A stretch of DNA of 64,000 bases, from positions 149,957 through 213,956 of the forward strand of contig JBGTBM010000007.1 of NCBI GenBank assembly GCA_041749335.1, in the 5' to 3' direction. A model generated the notes under the pieces. That model was not told the DNA's origin and searched no databases. It worked only from the letters and a program-made list of their open reading frames with translations. How positions within the stretch are numbered: position 1 is the stretch's first letter; every line of letters begins with the position of its first letter. The stretch is from Patescibacteria group bacterium. Lineage in GTDB: Bacteria > Patescibacteriota > JABMPQ01. Of the stretch, positions 1-64,000 are shown piece by piece. Made by a program: the position numbers and the translations under genes.

Positions 1-1
1 C

Positions 2-457
2 AATCTGATTTTGACCGGACATTTGGGCAAAGTGATGAAAGAATCGGCGCAAGCGGCCTATTCTTATGCTCGTTATAAAGTCAGGGAACAAGTTGAAGAT
101 AAAAATTTTTATAAAAATAGCGATATTCATATTCATGTGCCGGCGGGTGCAATTCCCAAAGACGGACCTTCGGCCGGCGTGGCGATAGCTACCGCATTAG
201 TATCCCTTTTATTGGGTAAAAAAATCAGAAGATCAGTGGCTATGACCGGAGAAATAACACTGCGTGGCAAAGTAATGGAAATTGGCGGAGTTAAAGAAAA
301 AGTTTTAGCCGCACACCGAGCCGGCATCAAAACCGTACTGCTGCCGATGAATAATAAAAAAGACATGGTGGATATTCCCAAAGAGATTAAAAAAGATTTG
401 AAATTTGTTCTGGTGGAAAATTTAGACCAGGTGCTGGCACTGGCAATGTATCAATAG
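2..457 (+). CDS. lon: ATP-dependent Lon protease, C-terminal proteolytic domain (5'-truncated by window start)
   Basis: The translation '[19 protein letters not shown]...[32 protein letters not shown]' matches the Lon S16 peptidase domain with its catalytic Ser-Lys context. The ORF is open to the window edge. Confidence 0.8.
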
Positions 458-479
458 AGTTTTTAGGTAAATTTTAATT

Positions 480-507
480 AAGCGGGGATTTTCTCCGCTT
501 ATTTTAT
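480..507 (+). terminator. Rho-independent terminator after lon
   Basis: An 8 bp stem AAGCGGGG/CTCCGCTT with one G-T pair and a 5 nt loop, followed by ATTTTAT. Confidence 0.55.
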
Positions 508-514
508 AAAAAAC

Positions 515-1063
515 ATGGCAAAAATTAAGAAAAAACTACTTCTGCATATTTGCTGCGCTCCTTGCTCTACTTATGTAGTGGAAAAATTGCTGACGAAATA
601 CGATGTCAGCGGATATTTTTATAATCCCAATTTATATCCCGCTGATGAGCACAATAAAAGGCTTAAAGAAGCGCAAAATTATTTTGACAGGATTGGCAGA
701 GGCTTTATTTATGAGAAAAGCTATCAAAAAAAAGAATGGAAGCAGTTTATTAAAGGGCTTGAGAGAGAGCCCGAGGGCGGAAAAAGATGTTTGAGATGTT
801 ATTTATTGCGATTGGAAAAAACCGCGCAATGTGCTAAAGAGCGAGGCTTTGACATCTTTACCACCACCTTGACAATTTCTCCTTACAAAAAAGCGGCAGT
901 AATTAATCCGATCGGAAAGGCTTTGGCGCAAAAATACCGGTTGGAGTATTTAAGTGAAGACTTCAAAAAAGCCGACGGATATAAAAAAAGCATTGAAATG
1001 TCAAAACAACACCAATTGTATCGGCAAAATTATTGCGGCTGTGAATTTAGCCTAAGAAAATAA
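515..1063 (+). CDS. queH: Epoxyqueuosine reductase QueH (DUF208)
   Basis: The N-terminal 'LLLHICCAPCS' Cys cluster and later 'CLRCY' / 'YCGCEFS' motifs are typical of QueH. Confidence 0.7.
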   Translation: MAKIKKKLLLHICCAPCSTYVVEKLLTKYDVSGYFYNPNLYPADEHNKRLKEAQNYFDRIGRGFIYEKSYQKKEWKQFIKGLEREPEGGKRCLRCYLLRLEKTAQCAKERGFDIFTTTLTISPYKKAAVINPIGKALAQKYRLEYLSEDFKKADGYKKSIEMSKQHQLYRQNYCGCEFSLRK

Positions 1064-1120
1064 TTCGTGGTTGGCGCATTATATTTAAATCAGTTATAAT
1101 ATAAAAAATATATAATTTAG

Positions 1121-2044
1121 ATGAAATTATTAAAAGAGAGAAAATTACTCAATCGGCCGGAGCAATTAGAATCGCGCCAAGGAAAAATTTTTCGTAAAAT
1201 TCGCCATTTATTTTCAGAAGTCGTTCGTCGTAAAATGTTTGTTTTTAATTTAATTGTGCTTTTGGCAACGGCGGGGTATGCGGTCAAATATTTAATTGAT
1301 CGCGATGAGGGAAAAAGACAAGCAGAGTCGGAGCAGCAGGAAATTGATAAAGCGGGAGCGCGGTTGCGTGATATTTTTTTTAATTCTGTTTATGAAGATG
1401 AGATGAAAGAACAAAGGGAACTGGAAGAAGCGGAAGAGAGGAGAAAAGCTTCTATCGCAGCGTCTACTATAGAGTCGGAACCGATAAGCGAAGGTCAGAA
1501 GCCGGAAGAAGCTGAAGTTGATAGCGATGAAGAAATTTCAGAGGAAGAGCAGCTGGTTATTGATGCCAAAGAAATTCTGGAAAATATCGAAAAAGACAAT
1601 GACGAAGAATTTCCTATTTATGAAAATAAATTATATAAATATACAATAAAATATCCTCCTAACTGGTATTTAGATAAGGAAACTAATGTAAGCAGCTGGC
1701 TGGCTTATCTTACCAGTTATGACCCCGTAAGCCATAATCGCAGTGAATTGCCCCAAACTCCTCGTTTGGAGATTCTAGTCCAGGAAAACTTAAGAAATTT
1801 ATCTCTGGATGAGTGGATGCAGGAGGGTTACAAATATAACGGAGAGCCGACTGTTTCAGAAAAAATTCAGATTGCCGGTATTGATGCGTATCGCAACATT
1901 GAAGCAAATCCCTATCCGGCTATCGTAGTTACTTTAATACATACTGATTTTATCTATACTTTTTCTTTTGCCGGTGGAGATATTGCCAATGAAGACAATA
2001 TAAAAATACTAGATTTTATGCTAAATAACCTTAAATTTCAATAA
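1121..2044 (+). CDS. Hypothetical membrane-anchored protein with an acidic low-complexity region
   Basis: A long ORF with an N-terminal hydrophobic helix, an E/D-rich segment, and a C-terminal globular part. No recognisable family. Confidence 0.5.
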   Translation: MKLLKERKLLNRPEQLESRQGKIFRKIRHLFSEVVRRKMFVFNLIVLLATAGYAVKYLIDRDEGKRQAESEQQEIDKAGARLRDIFFNSVYEDEMKEQRELEEAEERRKASIAASTIESEPISEGQKPEEAEVDSDEEISEEEQLVIDAKEILENIEKDNDEEFPIYENKLYKYTIKYPPNWYLDKETNVSSWLAYLTSYDPVSHNRSELPQTPRLEILVQENLRNLSLDEWMQEGYKYNGEPTVSEKIQIAGIDAYRNIEANPYPAIVVTLIHTDFIYTFSFAGGDIANEDNIKILDFMLNNLKFQ

Positions 2045-2047
2045 TAT

Positions 2048-2623
2048 ATGAATAAAATATTTTTTAAAAAAATTCTAGCTGATTATCAAACCTATATCGG
2101 TTTAAGGGAAATGGTAATTAAAAATTCTCGTAAAGTTCTAAAGCTATCAAAACAAGCAATTTTTAATATCCATCGCGACAATCTTGTTGGAGCCGCTCAA
2201 GATTTAAAAGACGCAGAAAAAAACTTGTTTGAAATCGGCAAATTATTTCAAAAAGAAAAAAGGCTAAATTACGAAGGATCATATAAAGAAGGCGCTGAAG
2301 AATATATCGAAGCCAAACTTTTCTATGAATTTGTGGTAGGAGGAAAAATTGAACTAGATTCAAAATTTAATTTCTCTTTTGAAGATTATTTGGGCGGAGT
2401 GAGCGATTTGACGGGCGAGATGCTTCGGAAAACGATCCAGCTCGCCACCTTAGGAGAGTATGAAAAGTTAAATAACTATCATCAGGTCATGGAAGAAATA
2501 ATGGGAGAGCTGATAAAATTTGACCTGACAGGCAAATTGAGAATGAAATATGATGCCGCTAAAAGAAATTTGCGGCGCCTGGAAGAGATAAAATACGATA
2601 TTAAAATCAAGGGGTTAAAATAA
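2048..2623 (+). CDS. Translin-family protein
   Basis: The C-terminal 'EDYLGGVSDLTGEMLR...LRMKYDAAKRNLRRLEEIKYDIKIKG' closely parallels translin ('DYLSGV..L..EL.R' and 'LRKRYDGLKYDVKKVEEVVYDLSIRG'). Confidence 0.65.
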   Translation: MNKIFFKKILADYQTYIGLREMVIKNSRKVLKLSKQAIFNIHRDNLVGAAQDLKDAEKNLFEIGKLFQKEKRLNYEGSYKEGAEEYIEAKLFYEFVVGGKIELDSKFNFSFEDYLGGVSDLTGEMLRKTIQLATLGEYEKLNNYHQVMEEIMGELIKFDLTGKLRMKYDAAKRNLRRLEEIKYDIKIKGLK

Positions 2624-2628
2624 TTTTT

Positions 2629-2979
2629 ATGAAATTTATTTTACGGCTTTTATTAGTCGCGGCTACGGTTTTGGCAATTAGTTATTTTGTTCCGGGAATA
2701 TATGTTGAAAATTTTTGGGCGGCGGTAATATTTTCTCTAGTTTTGGGTTTAGCTAATTCCATAATTAGGCCGCTGATATCACTTTTTACGCTTCCAATTA
2801 AATTTTTAACGCTGGGTTTATTCTCTTTTGTAATAAATGGGCTGCTTTTTTGGCTGGCTGCGCAATTTGTCCCGGGGGTAGAAGTTGATTCATTGCTAAC
2901 TGCTTTTATCGCGGCATTGATAGTTTGGGCGGTAAGCGTTTTGGCAAATAAATTCTTAAATAATAAAAAGAAAAAATAA
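2629..2979 (+). CDS. DUF360 / phage-holin-4-like small membrane protein
   Basis: Four predicted TM segments, about 115 aa, and 'FWLAAQFVPGVEVDS' typical of the YvlD/DUF360 family. Confidence 0.55.
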   Translation: MKFILRLLLVAATVLAISYFVPGIYVENFWAAVIFSLVLGLANSIIRPLISLFTLPIKFLTLGLFSFVINGLLFWLAAQFVPGVEVDSLLTAFIAALIVWAVSVLANKFLNNKKKK

Positions 2980-2981
2980 AG

Positions 2982-3581
2982 ATGGGAATTTTTTATATAA
3001 CTTTACTGTATTTTTTTATCTTTTTAACCTTAAACAGATTAAAATATTTTGAAATTGGTAAAAGCCTGGGTGAAATGCCGGTATTTGTACTGATATTGGG
3101 GATCTTAATCTATCTGTTCTTGAGCCTGGTCAATATTATTATTAATCGGAAAAAGGGGAAATACAAAGTCAAATTTCAACTTGGTTATCCCCAAGATGTT
3201 CAAGGTAAATTAATAATTAATATTGGAGCGGGAATTATGCCTGTGTTGGCTCTAATCTATCTTTATCCTCGCGCGGCATTGATACCGTTTTTAATCTCTG
3301 TTTCTATTTGCCTATCCATTTGTTTAGTAATTTACCATAGCAAAAAAAATGTCAAAAATGAATTGCCGGTTTTTATAAGCTTCCTGGTTAGCGTGGTATG
3401 CGCTCTGTTTCTTACTCCCGCCAATCCGGTTTTTTTATTGTTGGCGGTATTCGTTGCAGGGAATTTATTTTTATTAATGACTAATATTATATTTTTAAAA
3501 ATAAAAACCCCGCTTTATGTCGGGGAGAAAAAATTTTTTCATGTTTTTTTTATCTTGATTCTGGCCGCCTTGATTTTTTAA
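2982..3581 (+). CDS. Hypothetical polytopic membrane protein
   Basis: Hydrophobic throughout with several predicted TM helices and no conserved motifs. Confidence 0.45.
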   Translation: MGIFYITLLYFFIFLTLNRLKYFEIGKSLGEMPVFVLILGILIYLFLSLVNIIINRKKGKYKVKFQLGYPQDVQGKLIINIGAGIMPVLALIYLYPRAALIPFLISVSICLSICLVIYHSKKNVKNELPVFISFLVSVVCALFLTPANPVFLLLAVFVAGNLFLLMTNIIFLKIKTPLYVGEKKFFHVFFILILAALIF

Positions 3582-4795
3582 GGGCTGAAATGTTTAAAAG
3601 CTTGAAAAGATTGTTTTAGAGTATAGTTTTTAGTAATTAGCCCATATTCTCCCTCTTTGCCAACATGTCCGGTATCTCTTAGGGAATACCAATAAACCCT
3701 CTCAATATTTTGGGAAGCATTAAACAAAGTCATCATATAGGCTAGATTATCAGCCTGTTTTTTTTGTCCAATTGTGAAACTGCTGCAGCCGAACTCGGTA
3801 ATCCAAAGCGGTTTTTTATATTGATTGGAAATTTGTATTATTTCCGCAAGATCTCCGGCCAATTTTTCATAATGGCCGTCCGCCACGCCTTGCTCGCAGT
3901 AATATGCATGGACTCCATAACCATCTATGTAATTTTGCATATTCGCTTTATAAAAGTCTTGGGCATAGTTTGGATCAGGCCAGGTAGTTCCGCCGCTAAT
4001 TACTTTGGCAGCAGGGTCGATGCTTTTAATGGTATTAGAAGTATTTGCTAATAAATTGTAATATTGCTTCCTGGCCCCATTGAAAAAATTTATATCATTA
4101 GGCTCATTCCATACTTCCCAGGCGGATACTTGCCCCTGGTATCTGGTAACGGTTTCTCGAACAAAATTATTCCACTGATCAATGTTGGGAGGATAAAATT
4201 CTTTATTGGCAACATTGTTCGGAGCTTGAGCTGACCATTTCGCGCTATACGCCAAAAGGCCCAGCACTTCTACATCATAGTGCTGATAACTTTGCATAAT
4301 TTCATCGTAGCGGGAATAGTCCATTTTCCCTTTTATTGGCTCAATTAAATTCCAATTAAATTCTTCGCGAACGTATTTAATGTTTGCCTGATAGATCGCA
4401 TCATTTATTAATACATCTCGACAAGGTTCTTCCCGAAATGCCCAGTGCATGTTTGCTCCCAGCTTATTCGGGCTGGAATCGTTACCGGAGGAAAAATATT
4501 TATTTATTAATAAATCATTTCCATTGTCTTCGAAATTTTTAAGCGGAGATTCTTGATAATCACTAGTTGAAATGGGTTGGCTTTCTGGGGAGGTCTCCAA
4601 GGCTTTTATCAAAGTTCCCTCAATATTTTTAGCACCTGAGGATGTATTTATTATTTTTGTTTCATTAACTGCGATATTCTTGTTATTGATCAGATCCAAC
4701 AAGAATTTATTGATAAAAAGCGCAAATAAAATAGTGACAATAATTGCCAAGGAAATGACAAAGGCTTTAATGATTTTTAAAATTGTATCTGCCAT
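3578..4795 (-). CDS. Membrane-anchored glycoside hydrolase, GH5/clan GH-A like
   Basis: An N-terminal TM helix, then 'WEVWNEPN' (acid/base Glu in NEP) and 'WITEFG' (nucleophile Glu), typical of clan GH-A beta-glycanases. Confidence 0.65.
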   Translation of the reverse strand: MADTILKIIKAFVISLAIIVTILFALFINKFLLDLINNKNIAVNETKIINTSSGAKNIEGTLIKALETSPESQPISTSDYQESPLKNFEDNGNDLLINKYFSSGNDSSPNKLGANMHWAFREEPCRDVLINDAIYQANIKYVREEFNWNLIEPIKGKMDYSRYDEIMQSYQHYDVEVLGLLAYSAKWSAQAPNNVANKEFYPPNIDQWNNFVRETVTRYQGQVSAWEVWNEPNDINFFNGARKQYYNLLANTSNTIKSIDPAAKVISGGTTWPDPNYAQDFYKANMQNYIDGYGVHAYYCEQGVADGHYEKLAGDLAEIIQISNQYKKPLWITEFGCSSFTIGQKKQADNLAYMMTLFNASQNIERVYWYSLRDTGHVGKEGEYGLITKNYTLKQSFQAFKHFSP

Positions 4796-4885
4796 CCTAT
4801 TATATTTTTATCTAAATAAAATAATGATATGATTAAATGTAATAACGAAATACTTTAACATAAAAAAATAAAAAAGTCAATAGAT

Positions 4886-6052
4886 ATGGAAAAATACATT
4901 ATTATTCATTACGCGGAAATTGGCCTAAAAGGCAAAAACAGGCCATTTTTTGAAAATAAATTGATTAAGAATATTCGCGCCAAGTTATCGCAGTATAAGA
5001 TTGACTATATTAAGAATATTTTTGGCCGGATTTTGATAAAAATAAATCTTAAAGGCCGAGATATTCAGATAGCCATCAATATCTTAAGCAAGATTTCGGG
5101 AATTAAATATTTTGCCTTTACCCAAATTAGTCCGAAAGAAATAGATAAAGTTTTAGCCAACTCACTCAATTTGCTTAAAAAATTTAAGTTTAACACTTTT
5201 AAAATTTATACTAAGCGAGCTGGCAAGGATTACCCTCTGAATTCCCGGCAAATAAATGAAAAAGTAGGCGAGCACATTTTAGATAATATCAGAGGCATCA
5301 AAGTAAAATTAGATAATCCGGAAGTGACTTTATTTCTCGAGGTGGTAAATCAATATGTTTTTTTGTATTTAGAAAAATTAGGCGGAATTGGCGGTTTGCC
5401 CGTGGGTACGAGCGGTAAAGTATTGAGTTTGATTTCTTCCGGAATAGATTCGCCGGTAGCCAGTTATCGCATGATGAAAAGAGGCGCTTCAGTCTTTTTC
5501 TTGCACTTTCATTCTTATCCTCAGACAAGCCGCGAGTCGATCAATAATGTTAAGGAATTAGTTTTGAAATTAAATCATTATCAAATAAATTCAAAAATAT
5601 ATTTTGTTCCATTTTTAGAATTTCAAAAAGAAGTGGTAGAAAAAGCGAATGCTAGAGATAGAGTAATCCTGTATCGGCGCATGATGATAAGAACCGCTGA
5701 ACTTATCGGTAAAAAAGAAAAAATTAATACTTTGGTAACGGGAGAAAGCCTAGGACAGGTGGCATCTCAGACTCTGGAAAATATGTTAGTAATAGGCGCG
5801 GCATGTGAAAATACACAAGTATTTCGGCCGTTAATATGCTATGATAAAGAAGAAATAATTAAAGAGGCAAAACAGATCGGCACCTATGATATTTCGAGTC
5901 TTGGCGATGAAGATTGTTGTTCGCTTTTTGTTCCCGCGAATCCCAATACAAAATCAAACATAGTCGAGGTGGAAACGCAAGAAAAAAAGCTGGAAATTAA
6001 GCGGCATCTTCGAAGTATGGAAAAAAATTGGGAAATTATCATAATAAATTAA
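4886..6052 (+). CDS. thiI: tRNA 4-thiouridine sulfurtransferase ThiI
   Basis: An N-terminal THUMP-like region and the PP-loop 'SGGIDSPVA' match the ThiI architecture. Confidence 0.75.
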   Translation: MEKYIIIHYAEIGLKGKNRPFFENKLIKNIRAKLSQYKIDYIKNIFGRILIKINLKGRDIQIAINILSKISGIKYFAFTQISPKEIDKVLANSLNLLKKFKFNTFKIYTKRAGKDYPLNSRQINEKVGEHILDNIRGIKVKLDNPEVTLFLEVVNQYVFLYLEKLGGIGGLPVGTSGKVLSLISSGIDSPVASYRMMKRGASVFFLHFHSYPQTSRESINNVKELVLKLNHYQINSKIYFVPFLEFQKEVVEKANARDRVILYRRMMIRTAELIGKKEKINTLVTGESLGQVASQTLENMLVIGAACENTQVFRPLICYDKEEIIKEAKQIGTYDISSLGDEDCCSLFVPANPNTKSNIVEVETQEKKLEIKRHLRSMEKNWEIIIIN

Positions 6053-6062
6053 TAAATTAAAT

Positions 6063-6467
6063 ATGCCAGAAAAAAAATTACGTTCAATTTTATTGGGATT
6101 GCTTTTATGGATTTTGAATTTTACCGCCGCTACATTAGTAGCCTTAAAGCTCAATGATGAAAATATCAAAATATTCATTTTGATAGTAATCCCGATTTTT
6201 ACCGCAGTATTGGCTTACATTTATATGCGTTCTCCTCAAGAAAAATCAGTTTATGAGGGTACTCGGCTGGGCCTTACCTGGTTTGTATTATTATTGACGA
6301 TCGATGTAATTGTAAAAGTCTATCTTATGAAATATGGTTGGGAATATTTTCGTTCTTGGACCGTATGGATTTCCTTCGGCGAGATTATATTTTTATGCGG
6401 AGTGATTGGAGCTTTAATGAAACCGATTAAAGAAGAAATGCCAACAACCGAGAGCGAGCAAAAATAA
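6063..6467 (+). CDS. Hypothetical membrane protein
   Basis: Four predicted TM helices and no recognisable family. Confidence 0.45.
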   Translation: MPEKKLRSILLGLLLWILNFTAATLVALKLNDENIKIFILIVIPIFTAVLAYIYMRSPQEKSVYEGTRLGLTWFVLLLTIDVIVKVYLMKYGWEYFRSWTVWISFGEIIFLCGVIGALMKPIKEEMPTTESEQK

Positions 6468-6491
6468 AACCTATTTTTCAAAATAAAAAAG

Positions 6492-8207
6492 ATGAAAAAC
6501 ATATCAAAGATTCTGCTAGTAATTTCATTATTGTGCATTTTGGTATTTCCCGGTATGAGCCAAGGGAGCACATCTTATGTGGAAAAAATCGATTCCTATG
6601 ATGTTAATATAGAAATTAACAGCGATTCTTCAATTTTGGTAACTGAAAAAATAGAATATGATTTTGGAATGCAGGATCGTCATGGTATTTATCGCTATAT
6701 CCCATACAAATATAAGGCGCGCGGCGGAAACTTTTCTTTAAGATTTTCCGATTTTGACGTTATAGATGAGAAGGGAAACAGATATAAATATGAAACTTCA
6801 AAACAAGGCGATAATATTTATTTAAAGATTGGCGATCCCAATGTTTATATAAGTGGAAAACATATCTATTTAATAAAATATAAAGTTGAGAGAGCGCTTA
6901 ATTATTTTGCGGATTGGGATGAATTATATTGGAATGTTACTGGCACCGAATGGCAAGTTCCGATTGTAAAATCATCGGTTACGGTTGCTTTGCCGCATGA
7001 TATCGCTCAGGGCGACTTAAAAACAAAGTGCTTTACCGGAAGTTTTGGCAGTACTGAAGAAGATTGTACAGTAGATGTTTTATCCCAAGGCCAAATAAAA
7101 TATAGTTCAGATGTTGAATTTAATCCTTATGAAGGCTTTACCATTGTGCTGGGATGGCCTAAACAAATTGTGGCAGCGCCCTCTTGGGGGACAAGGGCAG
7201 CTTGGATTATCGGTGATAATATATCTTTATTTATTGCTCCCTTGGTATTTCTTTTAGTATTTTTATACTGGTATTATCGGGGCAGGGATCCTAAAATCGA
7301 GGGGCCGATTGTGGCGGAATATGAGGCGCCTGAAAATTTATCTCCGATAGAGCTGGGGGCATTAACTAAGGACAAAGTGGTGAATAAATATATTTCCGCT
7401 CAATTAGTGCAGCTGGCAATAAAAGGTTATCTTAAAATAATTCAAACCGGAGAAGGAAAAAAAGATTATAAATTTGTCTATCGTAAAGATTATAATGATT
7501 TGGAAAACGACTATGATAAAAGAATATTGGAATATGTTTTTGATGGCAAGCAAGAGGTGGCGATGGGAGATTTAGAAAATAAGTTCTATCAGCATATTAA
7601 TAAAATAAGTAATCTTATTTATCAGTCTTTAACCGAAAAAAAATATTATGTAAAAAATCCTCAGCGCGCCCGTTTTGGCACAATGTTTGTTGTAGGCGTC
7701 TTGCTGTTATTTATGTCTTTTATATTAGGCTCGGTATTTGTTAGTTTTACGCTGGGCGCTTCAATTTTTATTTCGGCTATCATTATGATAGTTTTTTCCC
7801 AGTTTATGTCTAAAAAAACCAAAGAGGGAGCAGAGGCATTGAGAAAAATATTTGGTTTCAAGAAATTTCTTGAGGTTACCGAAGAGGAACGTTTAAAATT
7901 TCACAATCCTCCCGAGATGGTGCCGGAAGTTTTTGAAAAATTTCTGCCCTACGCCATGATTTTGGGAGTAGAAAACAAATGGGCGAAAAACTTTGAAAAA
8001 ATATATACTCAAAAGCCCGATTGGTATGAAGGCCATCAAGTTTCTGCTTGGAGTTCTGTTTATTTGGCTAATTCTTTATCGACATTTAGCAGCTATTCTT
8101 CTTCGGTTATGGCATCTGCTCCATCCAGCAGCGCTTCTGGCGGTTCCGGTTTTTCCGGTGGCGGTTCAGGCGGTGGCGGAGGAGGGGGCGGTGGAGGTTC
8201 TTGGTAA
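6492..8207 (+). CDS. DUF2207 domain membrane protein with a C-terminal Gly/Ser-rich tail
   Basis: A signal/TM segment, a large extracytoplasmic domain, TM helices, then 'SSSASGGSGFSGGGSGGGGGGGGGGSW'. The poly-Gly end is characteristic of DUF2207 proteins. Confidence 0.6.
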   Translation: MKNISKILLVISLLCILVFPGMSQGSTSYVEKIDSYDVNIEINSDSSILVTEKIEYDFGMQDRHGIYRYIPYKYKARGGNFSLRFSDFDVIDEKGNRYKYETSKQGDNIYLKIGDPNVYISGKHIYLIKYKVERALNYFADWDELYWNVTGTEWQVPIVKSSVTVALPHDIAQGDLKTKCFTGSFGSTEEDCTVDVLSQGQIKYSSDVEFNPYEGFTIVLGWPKQIVAAPSWGTRAAWIIGDNISLFIAPLVFLLVFLYWYYRGRDPKIEGPIVAEYEAPENLSPIELGALTKDKVVNKYISAQLVQLAIKGYLKIIQTGEGKKDYKFVYRKDYNDLENDYDKRILEYVFDGKQEVAMGDLENKFYQHINKISNLIYQSLTEKKYYVKNPQRARFGTMFVVGVLLLFMSFILGSVFVSFTLGASIFISAIIMIVFSQFMSKKTKEGAEALRKIFGFKKFLEVTEEERLKFHNPPEMVPEVFEKFLPYAMILGVENKWAKNFEKIYTQKPDWYEGHQVSAWSSVYLANSLSTFSSYSSSVMASAPSSSASGGSGFSGGGSGGGGGGGGGGSW

Positions 8208-8344
8208 TATTCATTTTGTATTTGTCAAATAAACAACAATTAAAAAGACAATTCGCCGATTAATTTAATTTCTATATTGGAATTACTTATACGACTATAA
8301 ATATGCAAAATTATTAAAAGTATTTAATTAATAAATATATACAA

Positions 8345-8632
8345 ATGACAAATATAAAGATTAAACTAATATCAGAAGATGAAAAAGAATGGAAATATAA
8401 TGTTGATATTGATTCAGATAGTTCGAAATCATCTCACCAAATAATTTTAACTAAAGATTATTATCATTTATTAGCGGAGGATCAAGCAATCACACCAGAT
8501 TTACTGGTGAAAAAATCAGTGGAATTTCTTTTGGAGCGGGAATCTAAGGAAAGCATCTTACCCGCATTTGATTTAAAAATTATTAATAATTATTTCCCGG
8601 AATACGAAGATGAAATAAAGGAAAGATGGTAA
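8345..8632 (+). CDS. Hypothetical small protein translationally coupled to the ABC ATPase
   Basis: A 95 aa ORF ending 1 nt before the ABC ATPase start. No recognisable family. Confidence 0.4.
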   Translation: MTNIKIKLISEDEKEWKYNVDIDSDSSKSSHQIILTKDYYHLLAEDQAITPDLLVKKSVEFLLERESKESILPAFDLKIINNYFPEYEDEIKERW

Positions 8633-8633
8633 A

Positions 8634-9632
8634 ATGAAAAACGGCCAAGCGGCAATTGTAATTAAAAATCTCACTAAAAAATTTAACAGCTTTTCCGCAG
8701 TCAGCGATATCTCCTTGACGGTAGCTAGGGGAGAACTTTTTGGTTTGTTGGGGCCTAATGGAGCCGGCAAGACAACGCTGATAAAAATGTTGGCTACTTT
8801 ATTAAAACCAACATCCGGGCAGGCGATGATTTCCGGATTTGATGTCATAAAGGATCGCAATGAAGTCAGAAATAGCATCGGAATTGTTTTTCAAGAAACA
8901 GCCCTTGATAATAAGTTGACGGGATTTGAAAATTTAGATTTTCATTCCGTGATGTACGGCATGGGCAAAAAAGCCAGAATGAAAAAAATCAAAGAGGTTT
9001 TGGAATTAGTTGAATTGAGCGATAAGTCTGATCAACTGGTGGAAAAATATTCCGGCGGTATGAAAAGAAGGCTGGAAATCGCGCGCGGTCTCATTCACGA
9101 ACCCAAAGTTTTATTTTTAGATGAACCAACTTTGGGGTTAGATGCCCAGACTCGCAGGCATATTTGGGATTATATAAAAAAACTAAATAGCGAAAAAGAA
9201 ATTACCATTATTATTACTACCCATTATATGGAAGAGGCGGATTATTTGTGTGATCGGGTGGGCATTATGGATAAAGGCAAAATCGTAGCGATTGATAGTC
9301 CGGTTAATTTAAAAAATACCATCGGGGCGGATATTATCAGGTTAGAAATAACGGGAGAATATGAGATTGATATTTTTAAAAATTTTGATTTTATTAAAGA
9401 TATTAAAAAACTTAATGGCTTAGTGAACTTAAGCGTTACAGAAGGAGAGTCAAAAATTCCATTATTATTAAAAGCGGCGCAAGACAATAACATAAAAGTT
9501 ATTTCGGTTACTTTAAATAAGCCAAGTCTCGAAGATGTTTTTTTGAAGTTTACAGGAAAAATGATTAGGGAAAATGAAGCCAACGCTCAAGACATTAATA
9601 GGGAAAATATGCGCAGAGGAATAAATAGATGA
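8634..9632 (+). CDS. ABC transporter ATP-binding protein (ABC-2 / DrrA-like)
   Basis: Walker A 'GPNGAGKTT', signature 'YSGGMKRRLEIA', and Walker B 'LFLDEPTLGLD'. Confidence 0.85.
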   Translation: MKNGQAAIVIKNLTKKFNSFSAVSDISLTVARGELFGLLGPNGAGKTTLIKMLATLLKPTSGQAMISGFDVIKDRNEVRNSIGIVFQETALDNKLTGFENLDFHSVMYGMGKKARMKKIKEVLELVELSDKSDQLVEKYSGGMKRRLEIARGLIHEPKVLFLDEPTLGLDAQTRRHIWDYIKKLNSEKEITIIITTHYMEEADYLCDRVGIMDKGKIVAIDSPVNLKNTIGADIIRLEITGEYEIDIFKNFDFIKDIKKLNGLVNLSVTEGESKIPLLLKAAQDNNIKVISVTLNKPSLEDVFLKFTGKMIRENEANAQDINRENMRRGINR

Positions 9633-10399
9633 AAATTATTAATTTTAACGCTATCTATATTTTATGGCTGCGGGAGATGAAAAGAACCTGGCGGGCTAAG
9701 TCCAGAATTATAGCTACTATTCTAATGCCCTTGTTTTTTTTGGCATTCTTGGGATTTGGTTTTCGCCGCGCATCAATACCGGGATTGCCGGAAGATGTAA
9801 ATTACTCAATATTTTTGGTTCCGGGCATTATAGGCATGACGATGCTTTTTACATCAACCATAGCCGGATTTTCTTTTTTGTGGGATAAAGAGTTCGGTTT
9901 TTTAAAAGAGATTATGGTTACTCCGGTTTCCAGATTATCGATAGTGATTGGAAGAATAGCTGGCGGCGCGACTATATCAATTTTCCAGGGTTTGATTATA
10001 CTTTTTTTAAGTTATATTTTTGGATTTAGAATTCCGGGCATTTTTGCTTTTTTATTGACCTTTTTATTAATGTTAATTATCTCTTTTACTTTTATTGGGA
10101 TGGGGTTAATTTTCGCTTCGCGCATGAAAGACATTCATGGATTTTCTCTAATCGTAAATTTTGTAGTATTCCCAATATTTTTTTTATCAGGTGCAATATA
10201 TCCCCTAGATGAGATGCCAAAATTCATTAGAATTTTAACTTATATTGATCCTTTGACTTATGGAGTGGACGGGTTGCGCAATATTCTAATTGGATCTTCG
10301 ACATTTCCTTTTTTGTTTGATTTTGCGATTATGCTATTGGTTTGCGTAATATTTTTAGTTGTGGGGTCATATTTGTTTGAAAAATCAGAAGTAAACTAA
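9629..10399 (+). CDS. ABC-2 type transporter permease
   Basis: Six predicted TM helices, overlapping the ATPase stop. Typical ABC-2 permease size. Confidence 0.75.
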   Translation: MKIINFNAIYILWLREMKRTWRAKSRIIATILMPLFFLAFLGFGFRRASIPGLPEDVNYSIFLVPGIIGMTMLFTSTIAGFSFLWDKEFGFLKEIMVTPVSRLSIVIGRIAGGATISIFQGLIILFLSYIFGFRIPGIFAFLLTFLLMLIISFTFIGMGLIFASRMKDIHGFSLIVNFVVFPIFFLSGAIYPLDEMPKFIRILTYIDPLTYGVDGLRNILIGSSTFPFLFDFAIMLLVCVIFLVVGSYLFEKSEVN

Positions 10400-10417
10400 T
10401 TTAAAAAGTTTGTCATT

Positions 10418-12121
10418 TTGTGGTATAGTGTAAAAAATAGCTTATTTATGCAAAAGAGAACATATTGGATATTAATTATTGTATTGATTCTACTGATTAT
10501 AGCGATTGCAGCGTGTTTATTTTGGTTTATCAATAAGGAAAATATTTTTAATGAAGAAGATGGCGAATTAATCATTAGCAATAATGCCAATGAAGATGTT
10601 GTGGGGCCTGGGGGAAATAATTATATTTATTGGCTTCAAGAAATCGGGACGGAAAAAAATCTTATGGCGATGCGAGGAGATGGAAGGGAAGCAGGAAATG
10701 TGTTTGAAGATGATGCACCATGGCCCAATACGGGAATCGTGGAAATTGCTTCGGATGGCTCTAGGTATGCCTATCTCTGTCCTGATAACAAGAATAAAAT
10801 TTGCGTTTATAATTTAAATGATAAAAAACTTTTAAAGTTAGAGATTAAAAATGAAATTCAGGATTTATCATGGAGTAATGATGGTAAAAATATAATATTT
10901 ATCAGTAAAGATAATTATAACGGAAAAGAAAACAATATTATTGCTATTATAGATGCGGACGGCAATAATTATCGAGAGATTATTAGCGGAAATAATTTGC
11001 TCGGACAGCCTGCGATGCCCCTTATATCACCCAATGGTGAAAAAATATTATTCCAAATAAGCAAGGAAAATGGAAATCAGGGAATTTATATAATCAATAT
11101 CGACGGGCAAGAAATTAATCCATTGATTGATTCTGAAAAAAACGAGACAGACGCTCGATTTTCACCTGATGGAAATCGGGTGGTATATTGTGTTAAAAAT
11201 GGGACGGAACAAATTTATATAATGAATATTGATAGAAGCAATAATCAGCGATTGACTCAACTGGGAAATAATCACAAGCCGGATTTTTCACCGGATGGAG
11301 ATCGTATGGTATTTGTATCAGATCGAGATCATGGAGGAGTTTGGGAAATTTATGCTATGGATATTGATGGGGCAAATCAAACCAGGCTGACCAATAACGA
11401 TATTAATGATTTATGGCCTCGCTGGTCTAGCGATAAGATTAATATACAGGTGGAAGATGAGATAAACGATCCCGGCATTGTATTGAATTCGTTTATTATG
11501 GCAAAAATATCAGATACTGCGGAAGTTATTTTGGAATTGGTCCATCCGGACTCAAGATCAAATATGGATTTAATTAATCCCTATCGTAATCTATATTCTG
11601 AAGATGTTGTGAGCTATAATTTATTGGCAGAACAAGATATGGAAGGTGGAAAGAAAGAATTTGAAGTTGTGTTAAAATATCGAAACGATAAATTAGCAGA
11701 GCAAACTTTGTATTATCAGCTGGAACTTTATAATAATAACTGGGTTGTGTCTGATGTGAAATATAAAGAAGAAAGTATTGAAGATGAAAATAATATTTTA
11801 TCAAAGAATATTATTGTAGGCCCTATTGAAAACGACAGAACTGCTTTGGAAAATAAACAAGTGGCGGTTGATGATGGAAATGAGGTCTGGCTTTTAGATC
11901 CATATGAAGTTGCCAAAAGAGATAGTAATCATTATGGATTTGATCCGAACAAAGACATATACACACTGGTCTCTAAGGTTGAAATTGGCGATTATTCCGG
12001 AACAGGCGAGGCGACCATAGAAGTTAATCATGAAAATGATATTTATATCATCCAATTGATTCAGCCTACAAGGCCGGGAGATGATGGAATTTGGGCGTTA
12101 AATAATATAGTCAAAAAATAA
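10418..12121 (+). CDS. TolB-like WD40/PD40 beta-propeller protein with N-terminal TM anchor and an uncharacterised C-terminal domain
   Basis: Repeated PD40-like units ('FSPDGNRVVY', 'FSPDGDRMVFVSDRD', 'ISPNGEKILF', 'WSNDGKNIIFIS'). Confidence 0.65.
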   Translation: MWYSVKNSLFMQKRTYWILIIVLILLIIAIAACLFWFINKENIFNEEDGELIISNNANEDVVGPGGNNYIYWLQEIGTEKNLMAMRGDGREAGNVFEDDAPWPNTGIVEIASDGSRYAYLCPDNKNKICVYNLNDKKLLKLEIKNEIQDLSWSNDGKNIIFISKDNYNGKENNIIAIIDADGNNYREIISGNNLLGQPAMPLISPNGEKILFQISKENGNQGIYIINIDGQEINPLIDSEKNETDARFSPDGNRVVYCVKNGTEQIYIMNIDRSNNQRLTQLGNNHKPDFSPDGDRMVFVSDRDHGGVWEIYAMDIDGANQTRLTNNDINDLWPRWSSDKINIQVEDEINDPGIVLNSFIMAKISDTAEVILELVHPDSRSNMDLINPYRNLYSEDVVSYNLLAEQDMEGGKKEFEVVLKYRNDKLAEQTLYYQLELYNNNWVVSDVKYKEESIEDENNILSKNIIVGPIENDRTALENKQVAVDDGNEVWLLDPYEVAKRDSNHYGFDPNKDIYTLVSKVEIGDYSGTGEATIEVNHENDIYIIQLIQPTRPGDDGIWALNNIVKK

Positions 12122-12131
12122 AATAAACAAA

Positions 12132-13244
12132 ATGGAACAAAATAAACAAACACAAGGAGTGGCAAGAGAAATTAATCGTCGTGATATTAAAAGCAGACCA
12201 AATAGAGTTTTATGGTTTTTTATAGTTCTAATTCTAATTGTGGGCTTAGGGGCGGCAGGCTATTATTTATACGGAAAAATTTTTAAGAATCAGGCAGAAA
12301 TTGATGATGGTTTTGCAGATAGTGTTCGATATATTGAAATTTCAGCGGAAAAAGCCAAAGAAATGTTAGATAGTAATAAAGATTTAATTATATTGGATAT
12401 TTCCAATAATTATATTAATGGGCATATTCCGACGGCGATAAATATCGAATTAAAAGATCTTGCGGAAAATTTAAGCGAACTTGATCAAAATGATGATATT
12501 TTAATATACGGAAGATTTTATATGAATAGCGTGGAAGCGGCAAAAATATTAACGGATAATAATTTCAATAAAGTTTATCGTTTGCGGGGGGAATTTGATG
12601 CTTGGGTTAGCGAGGGTTATGATATTGAAACCGGCGAGGGATCTGGCATGAAAAAAGATAGCGATAATGATGGAATTTCCGACAAGGAAGAGGAGGCCCT
12701 GGGTTCCGATCCGCATGATCCGGATACAGACAAGGATGGCTTGCTGGATGGCGATGAAATAAAATTAGGAACCGATATTACCAATCCGGATACAGACAGT
12801 GATGGCTTTTTAGATGGAGATGAAGTTGATGACGGATATGATCCACTTTCCAAGCCGGAAGATTTACAAAATAAAATCAGAGAATTAGAGGAAATTGATT
12901 TGGAAACGGTCAATATGTCTAATGTAGAGGGAACTGCCAGCAGGTATATGAGCAAAGGAAATTATTATTTAGAGGTTTCCGGCATTTTACCTAAACTGGA
13001 AGAAAAAAACAAATATATAGTTTTTTTGATAAATGATAATTCCGGTGAAAAAGTCAGAACAGGAGAATTAATATATGTGAAAGATATAAGCTCTGAAGAA
13101 GATGATGAAAATAATTATGCGCAGTACTCTTTAGAGTATCAAACTCATCTAGATTATTATGATTATTACTTAGTTGAATTAGATATTCAGCAAGAAATCG
13201 ACTCAGTTACTATAATGCGAGGAGAATTTCAAAGAAGTGAATAA
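12132..13244 (+). CDS. Membrane-anchored rhodanese-domain protein with thrombospondin type-3 (Ca-binding) repeats
   Basis: An N-terminal TM helix, a rhodanese fold ('ILIYGRFYMNSVEAAKIL...YRLRGEFDAWVSEGYD'), then three DxDxDGxxDxxE repeats ('DSDNDGISDKEE', 'DTDKDGLLDGDE', 'DTDSDGFLDGDE'). Confidence 0.65.
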   Translation: MEQNKQTQGVAREINRRDIKSRPNRVLWFFIVLILIVGLGAAGYYLYGKIFKNQAEIDDGFADSVRYIEISAEKAKEMLDSNKDLIILDISNNYINGHIPTAINIELKDLAENLSELDQNDDILIYGRFYMNSVEAAKILTDNNFNKVYRLRGEFDAWVSEGYDIETGEGSGMKKDSDNDGISDKEEEALGSDPHDPDTDKDGLLDGDEIKLGTDITNPDTDSDGFLDGDEVDDGYDPLSKPEDLQNKIRELEEIDLETVNMSNVEGTASRYMSKGNYYLEVSGILPKLEEKNKYIVFLINDNSGEKVRTGELIYVKDISSEEDDENNYAQYSLEYQTHLDYYDYYLVELDIQQEIDSVTIMRGEFQRSE

Positions 13245-13325
13245 AAAAATATTGACATAAATATAATAATTGCTATTATCGTATTGGGAGATGGAGAAGA
13301 GGTAAAAAGAAGGCGGATAAAAAAA

Positions 13326-13355
13326 GAGCGGCTCTCTACAATGCCGCTCTTTTTG
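13326..13355. terminator. Bidirectional intrinsic terminator between convergent genes
   Basis: An 8 bp stem AGAGCGGC/GCCGCTCT flanked by an A-run upstream and TTTTTG downstream. Confidence 0.55.
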
Positions 13356-13365
13356 TTATCTAAAA

Positions 13366-16300
13366 CTATTTTTTCTTGAATAATTTATTTGTTATGCTTG
13401 TAAGACTATAGTATATAACTGGTGTTATTAATAATGTTAGAATAGTTGAAATTATTAGTCCCGAAATCATGGCAACACCCAAGGGTTTCCAGAAAGATAT
13501 TGTTACTGTTAAAGGAAAAATTCCTCCTATGGTGGTTATTGAAGTTGATAATACAGAACGTATTCTAAGTTTTGTTCCTTCTTTAACCGCTTTTTTTAAA
13601 GTTTTTCCTTCATCTCTTAGCTTGTTAAAGCGGTCTAGTAGTACAATTGAATCATTTACTACAATGCCCGCTAATGCAATAATTCCCAATAAACCTAAAA
13701 AGCTGATAGGGGTTTTTGTTAGATAGAGCCCAAAGAATACGCCGATCATGGAAAGGGGAATAACAAGCATAATAATAAAAGGCTGAAGAAAAGATTTGAA
13801 TTGAAAAACCAAAACCATAAAGATCAATATTAGGGCGAAGATAAAAGCTTGCTTAAAATCGGAAAAAGCGTTATCTTCTTCTTCAAATTCTCCCCGAAAA
13901 GTGATAGCGTCGATATTTATTCCTAGTTCATTGAGCTTATTGTCATTGTAATAATCTTTGATTCTTTTAATTATTTCATTTGAATCCACATTATCTTTGA
14001 GTGATGCCTTTACTTCTACGTATCGTGTATTATCATAATGTTTGATGCTTTTTAACTCATCTACTTTTTCAACTTTACTTACATCATTTAGTTTAATTGG
14101 TCCGGTCGGGGAATTAAAAATATTGATATTTTTAAGCTGATCAATTTTATTAGTGTCAATTAGCGTATTTAAATACAGATCAACGTTTTTATTGGATTCT
14201 TTGTCAAATACTTCACCAATTTTTTCAGGTTGATAAATATTTCTGATTATTTGAGCAACTTGTACTGAAGGAACGCCATAAAAATTTAGCTTATTGCGGT
14301 CTATTTGAATATTGATTTGTGGAGATTTATCATTTTGGACGCCGTCGCTAATTTTATTTATTTCATCTTGATTTCTAAGAAAATTTGCTAAATCGATAGC
14401 TGTATTCTTGGCAATGCTTAAGTCGTCATTTGCAATTTGAACTTCAACGGGGAATTCAGCCTTGGGCGGACCTAAACTAAAATTTGAAGCTTGAATTTCT
14501 ACATCTTTTATATTTGCTAATTTATCCTCGATTTTATCGATTACATCCGTGCTGGTAAGTTCACGTTTCCGCATATCAATCAATTTTACAATTAAGGAAT
14601 CTTGGCTGGAAGCAGATGCAAAAGGACCGCCAAATATAGAGAAAGGTGCATAGCTAACCATTATTTTGGAAATTTCAACATCTTCAATAAACAATTCTTC
14701 TATTTTAGCTCCGATTTGGTTTAAAATTTTATCTTTAGTTTCTTCAGATGTGCCCGGAGGATATTTGGCGGATATTTGAAAAAAATCCATATCATCTTCG
14801 GCTGGCCAGAGATCAACAATAACTCTGCCTGAAGCCGGCAATGATATGCTGGCAGCAAATAATCCGAGTACTATTAATATGATCGCAATTTTTTTAAAAC
14901 GAGAATTTAAAATATTTCCAAGCCTGTTGATATATTTATTAACTAGCTTCCATTCGATATTGCCTTCTTGATCAATTTTATTTTGTTGGCGGTGGGATAA
15001 TTTTAAAAGGGTTTTTCCCAGGAATGGGATTATGCTAAGCGATATTAACAATGCTCCTGATAAAACAGTAATAACGGTATAAGGAATAAATTTTATAAAT
15101 TCCCCGGTAATTCCACCCATCATTGCTATTGGAATAAATACTAAAATTGTTGTAAGCGTCGAAGTGATAATCGGTCCGCCAACATCAGATACGGATTTTA
15201 TCGCCGCATCCTTTTTGCTCAGTCCGATTTGTAAATTATGCTGAATGCCTTCGACTATCACAATTGTAGTATCTACCAGAATTCCCAGAGTCAATATCAA
15301 GGAAAATAGAGTAACGGTATTCAATGTAAGATTAGTAAAACTAAAAACGAGAAAAACAAATAAAAGTGATAATGGAATAGACAAAGCTATTACCAATGAG
15401 CTGCGCAATGAAATAAAAACAAATAATACAATGAAAATTATTATTAGGCCTTGCCAAGCACTTCTAATCAGGTCCCCAATTTGTTGTCTGGCTTCATCTG
15501 CTTCGTCATAAACTAGAATTGCTTCGATATCTTGATCAAGCTTATTCTTTTTTAATTCAGATAATTTTTCCGTGATCTCATCTGAAATTTGAATTAGGTT
15601 TGAATTCTTAATCGTAGTGATAGAAATACTTAAGCTTTTATTAGAAATTAACTTTCCATCTTTTAAATAACCGGTTCGGGGCATGCGGTTGTCGGTCTGG
15701 TAAATATCTTTTATTGATGCTACGTCTTTAAGTAAAATCGGTTGATTCTTATTTGAGCCAACTTTAATTTCTTTAATTTCTTTATAATCTTTTATTCGCC
15801 CATCGACTTGAATTGGATAACTTTTATCATTTTCTTGAAAATATCCTCCAGGAAGACTAATGTTGTTGCTTTTTATGGCGTTGGTGATGTCTTGGTAGTT
15901 CAGCTGGTACTGGGAAAGTTTGTTAAAGTCTATTTCTATGTTAATTTTTCTTTCAGCGCCTCCCAAAATATTAATTTCCTTAACGCCCCCTACGCTATTT
16001 AATTCATCCTTAATTATCTTGGCGTTTTCAGTTAATTGTTTGTTATTATATGGACCGACTACGTTTATTAGTATGCTCAAACTGCTGGCATCAAATTTTA
16101 CCACTGAGGGATTTTCAGCATCATCGGGAAGTAGATCTTTAGCATTTTCAATATTTTGTCTTAATTTATCTACGCTTCTGTCAATATCTGCGTCGGCGTT
16201 AAAGGTTATTGTTATAGCCGAATAACCCTCCATTGAAGAGGATTCTATGGTTTTAACGTTTTCGGAGCTGCTGGCCGCTTTTTCCAGCGGATTGGTTATT

Positions 16301-16506
16301 TTCTCTTCTACATCCTGCGGAGTAGCACCGGTATAAATGGTATTAATGCCGGCATAGGGTATATCTACTCTCGGCATTCCTTCTTTTGGTAATTTAAAAA
16401 CACCTAATATCCCGCCGACAACCATTAAAATAATTATTATTAAAGATATTTGGTAATTTTTGATAAAAAATTTGGCGAATTTGCCAACCGGCTTAATATT
16501 ATTCAT
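13366..16506 (-). CDS. RND superfamily transporter (AcrB/MMPL-like)
   Basis: 1046 aa with two TM bundles (around residues 340-500 and 880-1040) separated by large soluble loops. The N-terminus 'VKNYQISLIIIILMVVGGI' is AcrB-like. Confidence 0.7.
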   Translation of the reverse strand: MNNIKPVGKFAKFFIKNYQISLIIIILMVVGGILGVFKLPKEGMPRVDIPYAGINTIYTGATPQDVEEKITNPLEKAASSSENVKTIESSSMEGYSAITITFNADADIDRSVDKLRQNIENAKDLLPDDAENPSVVKFDASSLSILINVVGPYNNKQLTENAKIIKDELNSVGGVKEINILGGAERKINIEIDFNKLSQYQLNYQDITNAIKSNNISLPGGYFQENDKSYPIQVDGRIKDYKEIKEIKVGSNKNQPILLKDVASIKDIYQTDNRMPRTGYLKDGKLISNKSLSISITTIKNSNLIQISDEITEKLSELKKNKLDQDIEAILVYDEADEARQQIGDLIRSAWQGLIIIFIVLFVFISLRSSLVIALSIPLSLLFVFLVFSFTNLTLNTVTLFSLILTLGILVDTTIVIVEGIQHNLQIGLSKKDAAIKSVSDVGGPIITSTLTTILVFIPIAMMGGITGEFIKFIPYTVITVLSGALLISLSIIPFLGKTLLKLSHRQQNKIDQEGNIEWKLVNKYINRLGNILNSRFKKIAIILIVLGLFAASISLPASGRVIVDLWPAEDDMDFFQISAKYPPGTSEETKDKILNQIGAKIEELFIEDVEISKIMVSYAPFSIFGGPFASASSQDSLIVKLIDMRKRELTSTDVIDKIEDKLANIKDVEIQASNFSLGPPKAEFPVEVQIANDDLSIAKNTAIDLANFLRNQDEINKISDGVQNDKSPQINIQIDRNKLNFYGVPSVQVAQIIRNIYQPEKIGEVFDKESNKNVDLYLNTLIDTNKIDQLKNINIFNSPTGPIKLNDVSKVEKVDELKSIKHYDNTRYVEVKASLKDNVDSNEIIKRIKDYYNDNKLNELGINIDAITFRGEFEEEDNAFSDFKQAFIFALILIFMVLVFQFKSFLQPFIIMLVIPLSMIGVFFGLYLTKTPISFLGLLGIIALAGIVVNDSIVLLDRFNKLRDEGKTLKKAVKEGTKLRIRSVLSTSITTIGGIFPLTVTISFWKPLGVAMISGLIISTILTLLITPVIYYSLTSITNKLFKKK

Positions 16507-16588
16507 ATTTTTATTAATTTAATGTAAAAGTAATATAAATCAAAATTAATATTAAAACAATATTTTATCTTATATAAATAAGATGATT

Positions 16589-16598
16589 TTGCTATAAT
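16589..16598 (+). promoter_or_regulatory. Extended -10 promoter element (TGcTATAAT)
   Basis: 'ttTGcTATAAT' lies about 22 nt upstream of the 16620 start codon. Confidence 0.35.
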
Positions 16599-16619
16599 AA
16601 AAAAAAATAATAAAACAAT

Positions 16620-16946
16620 ATGGAAAATAGAAAAAATGTTATATATGGCATGCTTACTGGTCTTTTGGCAGTACTATATTGCATTTTGGTGGCACTTTTT
16701 ATGTTTAATATAAATAAATTATTTAGCGATGACAATAATGGCCTATTGGGCATCATTGCCGCCTTGATTCTATTGGTTATTAGCGCTGCAATTACTGGAT
16801 CATTGGTTTTTGCTTATCCGGCTTATTTGTTTATCAATAAAAAATTTAAATCTGGACTTTACGCCTTTTTAGCAAACATAATTTCAATAATTATTTTGGG
16901 GATAATAATATTTATTATTATTTTATTAACATATAAATTTTTCTAA
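16620..16946 (+). CDS. Hypothetical small membrane protein
   Basis: Three predicted TM helices, 108 aa. Confidence 0.4.
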   Translation: MENRKNVIYGMLTGLLAVLYCILVALFMFNINKLFSDDNNGLLGIIAALILLVISAAITGSLVFAYPAYLFINKKFKSGLYAFLANIISIIILGIIIFIIILLTYKFF

Positions 16947-17386
16947 TGACAAAGATCGAGTATTCCGCTGGAGGAATAGTATATAGAAATAATGGAAAAA
17001 AAATACAATTTTTGTTTATTTTAGATCCCTATGGGAAATGGGCTTTTCCCAAGGGACATATTGAAGAGGGCGAAAAAACAGTCGACGCCGCCTTGAGAGA
17101 GGTTAGTGAAGAAACCGGGATTAATATAAGTGATATGAATATAATTACAGAAATTGGCGCGACAGATTTCCGGTTTTCCCAAGAAGGCAAAAAAATTCAT
17201 AAGTTTCTGAAATTATATTTAATCAAGGCAAGGTATGATGTGGTGGTTAAACCTCAACTGGCAGAAAAAATAAAAAAAGTAAAATGGGTAGATATTAATA
17301 AATCTTTAGCCTTTTTTGATTATGAAAATGGGAAAGAAGCATTAATTAGAGCAAATGATTATTTAAAAACACATCATGGAATATAA
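16946..17386 (+). CDS. NUDIX hydrolase
   Basis: Nudix box 'GKWAFPKGHIEEGEKTVDAALREVSEETGI' (GX5EX7REUXEEXGU). Confidence 0.8.
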   Translation: MTKIEYSAGGIVYRNNGKKIQFLFILDPYGKWAFPKGHIEEGEKTVDAALREVSEETGINISDMNIITEIGATDFRFSQEGKKIHKFLKLYLIKARYDVVVKPQLAEKIKKVKWVDINKSLAFFDYENGKEALIRANDYLKTHHGI

Positions 17387-17726
17387 ATTAATATTAGTAT
17401 TATCTTTGTTAATAGCTATTCTGTTAATTTTACTTCTAAATTCCAGGAAAAAAATAAAAGAATTAAAATTTTCTAAACGCAGCATTTCTTCCAAATATGG
17501 CAAAATGACTGAGCAATTTATGCCATTCATTGATGATTATCCGTATAATCCGCAAAATTTTAGATTTTTGGGGACTCCGATAGATGGTGTACAATTTGAG
17601 GATGATAAAATTGTTTTTATTGAATTTAAGGCATCGAATTCTCATCTAAATAATAAGCAGAAATTAATTAGAAATTTGGTTGATCGAGGCGATGTAATTT
17701 TTGAAGAGCATAATTTAGATTTATAA
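17376..17726 (+). CDS. Putative Holliday-junction-resolvase-related endonuclease (Endonuc_Holl-like)
   Basis: 'FRFLGTPIDGVQFEDDKIVFIEFKASNSHLNNKQKLIRNLVDRGDV.FE' resembles the PF10107 family. Recalled from memory, not searched. Confidence 0.4.
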   Translation: MEYKLILVLSLLIAILLILLLNSRKKIKELKFSKRSISSKYGKMTEQFMPFIDDYPYNPQNFRFLGTPIDGVQFEDDKIVFIEFKASNSHLNNKQKLIRNLVDRGDVIFEEHNLDL

Positions 17727-17736
17727 ATAATTAAAT

Positions 17737-17877
17737 ATGGTAAATCCAGAAAATCCATTCGATCGAGCGGAGAAAAAGCGTGAAGCAGCGCGCGATTCAT
17801 CTTTGTCGAATACAATCAAAGGAAAAATAAAGCTGCGAAAACAAAAACAAAGCAATAAAGAAATAAAGCGTAAATAA
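17737..17877 (+). CDS. Possible small basic protein (46 aa), not in the ORF track
   Basis: ATG..TAA ORF 'MVNPENPFDRAEKKREAARDSSLSNTIKGKIKLRKQKQSNKEIKRK' fills the gap and ends 1 nt before the permease start. No Shine-Dalgarno sequence. Confidence 0.25.
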   Translation: MVNPENPFDRAEKKREAARDSSLSNTIKGKIKLRKQKQSNKEIKRK

Positions 17878-19026
17878 ATGTACGCGATGAATAAGAAGAT
17901 TTTTTCTGCAATAGTTATTTTTACCGGGACGGTAGTTGGCGCGGGAATTTTTGGCATCCCTTATGTAGTAGCCAGTATTGGTTTTTTCCCTGGAGTTATT
18001 TATCTAATAATTTTAGGGGCGGTTTTATGTGTTGTTATGCTTACTTATGGCGAAATCACTTTACGAACCAAAAAATTTCATCAATCGGCCGGTTATGCTC
18101 ATAAATATTTAGGCAAATGGGGAAAATTAGCGATGTCATTCTCTTTGATATTCGGTATATATGGTGCGCTTTTAGCTTATATGATCGGCATAGGGGACTT
18201 TCTCTTTACTTTATTGGGAGATTACTTGGGCGGCAGTCCGATTTTGTATTCGACCATCTTTTTTATAATGGGCAGTGCTGCTATTATGTTTGGTTTAGGC
18301 ATGGTAATAAAAATGGAAAAAGGCATGTTTTTACTTTTGTTGGTAGCAGCTATGCTTATTTTTATTCTCGGTTTTAGTAAAGTTGATTTAAATAATTTTA
18401 CTACTTTAAATTTAGCTAATATATTTTTGCCTTTTGGCGTGATTTTATTTGCTTATTCAGGATTTTCCGCTATCCCCGACATGAGCAGGGTTTTAGATGG
18501 AAGTAAAAAAAATCTTAAAAAGGCCATTATTATTGGCACCGTAATAGTAGTTATAGTTTACTTAGCATTTACTTTTATTATCGTAGGGATTTCCGGAAAA
18601 GATACGTCTGAAGAAGCAATCGTCGGATTGAAAGGAATATTAGGAAGTAAAATTGTAATAATTGGCGCAATATTTGGTATCTTGGCCATGGCAACTTCTT
18701 TTTTAACTCTGGGCCTGGCTCTGAAAGAAGTTTATAACTATGATTACGGGGTTGATAAAACACTAGCTTGGGTATTAACTTGCTTTATTCCTTTTATCCT
18801 TCTTATTCTGGGCTTATCTAGCTTTATAGATGTACTTGGAATTGTCGGATCTTTAACTGGAGGAATTTCCAGCATTTTGATATTAGCCATGCATAAAAAA
18901 GCTCAGAAGAGCGGGGATCGGAAGCCGGAATATTCTCTTGAATTGTCTAAATCTGTCATATATTTATTGTATATAATTTTTATTCTTGGTATTATCTACC
19001 AGATATATTATTTGTTTTTAAAATAA
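17878..19026 (+). CDS. Aromatic amino acid (Trp/Tyr) permease family transporter
   Basis: Eleven predicted TM helices, with an N-terminus 'IFTGTVVGAGIFGIPYVVA' typical of Trp_Tyr_perm / HAAAP transporters. Confidence 0.65.
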   Translation: MYAMNKKIFSAIVIFTGTVVGAGIFGIPYVVASIGFFPGVIYLIILGAVLCVVMLTYGEITLRTKKFHQSAGYAHKYLGKWGKLAMSFSLIFGIYGALLAYMIGIGDFLFTLLGDYLGGSPILYSTIFFIMGSAAIMFGLGMVIKMEKGMFLLLLVAAMLIFILGFSKVDLNNFTTLNLANIFLPFGVILFAYSGFSAIPDMSRVLDGSKKNLKKAIIIGTVIVVIVYLAFTFIIVGISGKDTSEEAIVGLKGILGSKIVIIGAIFGILAMATSFLTLGLALKEVYNYDYGVDKTLAWVLTCFIPFILLILGLSSFIDVLGIVGSLTGGISSILILAMHKKAQKSGDRKPEYSLELSKSVIYLLYIIFILGIIYQIYYLFLK

Positions 19027-19059
19027 TTTAATAAAATATCATTATAATAATTATTTTAT

Positions 19060-20394
19060 ATGTTGTCCGAAATTAAAAAATATATTCCTAAACCTTTAAT
19101 GCGTCTTTATCACGTCTTTTTGGCAGTGGCGGCTGTTTTGTGGTATTGGTTCCCCTCAAATAAGTTAATTGTAGTTGGCGTTACCGGCACTAATGGTAAA
19201 ACTACAACATGTAACATGATAGCCAAAATCTTGGAAGAAGCCGGCTATAAGGTTGGCTTGATGACAACTGCTAATTTTAAAATTGGCGAAGAAGAGTGGA
19301 TAAATAAAACTAAGCAGACAATGCAAGGAAGATTTCGATTACAAAAATTTATTAGAAAAATAGTAAGAGAGGGGTGTGATTATGTCGTCATCGAAACATC
19401 TTCCGAGGGGATTGCTCAATATCGCCATCTCGGAATAAATTATGATATTGTTGTGCTTACCAATTTAACTCCCGAACACATAGAATCACACGGCTCATTT
19501 GAAAAATATAAGGAGGCTAAGGGAAAGTTATTTAAAAAATTATTAACTTCTAATTATAAATCTAAAAAAGGGAAAAAGGTTGACAAAGTGTCGGTAGTTA
19601 ATTTAGATAGTCCTCACACGGCTTATTTTTTGGATTTTTTTGCTGAAAAAAAATATGGCTTTGGTAAATTTGTATCTAAAAATGTTAAAGAAATATTTAA
19701 AAGCGTCGATGACTTTTTTCTTTTTGGAGAAGAGGAGCTGAAAAATCATGGAAGCAAATTTATTTATAAAGGGGTGAGATTTAATTTAGCCATTTTAGGA
19801 AAATTTAATATATATAATGCCGCAGCAGCAGCTTGTGTTGGTTTATCGCAAGGCATTAAAGTTGAAATTATTAAAAATGCTCTTGAGAAAATAAAAAATA
19901 TTCCCGGAAGAATGGAATTGATTAATGAAGGCCAGAATTTTAGTCTAATTGTTGATTACGCGCATGAGCCAGCCGCTTTAAAGAATGTTTTCTTGTCGAT
20001 CAAGCCGCATGCTTTAGGTAAAATTATTAGTGTTTTAGGATCGTGCGGAGGAGGAAGAGATAAAGCGCGAAGGCCCATACTGGGCAAAATAGCGGCTAAA
20101 TACGCTGATCTGGTGATAGTTACCAACGAGGATCCATATGACGAAGAGCCGGAGGTGATAATTGATCAGGTTGCAGAAGGAGCTTTATTGCAGGGAAAAA
20201 TTATGGGTAAAAATTTGTTTAAAATAATTGATCGGAAGGAAGCCATAAAGTTAGCAGTACAAAATGCAGATTCAAAAGACATCGTTCTTATAACTGGCAA
20301 GGGATCTGAACAATGTATAGTTGTCAGGGGAGGGAAAAAAATTGATTGGGACGATAGAAAAGTAAGTCGAGAGGTATTAAAAAATAAAATATAA
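19060..20394 (+). CDS. Mur ligase family protein (MurE-like)
   Basis: ATP-binding 'VVGVTGTNGKTTT' and a Mur ligase middle domain ('VIETSSEGIAQYRHLGINYDIVVLTNLTPEHIESHGSFEKYKEAK'). The usual N-terminal domain is replaced by a short hydrophobic segment. Confidence 0.6.
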   Translation: MLSEIKKYIPKPLMRLYHVFLAVAAVLWYWFPSNKLIVVGVTGTNGKTTTCNMIAKILEEAGYKVGLMTTANFKIGEEEWINKTKQTMQGRFRLQKFIRKIVREGCDYVVIETSSEGIAQYRHLGINYDIVVLTNLTPEHIESHGSFEKYKEAKGKLFKKLLTSNYKSKKGKKVDKVSVVNLDSPHTAYFLDFFAEKKYGFGKFVSKNVKEIFKSVDDFFLFGEEELKNHGSKFIYKGVRFNLAILGKFNIYNAAAAACVGLSQGIKVEIIKNALEKIKNIPGRMELINEGQNFSLIVDYAHEPAALKNVFLSIKPHALGKIISVLGSCGGGRDKARRPILGKIAAKYADLVIVTNEDPYDEEPEVIIDQVAEGALLQGKIMGKNLFKIIDRKEAIKLAVQNADSKDIVLITGKGSEQCIVVRGGKKIDWDDRKVSREVLKNKI

Positions 20395-20817
20395 GATCGC
20401 GGCGAGAAGAATTCCAATTAATCCGCCGACAACAACTTCGGGATAAGTATGTCCCATTCGATCTGCCAATTCATCTTCAACATTAAGTTTTTTTTCGAAA
20501 TTATTTACACCAACTAATTTTTTTATAATGCGTCCTTGTTTTTCTAGTTCCATTCTGATGCCAACGGCATCGCGAACCAATATCGCGGCAATAATAAAGC
20601 ATACGGCAAACAATGTAGAATAGATTCCTTCATAAAAGCCGATTGAGGTTAATAATGAAGAAAGAAAAGCCGTATGAGCAGATGGCATTCCGCCGTAATC
20701 GTCAAAGGTTGAAGCCTTAAATTTTCGAGCTTTAATGCTTTTTATCACTATCTTTAATAATTGAGCAAACAGCCCGGAAATTAAAGATATGATTAATATT
20801 TTTGGTAATAAATCCAT
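20377..20817 (-). CDS. Divergent PAP2 / acid-phosphatase-vanadium-haloperoxidase-related membrane protein (DUF212)
   Basis: 'GGMPSAHTAFLSSL' and 'RMGHTYPEVVVGGLIG' match the PF02681 family. Confidence 0.65.
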   Translation of the reverse strand: MDLLPKILIISLISGLFAQLLKIVIKSIKARKFKASTFDDYGGMPSAHTAFLSSLLTSIGFYEGIYSTLFAVCFIIAAILVRDAVGIRMELEKQGRIIKKLVGVNNFEKKLNVEDELADRMGHTYPEVVVGGLIGILLAAILYFIF

Positions 20818-20875
20818 TTAAATAAATTATTTATTTAATTTTATCATTTAATACATTATAGACAAGTTTATTTAT

Positions 20876-21520
20876 ATGTATCTGCTTATAAACACAATCA
20901 GGGAAAAGAGCTTAATAGCGCTGTTTGATTTGAAAAAAGAAATAAAGTTTAATCAATGGGATTCTCGGAATAACCAATCAGAAGAATTATTAATAGCGGT
21001 GGATAAGTTACTAAAGACAAGTAAGCGATCACTCAAGGATTTAAAAGGGGTTGGCGTTATTAACGGCCCCGGTTCTTATACCGGAATTAGAGTAGGCGTA
21101 GGGATCGCAAACGCCCTGGCATATTCTTTGCAGATAAATATATTGGGTATAAGTATCTTAGAGATAATGTCGGCATATTATTTTAGTAGAAACAAAGACA
21201 AGGAAGTAGTTGCTCTAATGCATGCCATCTATGATAAATATTATTATGCCAGATACGCAAAGAAGGGCGAAACATTATTATTAAAAGAGTGCGGTAATGA
21301 AAAAATAATTAAGATTATCAATGAAAATGCTAATAAATATATAATCTTTAATGAGGGAGAAGCGGTAAATTTTAAACTAGAAAGTTGTGAATATTTTGAT
21401 GAGAAACAGAGATTATTTATTGAAAAATATTTTTTATCAGAACTTATAAAATCCAAAAAACAAAATAAAATAGCCACTCCTTTTTACTTAAATCAACCCA
21501 AGCTTACACTAAGCAGTTAA
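20876..21520 (+). CDS. tsaB: tRNA threonylcarbamoyladenosine biosynthesis protein TsaB (YeaZ)
   Basis: 'GVGVINGPGSYTGIRVGVGIANALAYSL' matches the TsaB/YeaZ N-terminal fold. No metal-binding HxxH, consistent with TsaB rather than TsaD. Confidence 0.7.
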   Translation: MYLLINTIREKSLIALFDLKKEIKFNQWDSRNNQSEELLIAVDKLLKTSKRSLKDLKGVGVINGPGSYTGIRVGVGIANALAYSLQINILGISILEIMSAYYFSRNKDKEVVALMHAIYDKYYYARYAKKGETLLLKECGNEKIIKIINENANKYIIFNEGEAVNFKLESCEYFDEKQRLFIEKYFLSELIKSKKQNKIATPFYLNQPKLTLSS

Positions 21521-21572
21521 GATTAAATATTATATTAAGGAGTTGAAGGAAAATTGATTAATAAATAAAAAA

Positions 21573-21601
21573 ATCAGCTTTAAGCAGCTGATCATGTTTT
21601 T
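21573..21601. terminator. Bidirectional hairpin terminator
   Basis: A perfect 7 bp stem ATCAGCT/AGCTGAT with loop TTAAGC and a T7 run downstream. Confidence 0.45.
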
Positions 21602-22177
21602 TTAACAAGGTGCTCCGAAATCATTAATATAAACAGTTACATAACATTGCCGATCCAATGTGATTATTTTTGATGGCGAGCGATGCGCGTTTTCAGCAAC
21701 CCACGTTACCATGTCGGCCAGCCCCTCATTTTTATTTTGAGAATAGTCAAAGGCGACTGCGGCCTGGTTCTTTTTGAAAAACTTGATTATAGAAGACATT
21801 AGCTTAAAGCCATAGCCTTGGCTTTGGGCTTTCGGAGAGATACAGAGGGCCGTTACATAATATAGTCTTCCTTGAGCAGTGTATTGTGGGAATCTTTTAC
21901 GCAAATATCTGTCATTACAGTAGGCGATTCGGGCTTTTACCAGATTATTGGTTAATAGACATAATCCGATTATTTTTTCTCCCGCGAAAAGAATATATTT
22001 ATGATAATCTGGATCTTTCATTGCTTGGTTGAATGAATCGAAATCGTAGCAAATTTGGTCTTGAGCACAGAAATCATCACAATCCGCAAAAGATTCTCTA
22101 TATGCTTCCCAAGCCGCTTGAATCAGGCCAATATCCAATATTTTGCGCTCAATTAAAACTTGTTCGTCTTTGGGCAT
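21602..22177 (-). CDS. GNAT-like acyltransferase (putative), GC-enriched
   Basis: About 190 aa with a 'ISPKAQSQGYGFKLM' motif resembling the GNAT acyl-CoA binding segment. Local GC is clearly higher than surrounding genes. Confidence 0.4.
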   Translation of the reverse strand: MPKDEQVLIERKILDIGLIQAAWEAYRESFADCDDFCAQDQICYDFDSFNQAMKDPDYHKYILFAGEKIIGLCLLTNNLVKARIAYCNDRYLRKRFPQYTAQGRLYYVTALCISPKAQSQGYGFKLMSSIIKFFKKNQAAVAFDYSQNKNEGLADMVTWVAENAHRSPSKIITLDRQCYVTVYINDFGAPC

Positions 22178-22242
22178 TTCGGCTCCATGTCAAAGTGCAA
22201 TTAAATTTATGATATAATATAAATAGAATATTACAATGCAAC

Positions 22243-23382
22243 ATGCTTTCAATCAAAAAACAAAATAAATATTATAATCCCCAAACATTAAAGACGCCCT
22301 ATTTAGTAATGGATAAAAGCATTATTGCGGATAAATATAAGCAACTCGAAAATATTACAGCAGGAGTGCAGGTATTTTATGCGGTTAAGGCTAATCCTGA
22401 TATAAATATAATAGGGCATTTGCATAAATTAGGGTGCGGTTTTGAAATATCTTCACAGCAAGAGTTGAAAGAAGTTTTAAGTATTAGGGTGAATCCCGAG
22501 ATGATTATTTCATCTAACCCGTTAAAATTGCCTGAATTTATTAAAGCAGCTTATCAAGCGGGGGTTAAACATTTTTCTTATGATAGTCAGATGGAGATTG
22601 ATAAATTATCCAAATGGGCTCCAGGCAGTAAAGGGTATCTAAGGTTGGAAGTTGATAATTCTAAATCCGAATGGCCGTTATCAAAAAAGTTTGGAGTGGC
22701 TTTTAACGAAGCTTTAAAATTATTGGAATATGCTACAAAATCAAATATGAATCCCGAGGGCATAACTTTCCATGTGGGTTCACAATGCACCGATTCACAT
22801 AGTTGGAAAAATGCTATTGATAAAACCAATGATTTATTTAAGGCAGCTAAGACAAAAAAAATAAATTTACACACGGTTAATATTGGCGGCGGAATACCAA
22901 TTCACTACACCAATGATGTTCCATCAGTGGAGGATATTGGACGGACAGTCAGTCAGAATTTAAAGGAAAAATTTACCCATAATGCAATTAAAGTAATGAT
23001 CGAACCGGGCCGAGCCTTAGTAGGTGATTGCGGGAATATTGTCACTAAAGTAATTTTAAAAGCAGTGCGAAAAAAAGAACATTGGCTCTATCTTGACGTC
23101 GGAGTATTTAACGGCTTAATGGAAACCCTGGAGGGGATGAAATATGATATCTTCTCAGAAAGACATTTGTCAGGTAATATGAAAGATGTAAAAAAAATTC
23201 CTTATACCATTGCGGGTCCATCATGCGATAGCCTTGATGTCATGTTTAAAAATTATTTATTACCGGCAGATTTGAGGTTGGGCGATATTTTATATATTAT
23301 AAATACTGGCGCTTACACCACAGCCTACGCTTCAAAATTCAATGGGATTCCCATCCCTAAAACATATTTTATTGAAAAATAA
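22243..23382 (+). CDS. Orn/Lys/DAP decarboxylase family (fold-type III PLP enzyme)
   Basis: PLP-lysine motif 'FYAVKANPD', then 'GCGFEISSQQEL', 'HVGSQ', and a C-terminal 'GAYT.A..S.FNG'. Confidence 0.75.
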   Translation: MLSIKKQNKYYNPQTLKTPYLVMDKSIIADKYKQLENITAGVQVFYAVKANPDINIIGHLHKLGCGFEISSQQELKEVLSIRVNPEMIISSNPLKLPEFIKAAYQAGVKHFSYDSQMEIDKLSKWAPGSKGYLRLEVDNSKSEWPLSKKFGVAFNEALKLLEYATKSNMNPEGITFHVGSQCTDSHSWKNAIDKTNDLFKAAKTKKINLHTVNIGGGIPIHYTNDVPSVEDIGRTVSQNLKEKFTHNAIKVMIEPGRALVGDCGNIVTKVILKAVRKKEHWLYLDVGVFNGLMETLEGMKYDIFSERHLSGNMKDVKKIPYTIAGPSCDSLDVMFKNYLLPADLRLGDILYIINTGAYTTAYASKFNGIPIPKTYFIEK

Positions 23383-23401
23383 AAAACAAAAATAAACCAA
23401 T

Positions 23402-25558
23402 ATGTTTGTTTATTTAATTTATATTCCAATCTTAATCATTCTAATTATTTTAGGCTTTTTTGTATTTATTAAAAATCGTAAAAGTCCGGTAAATATTTCT
23501 TTCAGTCTATTCGTTTTATCAATTGCTTTTTGGGTCTTTGCACTTATTTTTGCTGATGGCCTAAAAAATTATGAACAGGTATTTTTGTGGAACCAGCTGG
23601 CCATGATTGGTCCGGCTTTTGTGCCGGTGACTTTTTTAATTTTTGTAATTTATTATTTAAAAGAATATCAACCATCGATATTCACAATTTTAGCTTTATT
23701 TATTCCGGCGATTATAATTTTGATTTTTATTCCAACGAAATATAATATCAAAGAGATAAAAATAAGGGATTGGGGATCAGAGGTTGTTCCCGGTAGCCTG
23801 TATTTATTTTTTTTGGGGTATATCATAATTTATATGGGTTGCGGCTTATATCTTTTGGCAAAAAAATATTTTAGAGTATCGGGGCTGACAAGGATGCAGA
23901 TAAAATATATTTTTGGAGGTATTTTTTTGGGTGCCTCATTGGGAGTTTGCACAAATCTGATTTTCCTTTTCTGTGGTATTTCTAATTTTAGTATTTTGGC
24001 TCCTTTTTCCGCTTTAATTATGTCTGTTTGTATTTCCTACGCGATCTTAAAGTATCAGCTAATGGATATTAAAGTTATTATTCAAAAAGGCTTAATTTAC
24101 GCGATGCTTTTTGGCCTGACATTCATTTTTTATTCATTAATCATAAGGCTACTGACAGAGTTATTGGAAAATTCTGTTCAATTTATTTCTGCCATGACCG
24201 TTTTTATTTCTTCGCTTTTTATTGTTTTGACTTTTAAGCCGATGGAAAGATTTTTTCAAAAAATTACAAACCGCATTTTTTTCAAACAGGAATATGATTA
24301 TAGCAAAACCTTATCTCAGCTGGGAGAGGCCTTAAATGAAATCGTACAGGTCAATGCTTTAGTAAAACAAGTGGTTAAAACATTATCACGATCATTGCAG
24401 GTGCGGGATATTAAGGTTTTACTAAAAAATCCCAAGGAGAAAATTTATAAAGTGGTAGGGGTAAATAAAAAAAATAATAAAATATTTGAAATAAGTATTA
24501 AAAGCGAAATAGCAAAATATTTACTAAAAAATAATGTGGCAATCAATCGCGATTGGCTGCAAATCAAGATCGAAGAAAACGAAAAACACAATAATAAAAA
24601 TTATCAAGAAATTATATCTAAGCTTGATCAATATAAAGTTGTATTGGCCCTACCCTTAATATTCCAAAAAGAATTAATTGGCATTATGACATTGGGAAAA
24701 AAGTTGTCCGGCGACCCATTTTCCGAAAAAGATATTGGCTTACTTTCAATATTTTCTAATCAGCTGGCCGTTGCGATCAATAATGCCTGGCTATTTGAAA
24801 ATTTGGAGCAAAAAGTAAAAGACCGCACTAAGGATCTAAAAAGGGCCTATAATGAGTTAAGTAAAATTGATAAAGCAAAAACCGAATTTATTTCCGTTGC
24901 CTCACACCAGCTTAGAACGCCGCTTACTGCCATTAAGGGCATATTGGACATGTCGCGTAGTGGTGATTTCGGGGAGCTAAATGAGCTGCAGTCAAAATAT
25001 ATTAGCAAGGCGTTTGAAAGCAATGAGCGTTTGATTAGATTGGTTAATGACCTTTTAAATATTTCTCGCATTGAAATGGGAAGAATGAAATTAAAGATCG
25101 AAAATTTTGCCATTGATTCTATGATCAGGAGCGTAATGGAAGAATTGTCCGAACATGCCAGGAATAAAAGTTTAAGCTTGATACTAAAAACTAAAGCCAA
25201 TAAAAAATATAACGTCAGTGCTGATCCGGAACAAATTAGGCAAGTATTAGTAAATTTAATAGACAACGCCATTAAATACACCGATCGCGGGAAAGTTGTG
25301 GCAAAAATAATCGACTCAAGCGATGCGCTGGTTGTTGGTATAGCTGATACGGGGAGAGGCATTGGGCAGCAGGATTTGAAATATATTTTTAAAAAATATA
25401 CCAGGGCAAAATATGAGACTAGTCGATATATTGGAGGAGAGGGGTTGGGTCTTTATATAGTAAAGAAAATACTGGAGGCGCATAACGGAGAAGTATGGGC
25501 GGAAAGTGCCGGTATTAATAAAGGCGCCAGCTTTTATTTTAATTTACCTAGAAAATAA
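23402..25558 (+). CDS. Sensor histidine kinase with a large N-terminal polytopic membrane domain and GAF-like linker
   Basis: About 9 TM helices, an H-box 'SVASHQLRTPLTAIKG', N-box 'LIDNAIKYT', and G-boxes 'DTGRGIG' / 'GEGLGLYIV'. Confidence 0.8.
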   Translation: MFVYLIYIPILIILIILGFFVFIKNRKSPVNISFSLFVLSIAFWVFALIFADGLKNYEQVFLWNQLAMIGPAFVPVTFLIFVIYYLKEYQPSIFTILALFIPAIIILIFIPTKYNIKEIKIRDWGSEVVPGSLYLFFLGYIIIYMGCGLYLLAKKYFRVSGLTRMQIKYIFGGIFLGASLGVCTNLIFLFCGISNFSILAPFSALIMSVCISYAILKYQLMDIKVIIQKGLIYAMLFGLTFIFYSLIIRLLTELLENSVQFISAMTVFISSLFIVLTFKPMERFFQKITNRIFFKQEYDYSKTLSQLGEALNEIVQVNALVKQVVKTLSRSLQVRDIKVLLKNPKEKIYKVVGVNKKNNKIFEISIKSEIAKYLLKNNVAINRDWLQIKIEENEKHNNKNYQEIISKLDQYKVVLALPLIFQKELIGIMTLGKKLSGDPFSEKDIGLLSIFSNQLAVAINNAWLFENLEQKVKDRTKDLKRAYNELSKIDKAKTEFISVASHQLRTPLTAIKGILDMSRSGDFGELNELQSKYISKAFESNERLIRLVNDLLNISRIEMGRMKLKIENFAIDSMIRSVMEELSEHARNKSLSLILKTKANKKYNVSADPEQIRQVLVNLIDNAIKYTDRGKVVAKIIDSSDALVVGIADTGRGIGQQDLKYIFKKYTRAKYETSRYIGGEGLGLYIVKKILEAHNGEVWAESAGINKGASFYFNLPRK

Positions 25559-25562
25559 TAAA

Positions 25563-25937
25563 ATGGCAAAGAACCAAAAAAGAATTTTAATTGTAGAAGA
25601 TGATGAAATTTTATCTGATATCTACGCGGTTAAGCTTGAGCTAGAAGGATATGAGGTAATAATGGCAGCTGAGGGGCGCAAGGGTATAGAAGCCGCAATC
25701 AGCAAGCAACCGGATTTAATTCTGTTGGATATAGTACTGCCAAAAATAAATGGTTTTGAAGTGCTAAAAATACTTAAAAAAAATAAAAAAATGAAAACAA
25801 CTCCGGTTGTTTTTTTATCCAACTTGGGGCAGGATTACGAAGTAAAAAAGGGCTTAGAACTGGGTGCGGTTAAATATCTAGTTAAATCCAATTATACTCC
25901 GGCACAGGTAATTCAAATAGTTAAAGAAATTATATAA
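25563..25937 (+). CDS. Response regulator receiver (stand-alone REC domain)
   Basis: 'RILIVEDDE', 'LILLDIVLP', and 'VVFLSN..' match CheY-like acidic pocket residues. Start moved from the ORF-track 25506 to the in-frame ATG at 25563, just after the kinase stop. Confidence 0.75.
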   Translation: MAKNQKRILIVEDDEILSDIYAVKLELEGYEVIMAAEGRKGIEAAISKQPDLILLDIVLPKINGFEVLKILKKNKKMKTTPVVFLSNLGQDYEVKKGLELGAVKYLVKSNYTPAQVIQIVKEII

Positions 25938-26033
25938 ATTTAATACCTTTCAATTTTAATCGCACTTACTTTTTTTCCAGTTTAATATATACTTAAAAAA
26001 TAAATTAAATAAAATTGGAAGGGGGTGACATTG

Positions 26034-26453
26034 ATGAAAAAATTTTTTACCTTGCAAAAGGAGCACAAAGGTTTTACTCTGGTTGAATTATTGGTAGTGA
26101 TTGCTATCATAGGAATTTTGGCAGCTTTAGTGCTTGTCGCCTTATCGCGGGCCAGAACTAAAGCTGATGATGCGCAAAGAGAAAGTGATATAAGACAAGT
26201 GGCGCTTGCTATGGAAATGGCATATGATGATGACGATGCATATCCAATTTCAGCTGCTTATCCAACATCAATTGCCAGCAGCTCGGGAACTTATGTCGAG
26301 AATTCTCCCACTGACCCATCAGGCGGAAGTTATGGCTGGAAGGATAATGCTGGTGACGATCAAATATTTTGCGTTTCCGCGGATCTGCAATTGGGAGATT
26401 ATTTCAAATGTACTCAAGATGGATGTAGTGAAGAGGCGGAAGCTTGTTTATAA
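26034..26453 (+). CDS. Type IV pilin-like protein (prepilin N-terminal methylation motif)
   Basis: Leader '[13 protein letters not shown]' then '[24 protein letters not shown]' (G|F cleavage, Glu+5). A ribosome-binding site GGAAGGGGG lies upstream of this ATG. The C-terminal region has 3 Cys. Confidence 0.8.
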
Positions 26454-26478
26454 GGCTAAAATCATTATTTATCTTAAT

Positions 26479-26509
26479 AAAAGACGAGCCAATGTTCGTC
26501 TTTTATTTT
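26479..26509 (+). terminator. Rho-independent terminator after the pilin gene
   Basis: Stem AAGACGA/TCGTCTT with an 8 nt loop, followed by TTTTATTTT. Confidence 0.55.
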
Positions 26510-26538
26510 AGTTCGCTTAATGTTAAAATGAGTTATCT

Positions 26539-29372
<2,834 letters not shown>

Positions 29373-29408
29373 ACAAAATATTTTAAGGTAAAATATAAAT
29401 AATTTAAT

Positions 29409-29720
29409 ATGAAAAAAATAAATAAACTAACCAAGCAAGATGTTGAACATGTGGCTAAACTAGCGCGCATTAAAATATCCGAAACCGAAAAAGAAATATA
29501 TAGTGCGCAGCTAAGCTCAATCCTAGAGTATATCAATAAACTGAACGAAGTCGAAACTGATAAGATTTCAGCGGCAACTCATATGAGCGGATTAAAAAAT
29601 GTCATGAGGGCAGATAAAGCCGCGGAGTGTAATATACAAAAAGATTTAATTGAAGCCGCGCCTGAATACGAAAATAATATGATAAAAGTAAAAGCGGTTT
29701 TGAAAGGAGGAAAACAATGA
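29409..29720 (+). CDS. gatC: Asp/Glu-tRNA amidotransferase subunit C
   Basis: About 100 aa, 'VEHVAKLARIKISETEKE...', positioned immediately upstream of gatA. Confidence 0.8.
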   Translation: MKKINKLTKQDVEHVAKLARIKISETEKEIYSAQLSSILEYINKLNEVETDKISAATHMSGLKNVMRADKAAECNIQKDLIEAAPEYENNMIKVKAVLKGGKQ

Positions 29721-31192
29721 ATATTAATGAATTATCTATTAAATTAGCTTATGAAAAGCTTAGAGCTGGCGAAATATCTTCGTATGAGCTAACAAAATCT
29801 TGCTTGGATAGAATAGAAAATATAGATCATAAGTTAAATGCGTTTTTAGCGGTTTTTCGAGATGATGCCTTGAAACAAGCGAAAGAAATTGATGAAAAAA
29901 TAAGCAAAAATGAAGATTTAAATTATTTGGCGGGAATACCGGTGGCGATCAAAGATGTAATATTGATGAAGGGGAAAAAGAATACCTGCGGTTCTAAGAT
30001 ATTGGAGAATTATGTGGCATCGTATGACGCAACCGTGATAAAGAAATTAAAAGAAGCAGGCGCAATTATTATTGGAAAAACAAACTGTGACGAGTTTGCT
30101 ATGGGATCATCTACAGAAAATTCAGCCTTTGGCAGCGTTAAAAATCCCTATGATCTTGAAAGAGTGCCGGGTGGATCTTCCGGAGGATCAGCGGCTGCTG
30201 TAGCATCAGACCAATGTATCTACGCTCTCGGGTCCGATACGGGTGGATCAATCAGGCAGCCTGCAGCTTATTGCAATATTGTCGGGTTGAAGCCTACTTA
30301 TGGAAGAGTTTCTCGCTATGGACTATCTGCTATGGCTTCCAGTCTAGATCAGATCGGTCCTTTTACGAAAACTGCGGAAGATGCGGCTTGGGTATTCAGC
30401 GTTTTGGCGGGAACGGATGAGAATGATTCAACTTGCATGACCGAAGCTGCTCCGGAATTTTTCAATAATATTTACCCTGGAGTTAAAGGCAGAAAAATTG
30501 GCATTATTAAGCAAGGTTTTGGGGAAGGAATCAATGAAAATGTAAAAAAACAAATTTTAAAAGAAATGGAAAAATTTGAAAAATTGGGCGCAAAAGTTTC
30601 AGAGGTGGAAATACCGCATTTGGAATATTCGCTGCCGGTATATTATATAATCATGCCATCGGAAGTAAGTTCAAACTTAGCTCGCTTTGACGGTATTCGT
30701 TACGGATTTTCGCAAGTAAAGCATGCGCCACAGGACGTTAAAGATTTATTGGATGTATATATGAAAAGTCGTGCCAAGGGCATGGGCGACGAAGTTAAAA
30801 GGAGGATTATGATTGGAACATACGCGCTATCCTCCGGTTATTACGATGCTTATTATAAAAAAGCGCAAAAGGTGAGAACAATAATTATCAATGATTTTAA
30901 AAAGGCTTTTGAAAAATATGATGTTTTGATCACGCCAACTGCGCCGGATATTGCTTTTAAGCTTGGTGAAAAAATTAATGACCCCTTGAGCATGTATTTG
31001 AGTGATATTATGACGGTTTCAGCTAATGTAGCCGGACTTCCAGCAATCTCTATTCCTAGTGGTTTTGTAAACGGTATGCCGATTGGTATGCAAATATTTG
31101 GAAATTATTTTGATGAGAAAAAATTATTTGAAACAGCCATTAGTTATGAGCTTTATAACAAGTGGCGGGATGTTAAGCCGAAAATAAATTAA
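29717..31192 (+). CDS. gatA: Asp/Glu-tRNA amidotransferase subunit A (amidase)
   Basis: Amidase signature 'GGSSGGSAAAVA' with a Ser-cisSer-Lys triad context ('IKDVI', 'GSDTGGSIRQPA'). Confidence 0.9.
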   Translation: MNINELSIKLAYEKLRAGEISSYELTKSCLDRIENIDHKLNAFLAVFRDDALKQAKEIDEKISKNEDLNYLAGIPVAIKDVILMKGKKNTCGSKILENYVASYDATVIKKLKEAGAIIIGKTNCDEFAMGSSTENSAFGSVKNPYDLERVPGGSSGGSAAAVASDQCIYALGSDTGGSIRQPAAYCNIVGLKPTYGRVSRYGLSAMASSLDQIGPFTKTAEDAAWVFSVLAGTDENDSTCMTEAAPEFFNNIYPGVKGRKIGIIKQGFGEGINENVKKQILKEMEKFEKLGAKVSEVEIPHLEYSLPVYYIIMPSEVSSNLARFDGIRYGFSQVKHAPQDVKDLLDVYMKSRAKGMGDEVKRRIMIGTYALSSGYYDAYYKKAQKVRTIIINDFKKAFEKYDVLITPTAPDIAFKLGEKINDPLSMYLSDIMTVSANVAGLPAISIPSGFVNGMPIGMQIFGNYFDEKKLFETAISYELYNKWRDVKPKIN

Positions 31193-31201
31193 TGCAAAAA
31201 T

Positions 31202-32461
31202 ATGAATGAAGAAAAAACACCCAAGATTGTGAAAAAAACAAGAGAAAAAAATAAGTCCGGATATTGCGGAATAATAACCATTACTGCCGCGATAAGCATA
31301 GTATTAAGTATGATTGTTGGTTTTGCTTCCTCCGGGCTGGGAGCGGTTTTGGCGGATAAATTAACCGGCAAAGAAATTGAAAAAACCATCCAGCAAGAAA
31401 TGGTTGAAGAAGAATCAGCTACCATTACGTCAGTCGAGAAAGTTAAACCGGCGGTGGTAAGCATTGTTGTAACAAAAGATTTACAAACTTATTATCGCAG
31501 TAGCGATCCTTTTAATCATCCATTTTTTAGAAATCTTTTTGACCAATATGGTATTAATGAACCCCAGTATGAAGAAGAAGTAGAGACGGAAAAACAAAAA
31601 ATTGGGGGTGGTACGGGATTTATTATTTCATCTGACGGAATGATACTTACTAATCGCCATGTGGTAACTGACAATGGAGCGGATTATACCGTGGTAACCA
31701 ATGATGGCAAGGAATATGAAGCCAGAATTTTAGCTACGGATCCTATCAACGATGTTGCCTTAGTAAAAATTGATGCTGCGGATCTTCCGGTGGTTGAATT
31801 GGGAGATTCAAGTAATTTAAAGGAAGGTCAGACCGTAATTGCCATTGGGTACACCTTGGGGGAATATCATAATACGGTTACCAAAGGAGTAATATCGGGT
31901 TTGAGTCGCGCCATAACTGCCGGGGGTGTAAATGGAACTAAATCAGAAAATTTGGAAAATATCATACAGACCGATGCAGCCATTAACCCGGGCAATTCAG
32001 GCGGACCCTTGGTTAATTTAGCGGGGCAGGTAGTAGGTATCAATACGGCTGTTGATTTTTCCGGTCAATTAATCGGTTTCGCTATTCCGATTAATGACGC
32101 CAAGGAAGATATCGACAGCGTAATGGAAAGCGGAAAAATTACCCAACCTTATTTAGGCGTAAGGTATGTGTTATTAGACAAAAATATTGCTCAGGAAAAT
32201 AACCTTGAAATTGATTATGGAGCATTAGTAATTCGAGGTTCCGGAGTAAGTGAGATCGCTGTAATTCCGGGAAGTCCGGCCGATAAAGCCGGAATAGTAG
32301 AGAATGATATTATTTTGGAAATCGACGACAAACAAATTAAACAGGGCAACGATCTGCAAAAGGCCATATCAAAATATCGAGTCGATGCTGAAATAAAATT
32401 AAAAATCTGGCACAAAGGAGAAATAAAAGAAGTCGCAGTTAAATTAGAAGAAAGAAAATAA
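31202..32461 (+). CDS. HtrA/DegP-family serine protease with PDZ domain
   Basis: An N-terminal TM helix, catalytic triad contexts 'LTNRHVV', 'DVALVKID', 'GNSGGPLVN', and a C-terminal PDZ. Confidence 0.85.
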   Translation: MNEEKTPKIVKKTREKNKSGYCGIITITAAISIVLSMIVGFASSGLGAVLADKLTGKEIEKTIQQEMVEEESATITSVEKVKPAVVSIVVTKDLQTYYRSSDPFNHPFFRNLFDQYGINEPQYEEEVETEKQKIGGGTGFIISSDGMILTNRHVVTDNGADYTVVTNDGKEYEARILATDPINDVALVKIDAADLPVVELGDSSNLKEGQTVIAIGYTLGEYHNTVTKGVISGLSRAITAGGVNGTKSENLENIIQTDAAINPGNSGGPLVNLAGQVVGINTAVDFSGQLIGFAIPINDAKEDIDSVMESGKITQPYLGVRYVLLDKNIAQENNLEIDYGALVIRGSGVSEIAVIPGSPADKAGIVENDIILEIDDKQIKQGNDLQKAISKYRVDAEIKLKIWHKGEIKEVAVKLEERK

Positions 32462-32481
32462 TTTATATATTATTTAAAAAA

Positions 32482-32508
32482 GAGGCGAGATAAAACGCTT
32501 CTTTTTTT
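32482..32508 (+). terminator. Rho-independent terminator after htrA
   Basis: Stem AGAGGCG/CGCTTCT with one G-T pair, followed by a T7 run. Confidence 0.5.
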
Positions 32509-32571
32509 GTTGGTTATTGAAAAAAGATTATATTAATAATATAATAGATTATATATAAATAGCTTTTAATT

Positions 32572-33018
32572 ATGAAAAATTTAGAGAAAAAAATAAAGGA
32601 AGATTTGGTTTCCGCGCTCAAAAGCCGCAACGAACTGACATCGTCGGTGCTTAGAATGCTGTTGGCGGATATTAAGAATCGCAGTATTGAAAAGAAATCG
32701 GATTTAGACGATGCAGAAGTGGAAGCCGCTATAAAGAGCGGAGTTAAAAAAAGAAAAGATTCAATCGAGTCATATCTGGCAGGTAATCGTCCCGAATTGG
32801 CGGAAAAAGAGGAAGCTGAGATAAAAATACTGAAAGAATATTTACCGGAGCAGATGGGTGAAAATGAGATCGTAAAAATTGTAAAAAATGTTATCAGCGA
32901 ATTGGGCGCAGTATCACATGCAGATTTTGGCAAAGTAATGGGCGTGGCAATGGGAAAATTAAAGGGTCAGGCGGATGGAAATACCGTCAGCAAGATTGTT
33001 AAAGAAAATTTATCATGA
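32572..33018 (+). CDS. GatB/YqeY domain protein
   Basis: 'LKEDLVSALKSRNELTSSVLRMLLADIKN...' matches the YqeY family. Confidence 0.7.
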   Translation: MKNLEKKIKEDLVSALKSRNELTSSVLRMLLADIKNRSIEKKSDLDDAEVEAAIKSGVKKRKDSIESYLAGNRPELAEKEEAEIKILKEYLPEQMGENEIVKIVKNVISELGAVSHADFGKVMGVAMGKLKGQADGNTVSKIVKENLS

Positions 33019-34103
33019 AAAATTTATTAAAATGGATTATTACCGGTGGCTTTATATTTGTAGTGGGATTGGTCGGGCTAATCAAAATTATTGGTTCTGA
33101 TGATATCGACAGCGATGATGCCGGGATAAATAGTATAGAAAACAAGATAAACAGCATTGATTCAAGCTCGAGAGTACAGGATGTTGAATTTGAATTAGCG
33201 GCCGGAGGAGATGTAATGCTATCCCGCCATGTTGGAACAAAAATTCGAGAATCTGGAGATTATGCCATGCCCTTCAGAAAAATTACGGATATTTTTTCAC
33301 AAGCAGATATTGCGTTTGTAAATTTAGAAGCGCCATTCCATGATCAGGGTGATTATGTAACCGAGGGAATGGTTTTTAAAACCGAACCGGAATATGTAGA
33401 GGGATTAAATTTAGCCGGAATTGATATGGTGTCGCTGGCTAATAATCACATGCGAAATCGGGGGAGGTCGGGATTAATATATACGATGGATTATTTGGCG
33501 GGGAAGGGCATTGAATATTCCGGCGCCGGTAAAAATTTTTCAGAGGCGCACTCATTCAAAACCATTATAATTAAAGATTTAAAAATTGCCTTTTTGTCTT
33601 ATACCTATAGCGACGGCAATGATTTTACTTCCAGTGTCGGAGCGGAAGATCCGGATGTCGCCTTTATGGATGTTGCGCAAATGATTAAAGATGTGAAATG
33701 GGCCAAGGAAAATAATGATGTCGTAGTGGTTTCTATGCACGCCGGTATTGAATATAAGAGTTATCCTAATCAGCAGCAACAAGAATTTGCCAAGGCGGCG
33801 ATTGATAATGGAGCGGAATTAATATTAGGCCATCATCCTCACGTAGTGCAAACTACTGAAAAATATAACGATGGATATATAATATATAGTATGGGCAATT
33901 TGGTATTTGATCAGATGTGGTCAGAGGAAACTCGAGAAGGCGTAATTGCAAAGTGCAAATTCATAAATAAGGATATACGGGAAATAGAGTTTATTCCTAT
34001 TATAATAGAAAATTATAGCCAGCCGAGATTGGCGGTAAACGATGAATCTGCTAAAATACTAGATAGAATGGGATTGGAAAGTGAAAAAATAAAAATATTA
34101 TAA
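33015..34103 (+). CDS. CapA/PGA_cap-family metallophosphoesterase-like protein
   Basis: An N-terminal TM helix, 'GGDVMLSRHVG', 'ANNHMRNRGRSG' and 'HAGIEY' are CapA hallmarks. Confidence 0.7.
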   Translation: MKNLLKWIITGGFIFVVGLVGLIKIIGSDDIDSDDAGINSIENKINSIDSSSRVQDVEFELAAGGDVMLSRHVGTKIRESGDYAMPFRKITDIFSQADIAFVNLEAPFHDQGDYVTEGMVFKTEPEYVEGLNLAGIDMVSLANNHMRNRGRSGLIYTMDYLAGKGIEYSGAGKNFSEAHSFKTIIIKDLKIAFLSYTYSDGNDFTSSVGAEDPDVAFMDVAQMIKDVKWAKENNDVVVVSMHAGIEYKSYPNQQQQEFAKAAIDNGAELILGHHPHVVQTTEKYNDGYIIYSMGNLVFDQMWSEETREGVIAKCKFINKDIREIEFIPIIIENYSQPRLAVNDESAKILDRMGLESEKIKIL

Positions 34104-34106
34104 CTA

Positions 34107-34670
34107 ATGCAAGAAATATACGAAATAAGAATACATGCTCGGGCGGGGCAAGGATCCAAAACGATGGCCCAGCTTATAGCTGAAGTGGCAGCCGACAAGA
34201 ATTATTATATTCAAGCTTTTCCTTATTTTGGCCCAGTCCGCTCGGGAGCTCCTATGGACGCGTACGTTAGAGTTTCAAAGCAAAAAATAAATATTCATAC
34301 TCCGATTAAGGAGCCCGATTTATTGATTGTATTAGATGAAACACTTTTAATGATAGATAATATCTGCCTTATATTAAATAAAGATCAGTCTTTGTTAATA
34401 AATTCATCTAAATCAAAAGAGCAGATAATTGAAAAATATAAAATTAAATCTTCAGTCCATGTGGTTAATGCCAATAAAATTGCTCGAGATGTATTTAAAA
34501 AAATATTTACCAATACTGTAATGTTGGGGGCATACGCTAAGATTTCGAAATTAGTTTCATTGGAAGAAGCAAAAATGATCGTTAAGAAAAAATTTGAAAA
34601 AAAATATGGCAAGCAGATGACGCAGCTTAATTTACAGGCGATTGAGGAAGGTTATAATAAGGTATTATGA
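34107..34670 (+). CDS. porG: Pyruvate/2-oxoacid:ferredoxin oxidoreductase gamma subunit
   Basis: 'IRIHARAGQGSKTMAQLIAEVA', about 185 aa. Confidence 0.75.
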   Translation: MQEIYEIRIHARAGQGSKTMAQLIAEVAADKNYYIQAFPYFGPVRSGAPMDAYVRVSKQKINIHTPIKEPDLLIVLDETLLMIDNICLILNKDQSLLINSSKSKEQIIEKYKIKSSVHVVNANKIARDVFKKIFTNTVMLGAYAKISKLVSLEEAKMIVKKKFEKKYGKQMTQLNLQAIEEGYNKVL

Positions 34671-34945
34671 AAAATAAAAAGTGGCAGAAATTAAATATTG
34701 GAGCGAGAATTGATAAGCCGGGGTCATCGGCAAATTATCAAACTGGTTCTTGGCGAAACCAAATTCCGGTATACAATGAAAAGGATTGCGATCAATGCGG
34801 GGACTGCGTCGCTTTTTGTCCCGAAGACTGTATTATTGTAAAAAATAATAAAATTTCGCATATAGACTATAAATTTTGCAAAGGTTGTGGAATTTGCGCA
34901 CGGGAGTGTCCGAAGGGGATGTTTAAAATGAAGGAAATTAAATAA
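34667..34945 (+). CDS. porD: 2-oxoacid:ferredoxin oxidoreductase delta subunit (2x[4Fe-4S] ferredoxin)
   Basis: Two CxxCxxCxxxCP clusters ('CDQCGDCVAFCP', 'CKGCGICARECP'). Confidence 0.8.
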   Translation: MKNKKWQKLNIGARIDKPGSSANYQTGSWRNQIPVYNEKDCDQCGDCVAFCPEDCIIVKNNKISHIDYKFCKGCGICARECPKGMFKMKEIK

Positions 34946-34946
34946 T

Positions 34947-36122
34947 ATGAAAAAAAATTATCAGGAAAAAGTAATTTCCGGAGCGGAAGCGGTAGCAGAA
35001 GCCATGCGCCAGATAAATCCGGACGTGGTTGCGGCTTATCCAATTACGCCTCAAACCCATATTGTGGAAAAGTATTCGGAATATGTCGCTGATGGCATAG
35101 TAGATACCGAGTTTGTTTCGGTCGAATCGGAACATTCCGCTTTAAGCTGCGTGATTGGGGCGCAAGCGGCCGGAGCTCGCTCAATGACAGCGACATCATC
35201 TCAAGGCCTGGCATATATGTGGGAAGTTTTGGGAGTGGCTTCGGGAATGAGGCTACCAATATTAATGCCGGTGGTAAATCGCGCCTTATCTGCGCCGATT
35301 AATATCCACTGCGACCATTCTGATTCAATGGGAGCCTCTGATCAGGGCTGGATACAAATATTTTCTGAAAATAATCAGGAAGCATATGAAAATATGCTAC
35401 TTATGATGAAATTAATTGAAAGAGGAAATATTCATTTACCGGCCATGGTGCTTCAGGATGGTTATGTTACCAGCCATAACGCAGAGAGAGTAAGAATATA
35501 TAACGATAAATTAGTGAAAAAATTTATCGGAGAATATAATCCATATCAGCCGCTATTGGATTTTAGCCATCCGGTTAGCTATGGGCCGATAGTGCTGCCT
35601 GATTATCAAATGGAAATCAAAAGGCAGCAGGTTGAAGCGATGGATAATGTAATTAAAGAATATAAAAATATAGCCAATGAATTAAAAAAGATAACCAATC
35701 ATGATCATTCTTTATTTGAACAGTATAAGCTTAAAGACGCCAAGGCCGCCATTGTGGTCAGTTCGTCAACCGCCGGTTCGGTAAAATATGTGGTTGATAA
35801 ATTAAGGCAAAAAGGTAAAAGAGTGGGATTGTTAAAAATTAAATTATTCCGGCCATTTCCTTATGGGGAAATTTTTAAATCATTATTTGGCATTAAAAAT
35901 ATAGCAGTGCTTGATCGCAGCATAAATTATGGCAGCGATGCCGCAATTTTTGATGAGGTGCTGTCAACCTTTGCGAAAAATAATCAGACGATAAAAATTC
36001 AGAGTTGCATTTTTGGTTTGGGCGGCAGGGATATTGATTTGGAACAGATTGAAATGATATTTCAACAATTATTGGCGGGGGAAGTCAGCCAAAAAATAAA
36101 ATACATCGGATTAAATGAATAA
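34947..36122 (+). CDS. porA: 2-oxoacid:ferredoxin oxidoreductase alpha subunit
   Basis: 'ISGAEAVAEAMRQINPDVVAAYPITPQT' matches the POR domain I. Confidence 0.8.
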   Translation: MKKNYQEKVISGAEAVAEAMRQINPDVVAAYPITPQTHIVEKYSEYVADGIVDTEFVSVESEHSALSCVIGAQAAGARSMTATSSQGLAYMWEVLGVASGMRLPILMPVVNRALSAPINIHCDHSDSMGASDQGWIQIFSENNQEAYENMLLMMKLIERGNIHLPAMVLQDGYVTSHNAERVRIYNDKLVKKFIGEYNPYQPLLDFSHPVSYGPIVLPDYQMEIKRQQVEAMDNVIKEYKNIANELKKITNHDHSLFEQYKLKDAKAAIVVSSSTAGSVKYVVDKLRQKGKRVGLLKIKLFRPFPYGEIFKSLFGIKNIAVLDRSINYGSDAAIFDEVLSTFAKNNQTIKIQSCIFGLGGRDIDLEQIEMIFQQLLAGEVSQKIKYIGLNE

Positions 36123-36825
36123 AAATAAAAATTCTTATCCTAAAATAATTGCTCATCGGGGAGCATCTTTTTTTTCTAAGGAAAACACCTTAAAATCTTT
36201 TCAAAGAGCTATCGAACACGGGGCGGATAAGGTTGAGCTGGATGTACAAATGACTAAAGACAATAAGCTAATTATTTTACACGATGTTCATATTGATAGA
36301 ATATCCCAAGGAACAGGATTAACCAGAAATTTTACCTTGGAAGATATTAGAAAAATTGATATATTCGGCAAAGAAAAAATTCCTACTTTGGATGAAGCTC
36401 TGGAGTTATTGTTAGACAAGGTCGGTGTTGTCTTAGACCTGAAGCGGCCGGATGTAGTTCCGTATATTTTGAAATATTTAAAAAATTACAAATTAAAAAA
36501 AAGTTGCATCGTTTCCTCTTTTAACAAGGAGGTGGTAAAAAGCATTAAACATTTTGATCATGAAATTAAAGTTGGCTTGCTTTGTTGGCGGCCCAGTGGA
36601 AGATTAATCAAGTTTTGTAAAAATAATAATATAGATTTTATTCACCCCAATTATCTTTTCTTAAATAGAAGGTCATATCGAAAAATAAAAAAGTCTAAAC
36701 TGGGAATAAATGTTTGGACTGTCAATTATAAAAGAAATTTACGCAAATTATCAAAGATGCAAATTGATGGAATAATAACCGATCGACCCTTGAGAGTAAG
36801 GAGAATTTTAGATAATTTTTATTAA
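36115..36825 (+). CDS. Glycerophosphodiester phosphodiesterase
   Basis: 'IIAHRGAS' and '[17 protein letters not shown]' match GDPD catalytic His/Glu-Asp motifs. Confidence 0.8.
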
Positions 36826-37272
36826 ATTTGCCATTTCAATCGCGGATAAAGCGGCCTCTCTGCCTTTATTGCCATGCTTTGTTCCCGCTCTTTCAATTGC
36901 TTGTTCAATATTTTCTGTTGTCAAGATGCCCATTGATATGGGCATATTATAATCTAGGCTAATTTTTGCAATTCCCTTGGTGGCTTCGCTGGCAATAAAA
37001 TTGAAGTGTGGCGTTGCTCCTTGAATAATGCAGCCTAAACATACAATCGCGTCATGATATCTTTTTTCCGCTAATTTTTTAGCAGCTAATGGAATTTCAA
37101 AACCTCCCGGTACCCAAACAACATTGATATCATCGGGATTAACTCCATGCCTAACCAAAGTATCAGTACAGCCTTCCAATAATTTATTGGTGATAAAATC
37201 ATTAAAACGTGATATTACAATTCCGATTTTTAGGTTATCAGCGACGAGTTTGCCTTGGGTATTGTTTATCAT
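36808..37272 (-). CDS. ribH: 6,7-dimethyl-8-ribityllumazine synthase
   Basis: '[20 protein letters not shown]' and 'VPGGFEIP' are RibH motifs. The 3' end overlaps the convergent GDPD by 18 nt. Confidence 0.85.
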
Positions 37273-37286
37273 ATTATTTATGTTAT

Positions 37287-37925
37287 TTATATAAATCCAT
37301 TTTGGGCAAGTAATTTAAAATCAATTCCGGCGGAGCATTTATCTTTTAAAGCATTGTATGTATATTTTGCGATTAAATCAGTTTCAATATTTACCAAATT
37401 ACCAATAATCAGCTTGCCAAGGTTGGTATTTTCCAAGGTATGCGGGATTGCCGCGATCCGAATAACGTTTTTATTAATTTCAGCAATAGTTAAACTTACA
37501 CCATTGACCGCGATTGAGCCTTTAACTGATAAAAATTTCAGTAGATCTTGCGGTATATTAATATAAAAATTTTTAGATCCATTATTTTTCGCAATATTCC
37601 TGATTTTCCCGATTCCATCAATATGTCCTGTGACATAATGCCCCGAATTTTCTTCTCCAAATTTGGCGGCATTTTCTAAATTTACTCGATCGCTGCTCCT
37701 TAAAAATCTTATAGTGGTTTTATTTTGAGTTTCTTTAATGGCTTCAAAGGTAAAGATATTGTCTTCAATATTTATTATTGTTTGGCAAATGCCATTTATC
37801 GCTATGCTGCCGCCAATAGATAATTTATTTAAAATTTTATTAGTCCAAACATAAAAACGAATATTGCCGTTGATATTTGATGTCTTCTTTATTATTCCCA
37901 ATTCTTTAATAATTCCGCTGAACAT
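37287..37925 (-). CDS. ribE: Riboflavin synthase alpha chain
   Basis: '[13 protein letters not shown]' and the repeated lumazine-binding '[10 protein letters not shown]' half-site. Confidence 0.8.
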
Positions 37926-38298
37926 ATTTGCGTAATATATTTTTTGAATTAATGCAGTCTTTATTAATTTGAAGCTTTAGGTCGTTGATATTTTCAAATT
38001 TCATTATTTCTCTAATCTTTATAATAAATATTATTTGTATTTTTTTAATTGGCGGCAAAACATTTTTATCTAATAAGTGGGATTCAATCGTTTTTCGGTT
38101 ATTTTTAAAGGTAATGGCATTTCCCGCAAAGGTAGCTGCCGGATAGTAATTATTCTTAATTTTAATTAGCGATGCCCAAACTCCGGTACCTATATTTTTA
38201 TAATCAGAAGAATAATATCTGACATTTAAGGTAGGTAATTGCAATAATTTGCCTCTTTGGTAGCCATTAATAATATTTCTGTGTATTCTATAATGCAT
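37906..38298 (-). CDS. Monofunctional riboflavin kinase (RibF C-terminal-type domain only)
   Basis: 'GYQRGKLLQLPTLNV' (GxGxxLGFPTAN-like) and 'ESHLLD' motifs. At 130 aa there is no FAD-synthetase domain. Confidence 0.6.
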   Translation of the reverse strand: MHYRIHRNIINGYQRGKLLQLPTLNVRYYSSDYKNIGTGVWASLIKIKNNYYPAATFAGNAITFKNNRKTIESHLLDKNVLPPIKKIQIIFIIKIREIMKFENINDLKLQINKDCINSKNILRKYVQRNY

Positions 38299-38394
38299 AT
38301 TTAAATATTTATATCAGACAAAATATGCTCTGGCAAGCTAAATTAATATTGAATATCTCAAAAATTAATGGTATTTTGGGTTTATAAATAGTAT

Positions 38395-38468
38395 GCGCCC
38401 GTAGCTCAATTGGATAGAGCGCGTGGCTTCGGACCACGAGGTTGCAGGTTCGACTCCTGCCGGGCGCA
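38395..38468 (+). tRNA. tRNA-Arg (anticodon TCG)
   Basis: Manual cloverleaf: acceptor GCGCCCG/CGGGCGC, D-arm AGCTC..GAGCG, anticodon stem CGTGG/CCACG with loop CTTCGGA, T-arm GCAGG-TTCGACT-CCTGC. 74 nt, with CCA not encoded. Confidence 0.85.
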
Positions 38469-38515
38469 TTTCTGAGGTGTAGCTTAGTTAACTATATTTG
38501 CCCGCTGTCGCCTAT

Positions 38516-38587
38516 GGGCCATTAACTCAGTGGTAGAGTGTCTCCATGGCATGGAGGAAGTCATCGGTTCAAATCCGATATGGTCCA
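38516..38587 (+). tRNA. tRNA-Ala (anticodon GGC)
   Basis: Manual cloverleaf: acceptor GGGCCAT/ATGGTCC with the G3:U70 Ala identity pair, anticodon loop ATGGCAT, T-arm ATCGG-TTCAAAT-CCGAT. 72 nt. Confidence 0.8.
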
Positions 38588-38589
38588 TT

Positions 38590-38655
38590 GGCGATGGCAG
38601 GAGGGGCGTTTGCATGGCATACAAGAGTCCAAAGGTTCAAATTCCATCGTCTCCA
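38590..38655 (+). other. Degenerate tRNA-like 3' fragment (T-loop GGTTCAAAT + acceptor-3'-like + CCA)
   Basis: Contains 'GGTTCAAATTCC...CGTCTCCA' resembling the T-arm and 3' end of the preceding tRNA-Ala. No consistent D or anticodon arm could be folded. Confidence 0.3.
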
Positions 38656-38760
38656 AAAGAAATAATAATTATACTTTAGATTTAATAAGATAAATTTTAT
38701 CAAGAATAGGTAATTACTACCTATAATTCAAATATAGGCCATACATTCTCATCGCACTAA

Positions 38761-39396
38761 ATGTTAAAAAAAAATAAAAAGTATCCAACCTTTGAAGAAG
38801 AATTAAAAATTTGGGGTAAGGGCTATAAATATATTGCCGGTATGGATGAAGTGGGGTGTGGTTGCTGGGCTGGTCCGGTGGTATCAGCCGCTGTTATTTT
38901 AGCGCCGGAATTTAATGATCCGGGCGTGATGGATTCCAAAATGCTAACCGGTTTAAAAAGAGAACGCTATTATGATATAATTATCAAAGAAGCTTTAGAT
39001 TATGCTATCGGGGAAGCATCGGAAAATGAAATAGATCATTTTGGCCTTGGTAAAGCAAAAGTTATGGCGATGCAAAGGGCTTTGAGTAAATTAAATTTGA
39101 GGCCCGACTATGTTTTAATCGACGGAAATAATTTGAGCTTAAGGGAATATCCATACCATACAATCGTGAGGGGCGATCAAAAAGTTAAATCTATCGCTTG
39201 TGCGTCTATTATTGCTAAAGTATATCGAGATCATAAAATCATTAAGCTGGCGGAAAAATATCCGGGGTACGGATTTTTAAGCAATAAAGGGTATGGCACA
39301 AAAGAACATATAGATGGTTTGGCAAGGAGAGGAATATGCGCCATTCATCGCCAATCTTATCAGCCGATAAAAAAAATATTAAATAAAAATAAGTAA
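38761..39396 (+). CDS. rnhB: Ribonuclease HII
   Basis: 'GMDEVGCGCWAGPVVSAAV' (DEVGRG-type active site) and 'IIAK' motifs. Confidence 0.85.
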   Translation: MLKKNKKYPTFEEELKIWGKGYKYIAGMDEVGCGCWAGPVVSAAVILAPEFNDPGVMDSKMLTGLKRERYYDIIIKEALDYAIGEASENEIDHFGLGKAKVMAMQRALSKLNLRPDYVLIDGNNLSLREYPYHTIVRGDQKVKSIACASIIAKVYRDHKIIKLAEKYPGYGFLSNKGYGTKEHIDGLARRGICAIHRQSYQPIKKILNKNK

Positions 39397-39401
39397 AATT
39401 T

Positions 39402-39953
39402 ATGGGGTTTGACAATCAATTAAAACAAAAAGTATTTAATCCGAAGGAAGTAATTAAGCAGCTGAATCTTGAACAGGCTATGATAGTCGCCGATCTGGGT
39501 TGTGGCACCGGATTTTTGGCTTTTGAAGCAGCTAAGCAGGTTGGGATAGACGGCATAGTTTATGCGGTTGATATTCAGGATCATATTATTTCGGTTATTG
39601 AGAGCGGAAAAAAGCTATATGGGTTAAGGAATATAAGGACGATTAAGGCTAATCTGGAAATTCCAGGTAATACGGGAATTGAAGATGAATCAGCGGACTT
39701 TGTATTTTTGGCCACGATTTTATATCAAGTGGAAAAAAAGGAAAACGTGGTTGTTGAAGCAAAAAGAATTGTAAAGCCGGAGGGGAAAATATTAATATTT
39801 GATTGGCGCAAACAAGATGTATCTTTTGGGCCGGAAATTCAGAGGAGAATTGGACAAGATGATGCCAAAAAATTAGCAGCAAAAGCAAAATTAAAATATG
39901 TTGGTGAAATTGATGCCGGTAATTTTCATTACGGTTTGATATTTCAAAAATAA
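39402..39953 (+). CDS. Class I SAM-dependent methyltransferase
   Basis: Motif I 'VADLGCGTGFLA', followed by an acidic motif II 'AVDIQ'. Confidence 0.65.
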   Translation: MGFDNQLKQKVFNPKEVIKQLNLEQAMIVADLGCGTGFLAFEAAKQVGIDGIVYAVDIQDHIISVIESGKKLYGLRNIRTIKANLEIPGNTGIEDESADFVFLATILYQVEKKENVVVEAKRIVKPEGKILIFDWRKQDVSFGPEIQRRIGQDDAKKLAAKAKLKYVGEIDAGNFHYGLIFQK

Positions 39954-39960
39954 ATAAATT

Positions 39961-41337
39961 ATGACCATGGGAAAAATCAATAAGGAAATTTTTAAGGCTT
40001 ATGATATCAGAGGAATATATCCTGACGATTTAAATGAGGAATTAATTTATAAAATCGGTAGAGCGTACGCTGATATAATTAAAGAAGAGTTAAACAAAGA
40101 AAATATTATTTTTGTAGTGGGCAGGGATATGCGAGTATCTTCACCGCAATTGACTAAAGAGTTAATGAGGGGAATTACTGCCCAGGGCGTTAATATTATT
40201 GATATCGGACTGGCTTCCACTCCTACTTTTTATTATGGCGTATCGATATTAGGGGCGGATGGTGGTATGCAAGTTTCTGCTTCTCACAATCCCAAAGAGT
40301 ATAACGGCGTAAAGATTGTAAAAGCAAAAGCTTTCCCGGTCGGTTTTGAAACAGGCATAGAAGAAATTATGAAAAGAGTGATCGCTAATAATTTTCAAGT
40401 AGCCGAAAAACAGGGAGAAATAACAAAAAATAATGAAATTTTGGATCAGCATATTGATTATGCATTTTCCGCAGTAGATACTGGTGCAATAAAACCATTG
40501 AAAGTGGTAGCAGATGCGGCGAATTCCATGGGTGCTCCTTATCTTGAGAAAATTTTTGCCAAGCTGTCGGGAGAATTAATAAAAATGAATTTTGATCTGG
40601 ATGGGACATTCCCGGCGCATGAAGCAGACCCTTATAAAGAAGAAAATATCGCCGCCTTAAAAGAAAGAGTGGTGGCGGAAAAGGCGGATTTGGGAATCGC
40701 GACAGATGGAGACGGCGATCGCATCTTTTTTATAGATGACCAAGGAGAACTGGTTGATCCCGCTATCATTCGAGGCTTGCTATCAAAAATAGTATTAAAA
40801 GAATATCCCGGCGCGACCATCTGCTATGATATTCGTCCCGGCAGAATTACCAGGGATATGATTGTAGAAAATGGCGGCAAACCTTGTGTGACCAAGGTTG
40901 GACATTCATTAATAAAAGCCCAGGGAATAGCTGAAGGCGCTAAGTTTGCCGGTGAAAGTTCCGGACATTTCTTTTTTGATACCAAGTATGGATTTTTTGA
41001 GACACCCGACATTGTAACTTTAAAAATTTTGGTTGAGATTTCACAAGCGGATCAAAAATTTTCTGAAATAGTAAAGCCGCTTAAGCGTTATTATCATTCC
41101 GGTGAAATAAATTCAGAAGTAGAAGACAAAGAAGGCGTTATGAATAAATTACAAGATATTTATCAGGATGCAAAAAATATCAGTTTATTGGATGGCGTTA
41201 CTATAGAATATGACGACTTTTGGTTTAATGTGCGGCCGTCTAATACCGAACCAAAATTACGTTTAAATTTAGAAGCGGTAAGTAGGGAGATTATGGAAGA
41301 AAAAAGAGAAGAAGTATTAAAAGTTATTCGGGGATAA
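39961..41337 (+). CDS. Phosphomannomutase/phosphoglucomutase (alpha-D-phosphohexomutase)
   Basis: Active-site 'SASHNP', metal loop 'DGDGDR', and sugar-binding 'GESSGH'. Confidence 0.85.
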   Translation: MTMGKINKEIFKAYDIRGIYPDDLNEELIYKIGRAYADIIKEELNKENIIFVVGRDMRVSSPQLTKELMRGITAQGVNIIDIGLASTPTFYYGVSILGADGGMQVSASHNPKEYNGVKIVKAKAFPVGFETGIEEIMKRVIANNFQVAEKQGEITKNNEILDQHIDYAFSAVDTGAIKPLKVVADAANSMGAPYLEKIFAKLSGELIKMNFDLDGTFPAHEADPYKEENIAALKERVVAEKADLGIATDGDGDRIFFIDDQGELVDPAIIRGLLSKIVLKEYPGATICYDIRPGRITRDMIVENGGKPCVTKVGHSLIKAQGIAEGAKFAGESSGHFFFDTKYGFFETPDIVTLKILVEISQADQKFSEIVKPLKRYYHSGEINSEVEDKEGVMNKLQDIYQDAKNISLLDGVTIEYDDFWFNVRPSNTEPKLRLNLEAVSREIMEEKREEVLKVIRG

Positions 41338-41352
41338 TTACAAAAATTAAAA

Positions 41353-41376
41353 AAGAGCTCTATAAGCTCTTTTTTG
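41353..41376 (+). terminator. Rho-independent terminator after the PMM/PGM gene
   Basis: A 7 bp stem AAGAGCT/AGCTCTT with loop CTATA, followed by a T6 run. Confidence 0.6.
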
Positions 41377-41394
41377 ATAGTGAATAATTAGTCT

Positions 41395-41423
41395 TGAAAA
41401 ATACCAAAAATTATGGTAAAATT
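41395..41423 (+). promoter_or_regulatory. Sigma70-like promoter (-35 TTGAAA, 17 nt spacer, TGgTAAAAT extended -10)
   Basis: Near-consensus hexamers about 28 nt upstream of the 41451 start. The leader 'CAAAAATAAAAATAAAAAATGAA' is shared with the 47384 paralog. Confidence 0.5.
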
Positions 41424-41450
41424 AAGTTGATACAAAAATAAAAATAAAAA

Positions 41451-42446
41451 ATGAAATTATCTATAAAATACGTATTAGGCGCTGTTATCGCGCTTTTTAT
41501 TATTTCTTTTTTGGGAATAAATCCTATTTTTGCTCTTGAAGTGAGCCCTATTCAGCCCGCCGAGACAATAAGTTATCAGGAGCCCGTAGGCGTTAATAGT
41601 TCGCTAAGTGCTACTTTACCGAGCTATTTTTTCCAGGGTATGCACGTAGGAACGCTTGATGGCAGCGGGGGAGTGTTATTTGCCAATGGCACTATTATTA
41701 ATGTAACGCGGACAAAAAAAGATAATAAACCTATCCCAATTACTATGGGAGATGATTTAAGAATAGATGGTGAAATTTGGCGGGGACCAAAAAAGGGAAC
41801 AGAGGATGGAATGCCTTTGAAAATATCCGATACTATGGTTCCTACTATAAATGATATCAACGATCTGGGTGATTCAACAAGAAAATGGAAAGATCTATAT
41901 TTATCAGGAACGATATTTGGTAATAATGCAATATTTAGTGGAGATATTGATTTTTCTGATGCCAATATAGGCGGTTTAAGTATATCAAATGCAGATACTT
42001 TAGATGGAATTGACTCTACCGGCTTTGCGCTTAATCCGCACGATCATGACAGCAGATATTTACAGTTAACCGGAGGAACTTTAACCGGACTAACTTCTGT
42101 GGATGCAACTTTAAGGGTTAAAAGCGGTGGTTATACATTGGGAGGCGTTTCTATTACTACAGACGGAGATATTATGGCTGCTGGAAATCTAACATTAGAT
42201 GAGAATATAAATGCGAATTCTTTAAATTTAACGGGAAATGTTGATAGTAAGGGAGGAGCAATATTAGGTACTGGACCAAATAATGTATTAATTACTGGAA
42301 GTGGCAATGCTTATTTTAATGGTAAAATAATTATTCCTAATGGACCTGCGATCCCCGTAGGGAGTTGCATTATTGGGGAAATATATTTAGAAACAACCAC
42401 TCCGCAAATTTATGGATGTGCTGCTTCAATATGGCAAGCCCTGTAG
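41451..42446 (+). CDS. Secreted hypothetical protein, paralog family A (copy 1)
   Basis: A signal peptide, then a conserved block shared with 47384..48457: 'FNGTI.NV', 'GDD.RIDG.IW.GP.KG', 'DLG.S...W..LYL.G..GNN'. The C-terminus has two Cys. Confidence 0.6.
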   Translation: MKLSIKYVLGAVIALFIISFLGINPIFALEVSPIQPAETISYQEPVGVNSSLSATLPSYFFQGMHVGTLDGSGGVLFANGTIINVTRTKKDNKPIPITMGDDLRIDGEIWRGPKKGTEDGMPLKISDTMVPTINDINDLGDSTRKWKDLYLSGTIFGNNAIFSGDIDFSDANIGGLSISNADTLDGIDSTGFALNPHDHDSRYLQLTGGTLTGLTSVDATLRVKSGGYTLGGVSITTDGDIMAAGNLTLDENINANSLNLTGNVDSKGGAILGTGPNNVLITGSGNAYFNGKIIIPNGPAIPVGSCIIGEIYLETTTPQIYGCAASIWQAL

Positions 42447-42447
42447 G

Positions 42448-43425
42448 TTAAATTAATCCCACAGATTTTTTTATCTTATCAATATTAGTGGTCGCGAATT
42501 TTTTCGCTTTATCGGCTCCCTCATTAAGAATGTTAATAACATTCTTTTTATTTTTTAATAATTTATTTCTTTTATTTCTGAAATCTGCAAAATAATCAGA
42601 AATTGCGTTGTTTAGTACTTCTTTTAATTCGCTATATTTAATTTTACTGTCTTGAAGTTCATGCTGGAATTTTTGGTAATTATCCGTGCTGCCGAAGATT
42701 TTTAAAAGCCTAAATAAATTTTCCACTCCCGGACTAAGTTTATCAGTTGCTGCCCCGGCATCGGTTATCGCCTTTTTGATTTTTTCTTTAATAAGTTCCG
42801 GAGTGTCGGATAGAGCGATATAGTGTTCCGGTCCTAAACTTTTACTCATTTTTTTCGTGGGATCTTTCAGGCTCATTATTTTGGGCGTTTCGGTCAATAA
42901 AGGTTTTGGTTCTCGGAAAATATTACCAAATTTATGATTGAATTTTCTCGCCAAATCCCTAGCCAGCTCAATGTGCTGTATTTGATCTCTGCCAACCGGT
43001 ATTAGGTCGGCTTGGTATAAAAGGATGTCGGCTGCTTGCAATACCGGATAAGTAAATAAGCCAACATTTATATTTTCTTTAAAGCGTTCTGACTTTTCTT
43101 TAAATTGTGTCATTCTTTTAAGTTCGGCCATAGGCGTCAGGGTATTCAAAATCCATGCGAGCTCGGTGTGTTCCGATACTGCCGACTGGATGAATAATGT
43201 GCATTTTTTCGGATCTATGCCGCAAGCGATAAGGTCAATGGCGGTATTAAGAATATTTTCCGGCATGATTTTAGAGTCAAAGGGAACGGTGAGGGCGTGG
43301 TAATCAACAATACAAAAAATACATTCGTATTTTGATTGCAATTCAACCCAATTTTTTATAGCGCCCAAGTAATTTCCAATATGAATGTTGCCGGTCGGCT
43401 GAATGCCGCTAAAAACTTTATTCAT
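42448..43425 (-). CDS. trpS: Tryptophan--tRNA ligase
   Basis: HIGH-type 'PTGNIHIGNYLGA', 'KMSKS', and class I TrpRS size (325 aa). Confidence 0.9.
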   Translation of the reverse strand: MNKVFSGIQPTGNIHIGNYLGAIKNWVELQSKYECIFCIVDYHALTVPFDSKIMPENILNTAIDLIACGIDPKKCTLFIQSAVSEHTELAWILNTLTPMAELKRMTQFKEKSERFKENINVGLFTYPVLQAADILLYQADLIPVGRDQIQHIELARDLARKFNHKFGNIFREPKPLLTETPKIMSLKDPTKKMSKSLGPEHYIALSDTPELIKEKIKKAITDAGAATDKLSPGVENLFRLLKIFGSTDNYQKFQHELQDSKIKYSELKEVLNNAISDYFADFRNKRNKLLKNKKNVINILNEGADKAKKFATTNIDKIKKSVGLI

Positions 43426-43440
43426 GTTTATAAAAATTAT

Positions 43441-45114
43441 TTATACTTCAATAATTACGGGAAGTACCATCGGTCGGCGTTCAGTTTTTTGGAATAAAAA
43501 TTGTCCGATATCGTCGCGCAGCTTGTTTTTTAAGTAAGTGTAATTAGCTGCGACGCGGTTATCTTTATTCTGCAAAATACTTCTGACTTTTTTTCGAGTT
43601 TGTTCAACCAAAGCCTTTGATTCTTTCATATAAATAAATCCGCGGGAAATTAAATCGGGGCTACCGATCAATTCTCCGGTTTTACCATCAATGGTGGCAA
43701 TGACTACAAACATTCCATCTTCGGCCAGCATTCTGCGGTCTCTGATCACGATATTACTGACATTATTATCTCCCAAGCCGTCTATCATAATCGGATCAGA
43801 TGGCGCCTTTCTCTTGGTCAAATATCCTTTGTTGTCAACGAATTCCATAATCTGGCCATTATCTACAACAAATATATTTTTTTTATCCATGCCGATGCTT
43901 TCTGCCAATTCGCCGTGTAAACTGCACATATAATGGTTGCCATGAATGGGGATTAAATATTTTGGCTTGCACAGCTGAATCATTAATTTTAAATCCTCTT
44001 TTAGCGCGTGGCCGCCAGTATGAACATCCATCATTTTATAGTGGTAAATTTTAGCGCCTAACCTGGCGAGTGCGTCTTTTAGCTTTTGCACGGTACGCTC
44101 ATTTCCGGGAACAACCGATGAAGAGAAAATTATTGTATCTCCTCTTTCAATTTTTACATCGCGGTGTTCATTATTTGACATTCGAACTAAGGCTGCTCTT
44201 TCTTCTCCTTGAGCGCCTGTACAGGCGATAACAACTCTATTTCCCGGTAAATTTTTTGTTTCTTTAATTGATATTAATGTGCCCTTTTTAGTCTTAAAAT
44301 AGCCGAGTTTTTTGGCAATTTCTGCGTTTGATTTCATACTAAATCCATCTAAAGCTAATTTACGATTATATTTTTCCGCCAGCATGGCAATTTGTTGGAG
44401 CCTGGTTAATAAGGAGGAAAAGGTGGCGACAATGATGCGCCCTTTGGTGCTTTCAAAGATTTGATCCAAGTTATTCATAATAGTCTGTTCCGAAATAGAT
44501 CGGCCCTCTTGTTCCGCGCCGGTGCTATCTGACATCAAAGCTAAGACATTTTGTCCTCCCAGCCGAGCGATCTTTGCCATATCTGCCGGTTCATCTCCAA
44601 CGGGCGAAGGGTCAAACTTAAAATCTCCGGTATGTATAATTAATCCTTCGGGTGAGTGAATGGCGACGCCAAAGCCGTCAGGAATATTATGGTTCACTCG
44701 GAAAAATTCAACTTTGAAAGTACCTAGCTTTAATACGTCGCTAAAATCAATGTTATAAATGTTTAATTTCTTTTTATGCTTAAAATCTTCTTGTCTTTTT
44801 TGAATGATGGCACTGGATAATTTAGCCGTAAATATTGTAGGGTTGCCTAATCTATCCATCAGATGGGGGATAGCCCCAATATGGTCATAATGCGCGTGGG
44901 TGATAATCACGCCCCTGATGAAATTTTCTTTGCCTTTGAGGTAGGAAATATCGGGAATAATATAGTCAATTCCCGGCTGGTCCTCTTCAGGAAACTGCAG
45001 ACCCATATCAACAATAATTATATCGCGATCATACTCAAAAATTGTCATATTTCTGCCAATTTCTTCTACGCCTCCCAGGGGGATAATTTTTAATTTTGGT
45101 GGTTGTCTTTTCAT
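43441..45114 (-). CDS. rnj: Ribonuclease J (metallo-beta-lactamase / beta-CASP)
   Basis: 'HAHYDHIGAIPHL' (HxHxDH), a beta-CASP region, and 557 aa. Confidence 0.85.
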   Translation of the reverse strand: MKRQPPKLKIIPLGGVEEIGRNMTIFEYDRDIIIVDMGLQFPEEDQPGIDYIIPDISYLKGKENFIRGVIITHAHYDHIGAIPHLMDRLGNPTIFTAKLSSAIIQKRQEDFKHKKKLNIYNIDFSDVLKLGTFKVEFFRVNHNIPDGFGVAIHSPEGLIIHTGDFKFDPSPVGDEPADMAKIARLGGQNVLALMSDSTGAEQEGRSISEQTIMNNLDQIFESTKGRIIVATFSSLLTRLQQIAMLAEKYNRKLALDGFSMKSNAEIAKKLGYFKTKKGTLISIKETKNLPGNRVVIACTGAQGEERAALVRMSNNEHRDVKIERGDTIIFSSSVVPGNERTVQKLKDALARLGAKIYHYKMMDVHTGGHALKEDLKLMIQLCKPKYLIPIHGNHYMCSLHGELAESIGMDKKNIFVVDNGQIMEFVDNKGYLTKRKAPSDPIMIDGLGDNNVSNIVIRDRRMLAEDGMFVVIATIDGKTGELIGSPDLISRGFIYMKESKALVEQTRKKVRSILQNKDNRVAANYTYLKNKLRDDIGQFLFQKTERRPMVLPVIIEV

Positions 45115-45212
45115 ATTTTAATTGTTAATAACAAAAAATTTTTATTATAATAAATTGAATAATAAATAATTCATAAAGATTGTCTGAATTGTTTTTTTAG
45201 TGGGGAGTAAGT

Positions 45213-46976
45213 TTATTTCCAGCGCCTATTGATTTCGACGAACCAATTTTTGATGTCTGTGAACCGATCGCTGGGAATGGTAATAAAATCCAGTTCTACG
45301 CCCCTAATTTTTTTATTTAGTCCGTAAGGATAGGTAGGACTACAGATAAATAATGCCGGCAATTCTTCGGCCATTATATTTTGAAAATGTATATACTTAG
45401 TTTGGCGCTCTTCTGCCTTATTGGTTTTTCTCGCAGTTTCCAACAGATCGTCAGCAGTTTTATCTTTAAAAGACGTTAAATTTAAGCCTGGATCGTTTCT
45501 TTGCGATGAATGCCAAAAAGGATAAGGATCGGGATCATGGCCTAAAAGCTGCCCATAAAGCAAAATTTCATAATTTCTTGATCGTAAATAATCAGTTTGC
45601 AGTTCCGTCGGATCTAACGCTTTAATCTTAACATTTATGCCGATTTCTTTCCATTGTTTTTTTAAGATATCTGATAATTCTGAAAATTCCTTTTGATTGG
45701 TGGTGGTAATCGTCAATTCTAGAGCCTTGCCATCTTTTTCTCTTATTCCTTCTTTATTTATCTTATTGAAACCGAATTTATGCAACAATTCTCCGGCCTT
45801 ATCTTTATTATATTCATATTTTTTTATTTCCGGGTTATAGCCCAAAAAATTTTCTAAAATAGGAGAATCAATTTCTACGCCTTGTCCGCCGAATACCGCT
45901 TCAATAATTTCTTGTTTGTTTGTTCCGTAGGCCAGAGCTTGCCTTATTTCTTTGCTACCCAGTAAATCATTTTTAGGCTGATTGAAAAATAAAGCGTAAT
46001 ATCGAGGTAGTCTTAAATTATAGAAAAAAAGCTGATTTTTAACTTCGGGTTTAATATTTTCTATTTCTTCCGAGGGGATAAAGCTGATGTTATCGATTTC
46101 TTCTTTATTCAAAGCATTTATCAATTCAGAATAATCATCGTAAAATTTGAAAGTAATATTGTCGATATAAGGCGATCCGGCAAAATATTCTTGATATCTT
46201 TCGAGAGTGTATGAAGCGATTATGCCGCTTCTTTTATCCTTTTTGAACTCTTTGAATTTGAAAGGGCCGGATCCGATTGGATTTAAATTATATTCTGATA
46301 AAAGAGATTTATTGGGAGATACATCTTCCCAAATATGTTTGGGGATAATTCCAAAAGTGGTACTCTCTTTAAGAAAGGGGGAAAGCGCTTCTCCGGTCAA
46401 AGTGAATGTCACGGTATAATCATCTATTTTCTTTATTGCCACATTTTCAAAATTGGGCAAATAAGAACTTTGAAAATCAGGATTTTTTATAGTTTGTACG
46501 GTAAAAACAACATCGTCGGCATTAAGCGGCTCTCCGTCGTGCCATTTAATATTCTGCTTGAGCTTAAAAGTATAGTTTTTATTATCTTCGGATACTTCGT
46601 AGCTCTCAGCGATATCCGGCGCTAATTCTTGATTGCTGTCATATTTCATTAGTCCGGAAAAAATTAAACCGGCAAGATCCATATCGACATCATTGGCGGA
46701 TGATAATAGCGGGTTAATATATTGAGGGCGTCCCACAATACCTTCAACAAAATTGCCGCCAAAATCAGGTTTAATATCCACATGTCGGGCATATATATTA
46801 AAAAATATAAAAGAAGATGATGCCAAGGCAGCGCAAAACAAAAACAAAATTATCACTTTTTCCTGTTTGGTTAGTACATGGGAGAGGTATTTTAAGCGGA
46901 TTTTTTTCTTTTTGTCCTCCTTATTAATCTTCTTTTTCTTAAATAAAAACGAAGAAATGCTATTTAAGGATTTCAT
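45213..46976 (-). CDS. ABC transporter substrate-binding protein, family 5 (peptide/nickel-type), membrane-anchored
   Basis: An N-terminal TM helix, about 587 aa, with overall similarity to the OppA/DppA fold ('GSGPFKF', 'NLRLPRY'). Confidence 0.55.
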   Translation of the reverse strand: MKSLNSISSFLFKKKKINKEDKKKKIRLKYLSHVLTKQEKVIILFLFCAALASSSFIFFNIYARHVDIKPDFGGNFVEGIVGRPQYINPLLSSANDVDMDLAGLIFSGLMKYDSNQELAPDIAESYEVSEDNKNYTFKLKQNIKWHDGEPLNADDVVFTVQTIKNPDFQSSYLPNFENVAIKKIDDYTVTFTLTGEALSPFLKESTTFGIIPKHIWEDVSPNKSLLSEYNLNPIGSGPFKFKEFKKDKRSGIIASYTLERYQEYFAGSPYIDNITFKFYDDYSELINALNKEEIDNISFIPSEEIENIKPEVKNQLFFYNLRLPRYYALFFNQPKNDLLGSKEIRQALAYGTNKQEIIEAVFGGQGVEIDSPILENFLGYNPEIKKYEYNKDKAGELLHKFGFNKINKEGIREKDGKALELTITTTNQKEFSELSDILKKQWKEIGINVKIKALDPTELQTDYLRSRNYEILLYGQLLGHDPDPYPFWHSSQRNDPGLNLTSFKDKTADDLLETARKTNKAEERQTKYIHFQNIMAEELPALFICSPTYPYGLNKKIRGVELDFITIPSDRFTDIKNWFVEINRRWK

Positions 46977-46984
46977 TAATTTAG

Positions 46985-47206
46985 TTATATGAATAAGTTG
47001 ATGAAGGCGATGCCTAAAAATGATACCGCCAAAACCACGGTTATAATGAAGATGGTTTTTTCGGCGCCTCGTCGGGCTTTAAAAATATTGCCTTCTCCGC
47101 CTCCGCCGAATGTTTGCGATAAGCCGACTCCTTTATTTTGAATAAGGATCACGGCAATAAGCGCGATGGATATAATTATTTGGATTATACTGATTGCTTT
47201 ATTCAT
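46985..47206 (-). CDS. secG: Preprotein translocase subunit SecG
   Basis: 73 aa with two TM helices and the 'QNKGVGLS..FGGGG' glycine loop. Confidence 0.75.
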   Translation of the reverse strand: MNKAISIIQIIISIALIAVILIQNKGVGLSQTFGGGGEGNIFKARRGAEKTIFIITVVLAVSFLGIAFINLFI

Positions 47207-47298
47207 TATGATTATTACTAATTAAGTGTTGAATAGAATTTATCACTACTTATAGTTTTTGTCAATCTAACTGTATTTTTCATAATTTATAAAAAGGG

Positions 47299-47327
47299 TT
47301 GATTATTTTTTAAAAATATGTTACAAT
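47299..47327 (+). promoter_or_regulatory. Sigma70-like promoter (-35 TTGATT, 17 nt spacer, -10 TACAAT)
   Basis: About 55 nt upstream of 47384. Followed by the same A-rich leader motif as the copy-1 paralog. Confidence 0.5.
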
Positions 47328-47383
47328 TTAAATAAGAAATTGAAAGACTTTTTCTATAAAAAACAAAAATAAAAATAAAAAAT

Positions 47384-48457
47384 ATGAAGAAACTAATTAT
47401 GCTTTTTGGCGCGATGGCTCTGATTTTTAGCACATTATTTGTGCTAACAGCAGTAGCTTTGGCGTCAGATGCCGATTTATTGCAGCCGGCATCAACAGTC
47501 ACTTATAATGAGGATTTGAACGTGAATGGTACCGGAAGATTCAATTCCGTTTATATCGGATCCGAAGGAGTGGGGGGAGTAACTTTCTTTAATGGAACGA
47601 TCGTAAATGTGGGAGAATATGTGCCGGTTACTTTTGGCGATGATGTTCGTATTGATGGTCAGATCTGGGGCGGACCCAATAAGGGCAATGTTTCCGATCA
47701 GGCTCTAAAAATCGCCGATACTCTGCTTCCCGGGCTTACCAACGCCAATGATCTTGGATCTGACAGTTTAAAATGGAGAAATCTTTATTTGGCCGGCGTT
47801 TTATACGGCAATAATGTAAATTTGGATGGAACGTTAAGTGCTACGGATCTGCTTTATTCCGGTAATCTTTATGGCAACCATGCAAATTTAAATGGAACAT
47901 TGACAATGCAGCCTGCTGGAGATTCGCCGAAAACCCGCATAACTTTATCTAATCAATTAATAACACAAAATCAAGCCGAAAATAGCGCTTTCAAAGCGCA
48001 AGGTTTACGTTTTGAAAATTATGCTGAAAAATACGATATGAGCTTTGGAAAACAAGTGATTACGAATTTTGGTAATTCAGGCCAAGATATCGTTTTACAT
48101 GGCTTGCAGGGAATGAACGATAATCAGACAAATCTCTTATATATGGGATTGGTCAAGGGATACCCGGATTATGACTCAGTTTTATGGAGTGCTGATATAT
48201 CCGGCGAAGATAATGCCAGATTGGGTATTTTAGCGAATGATATTGATATCAAAGCAAGGTCAATCTACATGGAAGATTTGAAAACAATGCGTTTTGAAGG
48301 GGTTGATGTAAAAGATAATGGGGATACAAAATGCGAGGTTAAAATTGAGGGTGAATGGAAGGATGTTATGCCCGGTACTTTGTTGCGAGGGAATGATGGA
48401 ATTAATACCAAGTTGCGTTATTGTGAATCCAATAAGTGGGAAGATCTATATCCATAA
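47384..48457 (+). CDS. Secreted hypothetical protein, paralog family A (copy 2)
   Basis: Signal peptide 'VALA|SDAD', the same conserved N-terminal block as 41451..42446, and repeated 'GN..NL.GTL' beta-strand-like repeats. Confidence 0.6.
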   Translation: MKKLIMLFGAMALIFSTLFVLTAVALASDADLLQPASTVTYNEDLNVNGTGRFNSVYIGSEGVGGVTFFNGTIVNVGEYVPVTFGDDVRIDGQIWGGPNKGNVSDQALKIADTLLPGLTNANDLGSDSLKWRNLYLAGVLYGNNVNLDGTLSATDLLYSGNLYGNHANLNGTLTMQPAGDSPKTRITLSNQLITQNQAENSAFKAQGLRFENYAEKYDMSFGKQVITNFGNSGQDIVLHGLQGMNDNQTNLLYMGLVKGYPDYDSVLWSADISGEDNARLGILANDIDIKARSIYMEDLKTMRFEGVDVKDNGDTKCEVKIEGEWKDVMPGTLLRGNDGINTKLRYCESNKWEDLYP

Positions 48458-48484
48458 AAAAAATAATTTTAAAAAACAGGTCCA

Positions 48485-48512
48485 TCCGGGATCTGTTTTT
48501 TTATTGAGTTAA
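48485..48512. terminator. Bidirectional intrinsic terminator between paralog copy 2 and uvrC
   Basis: A 9 bp stem AACAGGTCC/GGATCTGTT, with an A-run upstream and a T7 run downstream. Confidence 0.55.
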
Positions 48513-50126
48513 GTTTTTTGACCTTAATTTTTTGTGGTAGGTAATCGCAAAGCGATGGGCTTCGTCTCTGATTCTTTGCAATAATTTTAACGTGTCGGAA
48601 TATTTATTTAAACTAATAGGATTTTTTTTATGAGTAAGAAATACTTTTTCTTCTTTCTTCGCCAAAGCAATTAAGGGCATAGCCAGTTTTTTTGCCGTTA
48701 GTAGATTCTTTATTTGATTAAGCTGCGGTTTGCCGCCGTCTAAAATAATTAAATCGGGATAAGGCCAGGAAATATTTTTTAATCTTCTTGCAATAATTTC
48801 TTTCATCATGGCAACATCATTGGCGCCGCGGACGGTCTTTATCTTAAATTTGCGATATTCTTTTTTATCAGCCTGCCCGTTCGTGAAGACTACCATTGAT
48901 CCTACGGCCAAAACCCCTTGAATATTTGAAATGTCGTAGCATTCTATCCTTTTGGGAAGGTTGGTCAAATATAATGAGGTTTTTAAATTTTGTAATATTT
49001 TTTGGTTTTTGGAATTTATCGTCGGTCCGATTTTTTTTGCTAAGAAATTTCTGGCATTTTGAATACCCAGATTTATTATTGCTTTTTTCTTGCCGCGCAC
49101 CGCCTGAATAATCTTTAATTTTTTATGGGCTTTTTTGCTTAGGAGTAAGGCAAGAGGGGCAGCATTCGGGATTGCCGCTTGAGTGATAATCTCCTTCGGA
49201 AAATCAAAAGCATGCAGATAATATTCTTTAATAAATGATTCCAGCAATACATGTTCGGAAAATTTTCCCAAATTATCAATAACAAAATTTTCCTTGCCGA
49301 TTATTTTACCTTCACGAACGATAAAAACATTTACGTAATAATTATGGCGGTATTTTATATAAGCGATATAATCTTGACTTTCATTTTTGGTAGAAATCAC
49401 AGATTGCTTTTCAATAATTTTGGTTAAATCGGAGATTTGATCTCTAAGCATGGCCGCCTTTTCGTAATTTTTGCTGCGGCTCGCGAGCGTCATTTGCGAG
49501 CCTAGTTTTTTAATTATCGCGGAACGTTTTCCCAATAAAAAAAGTTCACAATTTCGGATAATATTGTTATATTCGTCTTTATTTATTGCGCCGATGCAGG
49601 GAGCTAGGCATTGTTTAATGTGGTATTTCAGGCACGCTTGATTTTTTCCAAATAAATTTTCACTGCAATCACGGTAAGGAAATAATTTTCGCAGCATTTT
49701 TAAAGTTTGTCTGACTGCTTGTCCGTCCGTGAAAGGCCCAAAATAAGCGGATTGGTTGTCGTCAATTTTTCTTACGGTATAAATTTTGGGATATTCGTTG
49801 AGATTATCAATTTTAATGTATAAATAATTTTTATCATCCTTGAGCCTGATATTATAAAGGGGGCGATATTGTTTGATTAAATTTGACTCCAGTAAAAGCG
49901 CTTCGTATTCATTTTTGGTGATAATATAATCAATATCCGCGATTTTATTTATCATATTGATTTTTCCGGCTTCCAAATAATTTGATTTGAGAAAATACGA
50001 ATTAATTCTATTTTTAAGAATTTTCGCTTTGCCAACATAAATAACCCGGCCCTCACTGTTTTTAAAAAGATAAACGCCGGGTTTCAGGGGAATATTTATT
50101 AAGACATTTGCAATATTTTTGGTCAT
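48501..50126 (-). CDS. uvrC: Excinuclease ABC subunit C
   Basis: GIY-YIG 'GVYLFKNSEGRVIYVGKAKILKNRINSY', the UvrC family middle region, and a C-terminal RNase H-like/HhH. Confidence 0.85.
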   Translation of the reverse strand: MTKNIANVLINIPLKPGVYLFKNSEGRVIYVGKAKILKNRINSYFLKSNYLEAGKINMINKIADIDYIITKNEYEALLLESNLIKQYRPLYNIRLKDDKNYLYIKIDNLNEYPKIYTVRKIDDNQSAYFGPFTDGQAVRQTLKMLRKLFPYRDCSENLFGKNQACLKYHIKQCLAPCIGAINKDEYNNIIRNCELFLLGKRSAIIKKLGSQMTLASRSKNYEKAAMLRDQISDLTKIIEKQSVISTKNESQDYIAYIKYRHNYYVNVFIVREGKIIGKENFVIDNLGKFSEHVLLESFIKEYYLHAFDFPKEIITQAAIPNAAPLALLLSKKAHKKLKIIQAVRGKKKAIINLGIQNARNFLAKKIGPTINSKNQKILQNLKTSLYLTNLPKRIECYDISNIQGVLAVGSMVVFTNGQADKKEYRKFKIKTVRGANDVAMMKEIIARRLKNISWPYPDLIILDGGKPQLNQIKNLLTAKKLAMPLIALAKKEEKVFLTHKKNPISLNKYSDTLKLLQRIRDEAHRFAITYHKKLRSKNLTQ

Positions 50127-50182
50127 ATTGATAGTTTAAAAATAAAATTCGTATTTAACAAGAATATTTGTGTAAAAAACTA

Positions 50183-50211
50183 TTGACATACACTAATAAT
50201 GTGTTTAAGAT
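50183..50211 (+). promoter_or_regulatory. Sigma70-like promoter upstream of rpoB (-35 TTGACA, 17 nt spacer, -10 TAAGAT)
   Basis: A consensus -35 with correct spacing, about 85 nt upstream of the rpoB ATG. The ribosome-binding site AAGAAAGAGAG precedes the start. Confidence 0.45.
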
Positions 50212-50296
50212 TAACCTATGCTAAAATTAAATATGTAATAAACGCCTTCTATTTTATAAAGGCTCATTCTTTAATATAAGAAAGAGAGTTATTTTT

Positions 50297-53200
50297 ATGC
50301 TACAAAAAATGTCAATTTTAAACATGCCCATGTCAAAAAGAAAATTTTTTACCAAAAAGCACGAAATAATTGATCTGCCACCCCTTACCGAAATTCAAAT
50401 CGATTCATATGAATGGTTCCTAAGAGAAGGAATGATGGAGCTATTTAATGAAATATCTCCGATTAAAGATTTTACCGAGAAAAAATTCGATCTTAATTTC
50501 ACCGATTTCTTAATTGATGAACCTAAGATGGATGAAAGATTAGCGAAATCAAAAAACGCCACATTTGAAGCTGCCGTGAGAGCTAAGGTGCAGCTTATTA
50601 ATAAAGAAACGGGAGAAATTAAGGAACAAGAAATATATTTAGGCGAGTTCCCCTTAATGACCGATCGAGGAACTTTTATTGTTAATGGCGTGGAGAGAGT
50701 AGTGGTTAGCCAATTGATCCGCTCTCCCGGTGTTATTTTTACTATGCAGGAAAATAAAGGCGAAAGATTGTTTGGCGCTAAAGTTATTCCTAATCGCGGC
50801 GCTTGGTTGGAATTTGAAACCGATTATCACGGTGTAATTAATGTTAAAATTGATCGCAAAAGGAAAGTTCCCGCCACTTCATTAATGAAAGCTTTCGGCA
50901 TTGGCCTTGATAAAGAGCTTAAGACAATATTTAAGGATGTTGATACTCATCCCGATAAAAAATATATCGCAGCAACCCTGGAAAAAGATTTGGCTAAGAA
51001 TGAAAATGACGGACTGATTGAAGTTTATAAAAGAATCAGGCCGGGTGATTTGGCTACCGCAGATAATGCCAGATCATTAATTGAAGCGATGTTTTTCAAT
51101 TTTGAAAGATATGATTTAGGCAAGGTGGGACGATTTAAAATGAACCAGCGGCTAGGTATAGATATTCCGATCAATAAAAAAACCAGAGTATTTAGAAGAG
51201 AAGATTTAGTGCTTTTGATAAAAGAGATAATCAGATTAAATGTGCTTGACGGCAAGCCGGATGATATTGATCATTTAGGCAATAGGCGTTTGCGCGCTGT
51301 CGGAGAATTAGTGCAAAATAAACTAAGAATAGGTTTAACCCGCATGGTGAGAATTGCCCGGGATCGAATGAGCACCATTGATCCGGAAACTTTAACTCCA
51401 GCCCAGCTGATAAATGCCAGACCGATTATTGCTGCCGTGAGAGAATTTTTCATGTCTTCACAGCTATCGCAATTTATGGATCAGACAAATCCTTTATCCG
51501 AATTGGAACATAAAAGAAGAGTATCGGCTATGGGGCCGGGCGGATTATCCCGAGAAAGAGCGGGCTTTGATGTCCGCGATGTGCATCGATCTCATTATGG
51601 CAGAATTTGTCCGATTGCTACTTCGGAAGGTCCTAATATTGGATTGGTCGGACATATTTCATCCTACGCAAGAGTCAATGAATATGGATTTATCGAAACC
51701 CCTTATCGCAGAGTGGCCAGAGAGTTTAGCTTAAAAGATCTTGATCGGGCCGTGGGGGAATATACATATAAAGATATTGAAGATCCTAAAACCAAAAAAG
51801 TATTAATTCCGGCTGAAAGCAAAATTACTCATGAAGATGTAAAGAAACTTAAAAAATCAAATATAGAATCTTTGGTCGTTAAATCGCGAGTGACCGATGA
51901 GATAGTTTATCTTGATGCGTTTGAAGAAGAGCAGGCGATTACTACGCCGGCCACCACGCCGATTGATGAAAATGGATTCTTTGCTAATAAGCGAGCCGAA
52001 GTAAGAGTGAAGGGCGAACCTTCACTGGAAGCTACCGGAAAAATTGAATATATGGATGTTTCTCCCCGCCAGATTATCAGCGTGGCTACTTCGATTATTC
52101 CCTTTTTGGAAAATGATGATGCTAATCGCGCCTTGATGGGAACCAATATGCAGCGTCAAGCGGTTCCTTGTATAAAGCCACAAGCTCCAATTATCGGAAC
52201 GGGCGTTGAAGGCAGAGTGGCTAAGGATTCGGGAGCGGTCGCGATAGCAAAAAAAAGCGGAGAAGTAATTGAATTGAGTTCAGATCTAATCAAGGTTATG
52301 AGCGATGATGGCGAAGTGATTGAATATAAGCTTCATAGTTTTGTCAGATCAAATACTTCCACTTGTATAAATCAGCGGCCAATTGTAAATATCGGTGATA
52401 AATTAAAAAAGGGACAAATAATTGCCGATGGTCCCGCGGTGGAAAATGGAGAATTGGCGCTGGGGCAGAATCTATTGGTGGCATTCATGTCATGGCATGG
52501 CGGTAATTTTGAAGATGCAATTTTAATTTCAGATCGTGTTTTGAGAGACGATCGTTATACTTCAATACACATTGAGGATTTTTCGGTTGACGTGAGAGAT
52601 ACCAAGCTTGGACCCGAAGTTGTGACCAGAGATATTCCCAATGTTGGAGAGGAAAAACTAAAAGACTTAGACGAAGAAGGAATTGTAAGATTAGGAGCAG
52701 ACGTTTCTTCGGGCGATATTTTGGTTGGAAAAATTACGCCCAAAGGAGAAACTGAACTAACCGCGGAAGAAAGATTATTGCGAGCTATTTTTGGCGAAAA
52801 GGCGCGCGATGTTAAAGATTCATCCTTATATCTTGAGCATGGCGAGCAAGGCAAAGTTGTGGATATTAAAATATTTTCACGCGAGGCCGGCGATAAGCTT
52901 CCCACCGGTGTCATTAAAACTATTCAAGTTTCCATCGCGCAGATGAGAAAGATCCAGGTGGGTGATAAGCTGGCCGGACGCCATGGAAATAAAGGTGTAA
53001 TTTCAAAAATAGTCCCGGCGGAAGATATGCCTCACTTGGAAGACGGCACTCCGGTTGATGTTGTTTTAAATCCTTTGGGAGTGGCATCGCGTATGAATTT
53101 GGGCCAAATATTGGAAACTCATTTGGGCTGGGCCGCTAAAAAATTGGGCTATACGGTAGCTACGCCGGCACTAGACGGTTTATCCGAAAAAATGATAAAA

Positions 53201-53692
53201 GTTGAATTGAAAAAAGCGGGAATTCCGGAAGATGGAAAGGTGCAGTTGACAGACGGCAAAACCGGAGAAAAATTTACCGAAAGAACAACCGTGGGCATTA
53301 TGTATATTTTAAAACTTTATCATTTAGTTGAAGATAAAATCCATCAACGTTCTATTGGACCATACTCATTGATTACCCAACAGCCATTGGGCGGTAAAGC
53401 TCAATTCGGCGGCCAAAGATTTGGAGAAATGGAAGTGTGGGCTCTGGAAGCTTATGGCGCCGCTCATACTTTGCAGGAAATGCTGACTATCAAGTCCGAC
53501 GATGTCTTGGGAAGATCAAAAACTTATGAAGCCATTATTAAGGGCGAGGAAATTAAAAAACCCAATATCCCCGAATCTTTTGGCGTATTAATTAAAGAAT
53601 TAAAAAGCTTGGCGCTTGATGTAGAACTGGTGGAAAGTGATGAGAAGAAGAAAGAGCGGGAAAGGAAAGAGCGGTTCAGAAGTAAAAAATAA
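50297..53692 (+). CDS. rpoB: DNA-directed RNA polymerase subunit beta
   Basis: Multiple invariant RpoB blocks ('[20 protein letters not shown]', 'GPNIGLV', 'NMQRQAVP', '[12 protein letters not shown]', '[27 protein letters not shown]'). Confidence 0.95.
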
Positions 53693-53731
53693 TTATTATT
53701 TAATTTATAAAAATTTAAATATTAAAAATAT

Positions 53732-56700
53732 ATGATTCCTACAGACTTCAAGGCCATGAGGCTTAAACTGGCTTCTCCCGAAGATATCCAAGAATGGTCT
53801 CATGGGGAAGTGAAAAAACCCGAGACTATTAATTATCGTACCCAGCGTCCGGAAAAAGACGGGCTTTTTTGCGAGAAAATATTTGGACCAACTAAGGATT
53901 GGGAATGCTACTGCGGTAAATATAAAAGGATTAGATATAAAGGCGTGGTATGCGATAAGTGCGGAGTGGAAGTAACTCGATCAATCGTCCGCAGAGACCG
54001 TATGGGACATATTTCTTTGGCCACTCCTGTTTCCCATATTTGGTTTTTAAGAGGCGTGCCTTCTAAAATCGGCTTACTGCTTGATTTATCATTCCAAAAA
54101 CTGGAGAAGGTGATATATTTTGCCGATTATATTGTTACTTCAGTAGATGAACAGGCTAAAGAGGAAGCTATCGAACAGCTGAAGGCGGAATTTAAATCTA
54201 AACAAAAGCAGATACATGATAAATATAAGCAACTCGCTTCTGCCACCAAGGTAAAAGAGGGAGATAAGACAAAAGATTTAAATAAAGAATTAAATAAACA
54301 AATCAAGGAAAGAGAAGCGGACTTATCTAAGTTGGATAAACTTTTTAAAAAAGAAAAATCTAATTTGGATCAACTGAAAAAGCTAAAAATAATCTCTGAA
54401 ATGGAATATCGAGATTTGTCTTTGAAGTATGGGCATGTTTTTGAGGCGGGAATTGGAGCGGAAGCGATTAGAAAAATATTGAGCGAAATCGATTTGAAAG
54501 AGCTGGAAAAAGAAATGGAAAAGAAAGGCGAAGATATTCCCGCAACCCAAAAGAAGAAGCTTAAAAGAAGGTTAAATCTTGTTCGCGGCATGATGAACGC
54601 CAAAGTCAGGCCGGAATGGACCGTATTGACGCACCTGCCGGTTATTCCGCCGGATCTAAGGCCAATGGTGCAATTGGATGGAGGTAGGTTTGCCGCTTCA
54701 GACTTGAATGATTTATATCGCAGAGTAATTAATCGAAATAACCGCTTAAAAAGATTGATAGAATTAGACGCTCCGGAAGTTATTTGCCGGAATGAAAAAA
54801 GAATGCTGCAGGAAGCAGTTGACGCTTTGATAGATAATACCGCCAGACACGGCAGCGCCGCCGCCGCGACGACCGGCAAGAAAAGGCCGCTGCGCTCTTT
54901 GGCAGATATGTTAAAAGGAAAACAGGGCAGGTTTAGACAAAATTTATTAGGCAAGAGAGTTGATTATTCCGGAAGGTCGGTCATTGTGATCGGTCCGAAT
55001 TTGAAATTAAATGAATGTGGAATTCCTAAAACCATGGCGCTGGAATTGTTTAAGCCGTTTGTAATTAATAAATTGATTAATAGCGAATTGGCGCACAATG
55101 TTCGTTCAGCTTCTAAATTAATTGAAGAGGGAAGAACTGAAATTTGGGATATGTTGGAAGAAGTGATTAAAAATCATAAAGTGCTTTTGAATCGCGCTCC
55201 GACCTTGCATCGCCTTGGCATCCAAGCCTTCCAGCCGGTATTAATTGAAGGCAAAGCGATACAAATTCATCCAATGGTTTGTTCTGCCTTTAATGCTGAT
55301 TTCGACGGCGATCAAATGGCGGTGCATGTGCCGCTAACTCCGCAAGCCATGAAGGAAGCCGACAAAATAATGAGTTCCGACGTTAACTTGTTAAAGCCGG
55401 CGACCGGCGTGCCGATTACGACCGCTTCACAAGATATCGTTTTGGGCTGTTACTATATGACCAACATTAAAAAAGGAGTTAAGGGTGAAGGCCGCTATTT
55501 TAAAGATTATGATGAAGCGATGTTGGCCTATCAGTGCGGTGAATTAGATGTTAGGGCCCAAATGCATATTAGATTAGACGGAAAAATTATTGAAACTTGT
55601 TTGGGCAGAGTTATTTTTAATCAAATTCTTCCCAAAAAATTACAATTTGTAAATAAAACATTAGATAAAAAATCATTAACCAAGTTGATATCTGAATGTC
55701 TGGACAAGTACGGCAAGGAACGCACGGTTGAACTGATAGATAATTTAAAAAACACCGGATTTGCCAATCTGACTAAATCGGGGCTTTCTTGGGGAATGGA
55801 CGATTTGAAATTACCGGAAGAGAAACCGGCGCTAATTGAAAAAGCGACGCAAGAAGTTGAAACAGTGAGACAACAATTTAAAATGGGTCTTTTAACTGAT
55901 GATGAAAGATATCGAAAAATTATTGAAATTTGGGCAAATATTAAAGAAGAGATCACCAAGGTGGCGGTCGGGAAGTTGGATAAACATGGACCGGTTTATA
56001 TGATGATTGAGTCGGGCGCGAGAGGAAGCTGGCCGCAAATCGTTCAACTGACCGGAATGAGAGGCTTGATGGCGGCGCCATCCGGAAAAACTATCGAATT
56101 GCCGGTGAAAAACAGCTTTAAGGAAGGGTTGGGAGTATTGGAATATTTCATTTCTACCCATGGAGCGCGCAAGGGTTTATCCGATACCGCATTAAGAACC
56201 GCCAATGCCGGATATTTAACCAGAAGGCTAATTGATGTTGCTCAAGATATGATTGTCAAGGAAGTTGATTGCGGCGATACCGAAGGAATTGAGGTTACCA
56301 GGCAGGAAAGCGAGGATATGAGCAAAGATTTTGCGAATCGCTTGTTGGGCAGGACCGCTTTAGTCGATATTAAGGATGAAAAATCCAAAGAAGTAATCGT
56401 TGAAAAGAATGAAATTATAAATGAAAAACAAGCTCTAAGAATTGATGAATTGGGTTTAGACAATGTTAAAATCAGATCGGTATTATCTTGTCAGGCGAAA
56501 TCAGGACTTTGTTCCAAATGCTATGGCTGGGATTTAGGTACCAATAAAGAAGTGATTATCGGACAAGCGGTGGGAATCATTGCCGCACAGTCTATTGGTG
56601 AGCCCGGTACTCAACTTACCATGCGTACATTCCATACCGGTGGTGTTGCCGGCGAAGGCGATATTACTCAAGGTTTGCCGCGCGTGGAAGAATTATTTGA

Positions 56701-57535
56701 AGCCCGAGGAATTAAAAAACCGGCGATAATTGCGGAAATTAATGGAATGGCGCATGTAGCGGAAGAAAAAGAAAATAAAATCATTCGAATATATTCTACC
56801 AATATCAAAAAAGATGAATATAAAATCGCAGGTTTAAAGCCGGCGGTTAAAGACGGTGATAAAGTGGAAAAGAATCAAGTAATTGCTAAGGATAAGAAAG
56901 GTAAAAGCATAAAAGCCAAAAATGCCGGATTTGTCAAAGTAAAAAACGACTTATTGTCGGTAATTCATGAAGGAGGAGAAGAAAAAGAATATATCTTACC
57001 AGCCAACGCGGTTATCTGGATTAAAAAGGGAGACTTGGTGACGAAGGGACAACAATTAACTGAAGGATCAATTGATATCCAGAGCTTGTTTAAGCTAGGC
57101 GGGCCAATTGCGGTGCAAAAATATATATTAAGAGAAGCTCAATTTATTTATTCTTCACAGGGGCAAGATGTTAATGACAAACATATCGAAATTATTGTCA
57201 AACAGATGCTTTCCAGGGTAAAAATCTTATCTGCCGGCAATAGCGAGTTGTTAGCCGGTTCCATTGAGGATAAAATTAAATTTGAAGATACCAGAGACAG
57301 GCTAAAAAAAGAAGGAAAAAGACCACCGGAAGCCTCTTCGCTGCTATTGGGCATTACCAAAGCTTCGTTGACCACTCCCAGCTTTTTATCAGCCGCTTCG
57401 TTCCAGGAAACATCTAAAGTATTGATTGAAGCTTCCATTATCGGAAAGACGGATAATCTTCGTGGATTAAAGGAAAATGTAATAATCGGCAAGCTTATTC
57501 CGAGCGGAACCGGATATAAAGCGACGGAAAAGTAA
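53732..57535 (+). CDS. rpoC: DNA-directed RNA polymerase subunit beta'
   Basis: Zn-finger '[23 protein letters not shown]', catalytic '[12 protein letters not shown]', and trigger loop/bridge helix blocks. Confidence 0.95.
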
Positions 57536-57557
57536 AATAAATTTGAATAAATCAAAA

Positions 57558-57580
57558 AGGTCCGATGCGCGGACTTTTTT
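57558..57580. terminator. Bidirectional intrinsic terminator after rpoC
   Basis: Stem AGGTCCG/CGGACTT with loop ATGCG, an A5 run upstream and a T6 run downstream. Confidence 0.6.
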
Positions 57581-57602
57581 GATTGGCAGATTGACTTTTA
57601 TA

Positions 57603-57980
57603 TTATTTACCTTTTGGTTTTTTTAGGCCAATCAAGAAAAGAATACCGGCTATCAGGAAGGGGAAAGTTAAAATAAAAATAGATAGCGCTTCATTTAAAC
57701 CAATGGTTAACCAAGTAAAAATTATTAAAATTAAACCGGAAATAATAATCGTTAGGCTTCCCGACCTGGCATTTTTCCAAGATATAATTACTCCGGTAAT
57801 ATTCAATACCATTAGCGTAGTGAGCAAAAATTTTGCCAGGCTTAAATCTTTTTCTGCGGATATTGCTTGCACCAGCAATGTTGCTCCCCAAAAAATCGCA
57901 GCTAAAGCGCCGATTATTTTCCCCAGCAAGTTAAAAATATTTTGCGTTAAAGCTGTTTTTTTTGTAAAATTATTTGGCAT
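57603..57980 (-). CDS. Hypothetical small membrane protein
   Basis: Four predicted TM helices. Preferred over the overlapping + strand ORF because of its hydropathy periodicity and the downstream terminator. Confidence 0.45.
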   Translation of the reverse strand: MPNNFTKKTALTQNIFNLLGKIIGALAAIFWGATLLVQAISAEKDLSLAKFLLTTLMVLNITGVIISWKNARSGSLTIIISGLILIIFTWLTIGLNEALSIFILTFPFLIAGILFLIGLKKPKGK

Positions 57981-58025
57981 AATTTAAATATTATAATAGT
58001 GTAATTTTACCGAATTTTATTTATC

Positions 58026-58052
58026 TTGACAATTGATAGCCGAGCTGATAAT
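58026..58052 (+). promoter_or_regulatory. Sigma70-like promoter (-35 TTGACA, about 15 nt spacer, -10 GATAAT)
   Basis: Hexamers upstream of the ribosome-binding site 'CAAGGAGAAGAAAATG' at 58100. Confidence 0.4.
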
Positions 58053-58099
58053 TTCACTGTAATTTGCACCTTATTGGATCAGATTCCAAGGAGAAGAAA

Positions 58100-58363
58100 A
58101 TGTTAGGATCTTTGAAAAAATATTTGGTTTTAAGATTTGGATTTGTTTTTATGGCAATTCATTATGGGGAAATTCGGGAAGTTGATTTATTTGTTAAGGC
58201 CCTGCGTGGTGTTTCCGGAGTGGACTTGATTTATTATCAGGAATACGCTGATCAAGTGATGGTTAAAATATTGGGAGATACCAATCGGGTAGAGCGGGCG
58301 ATGCGGGAATTGATTCCCAGATTTCGATTAGACATTTCTCGAAATGGCATTAAGGTTCACTGA
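58100..58363 (+). CDS. Hypothetical small protein (possibly a ferredoxin-like alpha/beta fold)
   Basis: An ATG with a good Shine-Dalgarno sequence (AAGGAG), 87 aa. Overlaps the next gene by ATGA, suggesting translational coupling. Confidence 0.45.
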   Translation: MLGSLKKYLVLRFGFVFMAIHYGEIREVDLFVKALRGVSGVDLIYYQEYADQVMVKILGDTNRVERAMRELIPRFRLDISRNGIKVH

Positions 58364-58770
58364 TGGACTTAGCCAGACTGAAATTAATTAATATTCCGGC
58401 CGATTGGATTCCCGGGCGCGACGCGTTTGTGAGATTAAGGATAAATCCGAAACAATCTGATTTCTCTGATGAAATATTGCCATATGCTGAAATTGCCGCT
58501 TCAATATTTGTTTGGCTAGCTAAGAAGAATAACGGATTTAAGCCGATTCCGTATCAGAATTTGTCTGAAATAAAATCGCCCTTAGTGCGTATTACCAGTC
58601 CGGAAGGCGATACTTTTGAAGCAACGCGCTTAGCGGCAGGAATAAAAATATTAATAGAGCTGGGCTGGGTGGAAAATGATGAAGAAAATAGGTTGTTTAT
58701 AGTCGATCAAGGCATTTTGAAAAATATTATTTTTTGTCACCAGGTTTTATTTTCATCTCCGTGCGCTTAA
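58363..58770 (+). CDS. Hypothetical protein
   Basis: 135 aa with no recognisable motifs. Its 3' end and terminator are duplicated 0.8 kb downstream. Confidence 0.45.
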   Translation: MDLARLKLINIPADWIPGRDAFVRLRINPKQSDFSDEILPYAEIAASIFVWLAKKNNGFKPIPYQNLSEIKSPLVRITSPEGDTFEATRLAAGIKILIELGWVENDEENRLFIVDQGILKNIIFCHQVLFSSPCA

Positions 58771-58862
58771 AAAATAAATCTCTTTTTAGGCGAAGATATT
58801 TTACTAAATTCCCTCGAAGTGAATTATGTCACATATCGAGGGTTTTTTAATTAATTTAAATT
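58746..58862 (+). repeat. Direct repeat copy 1 (gene 3' end + terminator + AT-rich tail)
   Basis: About 80-85% identical to 59587..59694, ending in an identical 'CGAGGG(A)TTTTTAATTAATTTAAATTTT'. Confidence 0.7.
58811..58848 (+). terminator. Rho-independent terminator (CCCTCG...CGAGGG + T6)
   Basis: A 6 bp GC-rich stem with an 18 nt loop that itself has GTGA/TCAC pairing, followed by TTTTTT. Confidence 0.6.
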
Positions 58863-58981
58863 TTTTATATTAAAGAGAAAAAGGAGAGAAGGAGTATTTT
58901 ATTGATAAACTTGACAAAAATTATAAATATGATTAAATGAATAGTTCTCAACATATGAGCCGTGAAGGCTAAGGAGGAACA

Positions 58982-59431
58982 ATGTATAAGAACTGGAAGG
59001 CAATTTGTGAAGTTAAGGATAATCATATGATGTGGGCGCTGGCGCTCCTTGATCTGACATCCGATCTTGGTCGAAGGTTCGTGGAGCAACTTCCGGAGTT
59101 TTTCTCACAGGAAGAGACTGCCGGACCTTATCCGCTGTCACTTATGCGGGAAGCAGCGCAGGAAAATGGAAGAAAACAGGGCACTGACAATGGGGCAAAT
59201 TACATTGTCTCTCACGATGGCGTACCCGGCCACATTCCTGTTAAGATGTTTGACAAGTTTGGCAAGAATGTTGCTTCTCTCAACGGACCAAAGCTGCCTG
59301 ACGAGATCAGTCCGGATGCTCGCGCGGGTGAAACAGTTACCTGGGAGGGTAAACAGTTCGTTGTATTGGAAAACAACGATAGCTGTGAAGAGCTAGCGAT
59401 TGCGCCGGCAGAACTGATCTTTGTTGATTGA
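58982..59431 (+). CDS. Hypothetical protein encoded by a GC-enriched cassette
   Basis: A strong ribosome-binding site (AAGGAGG, 6 nt spacer) and a TTGACA -35-like hexamer upstream. GC is around 48% against a roughly 33% background. No recognisable family. Confidence 0.55.
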   Translation: MYKNWKAICEVKDNHMMWALALLDLTSDLGRRFVEQLPEFFSQEETAGPYPLSLMREAAQENGRKQGTDNGANYIVSHDGVPGHIPVKMFDKFGKNVASLNGPKLPDEISPDARAGETVTWEGKQFVVLENNDSCEELAIAPAELIFVD

Positions 59432-59586
59432 TCTTTAATCCAATTAAATTTATTAGTATTCCGCATTGGAGAGTTAATCTAATGCGGTTTTTTATACAAA
59501 AAAATATTCAAAACAATTTTAGTTATTATTCGGGAAGAATGTGAAGTAAAATTGAATCTGAACAAATAGAATTAGATAATTGCAGC

Positions 59587-59694
59587 CCTATTATTTTTAT
59601 CTCTGTGCGTTTAAAAACAATGTCTTTTTACGTGAAGAGATTTTACTAAATTCCCTCGTGCACATCGAGGGATTTTTAATTAATTTAAATTTTA
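59587..59694 (+). repeat. Direct repeat copy 2 (relic gene 3' end + terminator + AT-rich tail)
   Basis: Contains the relic reading frame '...LLFLSLCV*' (compare copy 1 '...VLFSSPCA*') plus the same terminator arms. Confidence 0.7.
59653..59677 (+). terminator. Rho-independent terminator (CCCTCG-TGCACAT-CGAGGG + ATTTTT)
   Basis: A 6 bp stem with a 7 nt loop and a T-run. This is a paralog of the 58811 terminator. Confidence 0.6.
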
Positions 59695-59753
59695 TAGACC
59701 AGCAAAGAAAATTTATAATATTGCGACAATCTGAAACATGATAAAGTCGGATT

Positions 59754-60164
59754 TTATTCAATTTCTTTTACTAATTTTTTAATTAATAATATTATTTGAT
59801 TTCTTACTTTGCGATGTAAATTCAATTCTCCTTTATCCGGATCTTCAATATCCCAAAAAGATAATTTATTCGACTTTTTTAAAAAATCCGGCCAACCTTC
59901 CTTTTCTCCAATTACAATTACTTTTTCTGCTTCATCTATCATTTGTTTTGTTAGTTTTTTTGAGAATTTGTCATTTATATCATAGCCAATTTCAGCCATT
60001 ACGGAGGCAACAAATTTTGTTTTAGATAATTTTTGGCCTTCCCATAATTTTGGGGGATTGAGCCCGGCACTGATAGCTTTATGTTTTTTGGTGATTGAAT
60101 TAAAAATTGCTTCCGCCATCTGGCTTCGTCCAACGCTTGCTCGGCAAATAAAAAGTACTGTCAT
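59754..60164 (-). CDS. Low-molecular-weight phosphotyrosine phosphatase / ArsC-type arsenate reductase family protein
   Basis: P-loop 'CRASVGRS' (CX5R-S) at the N-terminus and a conserved Asp-Pro 'DIEDPDKG' region. Confidence 0.7.
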   Translation of the reverse strand: MTVLFICRASVGRSQMAEAIFNSITKKHKAISAGLNPPKLWEGQKLSKTKFVASVMAEIGYDINDKFSKKLTKQMIDEAEKVIVIGEKEGWPDFLKKSNKLSFWDIEDPDKGELNLHRKVRNQIILLIKKLVKEIE

Positions 60165-60189
60165 ATTTTTAAAATAAAAGTTTATTGAT

Positions 60190-60741
60190 TTATTTCGATG
60201 TGCTTGCGCGCTGAAACAACAGCGCCGATATTACAAAGAGCATGGCAAAACACGCATTTAGAACAAACACCCGAAACACGCTTGGCGACCAGGAGGTAGT
60301 AGAAGGCGGCCAGATAATGAGTGCTATCAGGGGAACCGACATTTGCGCCACAGCCGTCGTAAATAATGTTATTGCCATTCCGCGCGGCTTAAAGCGTGCC
60401 ATCAAGGAGCCGATTAATCCGACCGCGAATACTATTGTATACATCAGGTTGGCGGGTTGATCTTCGTTCCCGATGATGCCGACAGCGCCATTCACGAAAA
60501 AAAGGAAGAAAGCTCCCATAAGTCCAATGCTAAAAGCGGCTCGGTACACGGATTTCTCCACCCTTCTTGCAATTAGCTCATACGCAAAGGCAAGGCTTGA
60601 CAGGACAACGCCCATTAAGATGAAATCGAACAAGCTCCAATTCACTTCTTTAGTAAATTGCATTGCGATAAGTGGTATCATCAATACGAGCGCGATGGCG
60701 GCAGCCCACACAATTATTCTTTTTGCAATATTTTGCATCAA
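60190..60741 (-). CDS. Hypothetical membrane protein (5-6 TM)
   Basis: 183 aa, hydrophobic, comparatively GC-rich. Probably co-transcribed with the LMW-PTP/ArsC-like gene. Confidence 0.45.
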   Translation of the reverse strand: MMQNIAKRIIVWAAAIALVLMIPLIAMQFTKEVNWSLFDFILMGVVLSSLAFAYELIARRVEKSVYRAAFSIGLMGAFFLFFVNGAVGIIGNEDQPANLMYTIVFAVGLIGSLMARFKPRGMAITLFTTAVAQMSVPLIALIIWPPSTTSWSPSVFRVFVLNACFAMLFVISALLFQRASTSK

Positions 60742-60808
60742 GATTTAAATTAATTATATAAACATCCAATAGAATAATTTTCTCTTTTACAAATAAAAAT
60801 TATTTCCG

Positions 60809-61897
60809 TCATGAATTAGGATCCGCTTTCTTAATAATTTTTACGGTGCCATTTTTTGTATTTACTTCGACTACGTCATCATTTTTAATTGCTTTTGTGG
60901 CAATTTTAGTAGCGATTAATGTTGGTTTTTTTAATTCTCGCGAGATTATGGCGGCGTGGCAAGTTAAACCTCCTTCATCAGTCACTATCGCGGCAGCTTT
61001 TTTCATTGCCGGTAGGAAATTTGGAGCGGTCATTGCCGTAACTAAGATTCCATCCTTCGGAAAATTATTTATATGGTGACTAAGGAAGATTAAAAAAGCT
61101 TTGCCCCGAACTGTTTTTCCAATATATGCTGATTGTCCTTTAAAAAAATTTATTCCTTTTTCAAAAAAATCAAAAGTATAATTTGCATCTTGCAGTAATT
61201 TTGGAAAAGACTTATTAACATATAATTTGCCATTGATAATAACATAGCCCTTCTGCCTTGCTTTTAATTTATCTATATTTATTGAATATTTTTCGGCAAA
61301 TAATTTATTAAATTCGGATAAAGTTAAAAAGCGGGCGAGCAAAGGATCCGCATTTAGATATCTTAGCTTTTCAGCTACTATTTTTCTAATAAATAAATCC
61401 ATTGATTCAAAAATTCCTTCAATTTTTATCCTAAGATTAAAAAAGTCATTGATGATTCTTTCACTGTCGCTACCGCGCAATTTTTTAAAGTCATCGGACC
61501 ATGGTCCGGGTAAAAAATTTGCCAGCATATAACCCGGGTACATTTCAGACCATAAATGAAAAATTTCATCTATCAGGTCGGTATAATCATTTTCTGTTTT
61601 TTTGTTAAGTAAAAATTTTATCCGTTTTACCGCAGCAATGGTTATTCGAATACGGTTTTGAGAAAACAGCGGGTGATTCGTTGGCAAATTAATTACATGA
61701 TTTTTAATTTTTTCGACTTCATCGTGTATGCGATACGATTCAATTACTTTGCCATTAAAATGAATAATTTGGTCAGAAATAGTAATTCCCCAAATTTTCT
61801 TTATATCCTTGAGAAGCAGTTGGTCCCGCCAAAAAATACAAGTAAATAAAGAAATATCTCTAGTGAAGATTAAATCCAATTTTTTTAATTTTGTCAT
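60809..61897 (-). CDS. PEP-utilizing enzyme mobile (phosphohistidine swivel) domain protein with an uncharacterised N-terminal domain
   Basis: The C-terminal 'GILVTAMTAPNFLPAMKKAAAIVTDEGGLTCHAAIISRELKKPTLI' is a PEP-utilizers motif with the phospho-His. The N-terminal roughly 270 aa has no recognisable motifs. Confidence 0.6.
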   Translation of the reverse strand: MTKLKKLDLIFTRDISLFTCIFWRDQLLLKDIKKIWGITISDQIIHFNGKVIESYRIHDEVEKIKNHVINLPTNHPLFSQNRIRITIAAVKRIKFLLNKKTENDYTDLIDEIFHLWSEMYPGYMLANFLPGPWSDDFKKLRGSDSERIINDFFNLRIKIEGIFESMDLFIRKIVAEKLRYLNADPLLARFLTLSEFNKLFAEKYSINIDKLKARQKGYVIINGKLYVNKSFPKLLQDANYTFDFFEKGINFFKGQSAYIGKTVRGKAFLIFLSHHINNFPKDGILVTAMTAPNFLPAMKKAAAIVTDEGGLTCHAAIISRELKKPTLIATKIATKAIKNDDVVEVNTKNGTVKIIKKADPNS

Positions 61898-62006
61898 ATA
61901 TGTTATTTATAATATTTTGATAAAGATGCGGGAAATTTTACATTTAATATACAATTACCAATCAAATTTTTCTACAAAATTCACTAAAAAGTGAAAAAAA
62001 ATTATT

Positions 62007-62567
62007 TTAGTTTATATTTGTCAAATGATTCCTGTCTTGTTCTGATGTCCATTTGAAAGGATTATTTTGTACGTATTTACGAATATTAAATAATGATTTT
62101 TCATTGCGAATAATATGGTCATAAAAAGATTTCTGCCAGACAAATTCATCATTATTTTTTTCACGAAAATATTTAGTAACGCCTATTTTGAAACCGCGGA
62201 TAATTGATGATAGCGATTTTGATAATTTTGTTTGCCATGGAAGGGAACAAAAATTTTTGTTCCCTTCATCATTATTTTTAATTATCACGATTCCGTGAAT
62301 ATGGTTTGGCATAATTATAAATTCATCCAATATCACGTTTGGGAAATGATCCGGAATTTCCCGCCAGCATTTTTTTGTGATTTTCCCATATTCATTCAAC
62401 GTCAATTCTCCGTTTTTTATTTCACCGAAAAATTCCTGCCGATTTTTGGTACAAATGGTGACAAAATAATACCCATTTTGGGAATAATCATATCCTTTCA
62501 ACCTGTTTAATTTGCGATCGGGCAAATTTTGCCCTCTTTTACCCGATTTCTTTATTATATTCTTCAA
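62007..62567 (-). mobile_element. IS200/IS605-family Y1 (HUH) transposase, RAYT/TnpA_REP-like
   Basis: 'YFVTICTKNRQ' (like the IS200 'Y..VW.PKYR' block), the HUH motif 'MPNHIHGIVII', and the catalytic Tyr context 'WQKSFYDHIIRNE' typical of REP-associated tyrosine transposases. Confidence 0.7.
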
Positions 62568-62693
62568 TTTTTTTATTTCTTTTATGTAAAAATACTATAT
62601 AATTATTTTCCATTTATTCCAATTTATTATGGTATTTTATATTACAAGAAAAACCAAAAATTGGGATTTTTGCAAGCCGGTGGCGGTTAAAGA

Positions 62694-63110
62694 TTATCTT
62701 TTTTCACCACATTTCAAACAAGAATCTCTATGTACACAAAGCAATTCTCCACATTTTGGGCATTTCCATATTTTTTGTTCGGATTTAACAAATTTCTTAA
62801 TTCCAAATTTATTAATAAATTCTAGATTTTCAAGCATACTCATTCCGTATTTGGTTCGATACCTCTTATCGAGATTTTTTAATCTTGTGCAGGGGAATTT
62901 TTTACACTTATCCGAACAAAATTTCCATTTATTTTTCTTTAGGATTTGGCAACTTCTTATGATGCATTTTCTACCATAACTTGATCGGTATGCATCCATT
63001 TCTCTACAGCCGAGACATTTATTTTTCTCTCTAAGATAACCCAAGCAAATTCCACAATTCATTCCGCAAGGGGCAACTAGTTTGGGATTAATTGTAGATT
63101 TTTTGTTCAT
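62694..63110 (-). CDS. Cys-rich zinc-ribbon-like protein (DUF3795-like)
   Basis: 138 aa with about 8 CxxC pairs ('CGMNCGIC', 'CLGC', 'CKKFPC', 'CPKCGELLC', 'CLKCG'). Confidence 0.5.
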   Translation of the reverse strand: MNKKSTINPKLVAPCGMNCGICLGYLREKNKCLGCREMDAYRSSYGRKCIIRSCQILKKNKWKFCSDKCKKFPCTRLKNLDKRYRTKYGMSMLENLEFINKFGIKKFVKSEQKIWKCPKCGELLCVHRDSCLKCGEKR

Positions 63111-63185
63111 ATAAAAAAAGAAAGTCCAATTATTTAAATTTATTTAATATCGTGGTCTGGATAATATTGAATATAACATTTGCGT

Positions 63186-63503
63186 ATATCTGATGTTTTA
63201 CGGAGTGAAGGCTAGGCAAAGTTTCGTAAAAATTTGCCTGTCCTGAGCATGTCGAAGGGAGCATAGCCGTTTAGCCGTTGTTATGCGAAGTCGCGCAGCG
63301 ACTATCGGCTAGCCGCCGCCATTAGGCAAAAGAGCGAAGCGATTTTGCCTAACGTTCCAGCGTATGCGATGTTTTTGCGACCAACGGGAGCAAAAATATG
63401 GGAGAGGGGCGAGCCGAGCCCCGAACCGCATACGCTGTGTTATACGCCCCGACGACCGAAGGGAGGAGAGCGCAGCGGGGCGCGACTGAAAGGAGCGAGT
63501 TCA
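63186..63503. ncRNA. Candidate structured non-coding RNA (class not assigned), GC about 60% in an AT-rich background
   Basis: No credible ORF. Nested helices: 213-220/233-240; 272-277/306-311 enclosing 289-294/298-303; a 10 bp hairpin 322-331/343-352; an 11 bp long-range helix 359-369/427-437 enclosing hairpins 372-378/390-396 and 406-410/418-422; and 445-451/476-482. Confidence 0.45.
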
Positions 63504-63627
63504 AAAAATATTTTTCATTCAATTTCATTTTGACAGGCTTTTTATTCAATAATCATAAATTTGTTTTTTTGTTTTGGATTTTGGGCAGAGGGGTTAGGGG
63601 TGAATGCCCAAAATCCAAAACTCCTTA

Positions 63628-64000
63628 TTATTCAATTCTGTATCCTATTCGAACAATTGGTGTATATCCAGCATTTGAGCATTGTCGTTGCCATTCGGCG
63701 AGTTTCATCATAAAAATCAGTGATTTGATTTCTGATATTTGTGTAATTTCCGTTTGCCGATCAAGAATAAGCCAAAGGCAGATGTTTTTGGGTTTTATGT
63801 CTTGACTATCAATTTGGATCGTAGACGTTTGGCTCTGTAAAATTTTTATCGTGGCAACGGCTTGATCTATCACATATCCTAATTTTTGTGGCGTGCCAAT
63901 TTTTACAAAATAGGCCACGTCATCTTTGTATAAATCCAATTTCTCTATTTTGTACTGTTGTAGCGACTCAATTTGGCGATCTAAATTTTTATAGCCATCT
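63628..64000 (-). CDS. Hypothetical protein, N-terminally truncated by the window end (about 124 C-terminal aa visible)
   Basis: The reading frame is open from the window edge to the TAA stop at 63628. No recognisable family; it contains 'LYKDDVAYF'. Confidence 0.4.
   Translation of the reverse strand, partial: DGYKNLDRQIESLQQYKIEKLDLYKDDVAYFVKIGTPQKLGYVIDQAVATIKILQSQTSTIQIDSQDIKPKNICLWLILDRQTEITQISEIKSLIFMMKLAEWQRQCSNAGYTPIVRIGYRIE

What the first reader, a model, noticed from the sequence alone, without database searches (positions are those of the whole stretch)
41395..42446. Paralogous secreted protein family with cloned-looking promoters and leader (copy 1)
41451-42446 and 47384-48457 share a conserved N-terminal module ('FNGTI.NV..', 'GDD.RIDG.IW.GP.KG', 'LKI.DT', 'NDLG.S...W..LYL.G..GNN'), then diverge into repeat-rich beta-strand-like C-terminal parts.

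Both have signal peptides, near-consensus sigma70 promoters, the same A-rich leader 'CAAAAATAAAAATAAAAAAT(A)TGAA', and strong terminators. These are the signatures of highly expressed surface or fibre proteins (adhesin, S-layer, or pilus-associated).

They are embedded separately among housekeeping genes.
Basis: seen in the sequence. Interest (0 to 1): 0.6.

Follow-up and report, generated by a model that had tools for sequence, protein, structure and literature searches.

The report
Secreted phage-fibre-like proteins of Patescibacteria
Two separately transcribed genes in this ultrasmall (CPR/Patescibacteria) bacterium encode exported proteins from a large, unnamed family. The family joins a conserved N-terminal module, ending in a phage-tail-fibre-type repeat, to rapidly exchanged C-terminal tips, which makes these proteins good but untested candidates for cell-surface fibres that recognise host cells.

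Summary
ORFs 41451-42446 and 47384-48457 are paralogs: 37% identity over about 180 N-terminal residues, E=3e-34. Both have Sec-type signal peptides and conserved promoters with an extended -10 element. Both carry an identical 20-nt A-rich leader.

Two sub-claims weaken. Copy 1 has no terminator of its own. The A-rich leader without a Shine-Dalgarno (SD) site is this genome's general style, since only about 2 of 58 genes have a real SD.

The proteins belong to an unannotated family with no Pfam, NCBIfam or PDB match. It has 2378 cluster representatives. Members with the full N-terminal module come almost only from Patescibacteria genomes, often in 4-8 copies each.

The last third of the N-module is one copy of a ~35-aa repeat. 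That repeat is iterated 8-24 times in giant fibre proteins and matches the Pfam endosialidase stalk domain and phage fibre proteins. Some relatives end in the Peptidase_S74 trimer chaperone or carry YadA head repeats.

At syntenic loci the housekeeping neighbours are 70-98% identical, but the C-terminal halves are only 22-48% identical.

Best reading: exported, probably trimeric, surface fibres with a constant base and variable binding tips. Trimer formation, surface retention, adhesion and expression level are all inferred.

The parts
41349..41375 (+). Intrinsic terminator hairpin of the upstream pgm/pmm gene. It insulates copy 1 as its own transcription unit and is not a terminator of copy 1.
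   Evidence: Fold gives dG -15 kcal/mol, z -4.7. It was also found by the terminator scan. It is conserved in ortholog locus L084.
41394..41422 (+). Copy 1 promoter: -35 TTGAAA, 17-nt spacer, extended -10 TGgTAAAAT.
   Evidence: Scan match 10/12 with TG extension. The TTGAAA and TGGTA.AAT elements are conserved in 4 orthologous loci (alignment A4).
41433..41452 (+). A-rich leader 20-mer without a Shine-Dalgarno site, CAAAAATAAAAATAAAAAAT. It runs into the ATG.
   Evidence: Exact match occurs only at 41433 and 47364 in the window. A content of -20..-1 is 16/20, tied for highest among 58 genes.
41451..42446 (+). Copy 1 CDS (331 aa).
   Evidence: ORF list. An identical protein, P0001, is in the public collection.
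41451..41534 (+). Copy 1 Sec-type signal peptide (aa 1-28, predicted cleavage IFA|LE).
   Evidence: n/h/c-region heuristic. AF2 models a helix at residues 3-23.
41550..41909 (+). Copy 1 conserved N-terminal module (aa 34-153). Motifs: QPAE..Y.E, GGVLFANGTIINV, GDDLRIDGEIWRGPKKG.
   Evidence: Alignments A2/A3 show 22 invariant columns. The profile finds 2378 cluster representatives. AF2 gives pLDDT 68-90 but an extended chain.
41814..41909 (+). Copy 1 phage-fibre-type repeat unit (aa 122-153, PLKISDTMVPTINDINDLGDSTRKWKDLYLSG).
   Evidence: Profile positions ~75-113 recur 8-24 times in giant proteins. Those proteins match PF12219 above its cut-off. PHROG tail spike/fibre families are also hit. 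PDB hits 8i4m_e and 6eu4 are marginal.
41910..42365 (+). Copy 1 variable middle region (aa 154-305). It includes NADTLDGIDSTGF..H.H..YLQLTGGTLTG and irregular Gly/Asn/Thr-rich beta-type segments.
   Evidence: Only P0002 and P0003 share it fully. C-part identity to syntenic orthologs is 22-48%. AF2 pLDDT is below 50.
42366..42443 (+). Copy 1 C-terminal Cys-loop tip (aa 306-331, C..GEIYLE.....IYGC....W..L). It holds the only two Cys of the mature protein.
   Evidence: The motif is present in 27 of 149 family-type proteins, mostly with exactly 2 Cys. AF2 models beta-hairpins at pLDDT ~80.
47299..47327 (+). Copy 2 promoter: -35 TTGATT, 17-nt spacer, extended -10 TGtTACAAT.
   Evidence: Scan match 9/12 with TG extension. 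Conserved in 3 orthologous loci (A5).
47364..47383 (+). Copy 2 A-rich leader 20-mer, identical to that of copy 1 and ending just before the ATG.
   Evidence: The core ATAAAAAACAAAAATAAAA is invariant in 3 orthologs.
47384..48457 (+). Copy 2 CDS (357 aa): signal peptide aa 1-27 (ALA|SD), N-module aa 33-138, a ~19-aa duplication at aa 139-173, a distinct C-terminal domain, and a Cys-loop tip at aa 317-357.
48471..48502 (.). Hairpin terminator lying between copy 2 and the convergent uvrC gene; it could serve both.
   Evidence: Fold gives dG -18.3 kcal/mol, z -5.2.

Best explanation
Both genes encode Sec-exported members of a Patescibacteria-wide family of modular, phage-fibre-like surface proteins.

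Proposed mechanism:
1. Each gene is transcribed on its own from a conserved sigma-70 promoter with an extended -10 element.
2. It is translated from an SD-less, A-rich leader, which is the normal initiation mode in this genome.
3. The signal peptide directs export and is probably cleaved after the A-x-A-like site.
4. The mature chains are inferred to assemble into an intertwined homotrimer. The conserved N-terminal ~120-residue module forms the constant base. Its last ~32 residues form one tail-fibre/endosialidase-stalk-type repeat.
5. This base would hold the fibre on a conserved component of the cell envelope.
6. The variable C-terminal part points outward and binds ligands. In both window copies it ends in a two-cysteine loop.
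7. Paralogs and orthologs keep the base and exchange the tip, giving each lineage a repertoire of binding specificities. In an obligately host-associated CPR bacterium these would most plausibly target host-cell surfaces.

Shown here: paralogy, family distribution, signal-peptide-like N-termini, homology of the repeat to phage fibre repeats, trimer-specific modules in relatives, tip replacement at syntenic loci, and promoter conservation.

Inferred: cleavage, trimer formation, surface retention, orientation, adhesion, and high expression.
For: - Paralogy is strong: E=3e-34.
- The organism is a Patescibacteria/Parcubacteria-group bacterium. The nearest named relatives of its RNase J all carry that label.
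- The family profile finds 2378 cluster representatives, 837 of them at E<=1e-10.
- 99 genomic relatives sit almost entirely in Patescibacteria MAGs, with 4-8 copies in some and 21 extra tandem copies.
- 76 of 77 complete ORFs have signal-peptide-like N-termini, with the module 20-60 residues from the start.
- The module's last third recurs 8-24 times in proteins up to 5302 aa.
- Those proteins match Pfam End_tail_spike above its gathering score (P0018 2e-23, P0021 2e-11).
- P0021 also matches phage proteins annotated as fibre or tail fibre, E 2e-23 to 1e-9.
- Four family members match the PHROG tail spike/fibre families phrog_1171 and phrog_7121 at E 4e-5 to 7e-3, and these are the same motif.
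- Relatives with the same N-module end in the Peptidase_S74 intramolecular chaperone (P0025, P0053) or contain YadA head repeats (P0083). Both are modules of obligate trimers (PMC4690869, PMC8326128 for S74).
- AF2 with 98 sequences gives a confident (pLDDT 68-90) but secondary-structure-free, extended N-module.
- At syntenic loci in three related genomes the neighbours are 70-98% identical. The N-parts are 55-92% identical and the C-parts 22-48%.
- Each mature protein has exactly 2 Cys, both in the terminal loop, and is acidic and Gly/Asn/Thr-rich.
- No relative of the N-module was found in 2.9 million viral contigs, and the gene context is housekeeping. So these are cellular genes, not prophage genes.
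Against: - Neither window protein matches PF12219, PHROG tail families or any PDB chain on its own. The link to fibre repeats is transitive and rests on one ~32-residue motif.
- No oligomer could be modelled.
- No known anchoring device is present: no SLH domain, no LPXTG, no lipobox, no C-terminal TM segment. Surface retention is therefore unexplained, and the proteins could simply be released.
- No conserved partner gene was found next to family members.
- No expression, localisation or binding data exist.
- The window proteins lack the S74 chaperone found in some relatives.
Confidence: 0.55

Rival explanations
1. They are S-layer or other structural envelope proteins. The conserved N-module anchors the protein to the wall. 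The variable C-terminal domain forms or decorates a surface array, and its variation serves antigenic or phage evasion rather than host adhesion.
For: - The layout (strong conserved promoters, signal peptide, acidic Gly/Asn/Thr-rich composition, conserved N-terminus, variable C-terminus, several paralogs) resembles variable S-layer families (own knowledge, e.g. Campylobacter fetus Sap proteins).
- Envelope-glycan genes (Wzy_C, Wzt ABC, PMT_2) are neighbours in a minority of loci.
Against: - No SLH or other known S-layer anchoring domain is detected.
- The mature size of ~31-35 kDa is small for an S-layer protein.
- The only detectable homology is to fibre repeats and trimer modules.
- AF2 predicts an extended chain, not a compact lattice domain, for the N-module.
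Confidence: 0.15
2. They are released, soluble secreted proteins rather than cell-attached fibres. Examples would be ligand-binding scavengers, phage-receptor decoys, or carriers that target other cells.
For: - A signal peptide with a plausible SPase I site is present, and no recognisable retention signal exists.
- Many family members are very short (170-225 aa).
Against: - A strongly conserved N-terminal module across thousands of proteins argues for a conserved interaction partner.
- No enzymatic or toxin domain was found in 16 members or in the sampled relatives.
Confidence: 0.12
3. They are accessory or tip proteins of type IV pili or another surface filament, docked through the conserved N-module.
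For: - Type IV pili are the known attachment organelles of cultivated Patescibacteria (PMC12206443, PMC11880426).
- A PilB-type T2SSE ATPase is a neighbour in 6 of 79 loci.
Against: - There is no class III (prepilin) signal sequence.
- There are no pilus genes near either window copy.
- The neighbour association is weak (6 of 79).
Confidence: 0.08
4. They are remnants of prophage tail-fibre genes with no cellular role.
For: The repeat motif is shared with phage fibre and tailspike proteins.
Against: - Both genes are intact, with signal peptides that virion proteins lack.
- They hold conserved syntenic positions between housekeeping genes in four genomes, with conserved promoters.
- No phage genes are nearby.
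- The N-module is absent from viral contigs, and copy 1 has no match in the annotated phage genome records.
Confidence: 0.03

Closest known systems
Phage tail-fibre / tailspike stalk repeats (Pfam PF12219 End_tail_spike, as in coliphage K1F endosialidase; phage T5 pb1; cyanophage P-SCSP1u fibre gp28)
   Same: - They share the ~32-35-residue motif (h-x-P-x-x-x-N-x-x-D/N-L-G-x-x-x-x-R/K-W-x-x-h-Y).
- They share a modular layout with a constant N-terminus and a variable C-terminal binding end.
- Some relatives carry the Peptidase_S74 C-terminal chaperone.
   Different: - The genes are cellular, with Sec signal peptides.
- The first two-thirds of the N-module (QPA..Y.E, GGVTFFNGT, GDD.RIDG.IWRG) has no phage, Pfam or PDB counterpart.
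- The window proteins have a single repeat, no catalytic domain and no S74 domain.
Trimeric autotransporter adhesins (YadA family)
   Same: - Both are exported fibrous adhesin-type proteins with exchangeable head domains.
- One relative (P0083) contains YadA head repeats.
   Different: - There is no C-terminal beta-barrel anchor.
- The polarity is opposite: here the conserved end is N-terminal.
- No outer membrane is expected for these organisms, because Patescibacteria are generally described as monoderm (own knowledge).
Variable S-layer protein families with a conserved N-terminal anchor (e.g. Campylobacter fetus Sap; own knowledge)
   Same: Both have a conserved N-terminal part, variable C-terminal part, multiple paralogs and strong expression signals.
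   Different: - Each copy here has its own promoter.
- Export is Sec-dependent.
- The proteins are small.
- The only detectable homology is to fibre repeats, not lattice domains.
SD-independent, A-rich translation initiation as described for Bacteroidia (PMC6847099, PMC7797042)
   Same: - Genes lack SD sequences and have A-rich upstream regions.
- The two paralogs sit at the A-rich extreme, 16/20 A.
   Different: - The phylum is different.
- No ribosome or 16S data are available here, so whether the mechanism is the same is unknown.

Membership tests
Phage tail-fibre / endosialidase-stalk repeat (Pfam PF12219 End_tail_spike) | Sequence match to the family model at or above its gathering score | tested here: not met
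   - Neither window protein matches at E<=1.
- Four family members match weakly, best 3.5e-5.
- Repeat-type relatives found by the N-module profile match above the cut-off: P0018 83.5 bits, P0021 44.6 bits, against a cut-off of 25.
- Homology is therefore transitive, for one ~32-aa unit only.
Phage tail-fibre / endosialidase-stalk repeat (Pfam PF12219 End_tail_spike) | Intertwined homotrimeric triple-beta-helix structure | not testable with these tools
   Only monomer AF2 was available. The N-module comes out confident but extended with no secondary structure. This is compatible with the feature but is not proof. Fold searches were not significant.
Phage tail-fibre / endosialidase-stalk repeat (Pfam PF12219 End_tail_spike) | C-terminal Peptidase_S74 intramolecular chaperone | tested here: not met
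   It is absent from both window proteins. It is present in relatives P0025 and P0053, which share the N-module.
Phage tail-fibre / endosialidase-stalk repeat (Pfam PF12219 End_tail_spike) | Encoded in a phage or prophage as a virion component | tested here: not met
   - Synteny among housekeeping genes is conserved in four genomes.
- No relative of the N-module in IMG/VR, and no match to copy 1 in the annotated phage genome records.
- A signal peptide is present.
Sec-exported proteins with a type I signal peptide | Positively charged n-region, hydrophobic h-region, small residues at -3/-1 | tested here: met
   - The predicted signal peptides are MKLSIK..IFA|LE and MKK..ALA|SD.
- The 12-residue Kyte-Doolittle maxima are 3.0 and 2.75.
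- 76 of 77 family ORFs show the same features.
- This is a heuristic only. SignalP was not run and cleavage is not shown.
Trimeric autotransporter adhesins (YadA) | C-terminal YadA anchor beta-barrel | tested here: not met
   No YadA_anchor or other Pfam match in either protein or in 16 members. The C-termini are short Cys-loops.
SLH-anchored S-layer proteins | SLH (or comparable known wall-binding) domain | tested here: not met
   No Pfam or NCBIfam match.
Sortase-anchored surface proteins | C-terminal LPXTG-type motif, hydrophobic segment and charged tail | tested here: not met
   The proteins end in ...GCAASIWQAL and ...CESNKWEDLYP.
Type IV pilins / pseudopilins | Class III signal peptide (G|F/M-T-L-x-E) with N-terminal hydrophobic helix retained | tested here: not met
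   The N-termini are classical Sec type, and no G-F-T-L-I-E motif is present.
DGR (diversity-generating retroelement) variable proteins | Template/variable repeat pair near a reverse transcriptase | tested here: not met

The most novel reading that the evidence does not exclude
Patescibacteria possess a phylum-wide, so far unnamed class of cell-encoded, Sec-exported trimeric fibres. In this reading they work as the cellular counterpart of phage receptor-binding proteins. A previously undescribed N-terminal docking domain is fused to one tail-fibre repeat. C-terminal tips are swapped like cassettes. The tips would determine which host cells an episymbiont recognises and attaches to.
Probability: 0.35. 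Interest if true: 0.75.

Novelty: new variant of a known kind. Interest (0 to 1): 0.5.

Why it matters
How ultrasmall episymbiotic Patescibacteria identify and bind their hosts is largely unknown beyond type IV pili, as the abstract of PMC12206443 states.

This family has the properties expected of host-range determinants:
- It is widespread and multi-copy.
- Its members are exported.
- It is fibre-like, with a constant base and fast-changing tips.

That gives concrete, testable candidates:
- Tips could be expressed and used to pull down host cells.
- Family repertoires could be correlated with host range.
- Fibres could be looked for by cryo-ET.

The N-terminal domain is also unmodelled in Pfam and NCBIfam, so a family definition would annotate thousands of 'hypothetical proteins'.

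Tried and rejected
- Direct annotation failed. Pfam, NCBIfam and PHROGs gave no significant hit for either window protein.
- PDB sequence searches gave little. Profiles A2 and A3 produced only marginal motif hits, E 0.08-0.25.
- The first AF2 run, with a 16-sequence alignment, was useless (pLDDT 42).
- The afdb50 library was unavailable.
- A profile of the C-terminal Cys-loop motif hit only antibodies in the PDB, which is spurious.
- A known RNA element in the leaders was rejected. Rfam finds only two tRNAs in the window.
- A DGR target was rejected, because the window holds no template/variable repeat pair.
- A prophage origin was rejected on synteny, the signal peptide and absence from viral collections.
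- A conserved partner gene was sought by clustering neighbours in 79 loci. None was found. There were only minority associations with NHL/FG-GAP proteins, Wzy_C, Wzt and PilB.
- The idea that the identical leader is a relic of the duplication is unlikely. The coding regions share no detectable nucleotide similarity, and copy 1 leaders differ among orthologs. Convergence on a simple (A5-6 N)n pattern under selection fits better, but gene conversion cannot be excluded.
- Literature searches found no description of this family.
Full report
**1. What is in the sequence**

Two intact + strand ORFs lie at 41451-42446 (331 aa, copy 1) and 47384-48457 (357 aa, copy 2). BLASTP between them gives E=3e-34 with 37% identity over the first ~180 residues. 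Nothing is alignable beyond that. tblastn finds no third copy in the 64-kb window.

The shared strings are F.NGTI.NV, GDD.RIDG.IW.GP.KG, LKI.DT and NDLG....KW..LYL.G...GNN.

Both N-termini look like classical Sec signal peptides. They have Lys-rich starts, 12-residue hydrophobic cores and small-x-small sites (IFA|LE and ALA|SD).

Each mature protein is acidic and rich in Gly, Asn and Thr. Each has exactly two cysteines, both in a C-terminal loop (C..G.IY.......YGC....W..L). The two copies share this loop although their middle regions differ.

**2. Expression signals**

- Copy 1 is preceded by TTGAAA-17-TAAAAT, and copy 2 by TTGATT-17-TACAAT. Both have a TG extension.
- In this 35% GC sequence such matches are as common as in shuffles (33 found vs 30 expected). 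The scan alone therefore proves nothing.
- Both promoters are, however, conserved in sequence and position in three to four orthologous loci from other metagenomes, while the surrounding spacer DNA diverges.
- The 20-mer CAAAAATAAAAATAAAAAAT occurs exactly twice in the window, directly upstream of the two start codons. Its register differs by 2 nt between them.
- This genome almost never uses Shine-Dalgarno sequences: about 2 of 58 genes have a real one. Upstream regions are generally A-rich, with a mean of 10.4 A in 20 nt. The two paralogs share the top value of 16/20 with four other genes.
- The leader is therefore the extreme of a genome-wide style. It resembles the SD-independent initiation described for Bacteroidia (PMC6847099, PMC7797042). 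It is not a private regulatory element, and Rfam finds nothing there.
- The coding sequences share no detectable nucleotide similarity, and copy 1 leaders vary among orthologs. The exact identity is thus more likely convergence on a simple (A5-6 N)n pattern than a relic of the duplication. The copy 2 leader core is invariant in three genomes.
- Terminators: copy 2 is followed by a strong hairpin that lies between it and the convergent uvrC (48471-48502, dG -18 kcal/mol, z -5.2).
- Copy 1 has no terminator. Its stop codon ends two bases before the end of the convergent trpS ORF. The strong hairpin at 41349-41375 is the terminator of the upstream pgm gene.

**3. Organism and context**

The window's RNase J has as nearest named relatives only Patescibacteria / Parcubacteria-group proteins, at 60-71% identity. 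The gene order is pgm | copy 1 | trpS - rnj - SBP_bac_5 - secG | copy 2 | uvrC - rpoB. This order recurs in three related metagenomic genomes. Both copies are therefore old, stably placed cellular genes, not prophage cargo.

**4. The family**

- A single-sequence search found 15 unannotated homologs.
- A profile of the mature N-terminal module (A3) found 2378 cluster representatives at E<=1e-3 and 837 at E<=1e-10 among 1.84 billion representatives.
- A pattern-plus-tblastn scan of 185,579 species genomes found 99 relatives. Almost all lie in MAGs labelled Patescibacteria, Parcubacteria, Kerfeldbacteria, WWE3 or Saccharibacteria. Individual genomes hold 4-8 copies.
- A few MAGs are labelled Gammaproteobacteria or Pirellulales. 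I did not verify those labels.
- Clustering of neighbours showed 21 further tandem copies.
- 76 of 77 complete ORFs have signal-peptide-like N-termini, with the module starting 20-60 residues in.
- The C-termini fall into recurrent but unrelated classes, for example ...LDCIELKK...EPNVEIY.VWFEYTA.Q...VNYTYTEPY...VSWQAIGY and the Cys-loop class.
- No Pfam, NCBIfam or PDB entry covers the module. Every source name is 'hypothetical protein'.

**5. Link to phage fibres**

The profile search revealed a second architecture. Proteins of up to 5302 aa repeat profile positions ~75-113 between 8 and 24 times. This is the segment PLKISDTMVPTINDINDLGDSTRKWKDLYLSG of copy 1.

- These repeat proteins match Pfam PF12219, the endosialidase tail-spike stalk, above its gathering score: P0018 at 2e-23 and P0021 at 2e-11.
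- P0021 matches cyanophage and roseophage proteins annotated as fibre, tail fibre or YadA-domain structural protein, at E 2e-23 to 1e-9.
- Family members with two copies of the unit hit PHROG tail spike and tail fibre families.
- The A3 profile aligns marginally to the cyanophage P-SCSP1u fibre (8i4m_e, E 0.08) and a tailspike (6eu4, E 0.23) at exactly this motif.
- Relatives with the same N-module end in the Peptidase_S74 intramolecular chaperone (P0025, P0053) or contain YadA head repeats (P0083). S74 is a trimer-dependent folding module that sits behind triple-beta-helix stalks (PMC4690869, PMC8326128).
- The first two-thirds of the module (QPA..Y.E, GGVTFFNGT, GDD.RIDG.IWRG) has no counterpart in 2.9 million viral contigs searched with the derived patterns, and copy 1 as a whole has no match in the annotated phage genome records.

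**6. Structure**

- With 16 sequences AF2 failed (pLDDT 42).
- With 98 sequences the N-module reached pLDDT 68-90, but as an extended chain with almost no DSSP secondary structure. The C-terminal 30 residues formed confident hairpins, and the middle stayed below 50.
- A confident yet unstructured single chain is what one expects from one strand of an intertwined fibre. That is an inference, because no multimer prediction was possible.
- Fold searches were not significant.

**7. Evolutionary pattern**

I compared the window with three syntenic genomes.

| Region | Identity |
|---|---|
| Neighbouring housekeeping proteins | 70-98% |
| N-parts of the two fibre genes | 55-92% |
| C-parts of the two fibre genes | 22-48% |

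The C-parts include outright domain replacement, as the alignment shows. No template/variable repeat pair of the DGR type is present in the window.

**8. Interpretation**

The best-supported reading is a cellular, Sec-exported, probably trimeric fibre with a constant N-terminal base and exchangeable C-terminal binding tips. This is the same design logic as phage receptor-binding proteins.

In an obligately host-associated phylum the obvious role is recognition of, or attachment to, host cells. Several things remain inferred:
- trimerisation;
- retention on the surface, since no known anchor motif is present;
- orientation;
- ligand binding;
- high expression.

Rivals, in order of plausibility:
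1. an S-layer-type envelope protein;
2. a released soluble binder;
3. a pilus-associated protein;
4. a prophage remnant, which is largely excluded.

**9. Novelty**

Fibrous trimeric adhesins and tail-fibre repeats are well known. The new elements are these:
- the N-terminal domain is unmodelled;
- it is fused to a single fibre repeat behind a signal peptide;
- the family is restricted to Patescibacteria and expanded there.

I rate it a new variant of a known kind, of moderate interest. It offers testable candidates for host-range determinants of CPR bacteria, but nothing functional has been shown.

Noticed in passing
whole window (e.g. upstream of 58 ORFs listed): The genome is almost free of Shine-Dalgarno sequences. 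Only about 2 of 58 start codons have a canonical AGGAGG-type site: gatA at 29717, where the site lies inside gatC, and the unknown ORF at 58982. Upstream regions are A/T-rich instead, as in Bacteroidia.
   Followed up: partly
window 58363-59431: Two small ORFs of 135 and 149 aa have no Pfam match. The second has one of the only strong SD sequences in the window (TAAGGAGGAACAatg). They may be foreign or specially regulated genes.
   Followed up: partly
   Followed up: partly
window 47237-47265 (- strand) and conserved block 47225-47250: The divergent secG promoter (TTGACA-17-TAAATT with a TG extension) and the adjacent sequence AAGTGTTGAATAGAATTTATCAC are nearly invariant in three genomes. Their conservation is stronger than that of the rest of the intergenic region.
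   Followed up: partly
L001 9262-11028: In one related genome a PMT_2 (ArnT/mannosyltransferase-like) glycosyltransferase is inserted between the copy 1 ortholog and trpS. In other genomes Wzy_C (9 loci) and Wzt ABC transporter (8 loci) genes neighbour family members. This hints at a link with envelope glycans or glycosylation.
   Followed up: partly
L023, L031, L034, L037, L040, L043, L049, L065, L066, L073, L074, L078: Family members occur in MAGs labelled 'uncultured Gammaproteobacteria' and 'Pirellulales'. These are contigs of ~40-51% GC, many of them short (3-10 kb) though two are 59-87 kb. This is either mis-binning or mislabelling of Patescibacteria contigs, or a real occurrence outside the phylum.
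   Followed up: no
window 62007-62567 (- strand): An IS200/Y1 transposase-like ORF (186 aa, TTG start) has one of the most A-rich leaders in the window.
   Followed up: no
window 12132-13244: A protein combines a rhodanese domain with bacterial TSP3 (thrombospondin type 3) calcium-binding repeats. It is another likely exported or surface protein and also has a 16/20 A leader.
   Followed up: no

Follow-up and report, generated by a model that had tools for sequence, protein, structure and literature searches.

We lean towards reading copy 2, the second of two paralogous genes in the 64-kb stretch of DNA that was analysed (the window), as a chromosomally fixed member of a Patescibacteria family of modular, Sec-exported, phage-tail-fibre-like proteins, which would act as a surface fibre or adhesin. 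The family is undescribed, as literature searches revealed no account of it, and it is multi-copy and modular, combining a signal peptide, a conserved N-domain, a stalk and an exchangeable head. A single-sequence search retrieved 272 members and a profile search 319 (about 300, all annotated as 'hypothetical'); they occur almost only in Patescibacteria, and the named ones come from Patescibacteria or Parcubacteria. In species-representative genomes 125 relatives were found; some genomes have 10 loci or more, and tandem arrays contain as many as six genes.

Genomic context and the paralogous copy

The features in and around the gene are the following:

41451 to 42446, plus strand: copy 1, the paralogue, 331 aa, with signal peptide and N-domain as in copy 2 and a canonical 'CCW' end
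46985 to 47206, minus strand: secG, divergent neighbour of copy 2
47299 to 47327, plus strand: promoter-like site, TTGATT and TACAAT spaced by 17 nt and accompanied by a TG extension, lying 57 nt 5' of the copy 2 ATG, a consensus match only
47384 to 48457, plus strand: copy 2 coding sequence, ATG start, 357 aa, stop codon within the span
48471 to 48505, no strand assigned: hairpin between an A-run and a T-run

The initial annotation had started copy 2 at 47299, a position that lies upstream of the open reading frame (ATG at 47384) and coincides with the promoter-like site; a promoter scan around the gene gave sites no more numerous than expected by chance or from shuffled sequence. The adjacency to secG that had also been reported is correct, this divergently oriented gene being identified by TIGR00810 (E 1.8e-16), and secG belongs to a conserved housekeeping block outside the copy 2 system. 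Downstream, the hairpin (-15.8 kcal/mol, z -4.1, with none of 200 shuffles folding equally well) is likely a bidirectional terminator common to copy 2 and the convergent uvrC, and was not listed by a simple terminator scan.

An identical protein to copy 2 is on record (P0001), and apart from it the nearest relative among 5.8 billion proteins showed 53% identity. Orthologues in synteny are present in two related genomes (L002 and L004), where the gene order copy1-trpS-rnj-SBP5-secG-copy2-uvrC-rpoB-rpoC is kept. Across the three genomes no phage genes were found near either copy, and no relatives of the family were detected in 2.9 million viral contigs (IMG/VR) or, by tblastn, in GenBank phages. 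A prophage origin of copy 2 was rejected in view of this housekeeping synteny in three genomes and the lack of relatives in viral collections. Mutagenesis of the DGR type was likewise rejected for both copies, no template repeat being present within the 64-kb window; when both genes were compared with the window by blastn (word size 7), no off-diagonal match exceeded 32 nt.

The paralogy with copy 1 proposed at the outset was borne out by BLASTP, which aligned aa 7-171 at 37% identity (E 2e-34), the two proteins having a common N-terminal half. The middle of copy 1 is tail-fibre-like (TLDGIDSTGF...H.HDSRYLQLTGG).

Signal peptide, N-domain and phage-fibre motif

The N-terminal part of copy 2 contains three features:

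47384 to 47464, plus strand: Sec-type signal peptide, aa 1-27 (MKK, hydrophobic core, AVALA/SD), predicted by sequence rules and hydropathy
47480 to 47788, plus strand: family N-domain, aa 33-135, LQPAS...GVGGVTFFNGTI.N...PVTFGDDVRIDG.IW.G..KG...LKI.D...P....NDLGS...W.NLY
47711 to 47830, plus strand: tail-fibre/tailspike-like stalk motif, aa 110-149, D.h.P....N..DLGS...RW..hY...

The earlier view of copy 2 as a secreted-type protein agrees with its basic start (KK), a 19-aa hydrophobic stretch with a mean Kyte-Doolittle value of 2.39, the small-x-small site that follows (ALA/SD) and a helix at aa 2-26 in the AF2 model. By its n-region, h-region and cleavage site this N-terminus corresponds to a predicted Sec signal peptide, which would presumably be cleaved, and aa 1-27 could alternatively be an uncleaved membrane anchor. 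In the family, a small-x-small site lies at most 12 aa upstream of a conserved xQPA motif in 118 of 123 members.

The N-domain that follows is of about 105 aa and shows invariant or near-invariant columns in alignments of 45 and of 131 sequences. An HMM of it detected exactly two genes in the window, with E-values of 1e-56 (the copy 2 N-domain) and 1e-47. Neither copy was matched by any Pfam or NCBIfam model, the N-domain being without a model, and a single-sequence search of the PDB with copy 2 returned nothing. In some members (P0010, P0127-P0129) the N-domain is tandemly duplicated, as a structural repeat would be.

At the sequence level, the end of the N-domain appears to share homology with part of the stalk of phage tail fibres and tailspikes. 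Searched against the PDB, the family profile matched the tail spike 6eu4_A (E 5e-4), the cyanophage fibre 8i4m_e (E 1.3e-3) and the T5 L-shaped tail fibre 4uw8_A (E 0.025). Copy 2 itself matched PHROG 36881 (E 3.7e-4) and the tail-fibre PHROG 7121 (E 0.024), and relatives matched tail-fibre or tail-spike PHROGs with E-values down to 3.6e-16; relatives also carry long tail-fibre stalk repeats. Pfam searches of 131 members revealed End_tail_spike in six, K1-lyase_C in two and Gp53-like_C in one. In relatives End_tail_spike scored 16.9-24.4 bits, short of the cut-off of 25, and only profile positions 99-156 of 160 were covered, which reads as a common motif, less than the whole domain; positions 114-156 of that profile align with the N-domain motif, and copy 2 gave no Pfam match to it. 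Peptidase_S74 was found by Pfam in one of the 131 members (P0025, 7.5e-11) and by profile search in a second protein (P0145), both of which end in this chaperone. In copy 2 no Pfam match to Peptidase_S74 was obtained even at E-values up to 10, and no S74 domain comes after its SDQALK string (aa 104-109, compare SDxxxK of S74). Copy 2's own link to phage fibres consists of a single motif, about 40 residues long, for which the E-values are modest. The initial annotation had mentioned neither this phage-fibre affinity nor how large and modular the family is.

Repeat stalk, divergent head and terminal module

Beyond the N-domain, the protein is divided as follows:

47789 to 47908, plus strand: repeat stalk, aa 136-175, three 11-residue periods GN.hNL.GTL.. 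containing a 22-residue duplication
47909 to 48454, plus strand: orphan head, aa 176-357, beta-rich, fast-evolving, known from five proteins only
48332 to 48454, plus strand: Cys317...Cys347-x4-Trp352 beta-meander, AF2 pLDDT 79-90, strands 333-337, 342-348 and 351-354

The repeats quoted in the initial annotation, GNNVNLDGTLSA and GNLYGNHANLNGTLTM, were located at aa 147-179, where they form three 11-residue periods with the pattern G-N-x-h-N-L-x-G-T-L-x. The extended beta-solenoid deduced from them was not supported, as the repeat region is of only about 33 aa and the AF2 monomer contains no solenoid. Among beta-solenoid repeat families (pentapeptide, bactofilin), no Pfam match was obtained for copy 2 and those of its relatives were below threshold, copy 1 scoring 13.5 bits against Pentapeptide_3 with a cut-off of 27. 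In the AF2 monomer, which was poor overall (pTM 0.35), aa 40-170 are extended with a pLDDT of 80-90 and no secondary structure assigned by DSSP; this modelled conformation would be expected of a chain that folds only inside an intertwined fibre and is compatible with a trimeric one. The orthologues are 22 residues shorter in the repeat region. The two DNA units of the 22-residue duplication match at only 37 of 75 aligned columns, so the duplication is old; TRF detected no tandem repeat in the copy 2 DNA.

The head that follows the stalk has no recognizable relatives outside its own orthologues. When 1.84 billion representatives were searched exhaustively with a profile, only its own small ortholog group (P0003) was recovered, and against the PDB neither a profile sequence search nor a fold comparison gave a significant match. 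After the N-domain, hhalign gave probabilities of at most 3.8% and E-values of at least 0.011 against the copy 1 group and, likewise, against nine other head classes, so the C-halves of the two copies are non-homologous under sensitive alignment. The statement that these halves differ completely is therefore right as regards BLAST and profile-profile likeness, except that a terminal Cys-Cys-Trp motif is possibly common to both.

A marked contrast in rates was observed between copy 2 and its syntenic orthologues. The N-domains show 64-69% identity (dN 0.26-0.28) and the neighbour genes 70-93% (dN 0.07-0.23), whereas the C-half shows 29-31% (dN 0.90-0.95, or 0.49-0.95 in the widest figure), so that the dN of the head is three to six times that of its own N-domain and the neighbours. 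As in every gene and pair dS (Nei-Gojobori, as for dN) was either undefined or at least 2, that is saturated, fast evolution of the tip could reflect relaxed constraint instead of adaptive diversification. The diversification of the distal part anticipated from the sequence is supported, both by these identities and at the copy-1 locus, where syntenic orthologues bear three different and entirely unlike head types.

As noted previously, the C-terminus carries a Cys pair: copy 2 contains exactly two cysteines, C317 and C347, kept in all five orthologues and probably joined in a disulfide that closes the head. Copy 1 terminates in a canonical CCW module, about 15% of the family likewise has a CCW end, and the end of copy 1 in its AF2 model has a strand layout (311-314, 319-324, 327-330) matching that of copy 2. 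By hhalign of the tails, canonical CCW was matched by copy 1 with an E-value of 2.8e-7 and a probability of 93%, and by copy 2 with 4.3e-5 and 69% over 16 columns. Because a plain HMM for the Cys-Cys-Trp tail, made with other members, gave the two window proteins noise-level scores (E 2.2 and 6.4, search space 1,000), the case for a shared tail comes from hhalign and the secondary-structure layout only. A common Cys...Cys-x4-Trp module of 16-30 residues is thus only suggestive for copy 2. A profile of the CCW module retrieved nothing from the PDB.

Candidate function and relation to known fibres

If copy 2 is a surface fibre or adhesin, its signal peptide would carry the chain across the membrane, and the N-domain would form a proximal oligomerising base, probably a trimer, attached to the producer's envelope. 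The short stalk of 11-residue repeats would then project the lineage-specific, probably disulfide-closed head, which would be the ligand-binding tip, while gene duplication, duplication of stalk units, rapid tip divergence and, as at the copy-1 locus, wholesale replacement of the tip would be the sources of diversity. A conserved base with a phage-fibre motif and an exchangeable, fast tip make the protein a plausible candidate for cell or surface recognition by the ultrasmall Patescibacteria; on this analysis, its likely role would be to adhere to, or recognise, a partner cell, a host cell or a surface polymer, by analogy with phage receptor-binding proteins and with the Bdellovibrio fibres discussed below.

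It is unlikely that copy 2 is instead a structural protein of the envelope, building or decorating an S-layer or the cell wall, with C-termini that vary for antigenic reasons or to evade phages. Such a protein would have the signal peptide, the many copies and the surface-type variability, and some family loci do lie beside envelope genes (polysaccharide ABC exporter, O-antigen-ligase-like protein, glycosyltransferases, PilB). The commonest neighbour was an NHL-repeat protein (12 of 78 loci), and no partner or conserved neighbour gene, an envelope-anchoring one included, was found among the family loci, which weighs against the favoured fibre reading. However, Pfam gives no SLH, S-layer or cell-wall-binding domain, the head classes (24 distinct by BLAST among 131 members) are unrelated folds and not variants of one lattice-forming unit, and the S74 and tail-fibre stalk modules of relatives favour binding fibres. 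The long tail-fibre stalk repeats of relatives also tell against a non-fibrous protein (for instance a lectin, an enzyme or an effector) that is secreted freely to the medium or a host, with the N-domain as a pro-region for secretion or processing. The small size (about 330 aa when mature), a beta-rich orphan head that could, with a disulfide at its end, form a globular domain of its own, and a conserved LQPA directly after the signal peptide, which might be a processing site, would suit such a protein, but catalytic or toxin domains were absent in every library searched, and the N-domain contains a fibre-stalk motif and can be tandemly duplicated; we consider this reading improbable.

A phage-derived receptor-binding protein, serving a phage, a prophage remnant or a tailocin, or acting as a decoy or superinfection-exclusion factor, is very improbable. 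The motif and stalk are homologous to those of tail fibres and tailspikes, and two relatives possess the S74 chaperone, but the viral collections lack relatives, both window copies sit in housekeeping synteny, and small genomes contain up to 10 or more dispersed copies each. Moreover, virion fibres assemble in the cytoplasm, and a Sec signal peptide is atypical of them. That copy 2 is a functionless, decaying paralogue whose C-half drifts under relaxed constraint can hardly be credited, since, despite the high dN and the orphan head, all five orthologues have intact frames with conserved length, Gly/Cys/Phe positions and Cys pair, the position is kept in three genomes, the AF2 terminal module is confident and a dedicated terminator is likely present.

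For the favoured surface fibre or adhesin, the closest parallel is provided by the MAT (mosaic adhesive trimer) fibres of Bdellovibrio bacteriovorus, whose trimerisation, surface location and glycan binding have been shown (Caulton et al. 2024, PMC10769870). MAT proteins combine a signal peptide, an N-terminal domain of about 100-130 aa that is conserved in all paralogues, a phage-like stalk and swappable C-terminal tips (PMC10769870). Compared by architecture only, both families present the same order of parts in cellular, non-phage proteins; both have S74 and non-S74 members (copy 2 being of the latter) and numerous paralogues in each genome, and in both cases the producers live on other bacteria. 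In MAT a beta-rich N-domain of about 130 aa directly follows the signal peptide, and in architecture the signal peptide and N-domain of about 105 aa in the copy 2 family correspond to this. The families differ in phylum, in envelope type and in length, about 1,000 aa in MAT against about 300-400 aa here. The MAT capping loop V-G-G/N-pi-x-x-P-x-x-x-L was not found by regular expression, also when relaxed, in copy 1, in copy 2 or in any other of the 131 family members. This absence speaks against a fibre, and so does the length, 300-400 aa being far shorter than known fibre adhesins.

More tentatively, Patescibacteria may have recruited phage receptor-binding modules into a Sec-exported, multi-paralogue family of short surface fibres, whose swappable, fast-evolving tips would set the host cells or surface glycans to which these ultrasmall episymbionts attach; such fibres would be an independent counterpart of MAT in a monoderm-like lineage, and the copy 2 head would be a binding fold not seen before. 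Beyond a few Saccharibacteria, in which type IV pili and unnamed adhesins have been implicated (PMC10633639), the means by which uncultivated Patescibacteria locate their hosts and stay attached are largely obscure. If a fibre with conserved base and variable tip is correct, the N-domain would offer a sequence handle with which metagenomes could be searched for candidate host-recognition genes, and the tip class a marker from which to predict host range; the family would also be a second, independent case in which cellular organisms have reused the architecture of phage receptor-binding proteins. If copy 2 is merely a variable envelope protein, it would belong to an ordinary lineage-specific family.

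Two further comparisons concern the arrangement of modules. In phage S74 fibres and tailspikes (K1F endosialidase, T5 pb1 4UW8, phiAB6-type 6EU4, P-SCSP1u 8I4M), a stalk segment aligns with the family motif 'D.h.P....N.hDLGS...RW..hY'; there the motif is distal, just before the chaperone, whereas in the copy 2 family it is in the proximal N-domain, and copy 2 has no chaperone. The copy 2 family differs further in its Sec signal peptide, its chromosomal housekeeping context and an N-domain that is absent from viral collections. YadA-type C-terminal anchor or adhesin domains were not detected by Pfam in copy 2, nor was LPXTG. With multi-paralogue adhesins, for example trimeric autotransporter adhesins, the family shares a constant and a variable distal module, expansion and tandem arrays, but unlike in that class its constant module is N-terminal and its variable module C-terminal.

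The copy 2 gene and its transcription

Copy 2, which the initial annotation had described as a secreted paralog adjacent to secG, is a real gene and the only long ORF within the interval proposed for it; this observation was largely correct. The features in its vicinity are as follows (window positions):

41451..42446 (+): copy 1, the paralog, 331 aa
46985..47206 (-): secG, divergent neighbour of copy 2 (TIGR00810, E 1.8e-16)
47299: promoter-like site TTGATT-17-TACAAT upstream of copy 2 (consensus match only)
47384..48457 (+): copy 2, ATG start, 357 aa
about 48471-48505: hairpin with an A-run on one side and a T-run (U-run in RNA) on the other, located between copy 2 and uvrC, which converge (-15.8 kcal/mol, z -4.1)

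The start first assigned, 47299, lies inside the 177-nt intergenic region common to copy 2 and secG and coincides with the promoter-like site; such sites were no more numerous in the copy 2 upstream region than in shuffled sequence. The hairpin is likely a bidirectional terminator of copy 2 and uvrC and separates the two genes; therefore, copy 2 looks like a stand-alone transcription unit.

A conserved N-terminal domain with phage-fibre affinity

The proposed paralogy was borne out, as BLAST aligned aa 7-171 of copy 2 with copy 1 at 37% identity (E 2e-34), without detectable similarity beyond aa 171, and the HMM of the family N-terminal domain (N-domain, aa 33-135 in copy 2) matched both copies and no other gene of the window. 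As the copies show no similarity at the DNA level, the duplication is old.

Searches among 5.8 billion proteins retrieved 272 relatives with the single sequence and 319 with a profile, all unnamed or "hypothetical", the named ones coming from Patescibacteria or Parcubacteria MAGs. Nearly all of the 125 relatives in species-representative genomes belong to Patescibacteria, Kerfeldbacteria and WWE3 among them; a few family-bearing MAGs are labelled as other taxa, which may reflect binning or labelling artefacts. Some genomes carry at least 10 loci, with tandem arrays of up to six genes; same-strand arrays in other Patescibacteria comprise six genes within 7.4 kb (L009 2230-9594) or three genes (L007 2674-5983 and L027 4001-8730).

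All of the 131 members examined have one N-terminal layout, in which a signal peptide is followed by a nearly invariant xQPA motif and an N-domain of ~105 aa (consensus GVGGVTFFNGTI.N ... PVTFGDDVRIDG.IWRG..KG ... LKI.D...P....NDLGS...RW..LY) that no Pfam or NCBIfam model covers. By sequence rules, the N-terminus of copy 2 looks like a Sec signal peptide (MKK, then a hydrophobic core, then ALA|SD), and AF2 predicts a helix there (aa 2-26).

Against PDB sequences, the family profile matched phage proteins only, always via the last ~40 residues of the N-domain: a tail spike (6eu4_A, E 5e-4), the cyanophage P-SCSP1u fibre gp28 (8i4m_e, E 1.3e-3) and the T5 L-shaped tail fibre (4uw8_A, E 0.025). 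In T5 pb1, the matching segment sits directly before the S74 chaperone. In members with a duplicated unit, this segment also approached the end of Pfam End_tail_spike (16.9-24.4 bits; cut-off, 25 bits), and in copy 2 itself its matches included PHROG 36881 (E 3.7e-4) and the tail-fibre PHROG 7121 (E 0.024). Among other members, P0115 carries unmistakable tail-fibre stalk repeats (E 3.6e-16), and a Peptidase_S74 chaperone is present in P0025 (7.5e-11) and also in P0145; in copy 1, the central part (TLDGIDSTGF...H.HDSRYLQLTGG) may resemble a common tail-fibre motif. The family is undescribed, lineage-restricted and modular, and part of its conserved domain is of phage-fibre ancestry.

The string SDQALK of copy 2 (aa 104-109, window 47693-47710) conforms to SDxxxK, the catalytic pattern of the S74 protease, without being followed by an S74 domain; such strings occur anywhere in the protein in only 8 of the 131 members, and this one is probably due to chance.

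The repeats noted initially are present at aa 147-179, where GN.hNL.GTL. recurs in three 11-residue periods. Here copy 2, unlike its orthologs, has the stalk unit LYGN.hNL.GTL duplicated internally (22 residues, 66 nt; window 47798-47929); at the DNA level, the two units agree in 37 of 75 aligned columns. The extended beta-solenoid predicted from these repeats was not demonstrated: the repeats span a short region, matches to Pfam repeat models were absent or far below threshold, and the AF2 monomer (mean pLDDT 71.8, pTM 0.35) contained no solenoid. In this model, aa 40-170 were confident (80-90) but devoid of secondary structure, which is typical, though not proof, of a chain that would fold only inside an intertwined oligomer.

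Divergence and replacement of the C-terminal heads

The variable C-terminal parts, or heads (aa 176-357 in copy 2), form 24 BLAST-distinct classes in the family. That of copy 2 has five members (P0001, P0002, P0003, P0005 and P0006), and its profile, searched exhaustively against 1.84 billion representatives, returned only P0003, from its own class; no PDB relative was found by sequence or by fold. The statement that the C-terminal halves of both copies differ completely holds in that the entire region after the N-domain, compared profile to profile with ten other head classes, including that of copy 1, gave non-significant results (probability ≤3.8%), but possibly not at the extreme C-terminus. 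The module ending copy 1 (P..C...G.h.h......h..C....W..h) is also terminal in 17 among the first 120 family members listed. With hhalign, these tails matched the copy 1 tail (probability 93%, E 2.8e-7) and the last 16 residues of copy 2, TKLRYCESNKWEDL (probability 69%, E 4.3e-5), and AF2 gave both copies a confident terminal meander of a strand, a Cys-bearing strand and a Trp-bearing strand. As a plain HMM test failed, a common terminal module is possible, not established. The Cys pair reported earlier corresponds to C317 and C347, the sole cysteines of copy 2, and is kept in all orthologs.

Comparison with the two related genomes L002 and L004 gave the following values.

Table. Amino-acid identity and dN, window versus L002/L004
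Neighbouring genes: identity 70-93%, dN 0.07-0.23
Copy 2 N-domain: identity 64-69%, dN 0.26-0.28
Copy 2 C-terminal half: identity 29-31%, dN 0.90-0.95

Between L002 and L004, the copy 2 N-domain was 89% identical (dN 0.07) and the C-terminal half 49% (dN 0.49). At the copy 1 locus, the N-domains of syntenic orthologs were 62-68% identical by BLASTP, yet three unrelated heads were found, showing in-place tip replacement:

Window 41451-42446, with P0122 and P0123: head with the terminal Cys...Cys-x4-Trp module
L004 2160-3041 (P0124): '...WQYIGY' head
L002 1-807 (P0125): '...FMIIVY' head

Both results support the suggested diversification, but positive selection cannot be claimed because dS is saturated and the closest copy 2 relative is only 53% identical. 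No template repeat of the DGR type was found in the window.

A fibre model and its alternatives

The best-supported model is that copy 2 is a Sec-exported, probably oligomeric fibre, whose conserved N-terminal base would stay near the producer's envelope while the variable C-terminal tip would bind something outside the cell; the initial interpretation is partly supported. The family would then be a candidate host-recognition system of Patescibacteria, of moderate interest. The closest described system is the mosaic adhesive trimer (MAT) family of Bdellovibrio, in which a signal peptide precedes a conserved N-domain of ~130 aa, followed by trimeric stalks of phage type and S74 or non-S74 tips, and whose fibres localise to the surface and bind prey glycans (PMC10769870). 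On paper both work alike, but the Patescibacteria proteins are ~3 times shorter and the MAT capping-loop motif is absent from 131 of 131 members; for these reasons, and because the N-domains were compared at the level of architecture, the family was not filed under MAT.

Among rival readings, copy 2 could be an envelope structural or antigenic protein. No conserved neighbour gene was found across 78 family loci, the commonest being a large secreted NHL-repeat protein (12 of 78 loci; ~1,000 aa, e.g. L053 466-3684), and some envelope genes lie nearby. Alternatively, the protein could be freely secreted, the shared N-domain serving as an N-terminal pro-region. A third reading, a phage-derived decoy or tailocin part, shares with the fibre model the phage-like end of the N-domain. 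A resident phage gene was rejected, since the block copy 1-trpS-rnj-SBP5-secG-copy 2-uvrC-rpoB-rpoC is kept whole in L002 (551-kb contig) and L004, and no relative was detected with N-domain patterns among 2.9 million viral contigs or with tblastn among 50,697 GenBank phage records. The last reading, a decaying paralog, is set against an intact frame with a Cys pair kept in all orthologs.

The neighbourhood is of housekeeping type (RNase HII, a methyltransferase, a phosphoglucosamine-mutase-like protein, copy 1, trpS, RNase J, an SBP_bac_5 protein, secG, copy 2, uvrC, rpoB and rpoC), with a G+C content of 31-42% throughout the window. L002 carries an extra PMT_2 glycosyltransferase gene (1220-2986) between the copy 1 ortholog and trpS, absent from the window and L004. 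Just downstream of rpoC, a small protein matches DUF7670 (57603-57980, -; E 6.5e-10), and a 1046-aa ORF (13366-16506, -) is among the largest of the window. Genes for lumazine synthase, a riboflavin-synthase-like (Lum_binding) protein, riboflavin kinase and the pyruvate:ferredoxin oxidoreductase alpha subunit are located at 36808-38298 (-) and 34947-36122 (+), the riboflavin set being notable in what otherwise looks like a reduced Patescibacteria genome.

Follow-up and report, generated by a model that had tools for sequence, protein, structure and literature searches.

Results

Organization of the locus

We analyzed a 64,000-nt stretch of contig JBGTBM010000007.1 (positions 149,957-213,956), hereafter the window, from the genome assembly GCA_041749335.1 of a Patescibacteria group bacterium; all coordinates below refer to this window. 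A single gene, referred to here as the cargo gene, is bracketed by two direct copies, R1 and R2, of an element of 110-135 nt (R; Table 1). The bracketed unit is located between gene A, which closes a two-gene operon, and a convergently oriented gene encoding a low-molecular-weight phosphatase. A gene at 60190-60741 encodes a membrane protein and is a GC outlier resembling the cargo gene.

Table 1. Features of the locus, in window coordinates
Feature	Position	Strand	Basis
87-aa ORF, opening the resident operon of two genes and overlapping gene A by ATGA	58100-58363	+	ORF list
Gene A, 135 aa, resident; its last 24 nt open R1	58363-58770	+	ORF list
Repeat copy R1 (final 8 codons of gene A with the stop, hairpin 1, hairpin 2, AT-rich tail)	58747-58881 (core 58747-58868)	+	alignments, folds
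R1 hairpin 1, across the gene A stop codon	58764-58792	+	folding
R1 hairpin 2, predicted terminator	58811-58842	+	terminator scan, folding
Predicted cargo promoter: TTGACA (58911-58916), 16-nt spacer, extended -10 TGATTAAAT (58930-58938)	58911-58938	+	sequence reading
Cargo Shine-Dalgarno sequence AAGGAGG, 4 nt ahead of ATG	58971-58977	+	sequence reading
Cargo ORF, 149 aa, GC 0.487	58982-59431	+	ORF list
Predicted cargo intrinsic terminator (59461-59487 and T run), then motif CAAAAAAATATTCAAAA (59497-59513)	59461-59513	+	
Repeat copy R2 (relic of gene A end, hairpin 1, hairpin 2, AT-rich tail)	59591-59711 (core 59591-59697)	+	alignments, folds, terminator scan
R2 hairpin 1	59599-59641	+	folding
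R2 stop-codon relic	59612-59614	+	
R2 hairpin 2, predicted terminator	59652-59672	+	terminator scan, folding
Low-molecular-weight phosphatase (LMWPc), convergent neighbour	59754-60164	-	Pfam PF01451, E = 3.8e-14
Integron-type attC site	63167-63290	+	covariance model, 27.9 bits
Integron-type attC site	63343-63449	+	covariance model, 89.7 bits

The two copies of R

Gapped local alignment of the 450 nt on each side of the cargo gene paired the full extents of R1 and R2 with a score of 66 (z = 25.8 against shuffled sequences), and a MAFFT alignment and a repeat search gave the same result. With the hairpin-2 loop left out, where the copies differ by a 13-nt indel, 89 of 102 aligned positions (87%) are identical. 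These values bear out the first-pass annotation of this DNA, in which a single gene was described as bracketed by direct repeats of about 110 bp. The 28-nt tail that it gave as identical in both copies in fact comprises 8 identical positions, one mismatch, and 21 identical positions; no exact block exceeds 21 nt (58844-58864 = 59673-59693). The mismatches are spread along the repeat with no significant unevenness (Fisher p = 0.15), so that a crossover core cannot be identified. Diagnostic 20-mer and 30-mer sequences of R occur in the 64 kb only at R1 and R2 (chance expectation 0.02 and 0.00, respectively). The pair is also the sole substantial local direct repeat of the window (at least 30 nt, within 4 kb), the few remaining pairs being shorter or located inside coding sequences.

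As the intergenic DNA here is AT-rich and of low complexity, we considered whether AT-rich terminators might simply be alike by chance, or whether the assembly might be at fault. Chance is contradicted by the alignment z-score and by the 24 nt of coding sequence included in the repeat. A Logan contig that was assembled separately (run SRR28170473) agrees with window positions 48982-63340 at 0 mismatches, and an exact block of 21 nt is too short to mislead an assembler working with k >= 31. We therefore treat both readings as already refuted by the second assembly and the z-score.

Gene A is resident and R2 is a relic of its end

Relatives of 92% and about 70% identity have the same gene order, rpoC-DUF7670-87aa-gene A, and homologues of the 87-aa ORF with 81% and 67% identity were found in relatives with this order. 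Since gene A stays beside rpoC in these relatives, it is a resident gene. Its orthologue in the more distant relative (L015) ends in ...SFSFPCA, compared with ...LFSSPCA here, and because the C-terminus is conserved in orthologues, the coding part of R1 belongs to gene A. The earlier proposal that the left copy contains the true gene end thus holds, as the ORF terminates at 58770 and shares its C-terminus with the L015 orthologue.

R2 is derived from the gene A end of this same lineage. At all four bases at which R1 differs from L015, R2 carries the R1 base, in agreement with the initial description of the right copy as a relic of the same gene end. Relative to R1, the relic has 3 further C-to-T changes, all of them non-synonymous. 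R2 is not the genuine 3' end of another full-length gene, since a TAG codon lies 13 codons upstream in the relic frame and no ORF reads into the copy.

Distant homologues of gene A were also found (P0031 and P0032), and P0031 is a promoter-bearing cassette gene followed by a terminator and then by an attC site. Neither this cassette nature of a distant relative of gene A nor the integron context of the locus appeared in the first-pass annotation. The 5' part of R compared with the 3' region of a distant gene A homologue (L031) scored 15, with a control maximum of 14, a similarity too slight to build on.

R in comparison with known repetitive and mobile elements

An exact-pattern search for the R core in 185,579 species genomes returned 0 matches, and in the JGI metagenomes it returned 3 matches only, all by chance, in contigs of 55-57% GC. 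No Rfam family matched within 56000-64000. REP and BIME elements, palindromes of 20-40 nt, would be expected in many dispersed genomic copies, compared with two copies of R in 64 kb. The unit lacks the hallmarks of a transposon, IS, or MITE (terminal inverted repeats, a short target-site duplication of fixed length, and a transposase): the flanks score no higher than background for inverted repeats (z = 2.1) and the unit encodes no transposase. A RAYT-like gene (62007-62567) lies 2.5 kb away, and no R-like hairpins were seen in its flanks. About 120 nt are duplicated here, compared with 34 nt at a second locus described below (L005), and this difference in length excludes a transposase with fixed stagger. 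Compared with integrative elements, the locus has direct repeats in which stretches of 20 and 21 nt match exactly, and it lacks an integrase in cis.

Neither copy of R is an attC site. With E <= 10 and filters off, a covariance model derived from 11 attC sites of the lineage matched neither R1 nor R2; folding gave two independent hairpins rather than one, and the AAC...GTT (TAAC/GTTA) boxes are absent. These observations bear on the reading in which R1 and R2 are recombination sites of a small array, [87aa-gene A]-R followed by [cargo]-R, with an incidental overlap of the gene end. The copies are placed exactly as attC sites would be after each cassette, and an analogous arrangement exists in another genome (L002), where a cargo homologue is located between a pair of 190-nt attC sites sharing 77% identity. 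However, besides the silence of the model and the structure of R, the C-terminus of gene A is kept in orthologues, so that the coding part of R belongs to the gene, and gene A is resident beside rpoC in relatives. We consider this reading largely refuted and very improbable.

The cargo gene and its family

The cargo is predicted to be a complete transcription unit with its own promoter, Shine-Dalgarno sequence, and terminator, the last of these identified by a terminator scan. The strong Shine-Dalgarno sequence and the TTGACA -35-like hexamer reported earlier were both confirmed, and we add an extended -10 element (Table 1). A promoter-like signal, CTTGAC-N16/17-TGnTTAAAT, located 71-88 nt ahead of the ATG, is conserved in most loci with cargo homologues, and an alignment showed that the terminator and the A-rich motif after it are likewise kept in the homologue cassettes. 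The cargo has the highest GC among the 59 ORFs of the window, with GC and GC3 both at 0.487 compared with ORF means of 0.355 and 0.327 (z = 3.3 and 3.1, respectively); the GC excess noted previously is thus real, at about 13 rather than 15 points.

The cargo, gene A, and 87-aa proteins had no match in Pfam, PHROGs, NCBIfam, or PADLOC, and no relatives in IMG/VR. The AlphaFold model of the cargo protein is of high confidence (pLDDT 94); the predicted fold had no structural or sequence relative in the PDB, a sequence profile included, and nothing in BFVD at E <= 0.001. The statement that the protein has no recognisable family accordingly stands for curated libraries and folds and fails for its homologues, which form a clear family of at least 25 members, almost all of them from Patescibacteria.

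In 5 of 15 other loci (L001, L002, L019, L020, and L021), the cargo homologue resides inside an integron-type attC array, as a single-ORF unit between attC sites in different genomes. In two of the five (L002 and L021), a XerA-like integrase adjoins the array, with the tyrosine recombinase divergently placed; the array recombinases pass the NF040815 (XerA-like) threshold and fall below the TIGR02249 cut-off for classical IntI. The orientation of the homologues relative to attC is constant. Outside arrays, homologues occupy unrelated chromosomal sites, next to dnaA/dnaN, PPDK/tRNA-Ser, or a serine recombinase gene. The homologue exceeds its flanks in GC at 13 of the 15 other loci, including every low-GC host. 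The cargo family is therefore a conserved and mobile promoter-ORF-terminator module, and constitutes a gene-cassette family that circulates among Patescibacteria, partly in integron attC arrays. The conserved module and its many unrelated contexts strongly support the view, already put forward in the first-pass annotation, of a single-gene cassette inserted next to a terminator.

Flanking repeats were found at one further locus. In L005, where the cargo homologue likewise lies between convergent genes (an 85-aa gene and tRNA-Ser), the terminator of the gene upstream is present on both sides of it as an imperfect direct repeat of 34 nt (4280-4313 and 4959-4991, z = 6.1). This repeat is short and of no more than moderate significance. 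Its sequence is locus-specific and differs from R, and it includes no coding sequence, compared with 24 nt in R. The other non-array cargo loci that we examined had no flanking direct repeats; an apparent direct repeat in L028 was rejected as merely a tandem pair of paralogues.

Integron sites in the window

The two attC sites of the window belong to the same family as those of the homologue arrays; the motif matches exactly, and folding gave a hairpin closed by TAAC...GTTA. The underlying structure is backed by covariation, with 97% of cells paired and 6 pairs showing compensatory changes. The sites lie 3.5 kb from the cargo, near the end of the window at 64000, and their orientation relative to the cargo is that seen in the arrays of other genomes. 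The covariance model, again with E <= 10 and filters off, detected no attC between 57000 and 63166, and no attC is present at the cargo 3' end, where an integron cassette would carry one. A tblastn search with the L002 integrase returned no hit in the window, and the cargo here is not part of an array adjoining one. The right flank of the cargo was also compared with attC for a decayed arm, with z = 2.8 against L002 and no significant similarity to L019 or L021.

Discussion

Proposed insertion with duplication of the gene A end

With R1 and R2 rejected as attC sites, and with neither a recombinase nor inverted repeats accompanying the cargo, the evidence argues for a mobile cassette fixed outside an array. 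In the explanation that we prefer, and to which we give about an even chance, the insertion event itself would have duplicated the end of gene A and its terminator. A self-contained transcription unit acquired by horizontal transfer (approximately 58882-59590), with a sigma-70-type promoter, a 5' UTR, and a Shine-Dalgarno sequence, would have settled between the convergent gene A and phosphatase gene, leaving on both sides a copy of the target, namely the last 24 nt of gene A and the two 3' hairpins (about 120 nt). Two routes may be envisaged: Campbell-type integration of a circular cassette carrying a copy of that segment, or repair and fill-in of breaks on either side of the hairpin region. 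R1 would still supply the end and terminator of gene A, and R2 would be a non-coding relic that has drifted by about 13% and acquired the 13-nt loop indel. Having no attC site, inverted repeats, or recombinase, the cassette can probably move only through homologous recombination of R1 with R2.

This explanation is supported by the reality of the repeat, its uniqueness in the window and its presence in a second assembly, as well as by the residence of gene A, the descent of R2 from the lineage's own gene A end, and the mobility of the cargo module. L005 provides a second independent case, and in both loci the minimal remnant is the terminator region alone, with the addition here of 24 nt of coding sequence. 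It is weakened by the other non-array loci without flanking repeats, and by the fact that no empty site, circular junction, or pre-insertion allele was retrieved from searchable data. The contigs of relatives (L014, L015-L017, and L030) all end before or at the repeat, and an exact look-up of the phosphatase protein returned only its own contig. Both mechanisms offered in the first-pass annotation, a cassette brought in with a homologous flank and target-site duplication, are compatible with these data.

A further weakness of duplication by insertion is that the 13% divergence between R1 and R2 fits equally well a deletion remnant of old paralogues. Two gene-A-type units, produced by tandem or cassette duplication and with the cargo between them, would then have undergone deletions that took any attC sites and spared the last 24 nt and terminator of the second unit as R2. 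Duplicated cassettes do occur in related arrays, as in L002, where a 300-nt duplicate (100% identical) lies on both sides of the cargo homologue and its neighbours, and a distant relative of gene A is itself a cassette gene with attC after it. The weak resemblance of the cargo right flank to an attC outer arm and R'' box, with correct spacing, points in the same direction, but it reaches only z = 2.8 with L002, is not significant with L019 or L021, and coincides with no attC hit of the covariance model in the searched interval. This history requires a duplication and at least two deletions, whose breakpoints must, here as in L005, have spared nothing but the terminator region, and neither repeat searches of the window nor the Logan contig revealed a further trace of a second gene A. 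We consider it rather unlikely.

Site-specific integration of a mini-element would make R1 and R2 attL and attR, with a cargo att site that mimics the gene A 3' end and a tyrosine recombinase acting in trans, for example the XerA-like integrase of a nearby array, to integrate and excise the cargo. The architecture is classic, the left of two imperfect direct repeats holding the true gene end; the hairpin is enclosed by long exact blocks (20-nt pre-stem, both stem arms, and 21-nt tail), and attC sites lie 3.5 kb away. In addition, a Logan contig from a sister sample (L030, SRR28170474) stops exactly at 58746, after GTT, at the left edge of R1, as a graph branch due to population polymorphism at this position would explain; low coverage may also account for it. 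No recombinase gene lies in or near the element, tblastn with the L002 integrase having found nothing in the window; R is not attC, and the locus-specific repeat of L005 indicates that the element carries no constant att site. We regard such a mini-element as unlikely.

Comparison with known insertion systems

The cargo resembles the promoter-bearing, reverse-oriented cassettes of sedentary chromosomal integrons in being a single small gene of composition unlike the host, in having homologues between attC sites with fixed orientation, and in the presence of same-family attC sites in the window. It differs in lying outside an array with no attC of its own, and in being flanked by direct copies of the gene end and terminator of a neighbour, an outcome that to our knowledge integron recombination does not create; the recombinases of the homologue arrays differ as well, being XerA-like (NF040815) and under the TIGR02249 cut-off. 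By the integron mechanism, an inserted cassette should keep its attC site. Integrase-mediated insertion of cassettes at genomic secondary sites, termed attG (consensus GWT), has been reported, with no mention of target duplication (bioRxiv 10.1101/2022.09.11.507474). Our locus shares with such insertions the chromosomal cassette outside attI/attC and a GTT at the left edge of R1 (58744-58746), and differs in the duplication of about 120 nt and the lack of attC.

Genomic islands at gene 3' ends are flanked by attL/attR direct repeats that restore the end of the target gene. The locus is similar in its imperfect direct repeats around foreign DNA, of which the left copy completes the gene and the right one is a relic. 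It differs in its size of about 0.7 kb, the missing integrase, a target formed by a protein-coding gene end and terminator, and a repeat that, given the different L005 repeat, apparently comes from the locus and not from the element. In CRISPR spacer integration and casposon insertion, a palindromic target is duplicated on both sides through strand attacks at its two borders. We use this as a working analogy; here there is no Cas1 or casposase, and the duplicated unit varies from 34 to 120 nt. Homology-facilitated illegitimate recombination or a Campbell-type single crossover after DNA uptake can place foreign DNA beside a homologous anchor and duplicate a variable length of recipient sequence, as may have happened at this locus.

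We know of no enzyme that yields target duplications of about 120 nt. By analogy with the duplication of a CRISPR repeat at spacer integration, one may speculate that hairpin-directed insertion of self-expressed cassettes behind intrinsic terminators, with duplication of the whole terminator region (34 to about 120 nt), occurs in Patescibacteria, a proposal that we consider doubtful. If true, it would generate tandem gene-terminator modules outside classical attC arrays, with the present locus and L005 as two footprints, and the three homologous terminator and TTGACA junctions of L007 would represent an array built in this way.

Implications

In the literature that we searched, we found no description of the cargo-homologue arrays, whose features include XerA-like integrases, two additional small conserved elements, and attC sites in which the outer stems are long and specific to the cassette. 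The locus indicates that integron cassette genes of Patescibacteria (CPR) also settle outside arrays, in very small genomes, and that the cassettes that do so carry their own promoter and terminator. Widespread, confidently folded in prediction, and with no structural relative found, the cargo protein is a candidate for functional work. The long duplication of a gene end with its terminator is not a product of integron recombination, transposition, or simple homologous replacement, and should this footprint recur, it would suggest either a route of insertion not yet described or a repair process by which the interrupted gene is preserved.

Direct repeats of a gene end and terminator around the cargo gene

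When the 450-nt flanks of the 149-aa cargo ORF were compared by gapped local alignment, positions 58747-58881 (repeat copy R1) paired with 59591-59711 (copy R2) at a score of 66 (z = 25.8 against shuffled flanks), bearing out the first-pass annotation, which had described a single gene bracketed by repeats. The copies are identical at 89 of 102 positions outside the loop of the second hairpin, where a 13-nt indel separates them. Two diagnostic oligomers of the repeat occur only in R1 and R2 across the 64 kb (chance expectation 0.02 and 0.00), and no second comparable local direct repeat was found elsewhere in the window. Folding yielded two separate hairpins in each copy, the first spanning the stop codon and the second combining a G+C-rich stem with a following T run. 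Because run SRR28170473 yielded a Logan contig that matches window positions 48982-63340 without a difference, and the longest exact block common to R1 and R2 is only 21 nt, an assembly artefact is very unlikely; we regard artefact or chance as a negligible explanation of the repeats.

Positions of the features discussed (window coordinates unless a locus is named)
Feature	Position	Strand	Detail
87-aa ORF	58100-58363	+	
Gene A	58363-58770	+	135 aa
Hairpin 1, R1	58764-58792		fold; spans stop codon
Hairpin 2, R1	58811-58842		fold; T run follows
Cargo ORF	58982-59431	+	149 aa
Hairpin 1, R2	59599-59641		fold; spans stop codon
Hairpin 2, R2	59652-59672		fold; T run follows
Phosphatase gene (LMWPc)	59754-60164	-	convergent neighbour
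Membrane-protein gene	60190-60741	-	GC3 0.533, z = 4.0
RAYT-like gene	62007-62567	-	NF047646 69.5 bits (cut-off 80)
attC site, Patescibacteria-array family	63167-63290	+	covariance model 27.9 bits
attC site, Patescibacteria-array family	63343-63449	+	covariance model 89.7 bits
Tyrosine recombinase, L002	10034-10864		array-adjacent; 270-276 aa (both recombinases)
Tyrosine recombinase, L021	4692-5504		array-adjacent

Since the 87-aa ORF stops within the start of gene A (ATGA), the pair forms an operon, and the order rpoC-DUF7670-87aa-gene A is kept in related contigs, with nucleotide identities of 92% for L014 and about 70% for L015-L017. Since the L015 orthologue ends in ...SFSFPCA vs ...LFSSPCA in gene A, the C-terminus encoded in R1 belongs to this gene, and copy 1 is its true 3' end, as first proposed. 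R1 and L015 differ at four of the last 21 coding bases, and R2 agrees with R1 at every one of them; it has three further C-to-T changes, each non-synonymous. R2 is therefore a descendant of this lineage's own gene A end, released from coding selection. Its frame meets a TAG 13 codons upstream, and its earlier description as a decayed relic of this C-terminus stands. Gene A was an apparent orphan in word-indexed searches, and an exhaustive HMMER search returned two distant relatives; homologues of the 87-aa protein occur in short metagenome contigs.

A contig end in a k-mer graph can reflect two alternative continuations, and insertion by an integron-type integrase at G|TT would leave common sequence up to exactly that base, here 58746. 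L030, a contig from the sister run SRR28170474, is 100% identical to positions 57175-58746 and stops exactly at 58746, the last base before R1 and directly after GTT (58744-58746). L014 stops 6 nt past the stop of the 87-aa gene (about 58369). These contig ends may reflect population structural variation or low coverage.

The cargo family and integron-like arrays in Patescibacteria

The statement that the cargo protein has no recognisable family holds for Pfam, PHROG, NCBIfam and PADLOC, none of which gave a match, but at least 25 homologues exist at 37-70% identity. A genome scan located 11 further loci, in MAGs labelled Patescibacteria, Moranbacteria, Peregrinibacteria, Saccharibacteria and Kaiserbacteria, plus one Bdellovibrionales; no homologue was found in viral contigs. 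Alignments of the loci revealed a conserved unit comprising a CTTGAC -35 box, an extended -10 (TGnTTAAAT), the 5' UTR and the ORF, followed by its own terminator hairpin and an A-rich motif, the TTGAC box lying 71-88 nt upstream of the ATG in most loci. The homologues reside in unrelated contexts, such as after dnaA/dnaN (L007), between PPDK and tRNA-Ser (L005) and near a serine recombinase (L008). The cargo is most probably a mobile, self-expressed cassette, and its family resembles promoter-bearing integron cassettes in behaviour. The weaker statement that it is an inserted mobile cassette, leaving the duplication mechanism aside, is highly probable.

Further arrangements were observed near cargo homologues. 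Two paralogues of the cargo family stand in tandem in a Kaiserbacteria MAG (L028, 4001-4519 and 4543-4980). In L027 (4696-5598, eight copies of AATTGTTCCACGTGGAACAATT) and L022 (4963-5359, four copies of TTTGAGGTCACAAATTGTGACCTCAAA), perfect palindromes form clusters on the downstream side of the homologue, at a distance of a few hundred nt. In L007, three small genes upstream of the homologue are each followed by a homologous junction of about 65 nt (4839-4877, 5510-5548, 5874-5912; terminator hairpin, T run and TTGACA, 74-79% identical), so that gene-terminator modules follow one another in a tandem array that lacks attC sites.

The small ORFs around the cargo homologue of L001 and L002 are separated by repeats of the form ..TAAC-GT-N7-TATGCG ... 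CGCATA-N7-T-GTTA... Across 11 aligned sites of this attC type, 97% of the cells of the proposed hairpin are paired, with compensatory changes in 6 of 15 pairs. The covariance model built from them detected 25 sites in the loci examined, every one of them oriented alike with respect to the cargo, and placed the homologue inside attC arrays in L001, L002, L019, L020 and L021. With 231.7 bits in L002 and 221.8 bits in L021, the array-adjacent recombinases clear the cut-off of 220 for NCBIfam NF040815 ('XerA / integron integrase') but fall below the pass level of the classical IntI model TIGR02249; these loci are thus integron-like arrays in Patescibacteria with XerA-like integrases. P0031, a distant gene A homologue, is likewise cassette-like, bearing a promoter and having a terminator and an attC site behind it, so that related families of both genes at our locus occur as cassettes. 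The window itself carries two attC sites of this family with no ORF between them, and an array probably continues past the window end; no integrase similar to the array recombinases was found in the 64 kb.

Inverted repeats of 25-62 nt, specific to the individual cassette, flank every cassette ORF of L002 (e.g. 3906-3934 / 4327-4355 and 5846-5907 / 6531-6595) and extend outward from the GTTA/TAAC boxes, which implies an attC stem in the circular form far longer than the usual 7-bp R box. A G+C-rich element of about 55 nt (CCCGACGACCGAAGGGAGGAGAGCGCAGCGKGGCGCGACTGAAAGGAGCGAG), perhaps a miniature insertion or else an empty cassette, directly follows the attC R' box in some cassettes (window 63446-63500, L001 5806-5860, L021 ~3786-3858) and is missing from the corresponding position in L019 and L002. 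Another element (window 63572-63625, L002 7407-7466 and 7473-7532, L031 835-890) is a hairpin whose G-rich loop is conserved (GAGGGG..GGGGTGAAT on the + strand) and whose stem shows compensatory changes; in every case a minus-strand ORF stands on one side of it and the attC site of that ORF on the other. The window copy has no Rfam match.

Origin of the duplicated gene end

That the repeat is itself a cassette recombination site is very improbable. The attC model, run with filters off at E <= 10, matched neither copy nor any site in 57000-63166, and the repeat has no AAC/GTT boxes and two hairpins instead of one. Array-borne cargo copies have inverted flanks of 48-62 nt (z = 7.7-21); none flank the cargo in the window (z = 2.1). 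The repeat has no match in Rfam.

Read in order, the locus consists of a native junction and R1, then the cargo with a novel junction on each side, then R2 and a second native junction. This is the topology that a duplicative insertion produces, and we give roughly even chances to the duplication having been created by the insertion itself. It could have come from a circle that carried a copy of the repeat and integrated by one crossover, or from the filling-in of a pair of breaks that flanked the hairpin region. An independent locus, L005, has the same layout: its homologue, situated between an 85-aa gene and a convergent tRNA-Ser, lies between the two copies (4280-4313 and 4959-4991, z = 6.1) of an imperfect 34-nt repeat of the terminator hairpin belonging to the upstream gene.

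Alternatively, R2 could be the remnant of a second gene-A-type unit. Duplicated cassettes are present in L002; both loci retain only the terminator region, with 24 coding nt in the window and none in L005, which speaks somewhat against random deletion remnants, and we consider this origin unlikely. Resemblance to attC in the cargo's right flank is weak (z = 2.8, 1.6 and 0.3). A site-specific mini-element mobilised in trans is quite improbable: the repeat sequences differ between the two loci, which speaks against the element bringing a constant att site with it. The different duplication lengths rule out a fixed-stagger transposase.

The RAYT-like gene, resembling REP-associated tyrosine transposases (Y1/HUH), lies 2.5 kb away, and neither R-like hairpins nor obvious REP pairs were seen in its flanks. 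The membrane-protein gene directly upstream of the phosphatase gene (GC3 0.234) is the strongest compositional outlier of the window and was probably acquired as well; its flanks showed no repeats.

Genomic islands restore a gene end through the attL/attR repeats they create, but encode their own integrase. By the known integron mechanism, insertion at attG, a secondary genomic site, should retain the attC site. Few of the searchable papers connect integrons with Patescibacteria or the Candidate Phyla Radiation. Cassette insertion outside arrays has been documented at attG sites in a study that makes no mention of target duplication (10.1101/2022.09.11.507474). Set beside these systems, the locus represents a variation on a known theme, in which a cassette has become fixed in the chromosome and its neighbour's gene end and terminator are duplicated over a long stretch.

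Follow-up and report, generated by a model that had tools for sequence, protein, structure and literature searches.

Described systems closest to the locus

Integron attC sites preserve a structure, comprising an R box, a spacer and an L box, while their sequence varies, and their core consensus RYYYAAC...GTTRRRY is accompanied by variable bases past G|TT. Integron arrays carry one promoterless-looking open reading frame (ORF) per cassette, all co-oriented. The box that opens each site is complementary to the initial bases of that site's cassette, folding is better on the strand that serves as template for the cassette ORFs, and the recombinase gene is oriented divergently from the cassettes and has a simple site next to it. 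Clusters of attC sites without an integrase are referred to as CALIN. The site family described here shares all of these attC and array traits, and its member in a 64-kb stretch of Patescibacteria DNA (64,000 nucleotides, hereafter the window) resembles CALIN in lacking an integrase. Set against the usual description of attC (an imperfect hairpin, 57-141 nt long, that has R and L boxes, a central spacer left unpaired, and extrahelical bases), the window copy and its family present an R box, a spacer and a covarying L box, in units that are composite and with a spacer that is asymmetric.

The family departs from integrons in several respects. Its units are often composite, with two sites and a linker hairpin spanning 250-350 nt, and the spacer is asymmetric (4-5 nt versus 1-2 nt). 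Its complementary cassette ends extend over at least 12-16 nt with a fixed G.T wobble, and its junctions hold conserved unpaired motifs, which are unusual for attC and typical of functional RNAs. The sole associated recombinase found lacks the IntI-specific domain, and the hosts are Patescibacteria (the Candidate Phyla Radiation, CPR), for which our literature search on integrons and recombinase cassettes returned no description.

A second group of related systems exploits the Xer/dif machinery and includes XerS-difSL modules, the folded single-stranded attP of CTX phage, and pdif modules, whose sites are plain 28-bp duplexes. As in these systems, the family combines gene modules bounded by recombinase sites, a single Xer-type recombinase gene with a palindromic core site immediately upstream, and folded single-stranded DNA that could serve as substrate, as for CTX-phage attP. 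To our knowledge, the known IMEX elements are phages, plasmids or islands, and not arrays of single-ORF cassettes with structure-conserved sites.

Organization of the window end

The features identified at the right end of the window are as follows.

62007-62567, minus strand: RAYT-like HUH/Y1 gene, 186 aa from a TTG start (PF01797); a neighbour of the site unit, with no indication that it belongs to it
62694-63110, minus strand: Cys-rich DUF3795-like gene, 138 aa, 15 Cys (PF12675, 22.2 bits); candidate cassette-pool gene
63171-63212, plus strand: orphan 5′ half of a module-C-type site, with R'' ATATAAC (63171-63177), spacer ATTT and L'' GCGTATATCTG, then ATG-TTTT
63210-63327, plus strand: domain-1-type site whose own R'' box and 5′ outer-stem strand are missing; it holds the hairpin 63214-63239, and its alignment starts at model position 15 of 261
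63321-63353, plus strand: linker hairpin B2, with R' ATTAGGC, AAAA, an 11-nt loop, TTTT and R'' GCCTAAC; identical with the second AGGCAAA..TTTGCCT hairpin
63347-63445, plus strand: complete module-C site, with R'' GCCTAAC (63347-63353), spacer GTTC, L'' CAGCGTATGCG (63358-63368), a three-way junction with conserved ATATGGGAGAGG, L' CGCATACGCTG (63427-63437), T, and R' GTTATAC (63439-63445)
63446-63570, plus strand: tail after R', with a GC-rich hairpin (CGCCCCG..CGGGGCG) and then an AT-rich spacer
63571-63630, plus strand: perfect 17-bp hairpin with a conserved G-rich loop GAGGGGTTAGGGGTGAA, then ACTCCTTAT (z=-7)
63628-64000, minus strand: truncated ORF, recognized by translation, the 3′ end of a gene leaving the window

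The segment at 63171-63500, beside the RAYT-like and Cys-rich genes, is a GC-rich, strongly structured block, with a GC content of 52-61% at about 63195-63500 versus ~35% for the window; it folds better than shuffled sequences on both strands (z = -3.6 and -3.9, one per strand). We assign a probability of roughly 70% to the reading that this block is a solitary, partly decayed composite site-specific recombination site of the integron attC type. Its family was found through a hairpin pattern search and not through sequence similarity; blastn and single-sequence nhmmer with the block against the first loci gave no match. An nhmmer unit profile built from eight metagenomic copies, with the window copy left out, matched 63210-63445 at E=1e-28 (93.8 bits, model positions 15-256 of 261), which places the window block within the family. 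A looser version of the hairpin pattern, run on viral sequences, returned mostly chance matches in coding sequence, and blastn of phage GenBank sequences with the block and with a Wolfebacteria unit gave no matches.

The last site of the cluster (63347-63445) is intact. It scores 84.3 bits on the plus strand with covariance model R1, versus 9.1 bits on the minus strand, and its predicted DNA fold (-24.5 kcal/mol, z=-4.7) recovers the R box, the L box and the junction. The first site lacks its 5′ strand: the domain-1 outer stem is perfect in 9 of 10 relatives, with 12-20 bp of differing sequence, and in the window no partner for 63307-63327 was found within 500 nt with up to 5 mismatches allowed. 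In front of it, the orphan half-site matches unit positions 155-211 (nhmmer, E=8e-4), the stretch 63171-63286 reaches 17.2 bits with model R1 (E=0.045), and the matching L' strand is absent. Past the intact site, the tail is devoid of the GATGT/GAAGT motif that usually follows R' in relatives. The G-loop hairpin downstream recurs, with covarying stems, in loci L119, L127, L165, L186 (3 copies) and L189-192, and in the window its ACTCCTTAT overlaps the stop codon of the truncated gene. A small peptide across this hairpin was considered and rejected, as the ORF differs in length among copies and the stems show covariation.

The window holds this one site cluster, with no array of co-oriented cassettes. 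Searches with the pattern, the profile and the covariance model, and a search for repeats, detected no second cluster within the 64 kb, no tyrosine recombinase gene was present, and neither flank had a complementary cassette end (the reverse complement of 63439-63457 is GGTCGTCGGGGCGTATAAC). Direct repeats at 58.8 and 59.6 kb, considered as extra sites, were unsupported by the profile and the covariance model. Because only the last site is intact, an orphan half-site stands in front and the 64 kb contain no recombinase, we favour reading the locus as a remnant, similar to a CALIN or a lone attC, located downstream of rpoC on the margin of an accessory stretch. In cassette terms, the truncated ORF, whose truncation the earlier note had correctly recognized, is the ORF followed by the site; it has no match in Pfam, NCBIfam, PHROG or PADLOC.

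Related sites in other genomes

In other genomes, a family unit of 250-350 nt carries integron-type core sites (RYYYAAC...GTTRRRY) at its ends and consists of two folded sites and a joining hairpin, while single sites measure 86-175 nt. The RYYYAAC/GTTRRRY boundaries hold in all 49 distinct elements extracted. In array copies, conservation runs from xxxTAAC to GTTAxxx with variable triplets outside (e.g., L170), and module shuffling falls exactly at the GTT/AAC boxes. The B2 hairpin with conserved flanks was found in 83 metagenome stretches and in one phage-like contig, and a phage-like contig also carries one complete unit.

Spaced 0.3-1.3 kb apart, units or single sites alternate with unrelated ORFs of one orientation, and arrays are present in related loci L170, L156, L123, L090 and L192. 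Locus L170 contains 8 copies in 12 kb, with one ORF per spacer on a single strand, encoding unrelated products (TetR, CAAX protease, alkylation repair, radical SAM, AAA/Abi, DUF6273 and BspA-LRR); L156 contains 3 copies, and the Patescibacteria genome locus L090 contains 5 sites spaced 0.3-0.5 kb apart. The most copy-rich arrays derive from one metagenome, on contigs without taxonomic label and with no recombinase in the fetched DNA.

The ends of the cassettes obey a simple rule, whereby the sequence following GTTA at one end recurs, as its reverse complement, ahead of TAAC at the other end. Across 17 cassettes, 7.1 of 9 positions match between the ends and the triplet is identical in 71%, versus 4.7 of 9 positions and 18% for random end pairs. 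No such complementarity links the two flanks of one unit (4.6 of 9 positions, triplet 12.5%). One mismatch recurs, a G.T wobble on the plus strand; in L090, cassette ends match at 13-17 of 19 positions. The related arrays follow the integron rule under which a site's first box complements the start of the cassette it belongs to.

Module C shows compensatory changes at 18 of 30 predicted pairs (11 members) and invariant G.U pairs on the plus strand. Folding favours the plus strand over the minus strand in 21 of 22 copies of module C and in 6 of 6 copies of domain 1, and the cassette ORFs sit opposite the better-folding strand; since family members are related to one another, the covariation and strand-asymmetry counts do not represent independent events. 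The junctions contain strongly conserved unpaired motifs (CTGAYG, TTTGGGTGGAGG), and a further single-stranded motif, UUUGGGUGGAGG, is conserved.

These properties also bear on an unlikely alternative, already anticipated by the "structured RNA" of the earlier note, in which the block would be all or part of a non-coding RNA gene of a new family, transcribed from the plus strand antisense to the neighbouring ORFs and folding into a three-way junction, with TAAC/GTTA as helix ends. The structure itself was upheld (z = -3.6 and -3.9 for the block, reaching -4.7), and strong covariation, plus-strand G.U pairs, better plus-strand folding in 27 of 28 elements, unpaired motifs such as UUUGGGUGGAGG, and a downstream hairpin with a moderately U-rich tail (63571-63633) would all suit an RNA. 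However, an RNA is less likely than a recombination site because conservation stops exactly at TAAC/GTTA, cassette ends are complementary and units adjoin a recombinase gene. An RNA would leave unexplained the contrast between complementary cassette ends and non-complementary unit flanks, the shuffling of modules exactly at the GTT/AAC boxes, the up to 8 copies between unrelated ORFs, and the constant adjacency to a recombinase gene and a dif/attI-like palindrome. Furthermore, the window copy lacks one strand of the closing helix of its first domain, no promoter-like site lies upstream on the plus strand, and Rfam gave no match for the block at E<=1 (57000-64000), with only two tRNAs in the whole window; ARAGORN likewise gave no match. 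A hammerhead-like core (CTGATG...GAAC) was dismissed for its wrong motif arrangement and the lack of an Rfam match.

The linked Xer-like recombinase

Four independent Patescibacteria contexts of a conserved 270-aa Xer-like tyrosine recombinase were examined (L168; L189-192; L193; L187/188), and in 4 of 4 the units or sites directly precede the recombinase gene on its own strand. About 100 nt separate the unit end from that gene, a dif/attI-like palindrome lies alongside, and the cassette ORFs are divergent from the gene. In each context the conserved palindrome TTATATRCGAAGTGTTTTCGYATA, preceded by a RYYYAAC box, stands ~100 nt ahead of the start codon; it has 8-9-bp arms and a 5-7-nt centre, and the 5′ half of module C resembles its left arm and centre. 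Considering that the unit separates swappable cassettes and elsewhere adjoins a recombinase gene, we interpret the family as an integron-like system and not as transposase repeats.

The recombinase has more than 5500 relatives and is widespread in Patescibacteria, with best matches 70-88% identical, and it sits among housekeeping genes such as fmt. It scores 198.9 bits on TIGR02249, below the cutoff of 265, and integron-integrase models match it in two pieces: TIGR02249 covers residues 6-180, and PRK15417 positions 251-327 cover residues 195-271. The intervening segment of ~70 model positions, corresponding to the IntI-specific extra domain, is therefore missing. The associated recombinase and the site beside it may simply represent the housekeeping Xer/dif pair of these bacteria.

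The same data invite a quite improbable reading in which the units would be scars of elements integrated at chromosomal dif by the housekeeping Xer, IMEX-like and comparable to CTX phage, with the window copy as a stray scar. The Xer-like recombinase without an IntI insertion, its extreme conservation, wide occurrence and housekeeping neighbours, the classic palindrome adjoining it, the resemblance of module C to that palindrome and the complete unit in a phage-like contig are all compatible with such scars. In contrast, each cassette is a single small ORF, the ORFs are unrelated to one another, share one orientation and carry no phage or plasmid functions, and sites or arrays also occur far from any recombinase gene (L090, L119, L186 and the window). 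This scenario overlaps with the integron-like interpretation, the main difference being whether the platform is dedicated or not.

The neighbouring RAYT-like and Cys-rich genes

The RAYT-like ORF bears the motifs NHIHGIV and QKSFYDHIIR, as first described, and reaches 30.2 bits on PF01797 (Y1_Tnp), above the gathering threshold of 23, and 69.5 bits on the NCBIfam model REP_Tyr_transpos (NF047646), under its cutoff of 80. In an alignment of 22 relatives, H89, H91 and W144 are invariant and Y149, Q145 and D150 are conserved in at least 90%. At least 7982 relatives were retrieved at E<=1e-5, predominantly from Patescibacteria; a sequence search of the PDB gave no match, and the same gene is called as 172 aa in a Logan contig. 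As the earlier note had observed, the gene is the sole copy in the window and has no flanking REP pairs, its flanks being AT-rich and palindrome-free.

The window shares with REP/BIME-RAYT systems its clustered, GC-rich extragenic palindromes near a RAYT-type HUH/Y1 gene, and with IS200/IS605 elements a Y1 HUH protein and hairpins as possible substrates. Unlike IS200/IS605, its hairpins lie on one side only with another gene in between, and tnpB and matching left and right ends are lacking. That the block consists of REP/BIME-type palindromes recognized and spread by the neighbouring transposase is very improbable. The intact HUH and Tyr motifs 0.6 kb away, the GC-rich, palindromic, extragenic and elsewhere multi-copy nature of the element, and a Y1_Tnp gene near a site in L187 would agree with it. 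Nevertheless, the L187 protein has no detectable similarity to the window RAYT by tblastn at 1e-4, the sites are absent from 4 other loci with RAYT relatives, and ~80 element-bearing metagenome loci contain no relative of the window RAYT. The AGGCAAA..TTTGCCT hairpins at 63214-63239 and 63324-63350 are, as noted earlier, the only ones nearby, and indeed the only two in 64 kb (0.01 expected by chance). Their suggested role as a REP/REPIN signature found no support: pattern, profile, covariance-model and repeat searches of the 64-kb window yielded no further copy, no dispersed REPs and no inverted REPs flanking the gene. Both hairpins lie inside a 250-350-nt unit, ten times REP length, whose boundaries are of the integron type, and the cassette-end rule and recombinase adjacency suit a tyrosine recombinase, not HUH mobilization. 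The RAYT-like gene thus shows no link to the recombination site and stands as an independent accessory gene, apparently an immobile lone copy without REPs.

The Cys-rich protein contains 15 Cys and 4 CxxC motifs, not the 8 CxxC pairs first reported. The DUF3795 assignment is borderline: the protein scores 22.2 bits on PF12675, just below the gathering threshold of 22.6, yet relatives at 70-76% identity carry the NCBI name DUF3795. Its 2310 relatives (70-87% identity) are distributed across phyla. Module-C sites lie within 2 kb of this gene in 3 of 6 loci (the window, L090 and L088), and it is an independent accessory gene, possibly acquired as a cassette.

Relatives of both genes occupy different, unrelated neighbourhoods in other genomes, so there is no conserved core gene order, in line with the accessory character proposed earlier. 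A search of genome contigs with the RpoC C-terminus for synteny was uninformative, the best among the listed matches being 54% identical. The proposed compositional shift at 58-64 kb applies to local GC-rich patches but is weak at the 1-kb scale (GC 0.30-0.41 versus 0.30-0.43 elsewhere in the window). PHROGs and PADLOC returned nothing for the proteins of the region except one swivel-domain "kinase" PHROG. An accessory-like stretch with the relic of a mobile-DNA system is supported, whereas the four items once grouped as one module (transposase, Cys-rich gene, structured element and truncated gene) do not recur together, and only the Cys-rich gene is repeatedly near such sites (3 of 6 loci). 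Overall, the earlier observation is partly confirmed and its interpretation partly supported.

Proposed mechanism and implications

Judging from sequence, the plus strand would fold as single-stranded DNA; for the neighbouring minus-strand ORFs it is the template ("bottom") strand. The RYYYAAC box would pair with the GTTRRRY box to form the R box, and past the short asymmetric spacer a 10-11-bp L box would form, closing the three-way junction. A tyrosine recombinase would then exchange strands at G|TT, such that an ORF and its site move as a cassette; in this scheme the reaction chemistry, the choice of strand and the enzyme itself are all putative.

Extending this model, we tentatively propose, as a reading somewhat short of probable, that an undescribed integron-like cassette system exists in Patescibacteria (CPR), in some other uncultured bacteria and in at least one phage. 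Its cassettes would terminate in folded single-stranded DNA sites of conserved structure, often double and with RYYYAAC/GTTRRRY boxes; a highly conserved 270-aa Xer-type recombinase without the IntI domain would insert these cassettes beside a dif/attI-like palindrome, and the window would hold a stray, half-decayed site.

For the window itself the consequence is modest, namely a relic site beside ordinary accessory genes. The units also have practical effects: being GC-rich, they break assemblies (the Logan contig of the window organism stops inside the unit), they give rise to spurious ORF predictions by gene callers, and they could pass for RNA genes. If the proposed system is real, cassette-based gene exchange would extend to the Candidate Phyla Radiation, whose members have tiny genomes and poorly understood transfer routes, and integron-style cassette capture would have evolved, or would persist, on an Xer chassis in these bacteria. 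A recombinase without the hallmark domain of integron integrases would then use attC-like folded sites, which would bear on the origin of integrons from Xer-type recombinases.

Gene content of the region downstream of rpoC

The window has a low GC content (~35%), and its genes rpoB and rpoC, which end at 57535, are followed by the features listed below.

Features downstream of rpoC, in order along the window
First downstream of rpoC: gene for a DUF7670 membrane protein
Next: two ORFs of unknown function, + strand
58982-59431: ORF of 52% GC with a direct repeat on both sides
Next: LMW-phosphatase/ArsC-like gene
Next: gene for a membrane protein
60809-61897: gene for a PEP-utilizers swivel-domain protein
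62007-62567, - strand: RAYT-like gene
62694-63110, - strand: Cys-rich gene
~63171-63500: GC-rich block
63571-63621: perfect 17-bp hairpin
After the hairpin, - strand: gene running past the window end

A 14.5-kb Logan contig from the same organism has a gene order identical to that of the window and terminates at window position 63340, within the GC-rich block. The earlier note drew a contrast in composition between 58-64 kb and the remaining sequence; at the 1-kb scale this contrast is weak. The ORF at 58982-59431 encodes 149 aa at 52% GC in a 35%-GC genome and belongs to a real family of 205 cluster representatives (best 58% identical), with no match to any Pfam, NCBIfam, PHROG or PADLOC model. 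The direct repeat around it (~125 nt; 58745-58868 and 59587-59697, 81% identical) consists of the last ~20 nt of the ORF at 58363-58770 and a terminator-like hairpin, and the arrangement resembles an insertion by which the end of a gene became duplicated. Within the repeat is TTTAGGCGAAGA, recalling the cassette start GTTAnnnGAAGT, and no site model matches at either copy. The product of 60809-61897 (362 aa) is a stand-alone swivel-domain protein, in which the PEP-utilizers mobile domain is found only at the C-terminus (74.6 bits) and the N-terminal 270 aa have no assigned domain.

A composite folded unit in the GC-rich block

The palindrome AGGCAAA..TTTGCCT forms two hairpins in the block and no others in the 64 kb, where 0.01 would be expected by chance. 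These hairpins, ~0.6 kb from the RAYT-like gene, had been put forward as a possible REP signature, a reading that is not supported, the 64-kb window being free of any repeated palindrome family. On the + and - strands alike the block has a better fold than shuffled sequence, and no Rfam family matches it at E<=1. A search pattern built on the second hairpin matched one phage-like viral contig and 83 metagenome stretches, in most of which the sequence flanking the hairpin is conserved on either side. An nhmmer profile of eight low-GC metagenomic units, from which the window was left out, matched the window at 63210-63445 (E=1e-28, model positions 15-256 of 261) and weakly at 63174-63229, a 5' half-site, with no further match anywhere in the 64 kb. 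At 63347-63445 a covariance model of the last module (module C) scored 84 bits for the + strand against 9 bits for the - strand, and at 63171-63286 it scored 17 bits; all remaining window matches had E>=0.46. In the viral contig (IMG/VR, 46 kb; L091), a complete unit (2020-2270; fold z=-5.9) lies between ORFs of a phage-like sequence encoding DNA methyltransferases, and a small ORF with a GTPase-like N-terminus begins just downstream.

The unit follows the plan xxxTAAC - domain 1 - GTTAGGC AAAA-loop-TTTT GCCTAAC - module C - GTTAxxx, after which GATGT or GAAGT usually comes, and domain 1 and module C are each bounded by RYYYAAC...GTTRRRY. Domain 1 spans 78-157 nt and has, in 9 of 10 members, a perfect outer stem of 12-20 bp whose sequence differs in each. 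Module C (86-175 nt) comprises a 4-5-nt spacer, a stem of 10-11 bp and a three-way junction carrying conserved unpaired motifs; compensatory changes are numerous in the stem, and double changes are seen at 18 of the 30 predicted pairs of the module. In Wolfebacteria and Moranbacteria, copies of domain 1 are built internally like module C, so the unit is two related sites in tandem; lone module-C sites exist too, for instance in a Patescibacteria genome (L090). One module-C site in Wolfebacteria CP011209.1 (L192, 5905-6481) contains a 65-aa ORF between its L'' strand (5913) and L' strand (6463); the ORF has a terminator and a promoter-like TTGACA..TATCATAAT of its own, so the variable arm of a site can hold a gene.

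The hairpin at 63571-63630 has a fixed G-rich loop, GAGGGG-N(1-5)-GGGGTGAA, and is followed by ACTCCTTAT, the 3' flank across copies being AC(T/A)CCTTAT. The motif is present in at least five further contigs, where its stems covary (copies at L119 7880-7960, L127 ~975-1050, L165 1340-1420, L189-192 6890-6950 and three in L186), abuts the stop codon of a - strand ORF in every case and lies ~100 nt after a unit in four contigs. Neither strand forms a canonical terminator.

Cassette ends, arrays and strand preference

Conservation ends exactly at TAAC and GTTA, and the three bases beyond vary, as in contig L170 (D3). In arrays, units or sites are spaced 0.3-1.3 kb apart with one ORF between them; these ORFs have unrelated functions and all lie on the strand opposite to the sites. 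The two ends of a cassette are related by a simple rule, the bases after GTTA being the reverse complement of those before TAAC at the other end: across 17 cassettes, matches amount to 7.1 of 9 positions and 71% have an identical triplet, the corresponding figures being 4.7 of 9 and 18% for random pairs and 4.6 of 9 and 12.5% for the two flanks of one unit. Cassette ends match at 13-17 of 19 positions in the five-site array of L090. A recurrent mismatch in cassette ends is a G.T wobble on the + strand. The same rule is obeyed in integrons, where the first box of a site matches the start of its own cassette. The + strand gives the better fold of the two in 21 of 22 copies of module C and in 6 of 6 of domain 1; it is also the template for the cassette ORFs, as the bottom strand is in attC. 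Reshuffled modules occur as well, and their breakpoints fall at the GTT/AAC boxes. An antisense structured RNA is a possible, less likely reading of the folded block and leaves the cassette rule unexplained. These sequence patterns are evidence that the units probably serve as recombination sites for gene cassettes.

An associated tyrosine recombinase

On a short contig (L168), the gene for a 271-aa tyrosine recombinase starts ~100 nt from a unit fragment. The protein matches XerA and "integron integrase" models with scores under their cutoffs, and IntI models match it in two pieces with the middle missing; it therefore lacks the IntI-specific domain, the criterion that defines IntIs (Ghaly et al., PMC9668308). 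The family has >5500 members, the best matches being 70-88% identical across Moran-, Pace- and Wolfebacteria. In every further recombinase locus fetched, sites lie just upstream on the same strand (three in L192, two in locus L193 and one in the Pacebacteria genome L187). An RYYYAAC box followed by the palindrome TTATATRCGAAGTGTTTTCGYATA occurs ~100 nt before the recombinase start codon in four of four independent contexts, and the cassette ORFs are divergent from the recombinase gene. This layout is that of an integron, or else of a Xer-dif module beside which elements have integrated.

In its inferred working the system most resembles an integron, with which it shares core boxes, folded strand-specific sites, the cassette rule, arrays and a divergent recombinase gene, and its solitary sites have a counterpart in CALINs. 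It differs from integrons in that its recombinase has no IntI domain, its sites, compared with attC, are composite with conserved junction motifs, and the window holds neither array nor integrase; a Xer/dif-based (IMEX-like) reading is a close alternative. Full-text searches of incomplete coverage turned up no account of integrons, or of cassettes linked to a recombinase, in Patescibacteria/CPR, and an earlier description is possible.

The RAYT-like and Cys-rich genes

The RAYT-like ORF scores above the Pfam Y1_Tnp threshold (30.2 bits, threshold 23), and the HUH histidines and the tyrosine are conserved among 22 relatives; it falls under the NCBIfam cutoff for REP-associated transposases (69.5 vs 80), and no solved structure was found by sequence match. 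Its relatives number at least 7982, mostly in Patescibacteria (best 79% identical), and three that were examined neighbour UvrD, a DinG-like helicase and a racemase. The Cys-rich protein is indeed cysteine-rich (15 Cys), with four CxxC motifs rather than the eight pairs claimed, and scores marginally under the DUF3795 threshold. It has 2310 relatives, including 70-87% identical copies in Patescibacteria, Bacteroidales and Marinimicrobia contigs. The neighbourhoods of these relatives vary in the loci examined and none adjoins a RAYT, which argues against the proposal that the two genes form one module.

Module-C sites lie within 2 kb in three of six examined loci of the Cys-rich family, which suggests that this gene belongs to the cassette-associated gene pool. 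The window copy, the next ORF on the - strand after the truncated gene, has no detected site of its own, and no comparable link to sites was found for the RAYT in the loci compared. In L187, a Y1_Tnp gene for a 223-aa product (4547-5218) has a module-C site at 0.7 kb and the recombinase gene at 2.8 kb; the product shows no similarity to the window RAYT detectable by tblastn at 1e-4. In L090 (GCA_042568575.1), the five-site array with small ORFs (461-2542; GNAT, 87 aa, 77 aa, 135 aa) is ~1.5 kb upstream of a Cys-rich DUF3795 relative, with a DUF7670 gene close by, and in contig L088 a site (2511-2615) has a PPDK-like PEP-utilizers gene on one side and a Cys-rich relative on the other; the combination of DUF7670, PEP-utilizers and Cys-rich genes with a site is found in the window too.

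The copy in the window

Only module C (63347-63445) is complete in the window, where it folds as DNA into the expected shape (-24.5 kcal/mol, z=-4.7). From domain 1 the R'' box and the 5' strand of the outer stem have been lost, an orphan 5' half-site (63171-63212) lies ahead of it, and the usual GATGT is missing after R'. The first of the two hairpins is the 5' strand of an inner helix of domain 1 plus a local hairpin; the second is the linker hairpin, in which the R' box of one site pairs with the R'' box of its neighbour. As sites elsewhere come after cassette ORFs, so this one comes after a truncated - strand gene; the window contains no complementary partner for either unit flank and the 64 kb no tyrosine recombinase gene. 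The Logan contig breaks in the linker hairpin (its position 1 is window 63340), and many recombinase relatives, like many relatives of the Cys-rich gene, are on contigs of 1-3 kb. Assemblies appear to break at these units, a hint that the genome holds further copies.

The sequence observations of the earlier note were largely correct, and its view of an accessory stretch with a mobile-DNA relic stands; its mechanism does not, as neither hairpin is a REP and an RNA gene is an improbable reading of the block. The copy in the window is a relic, and the interest lies in the family that it reveals.
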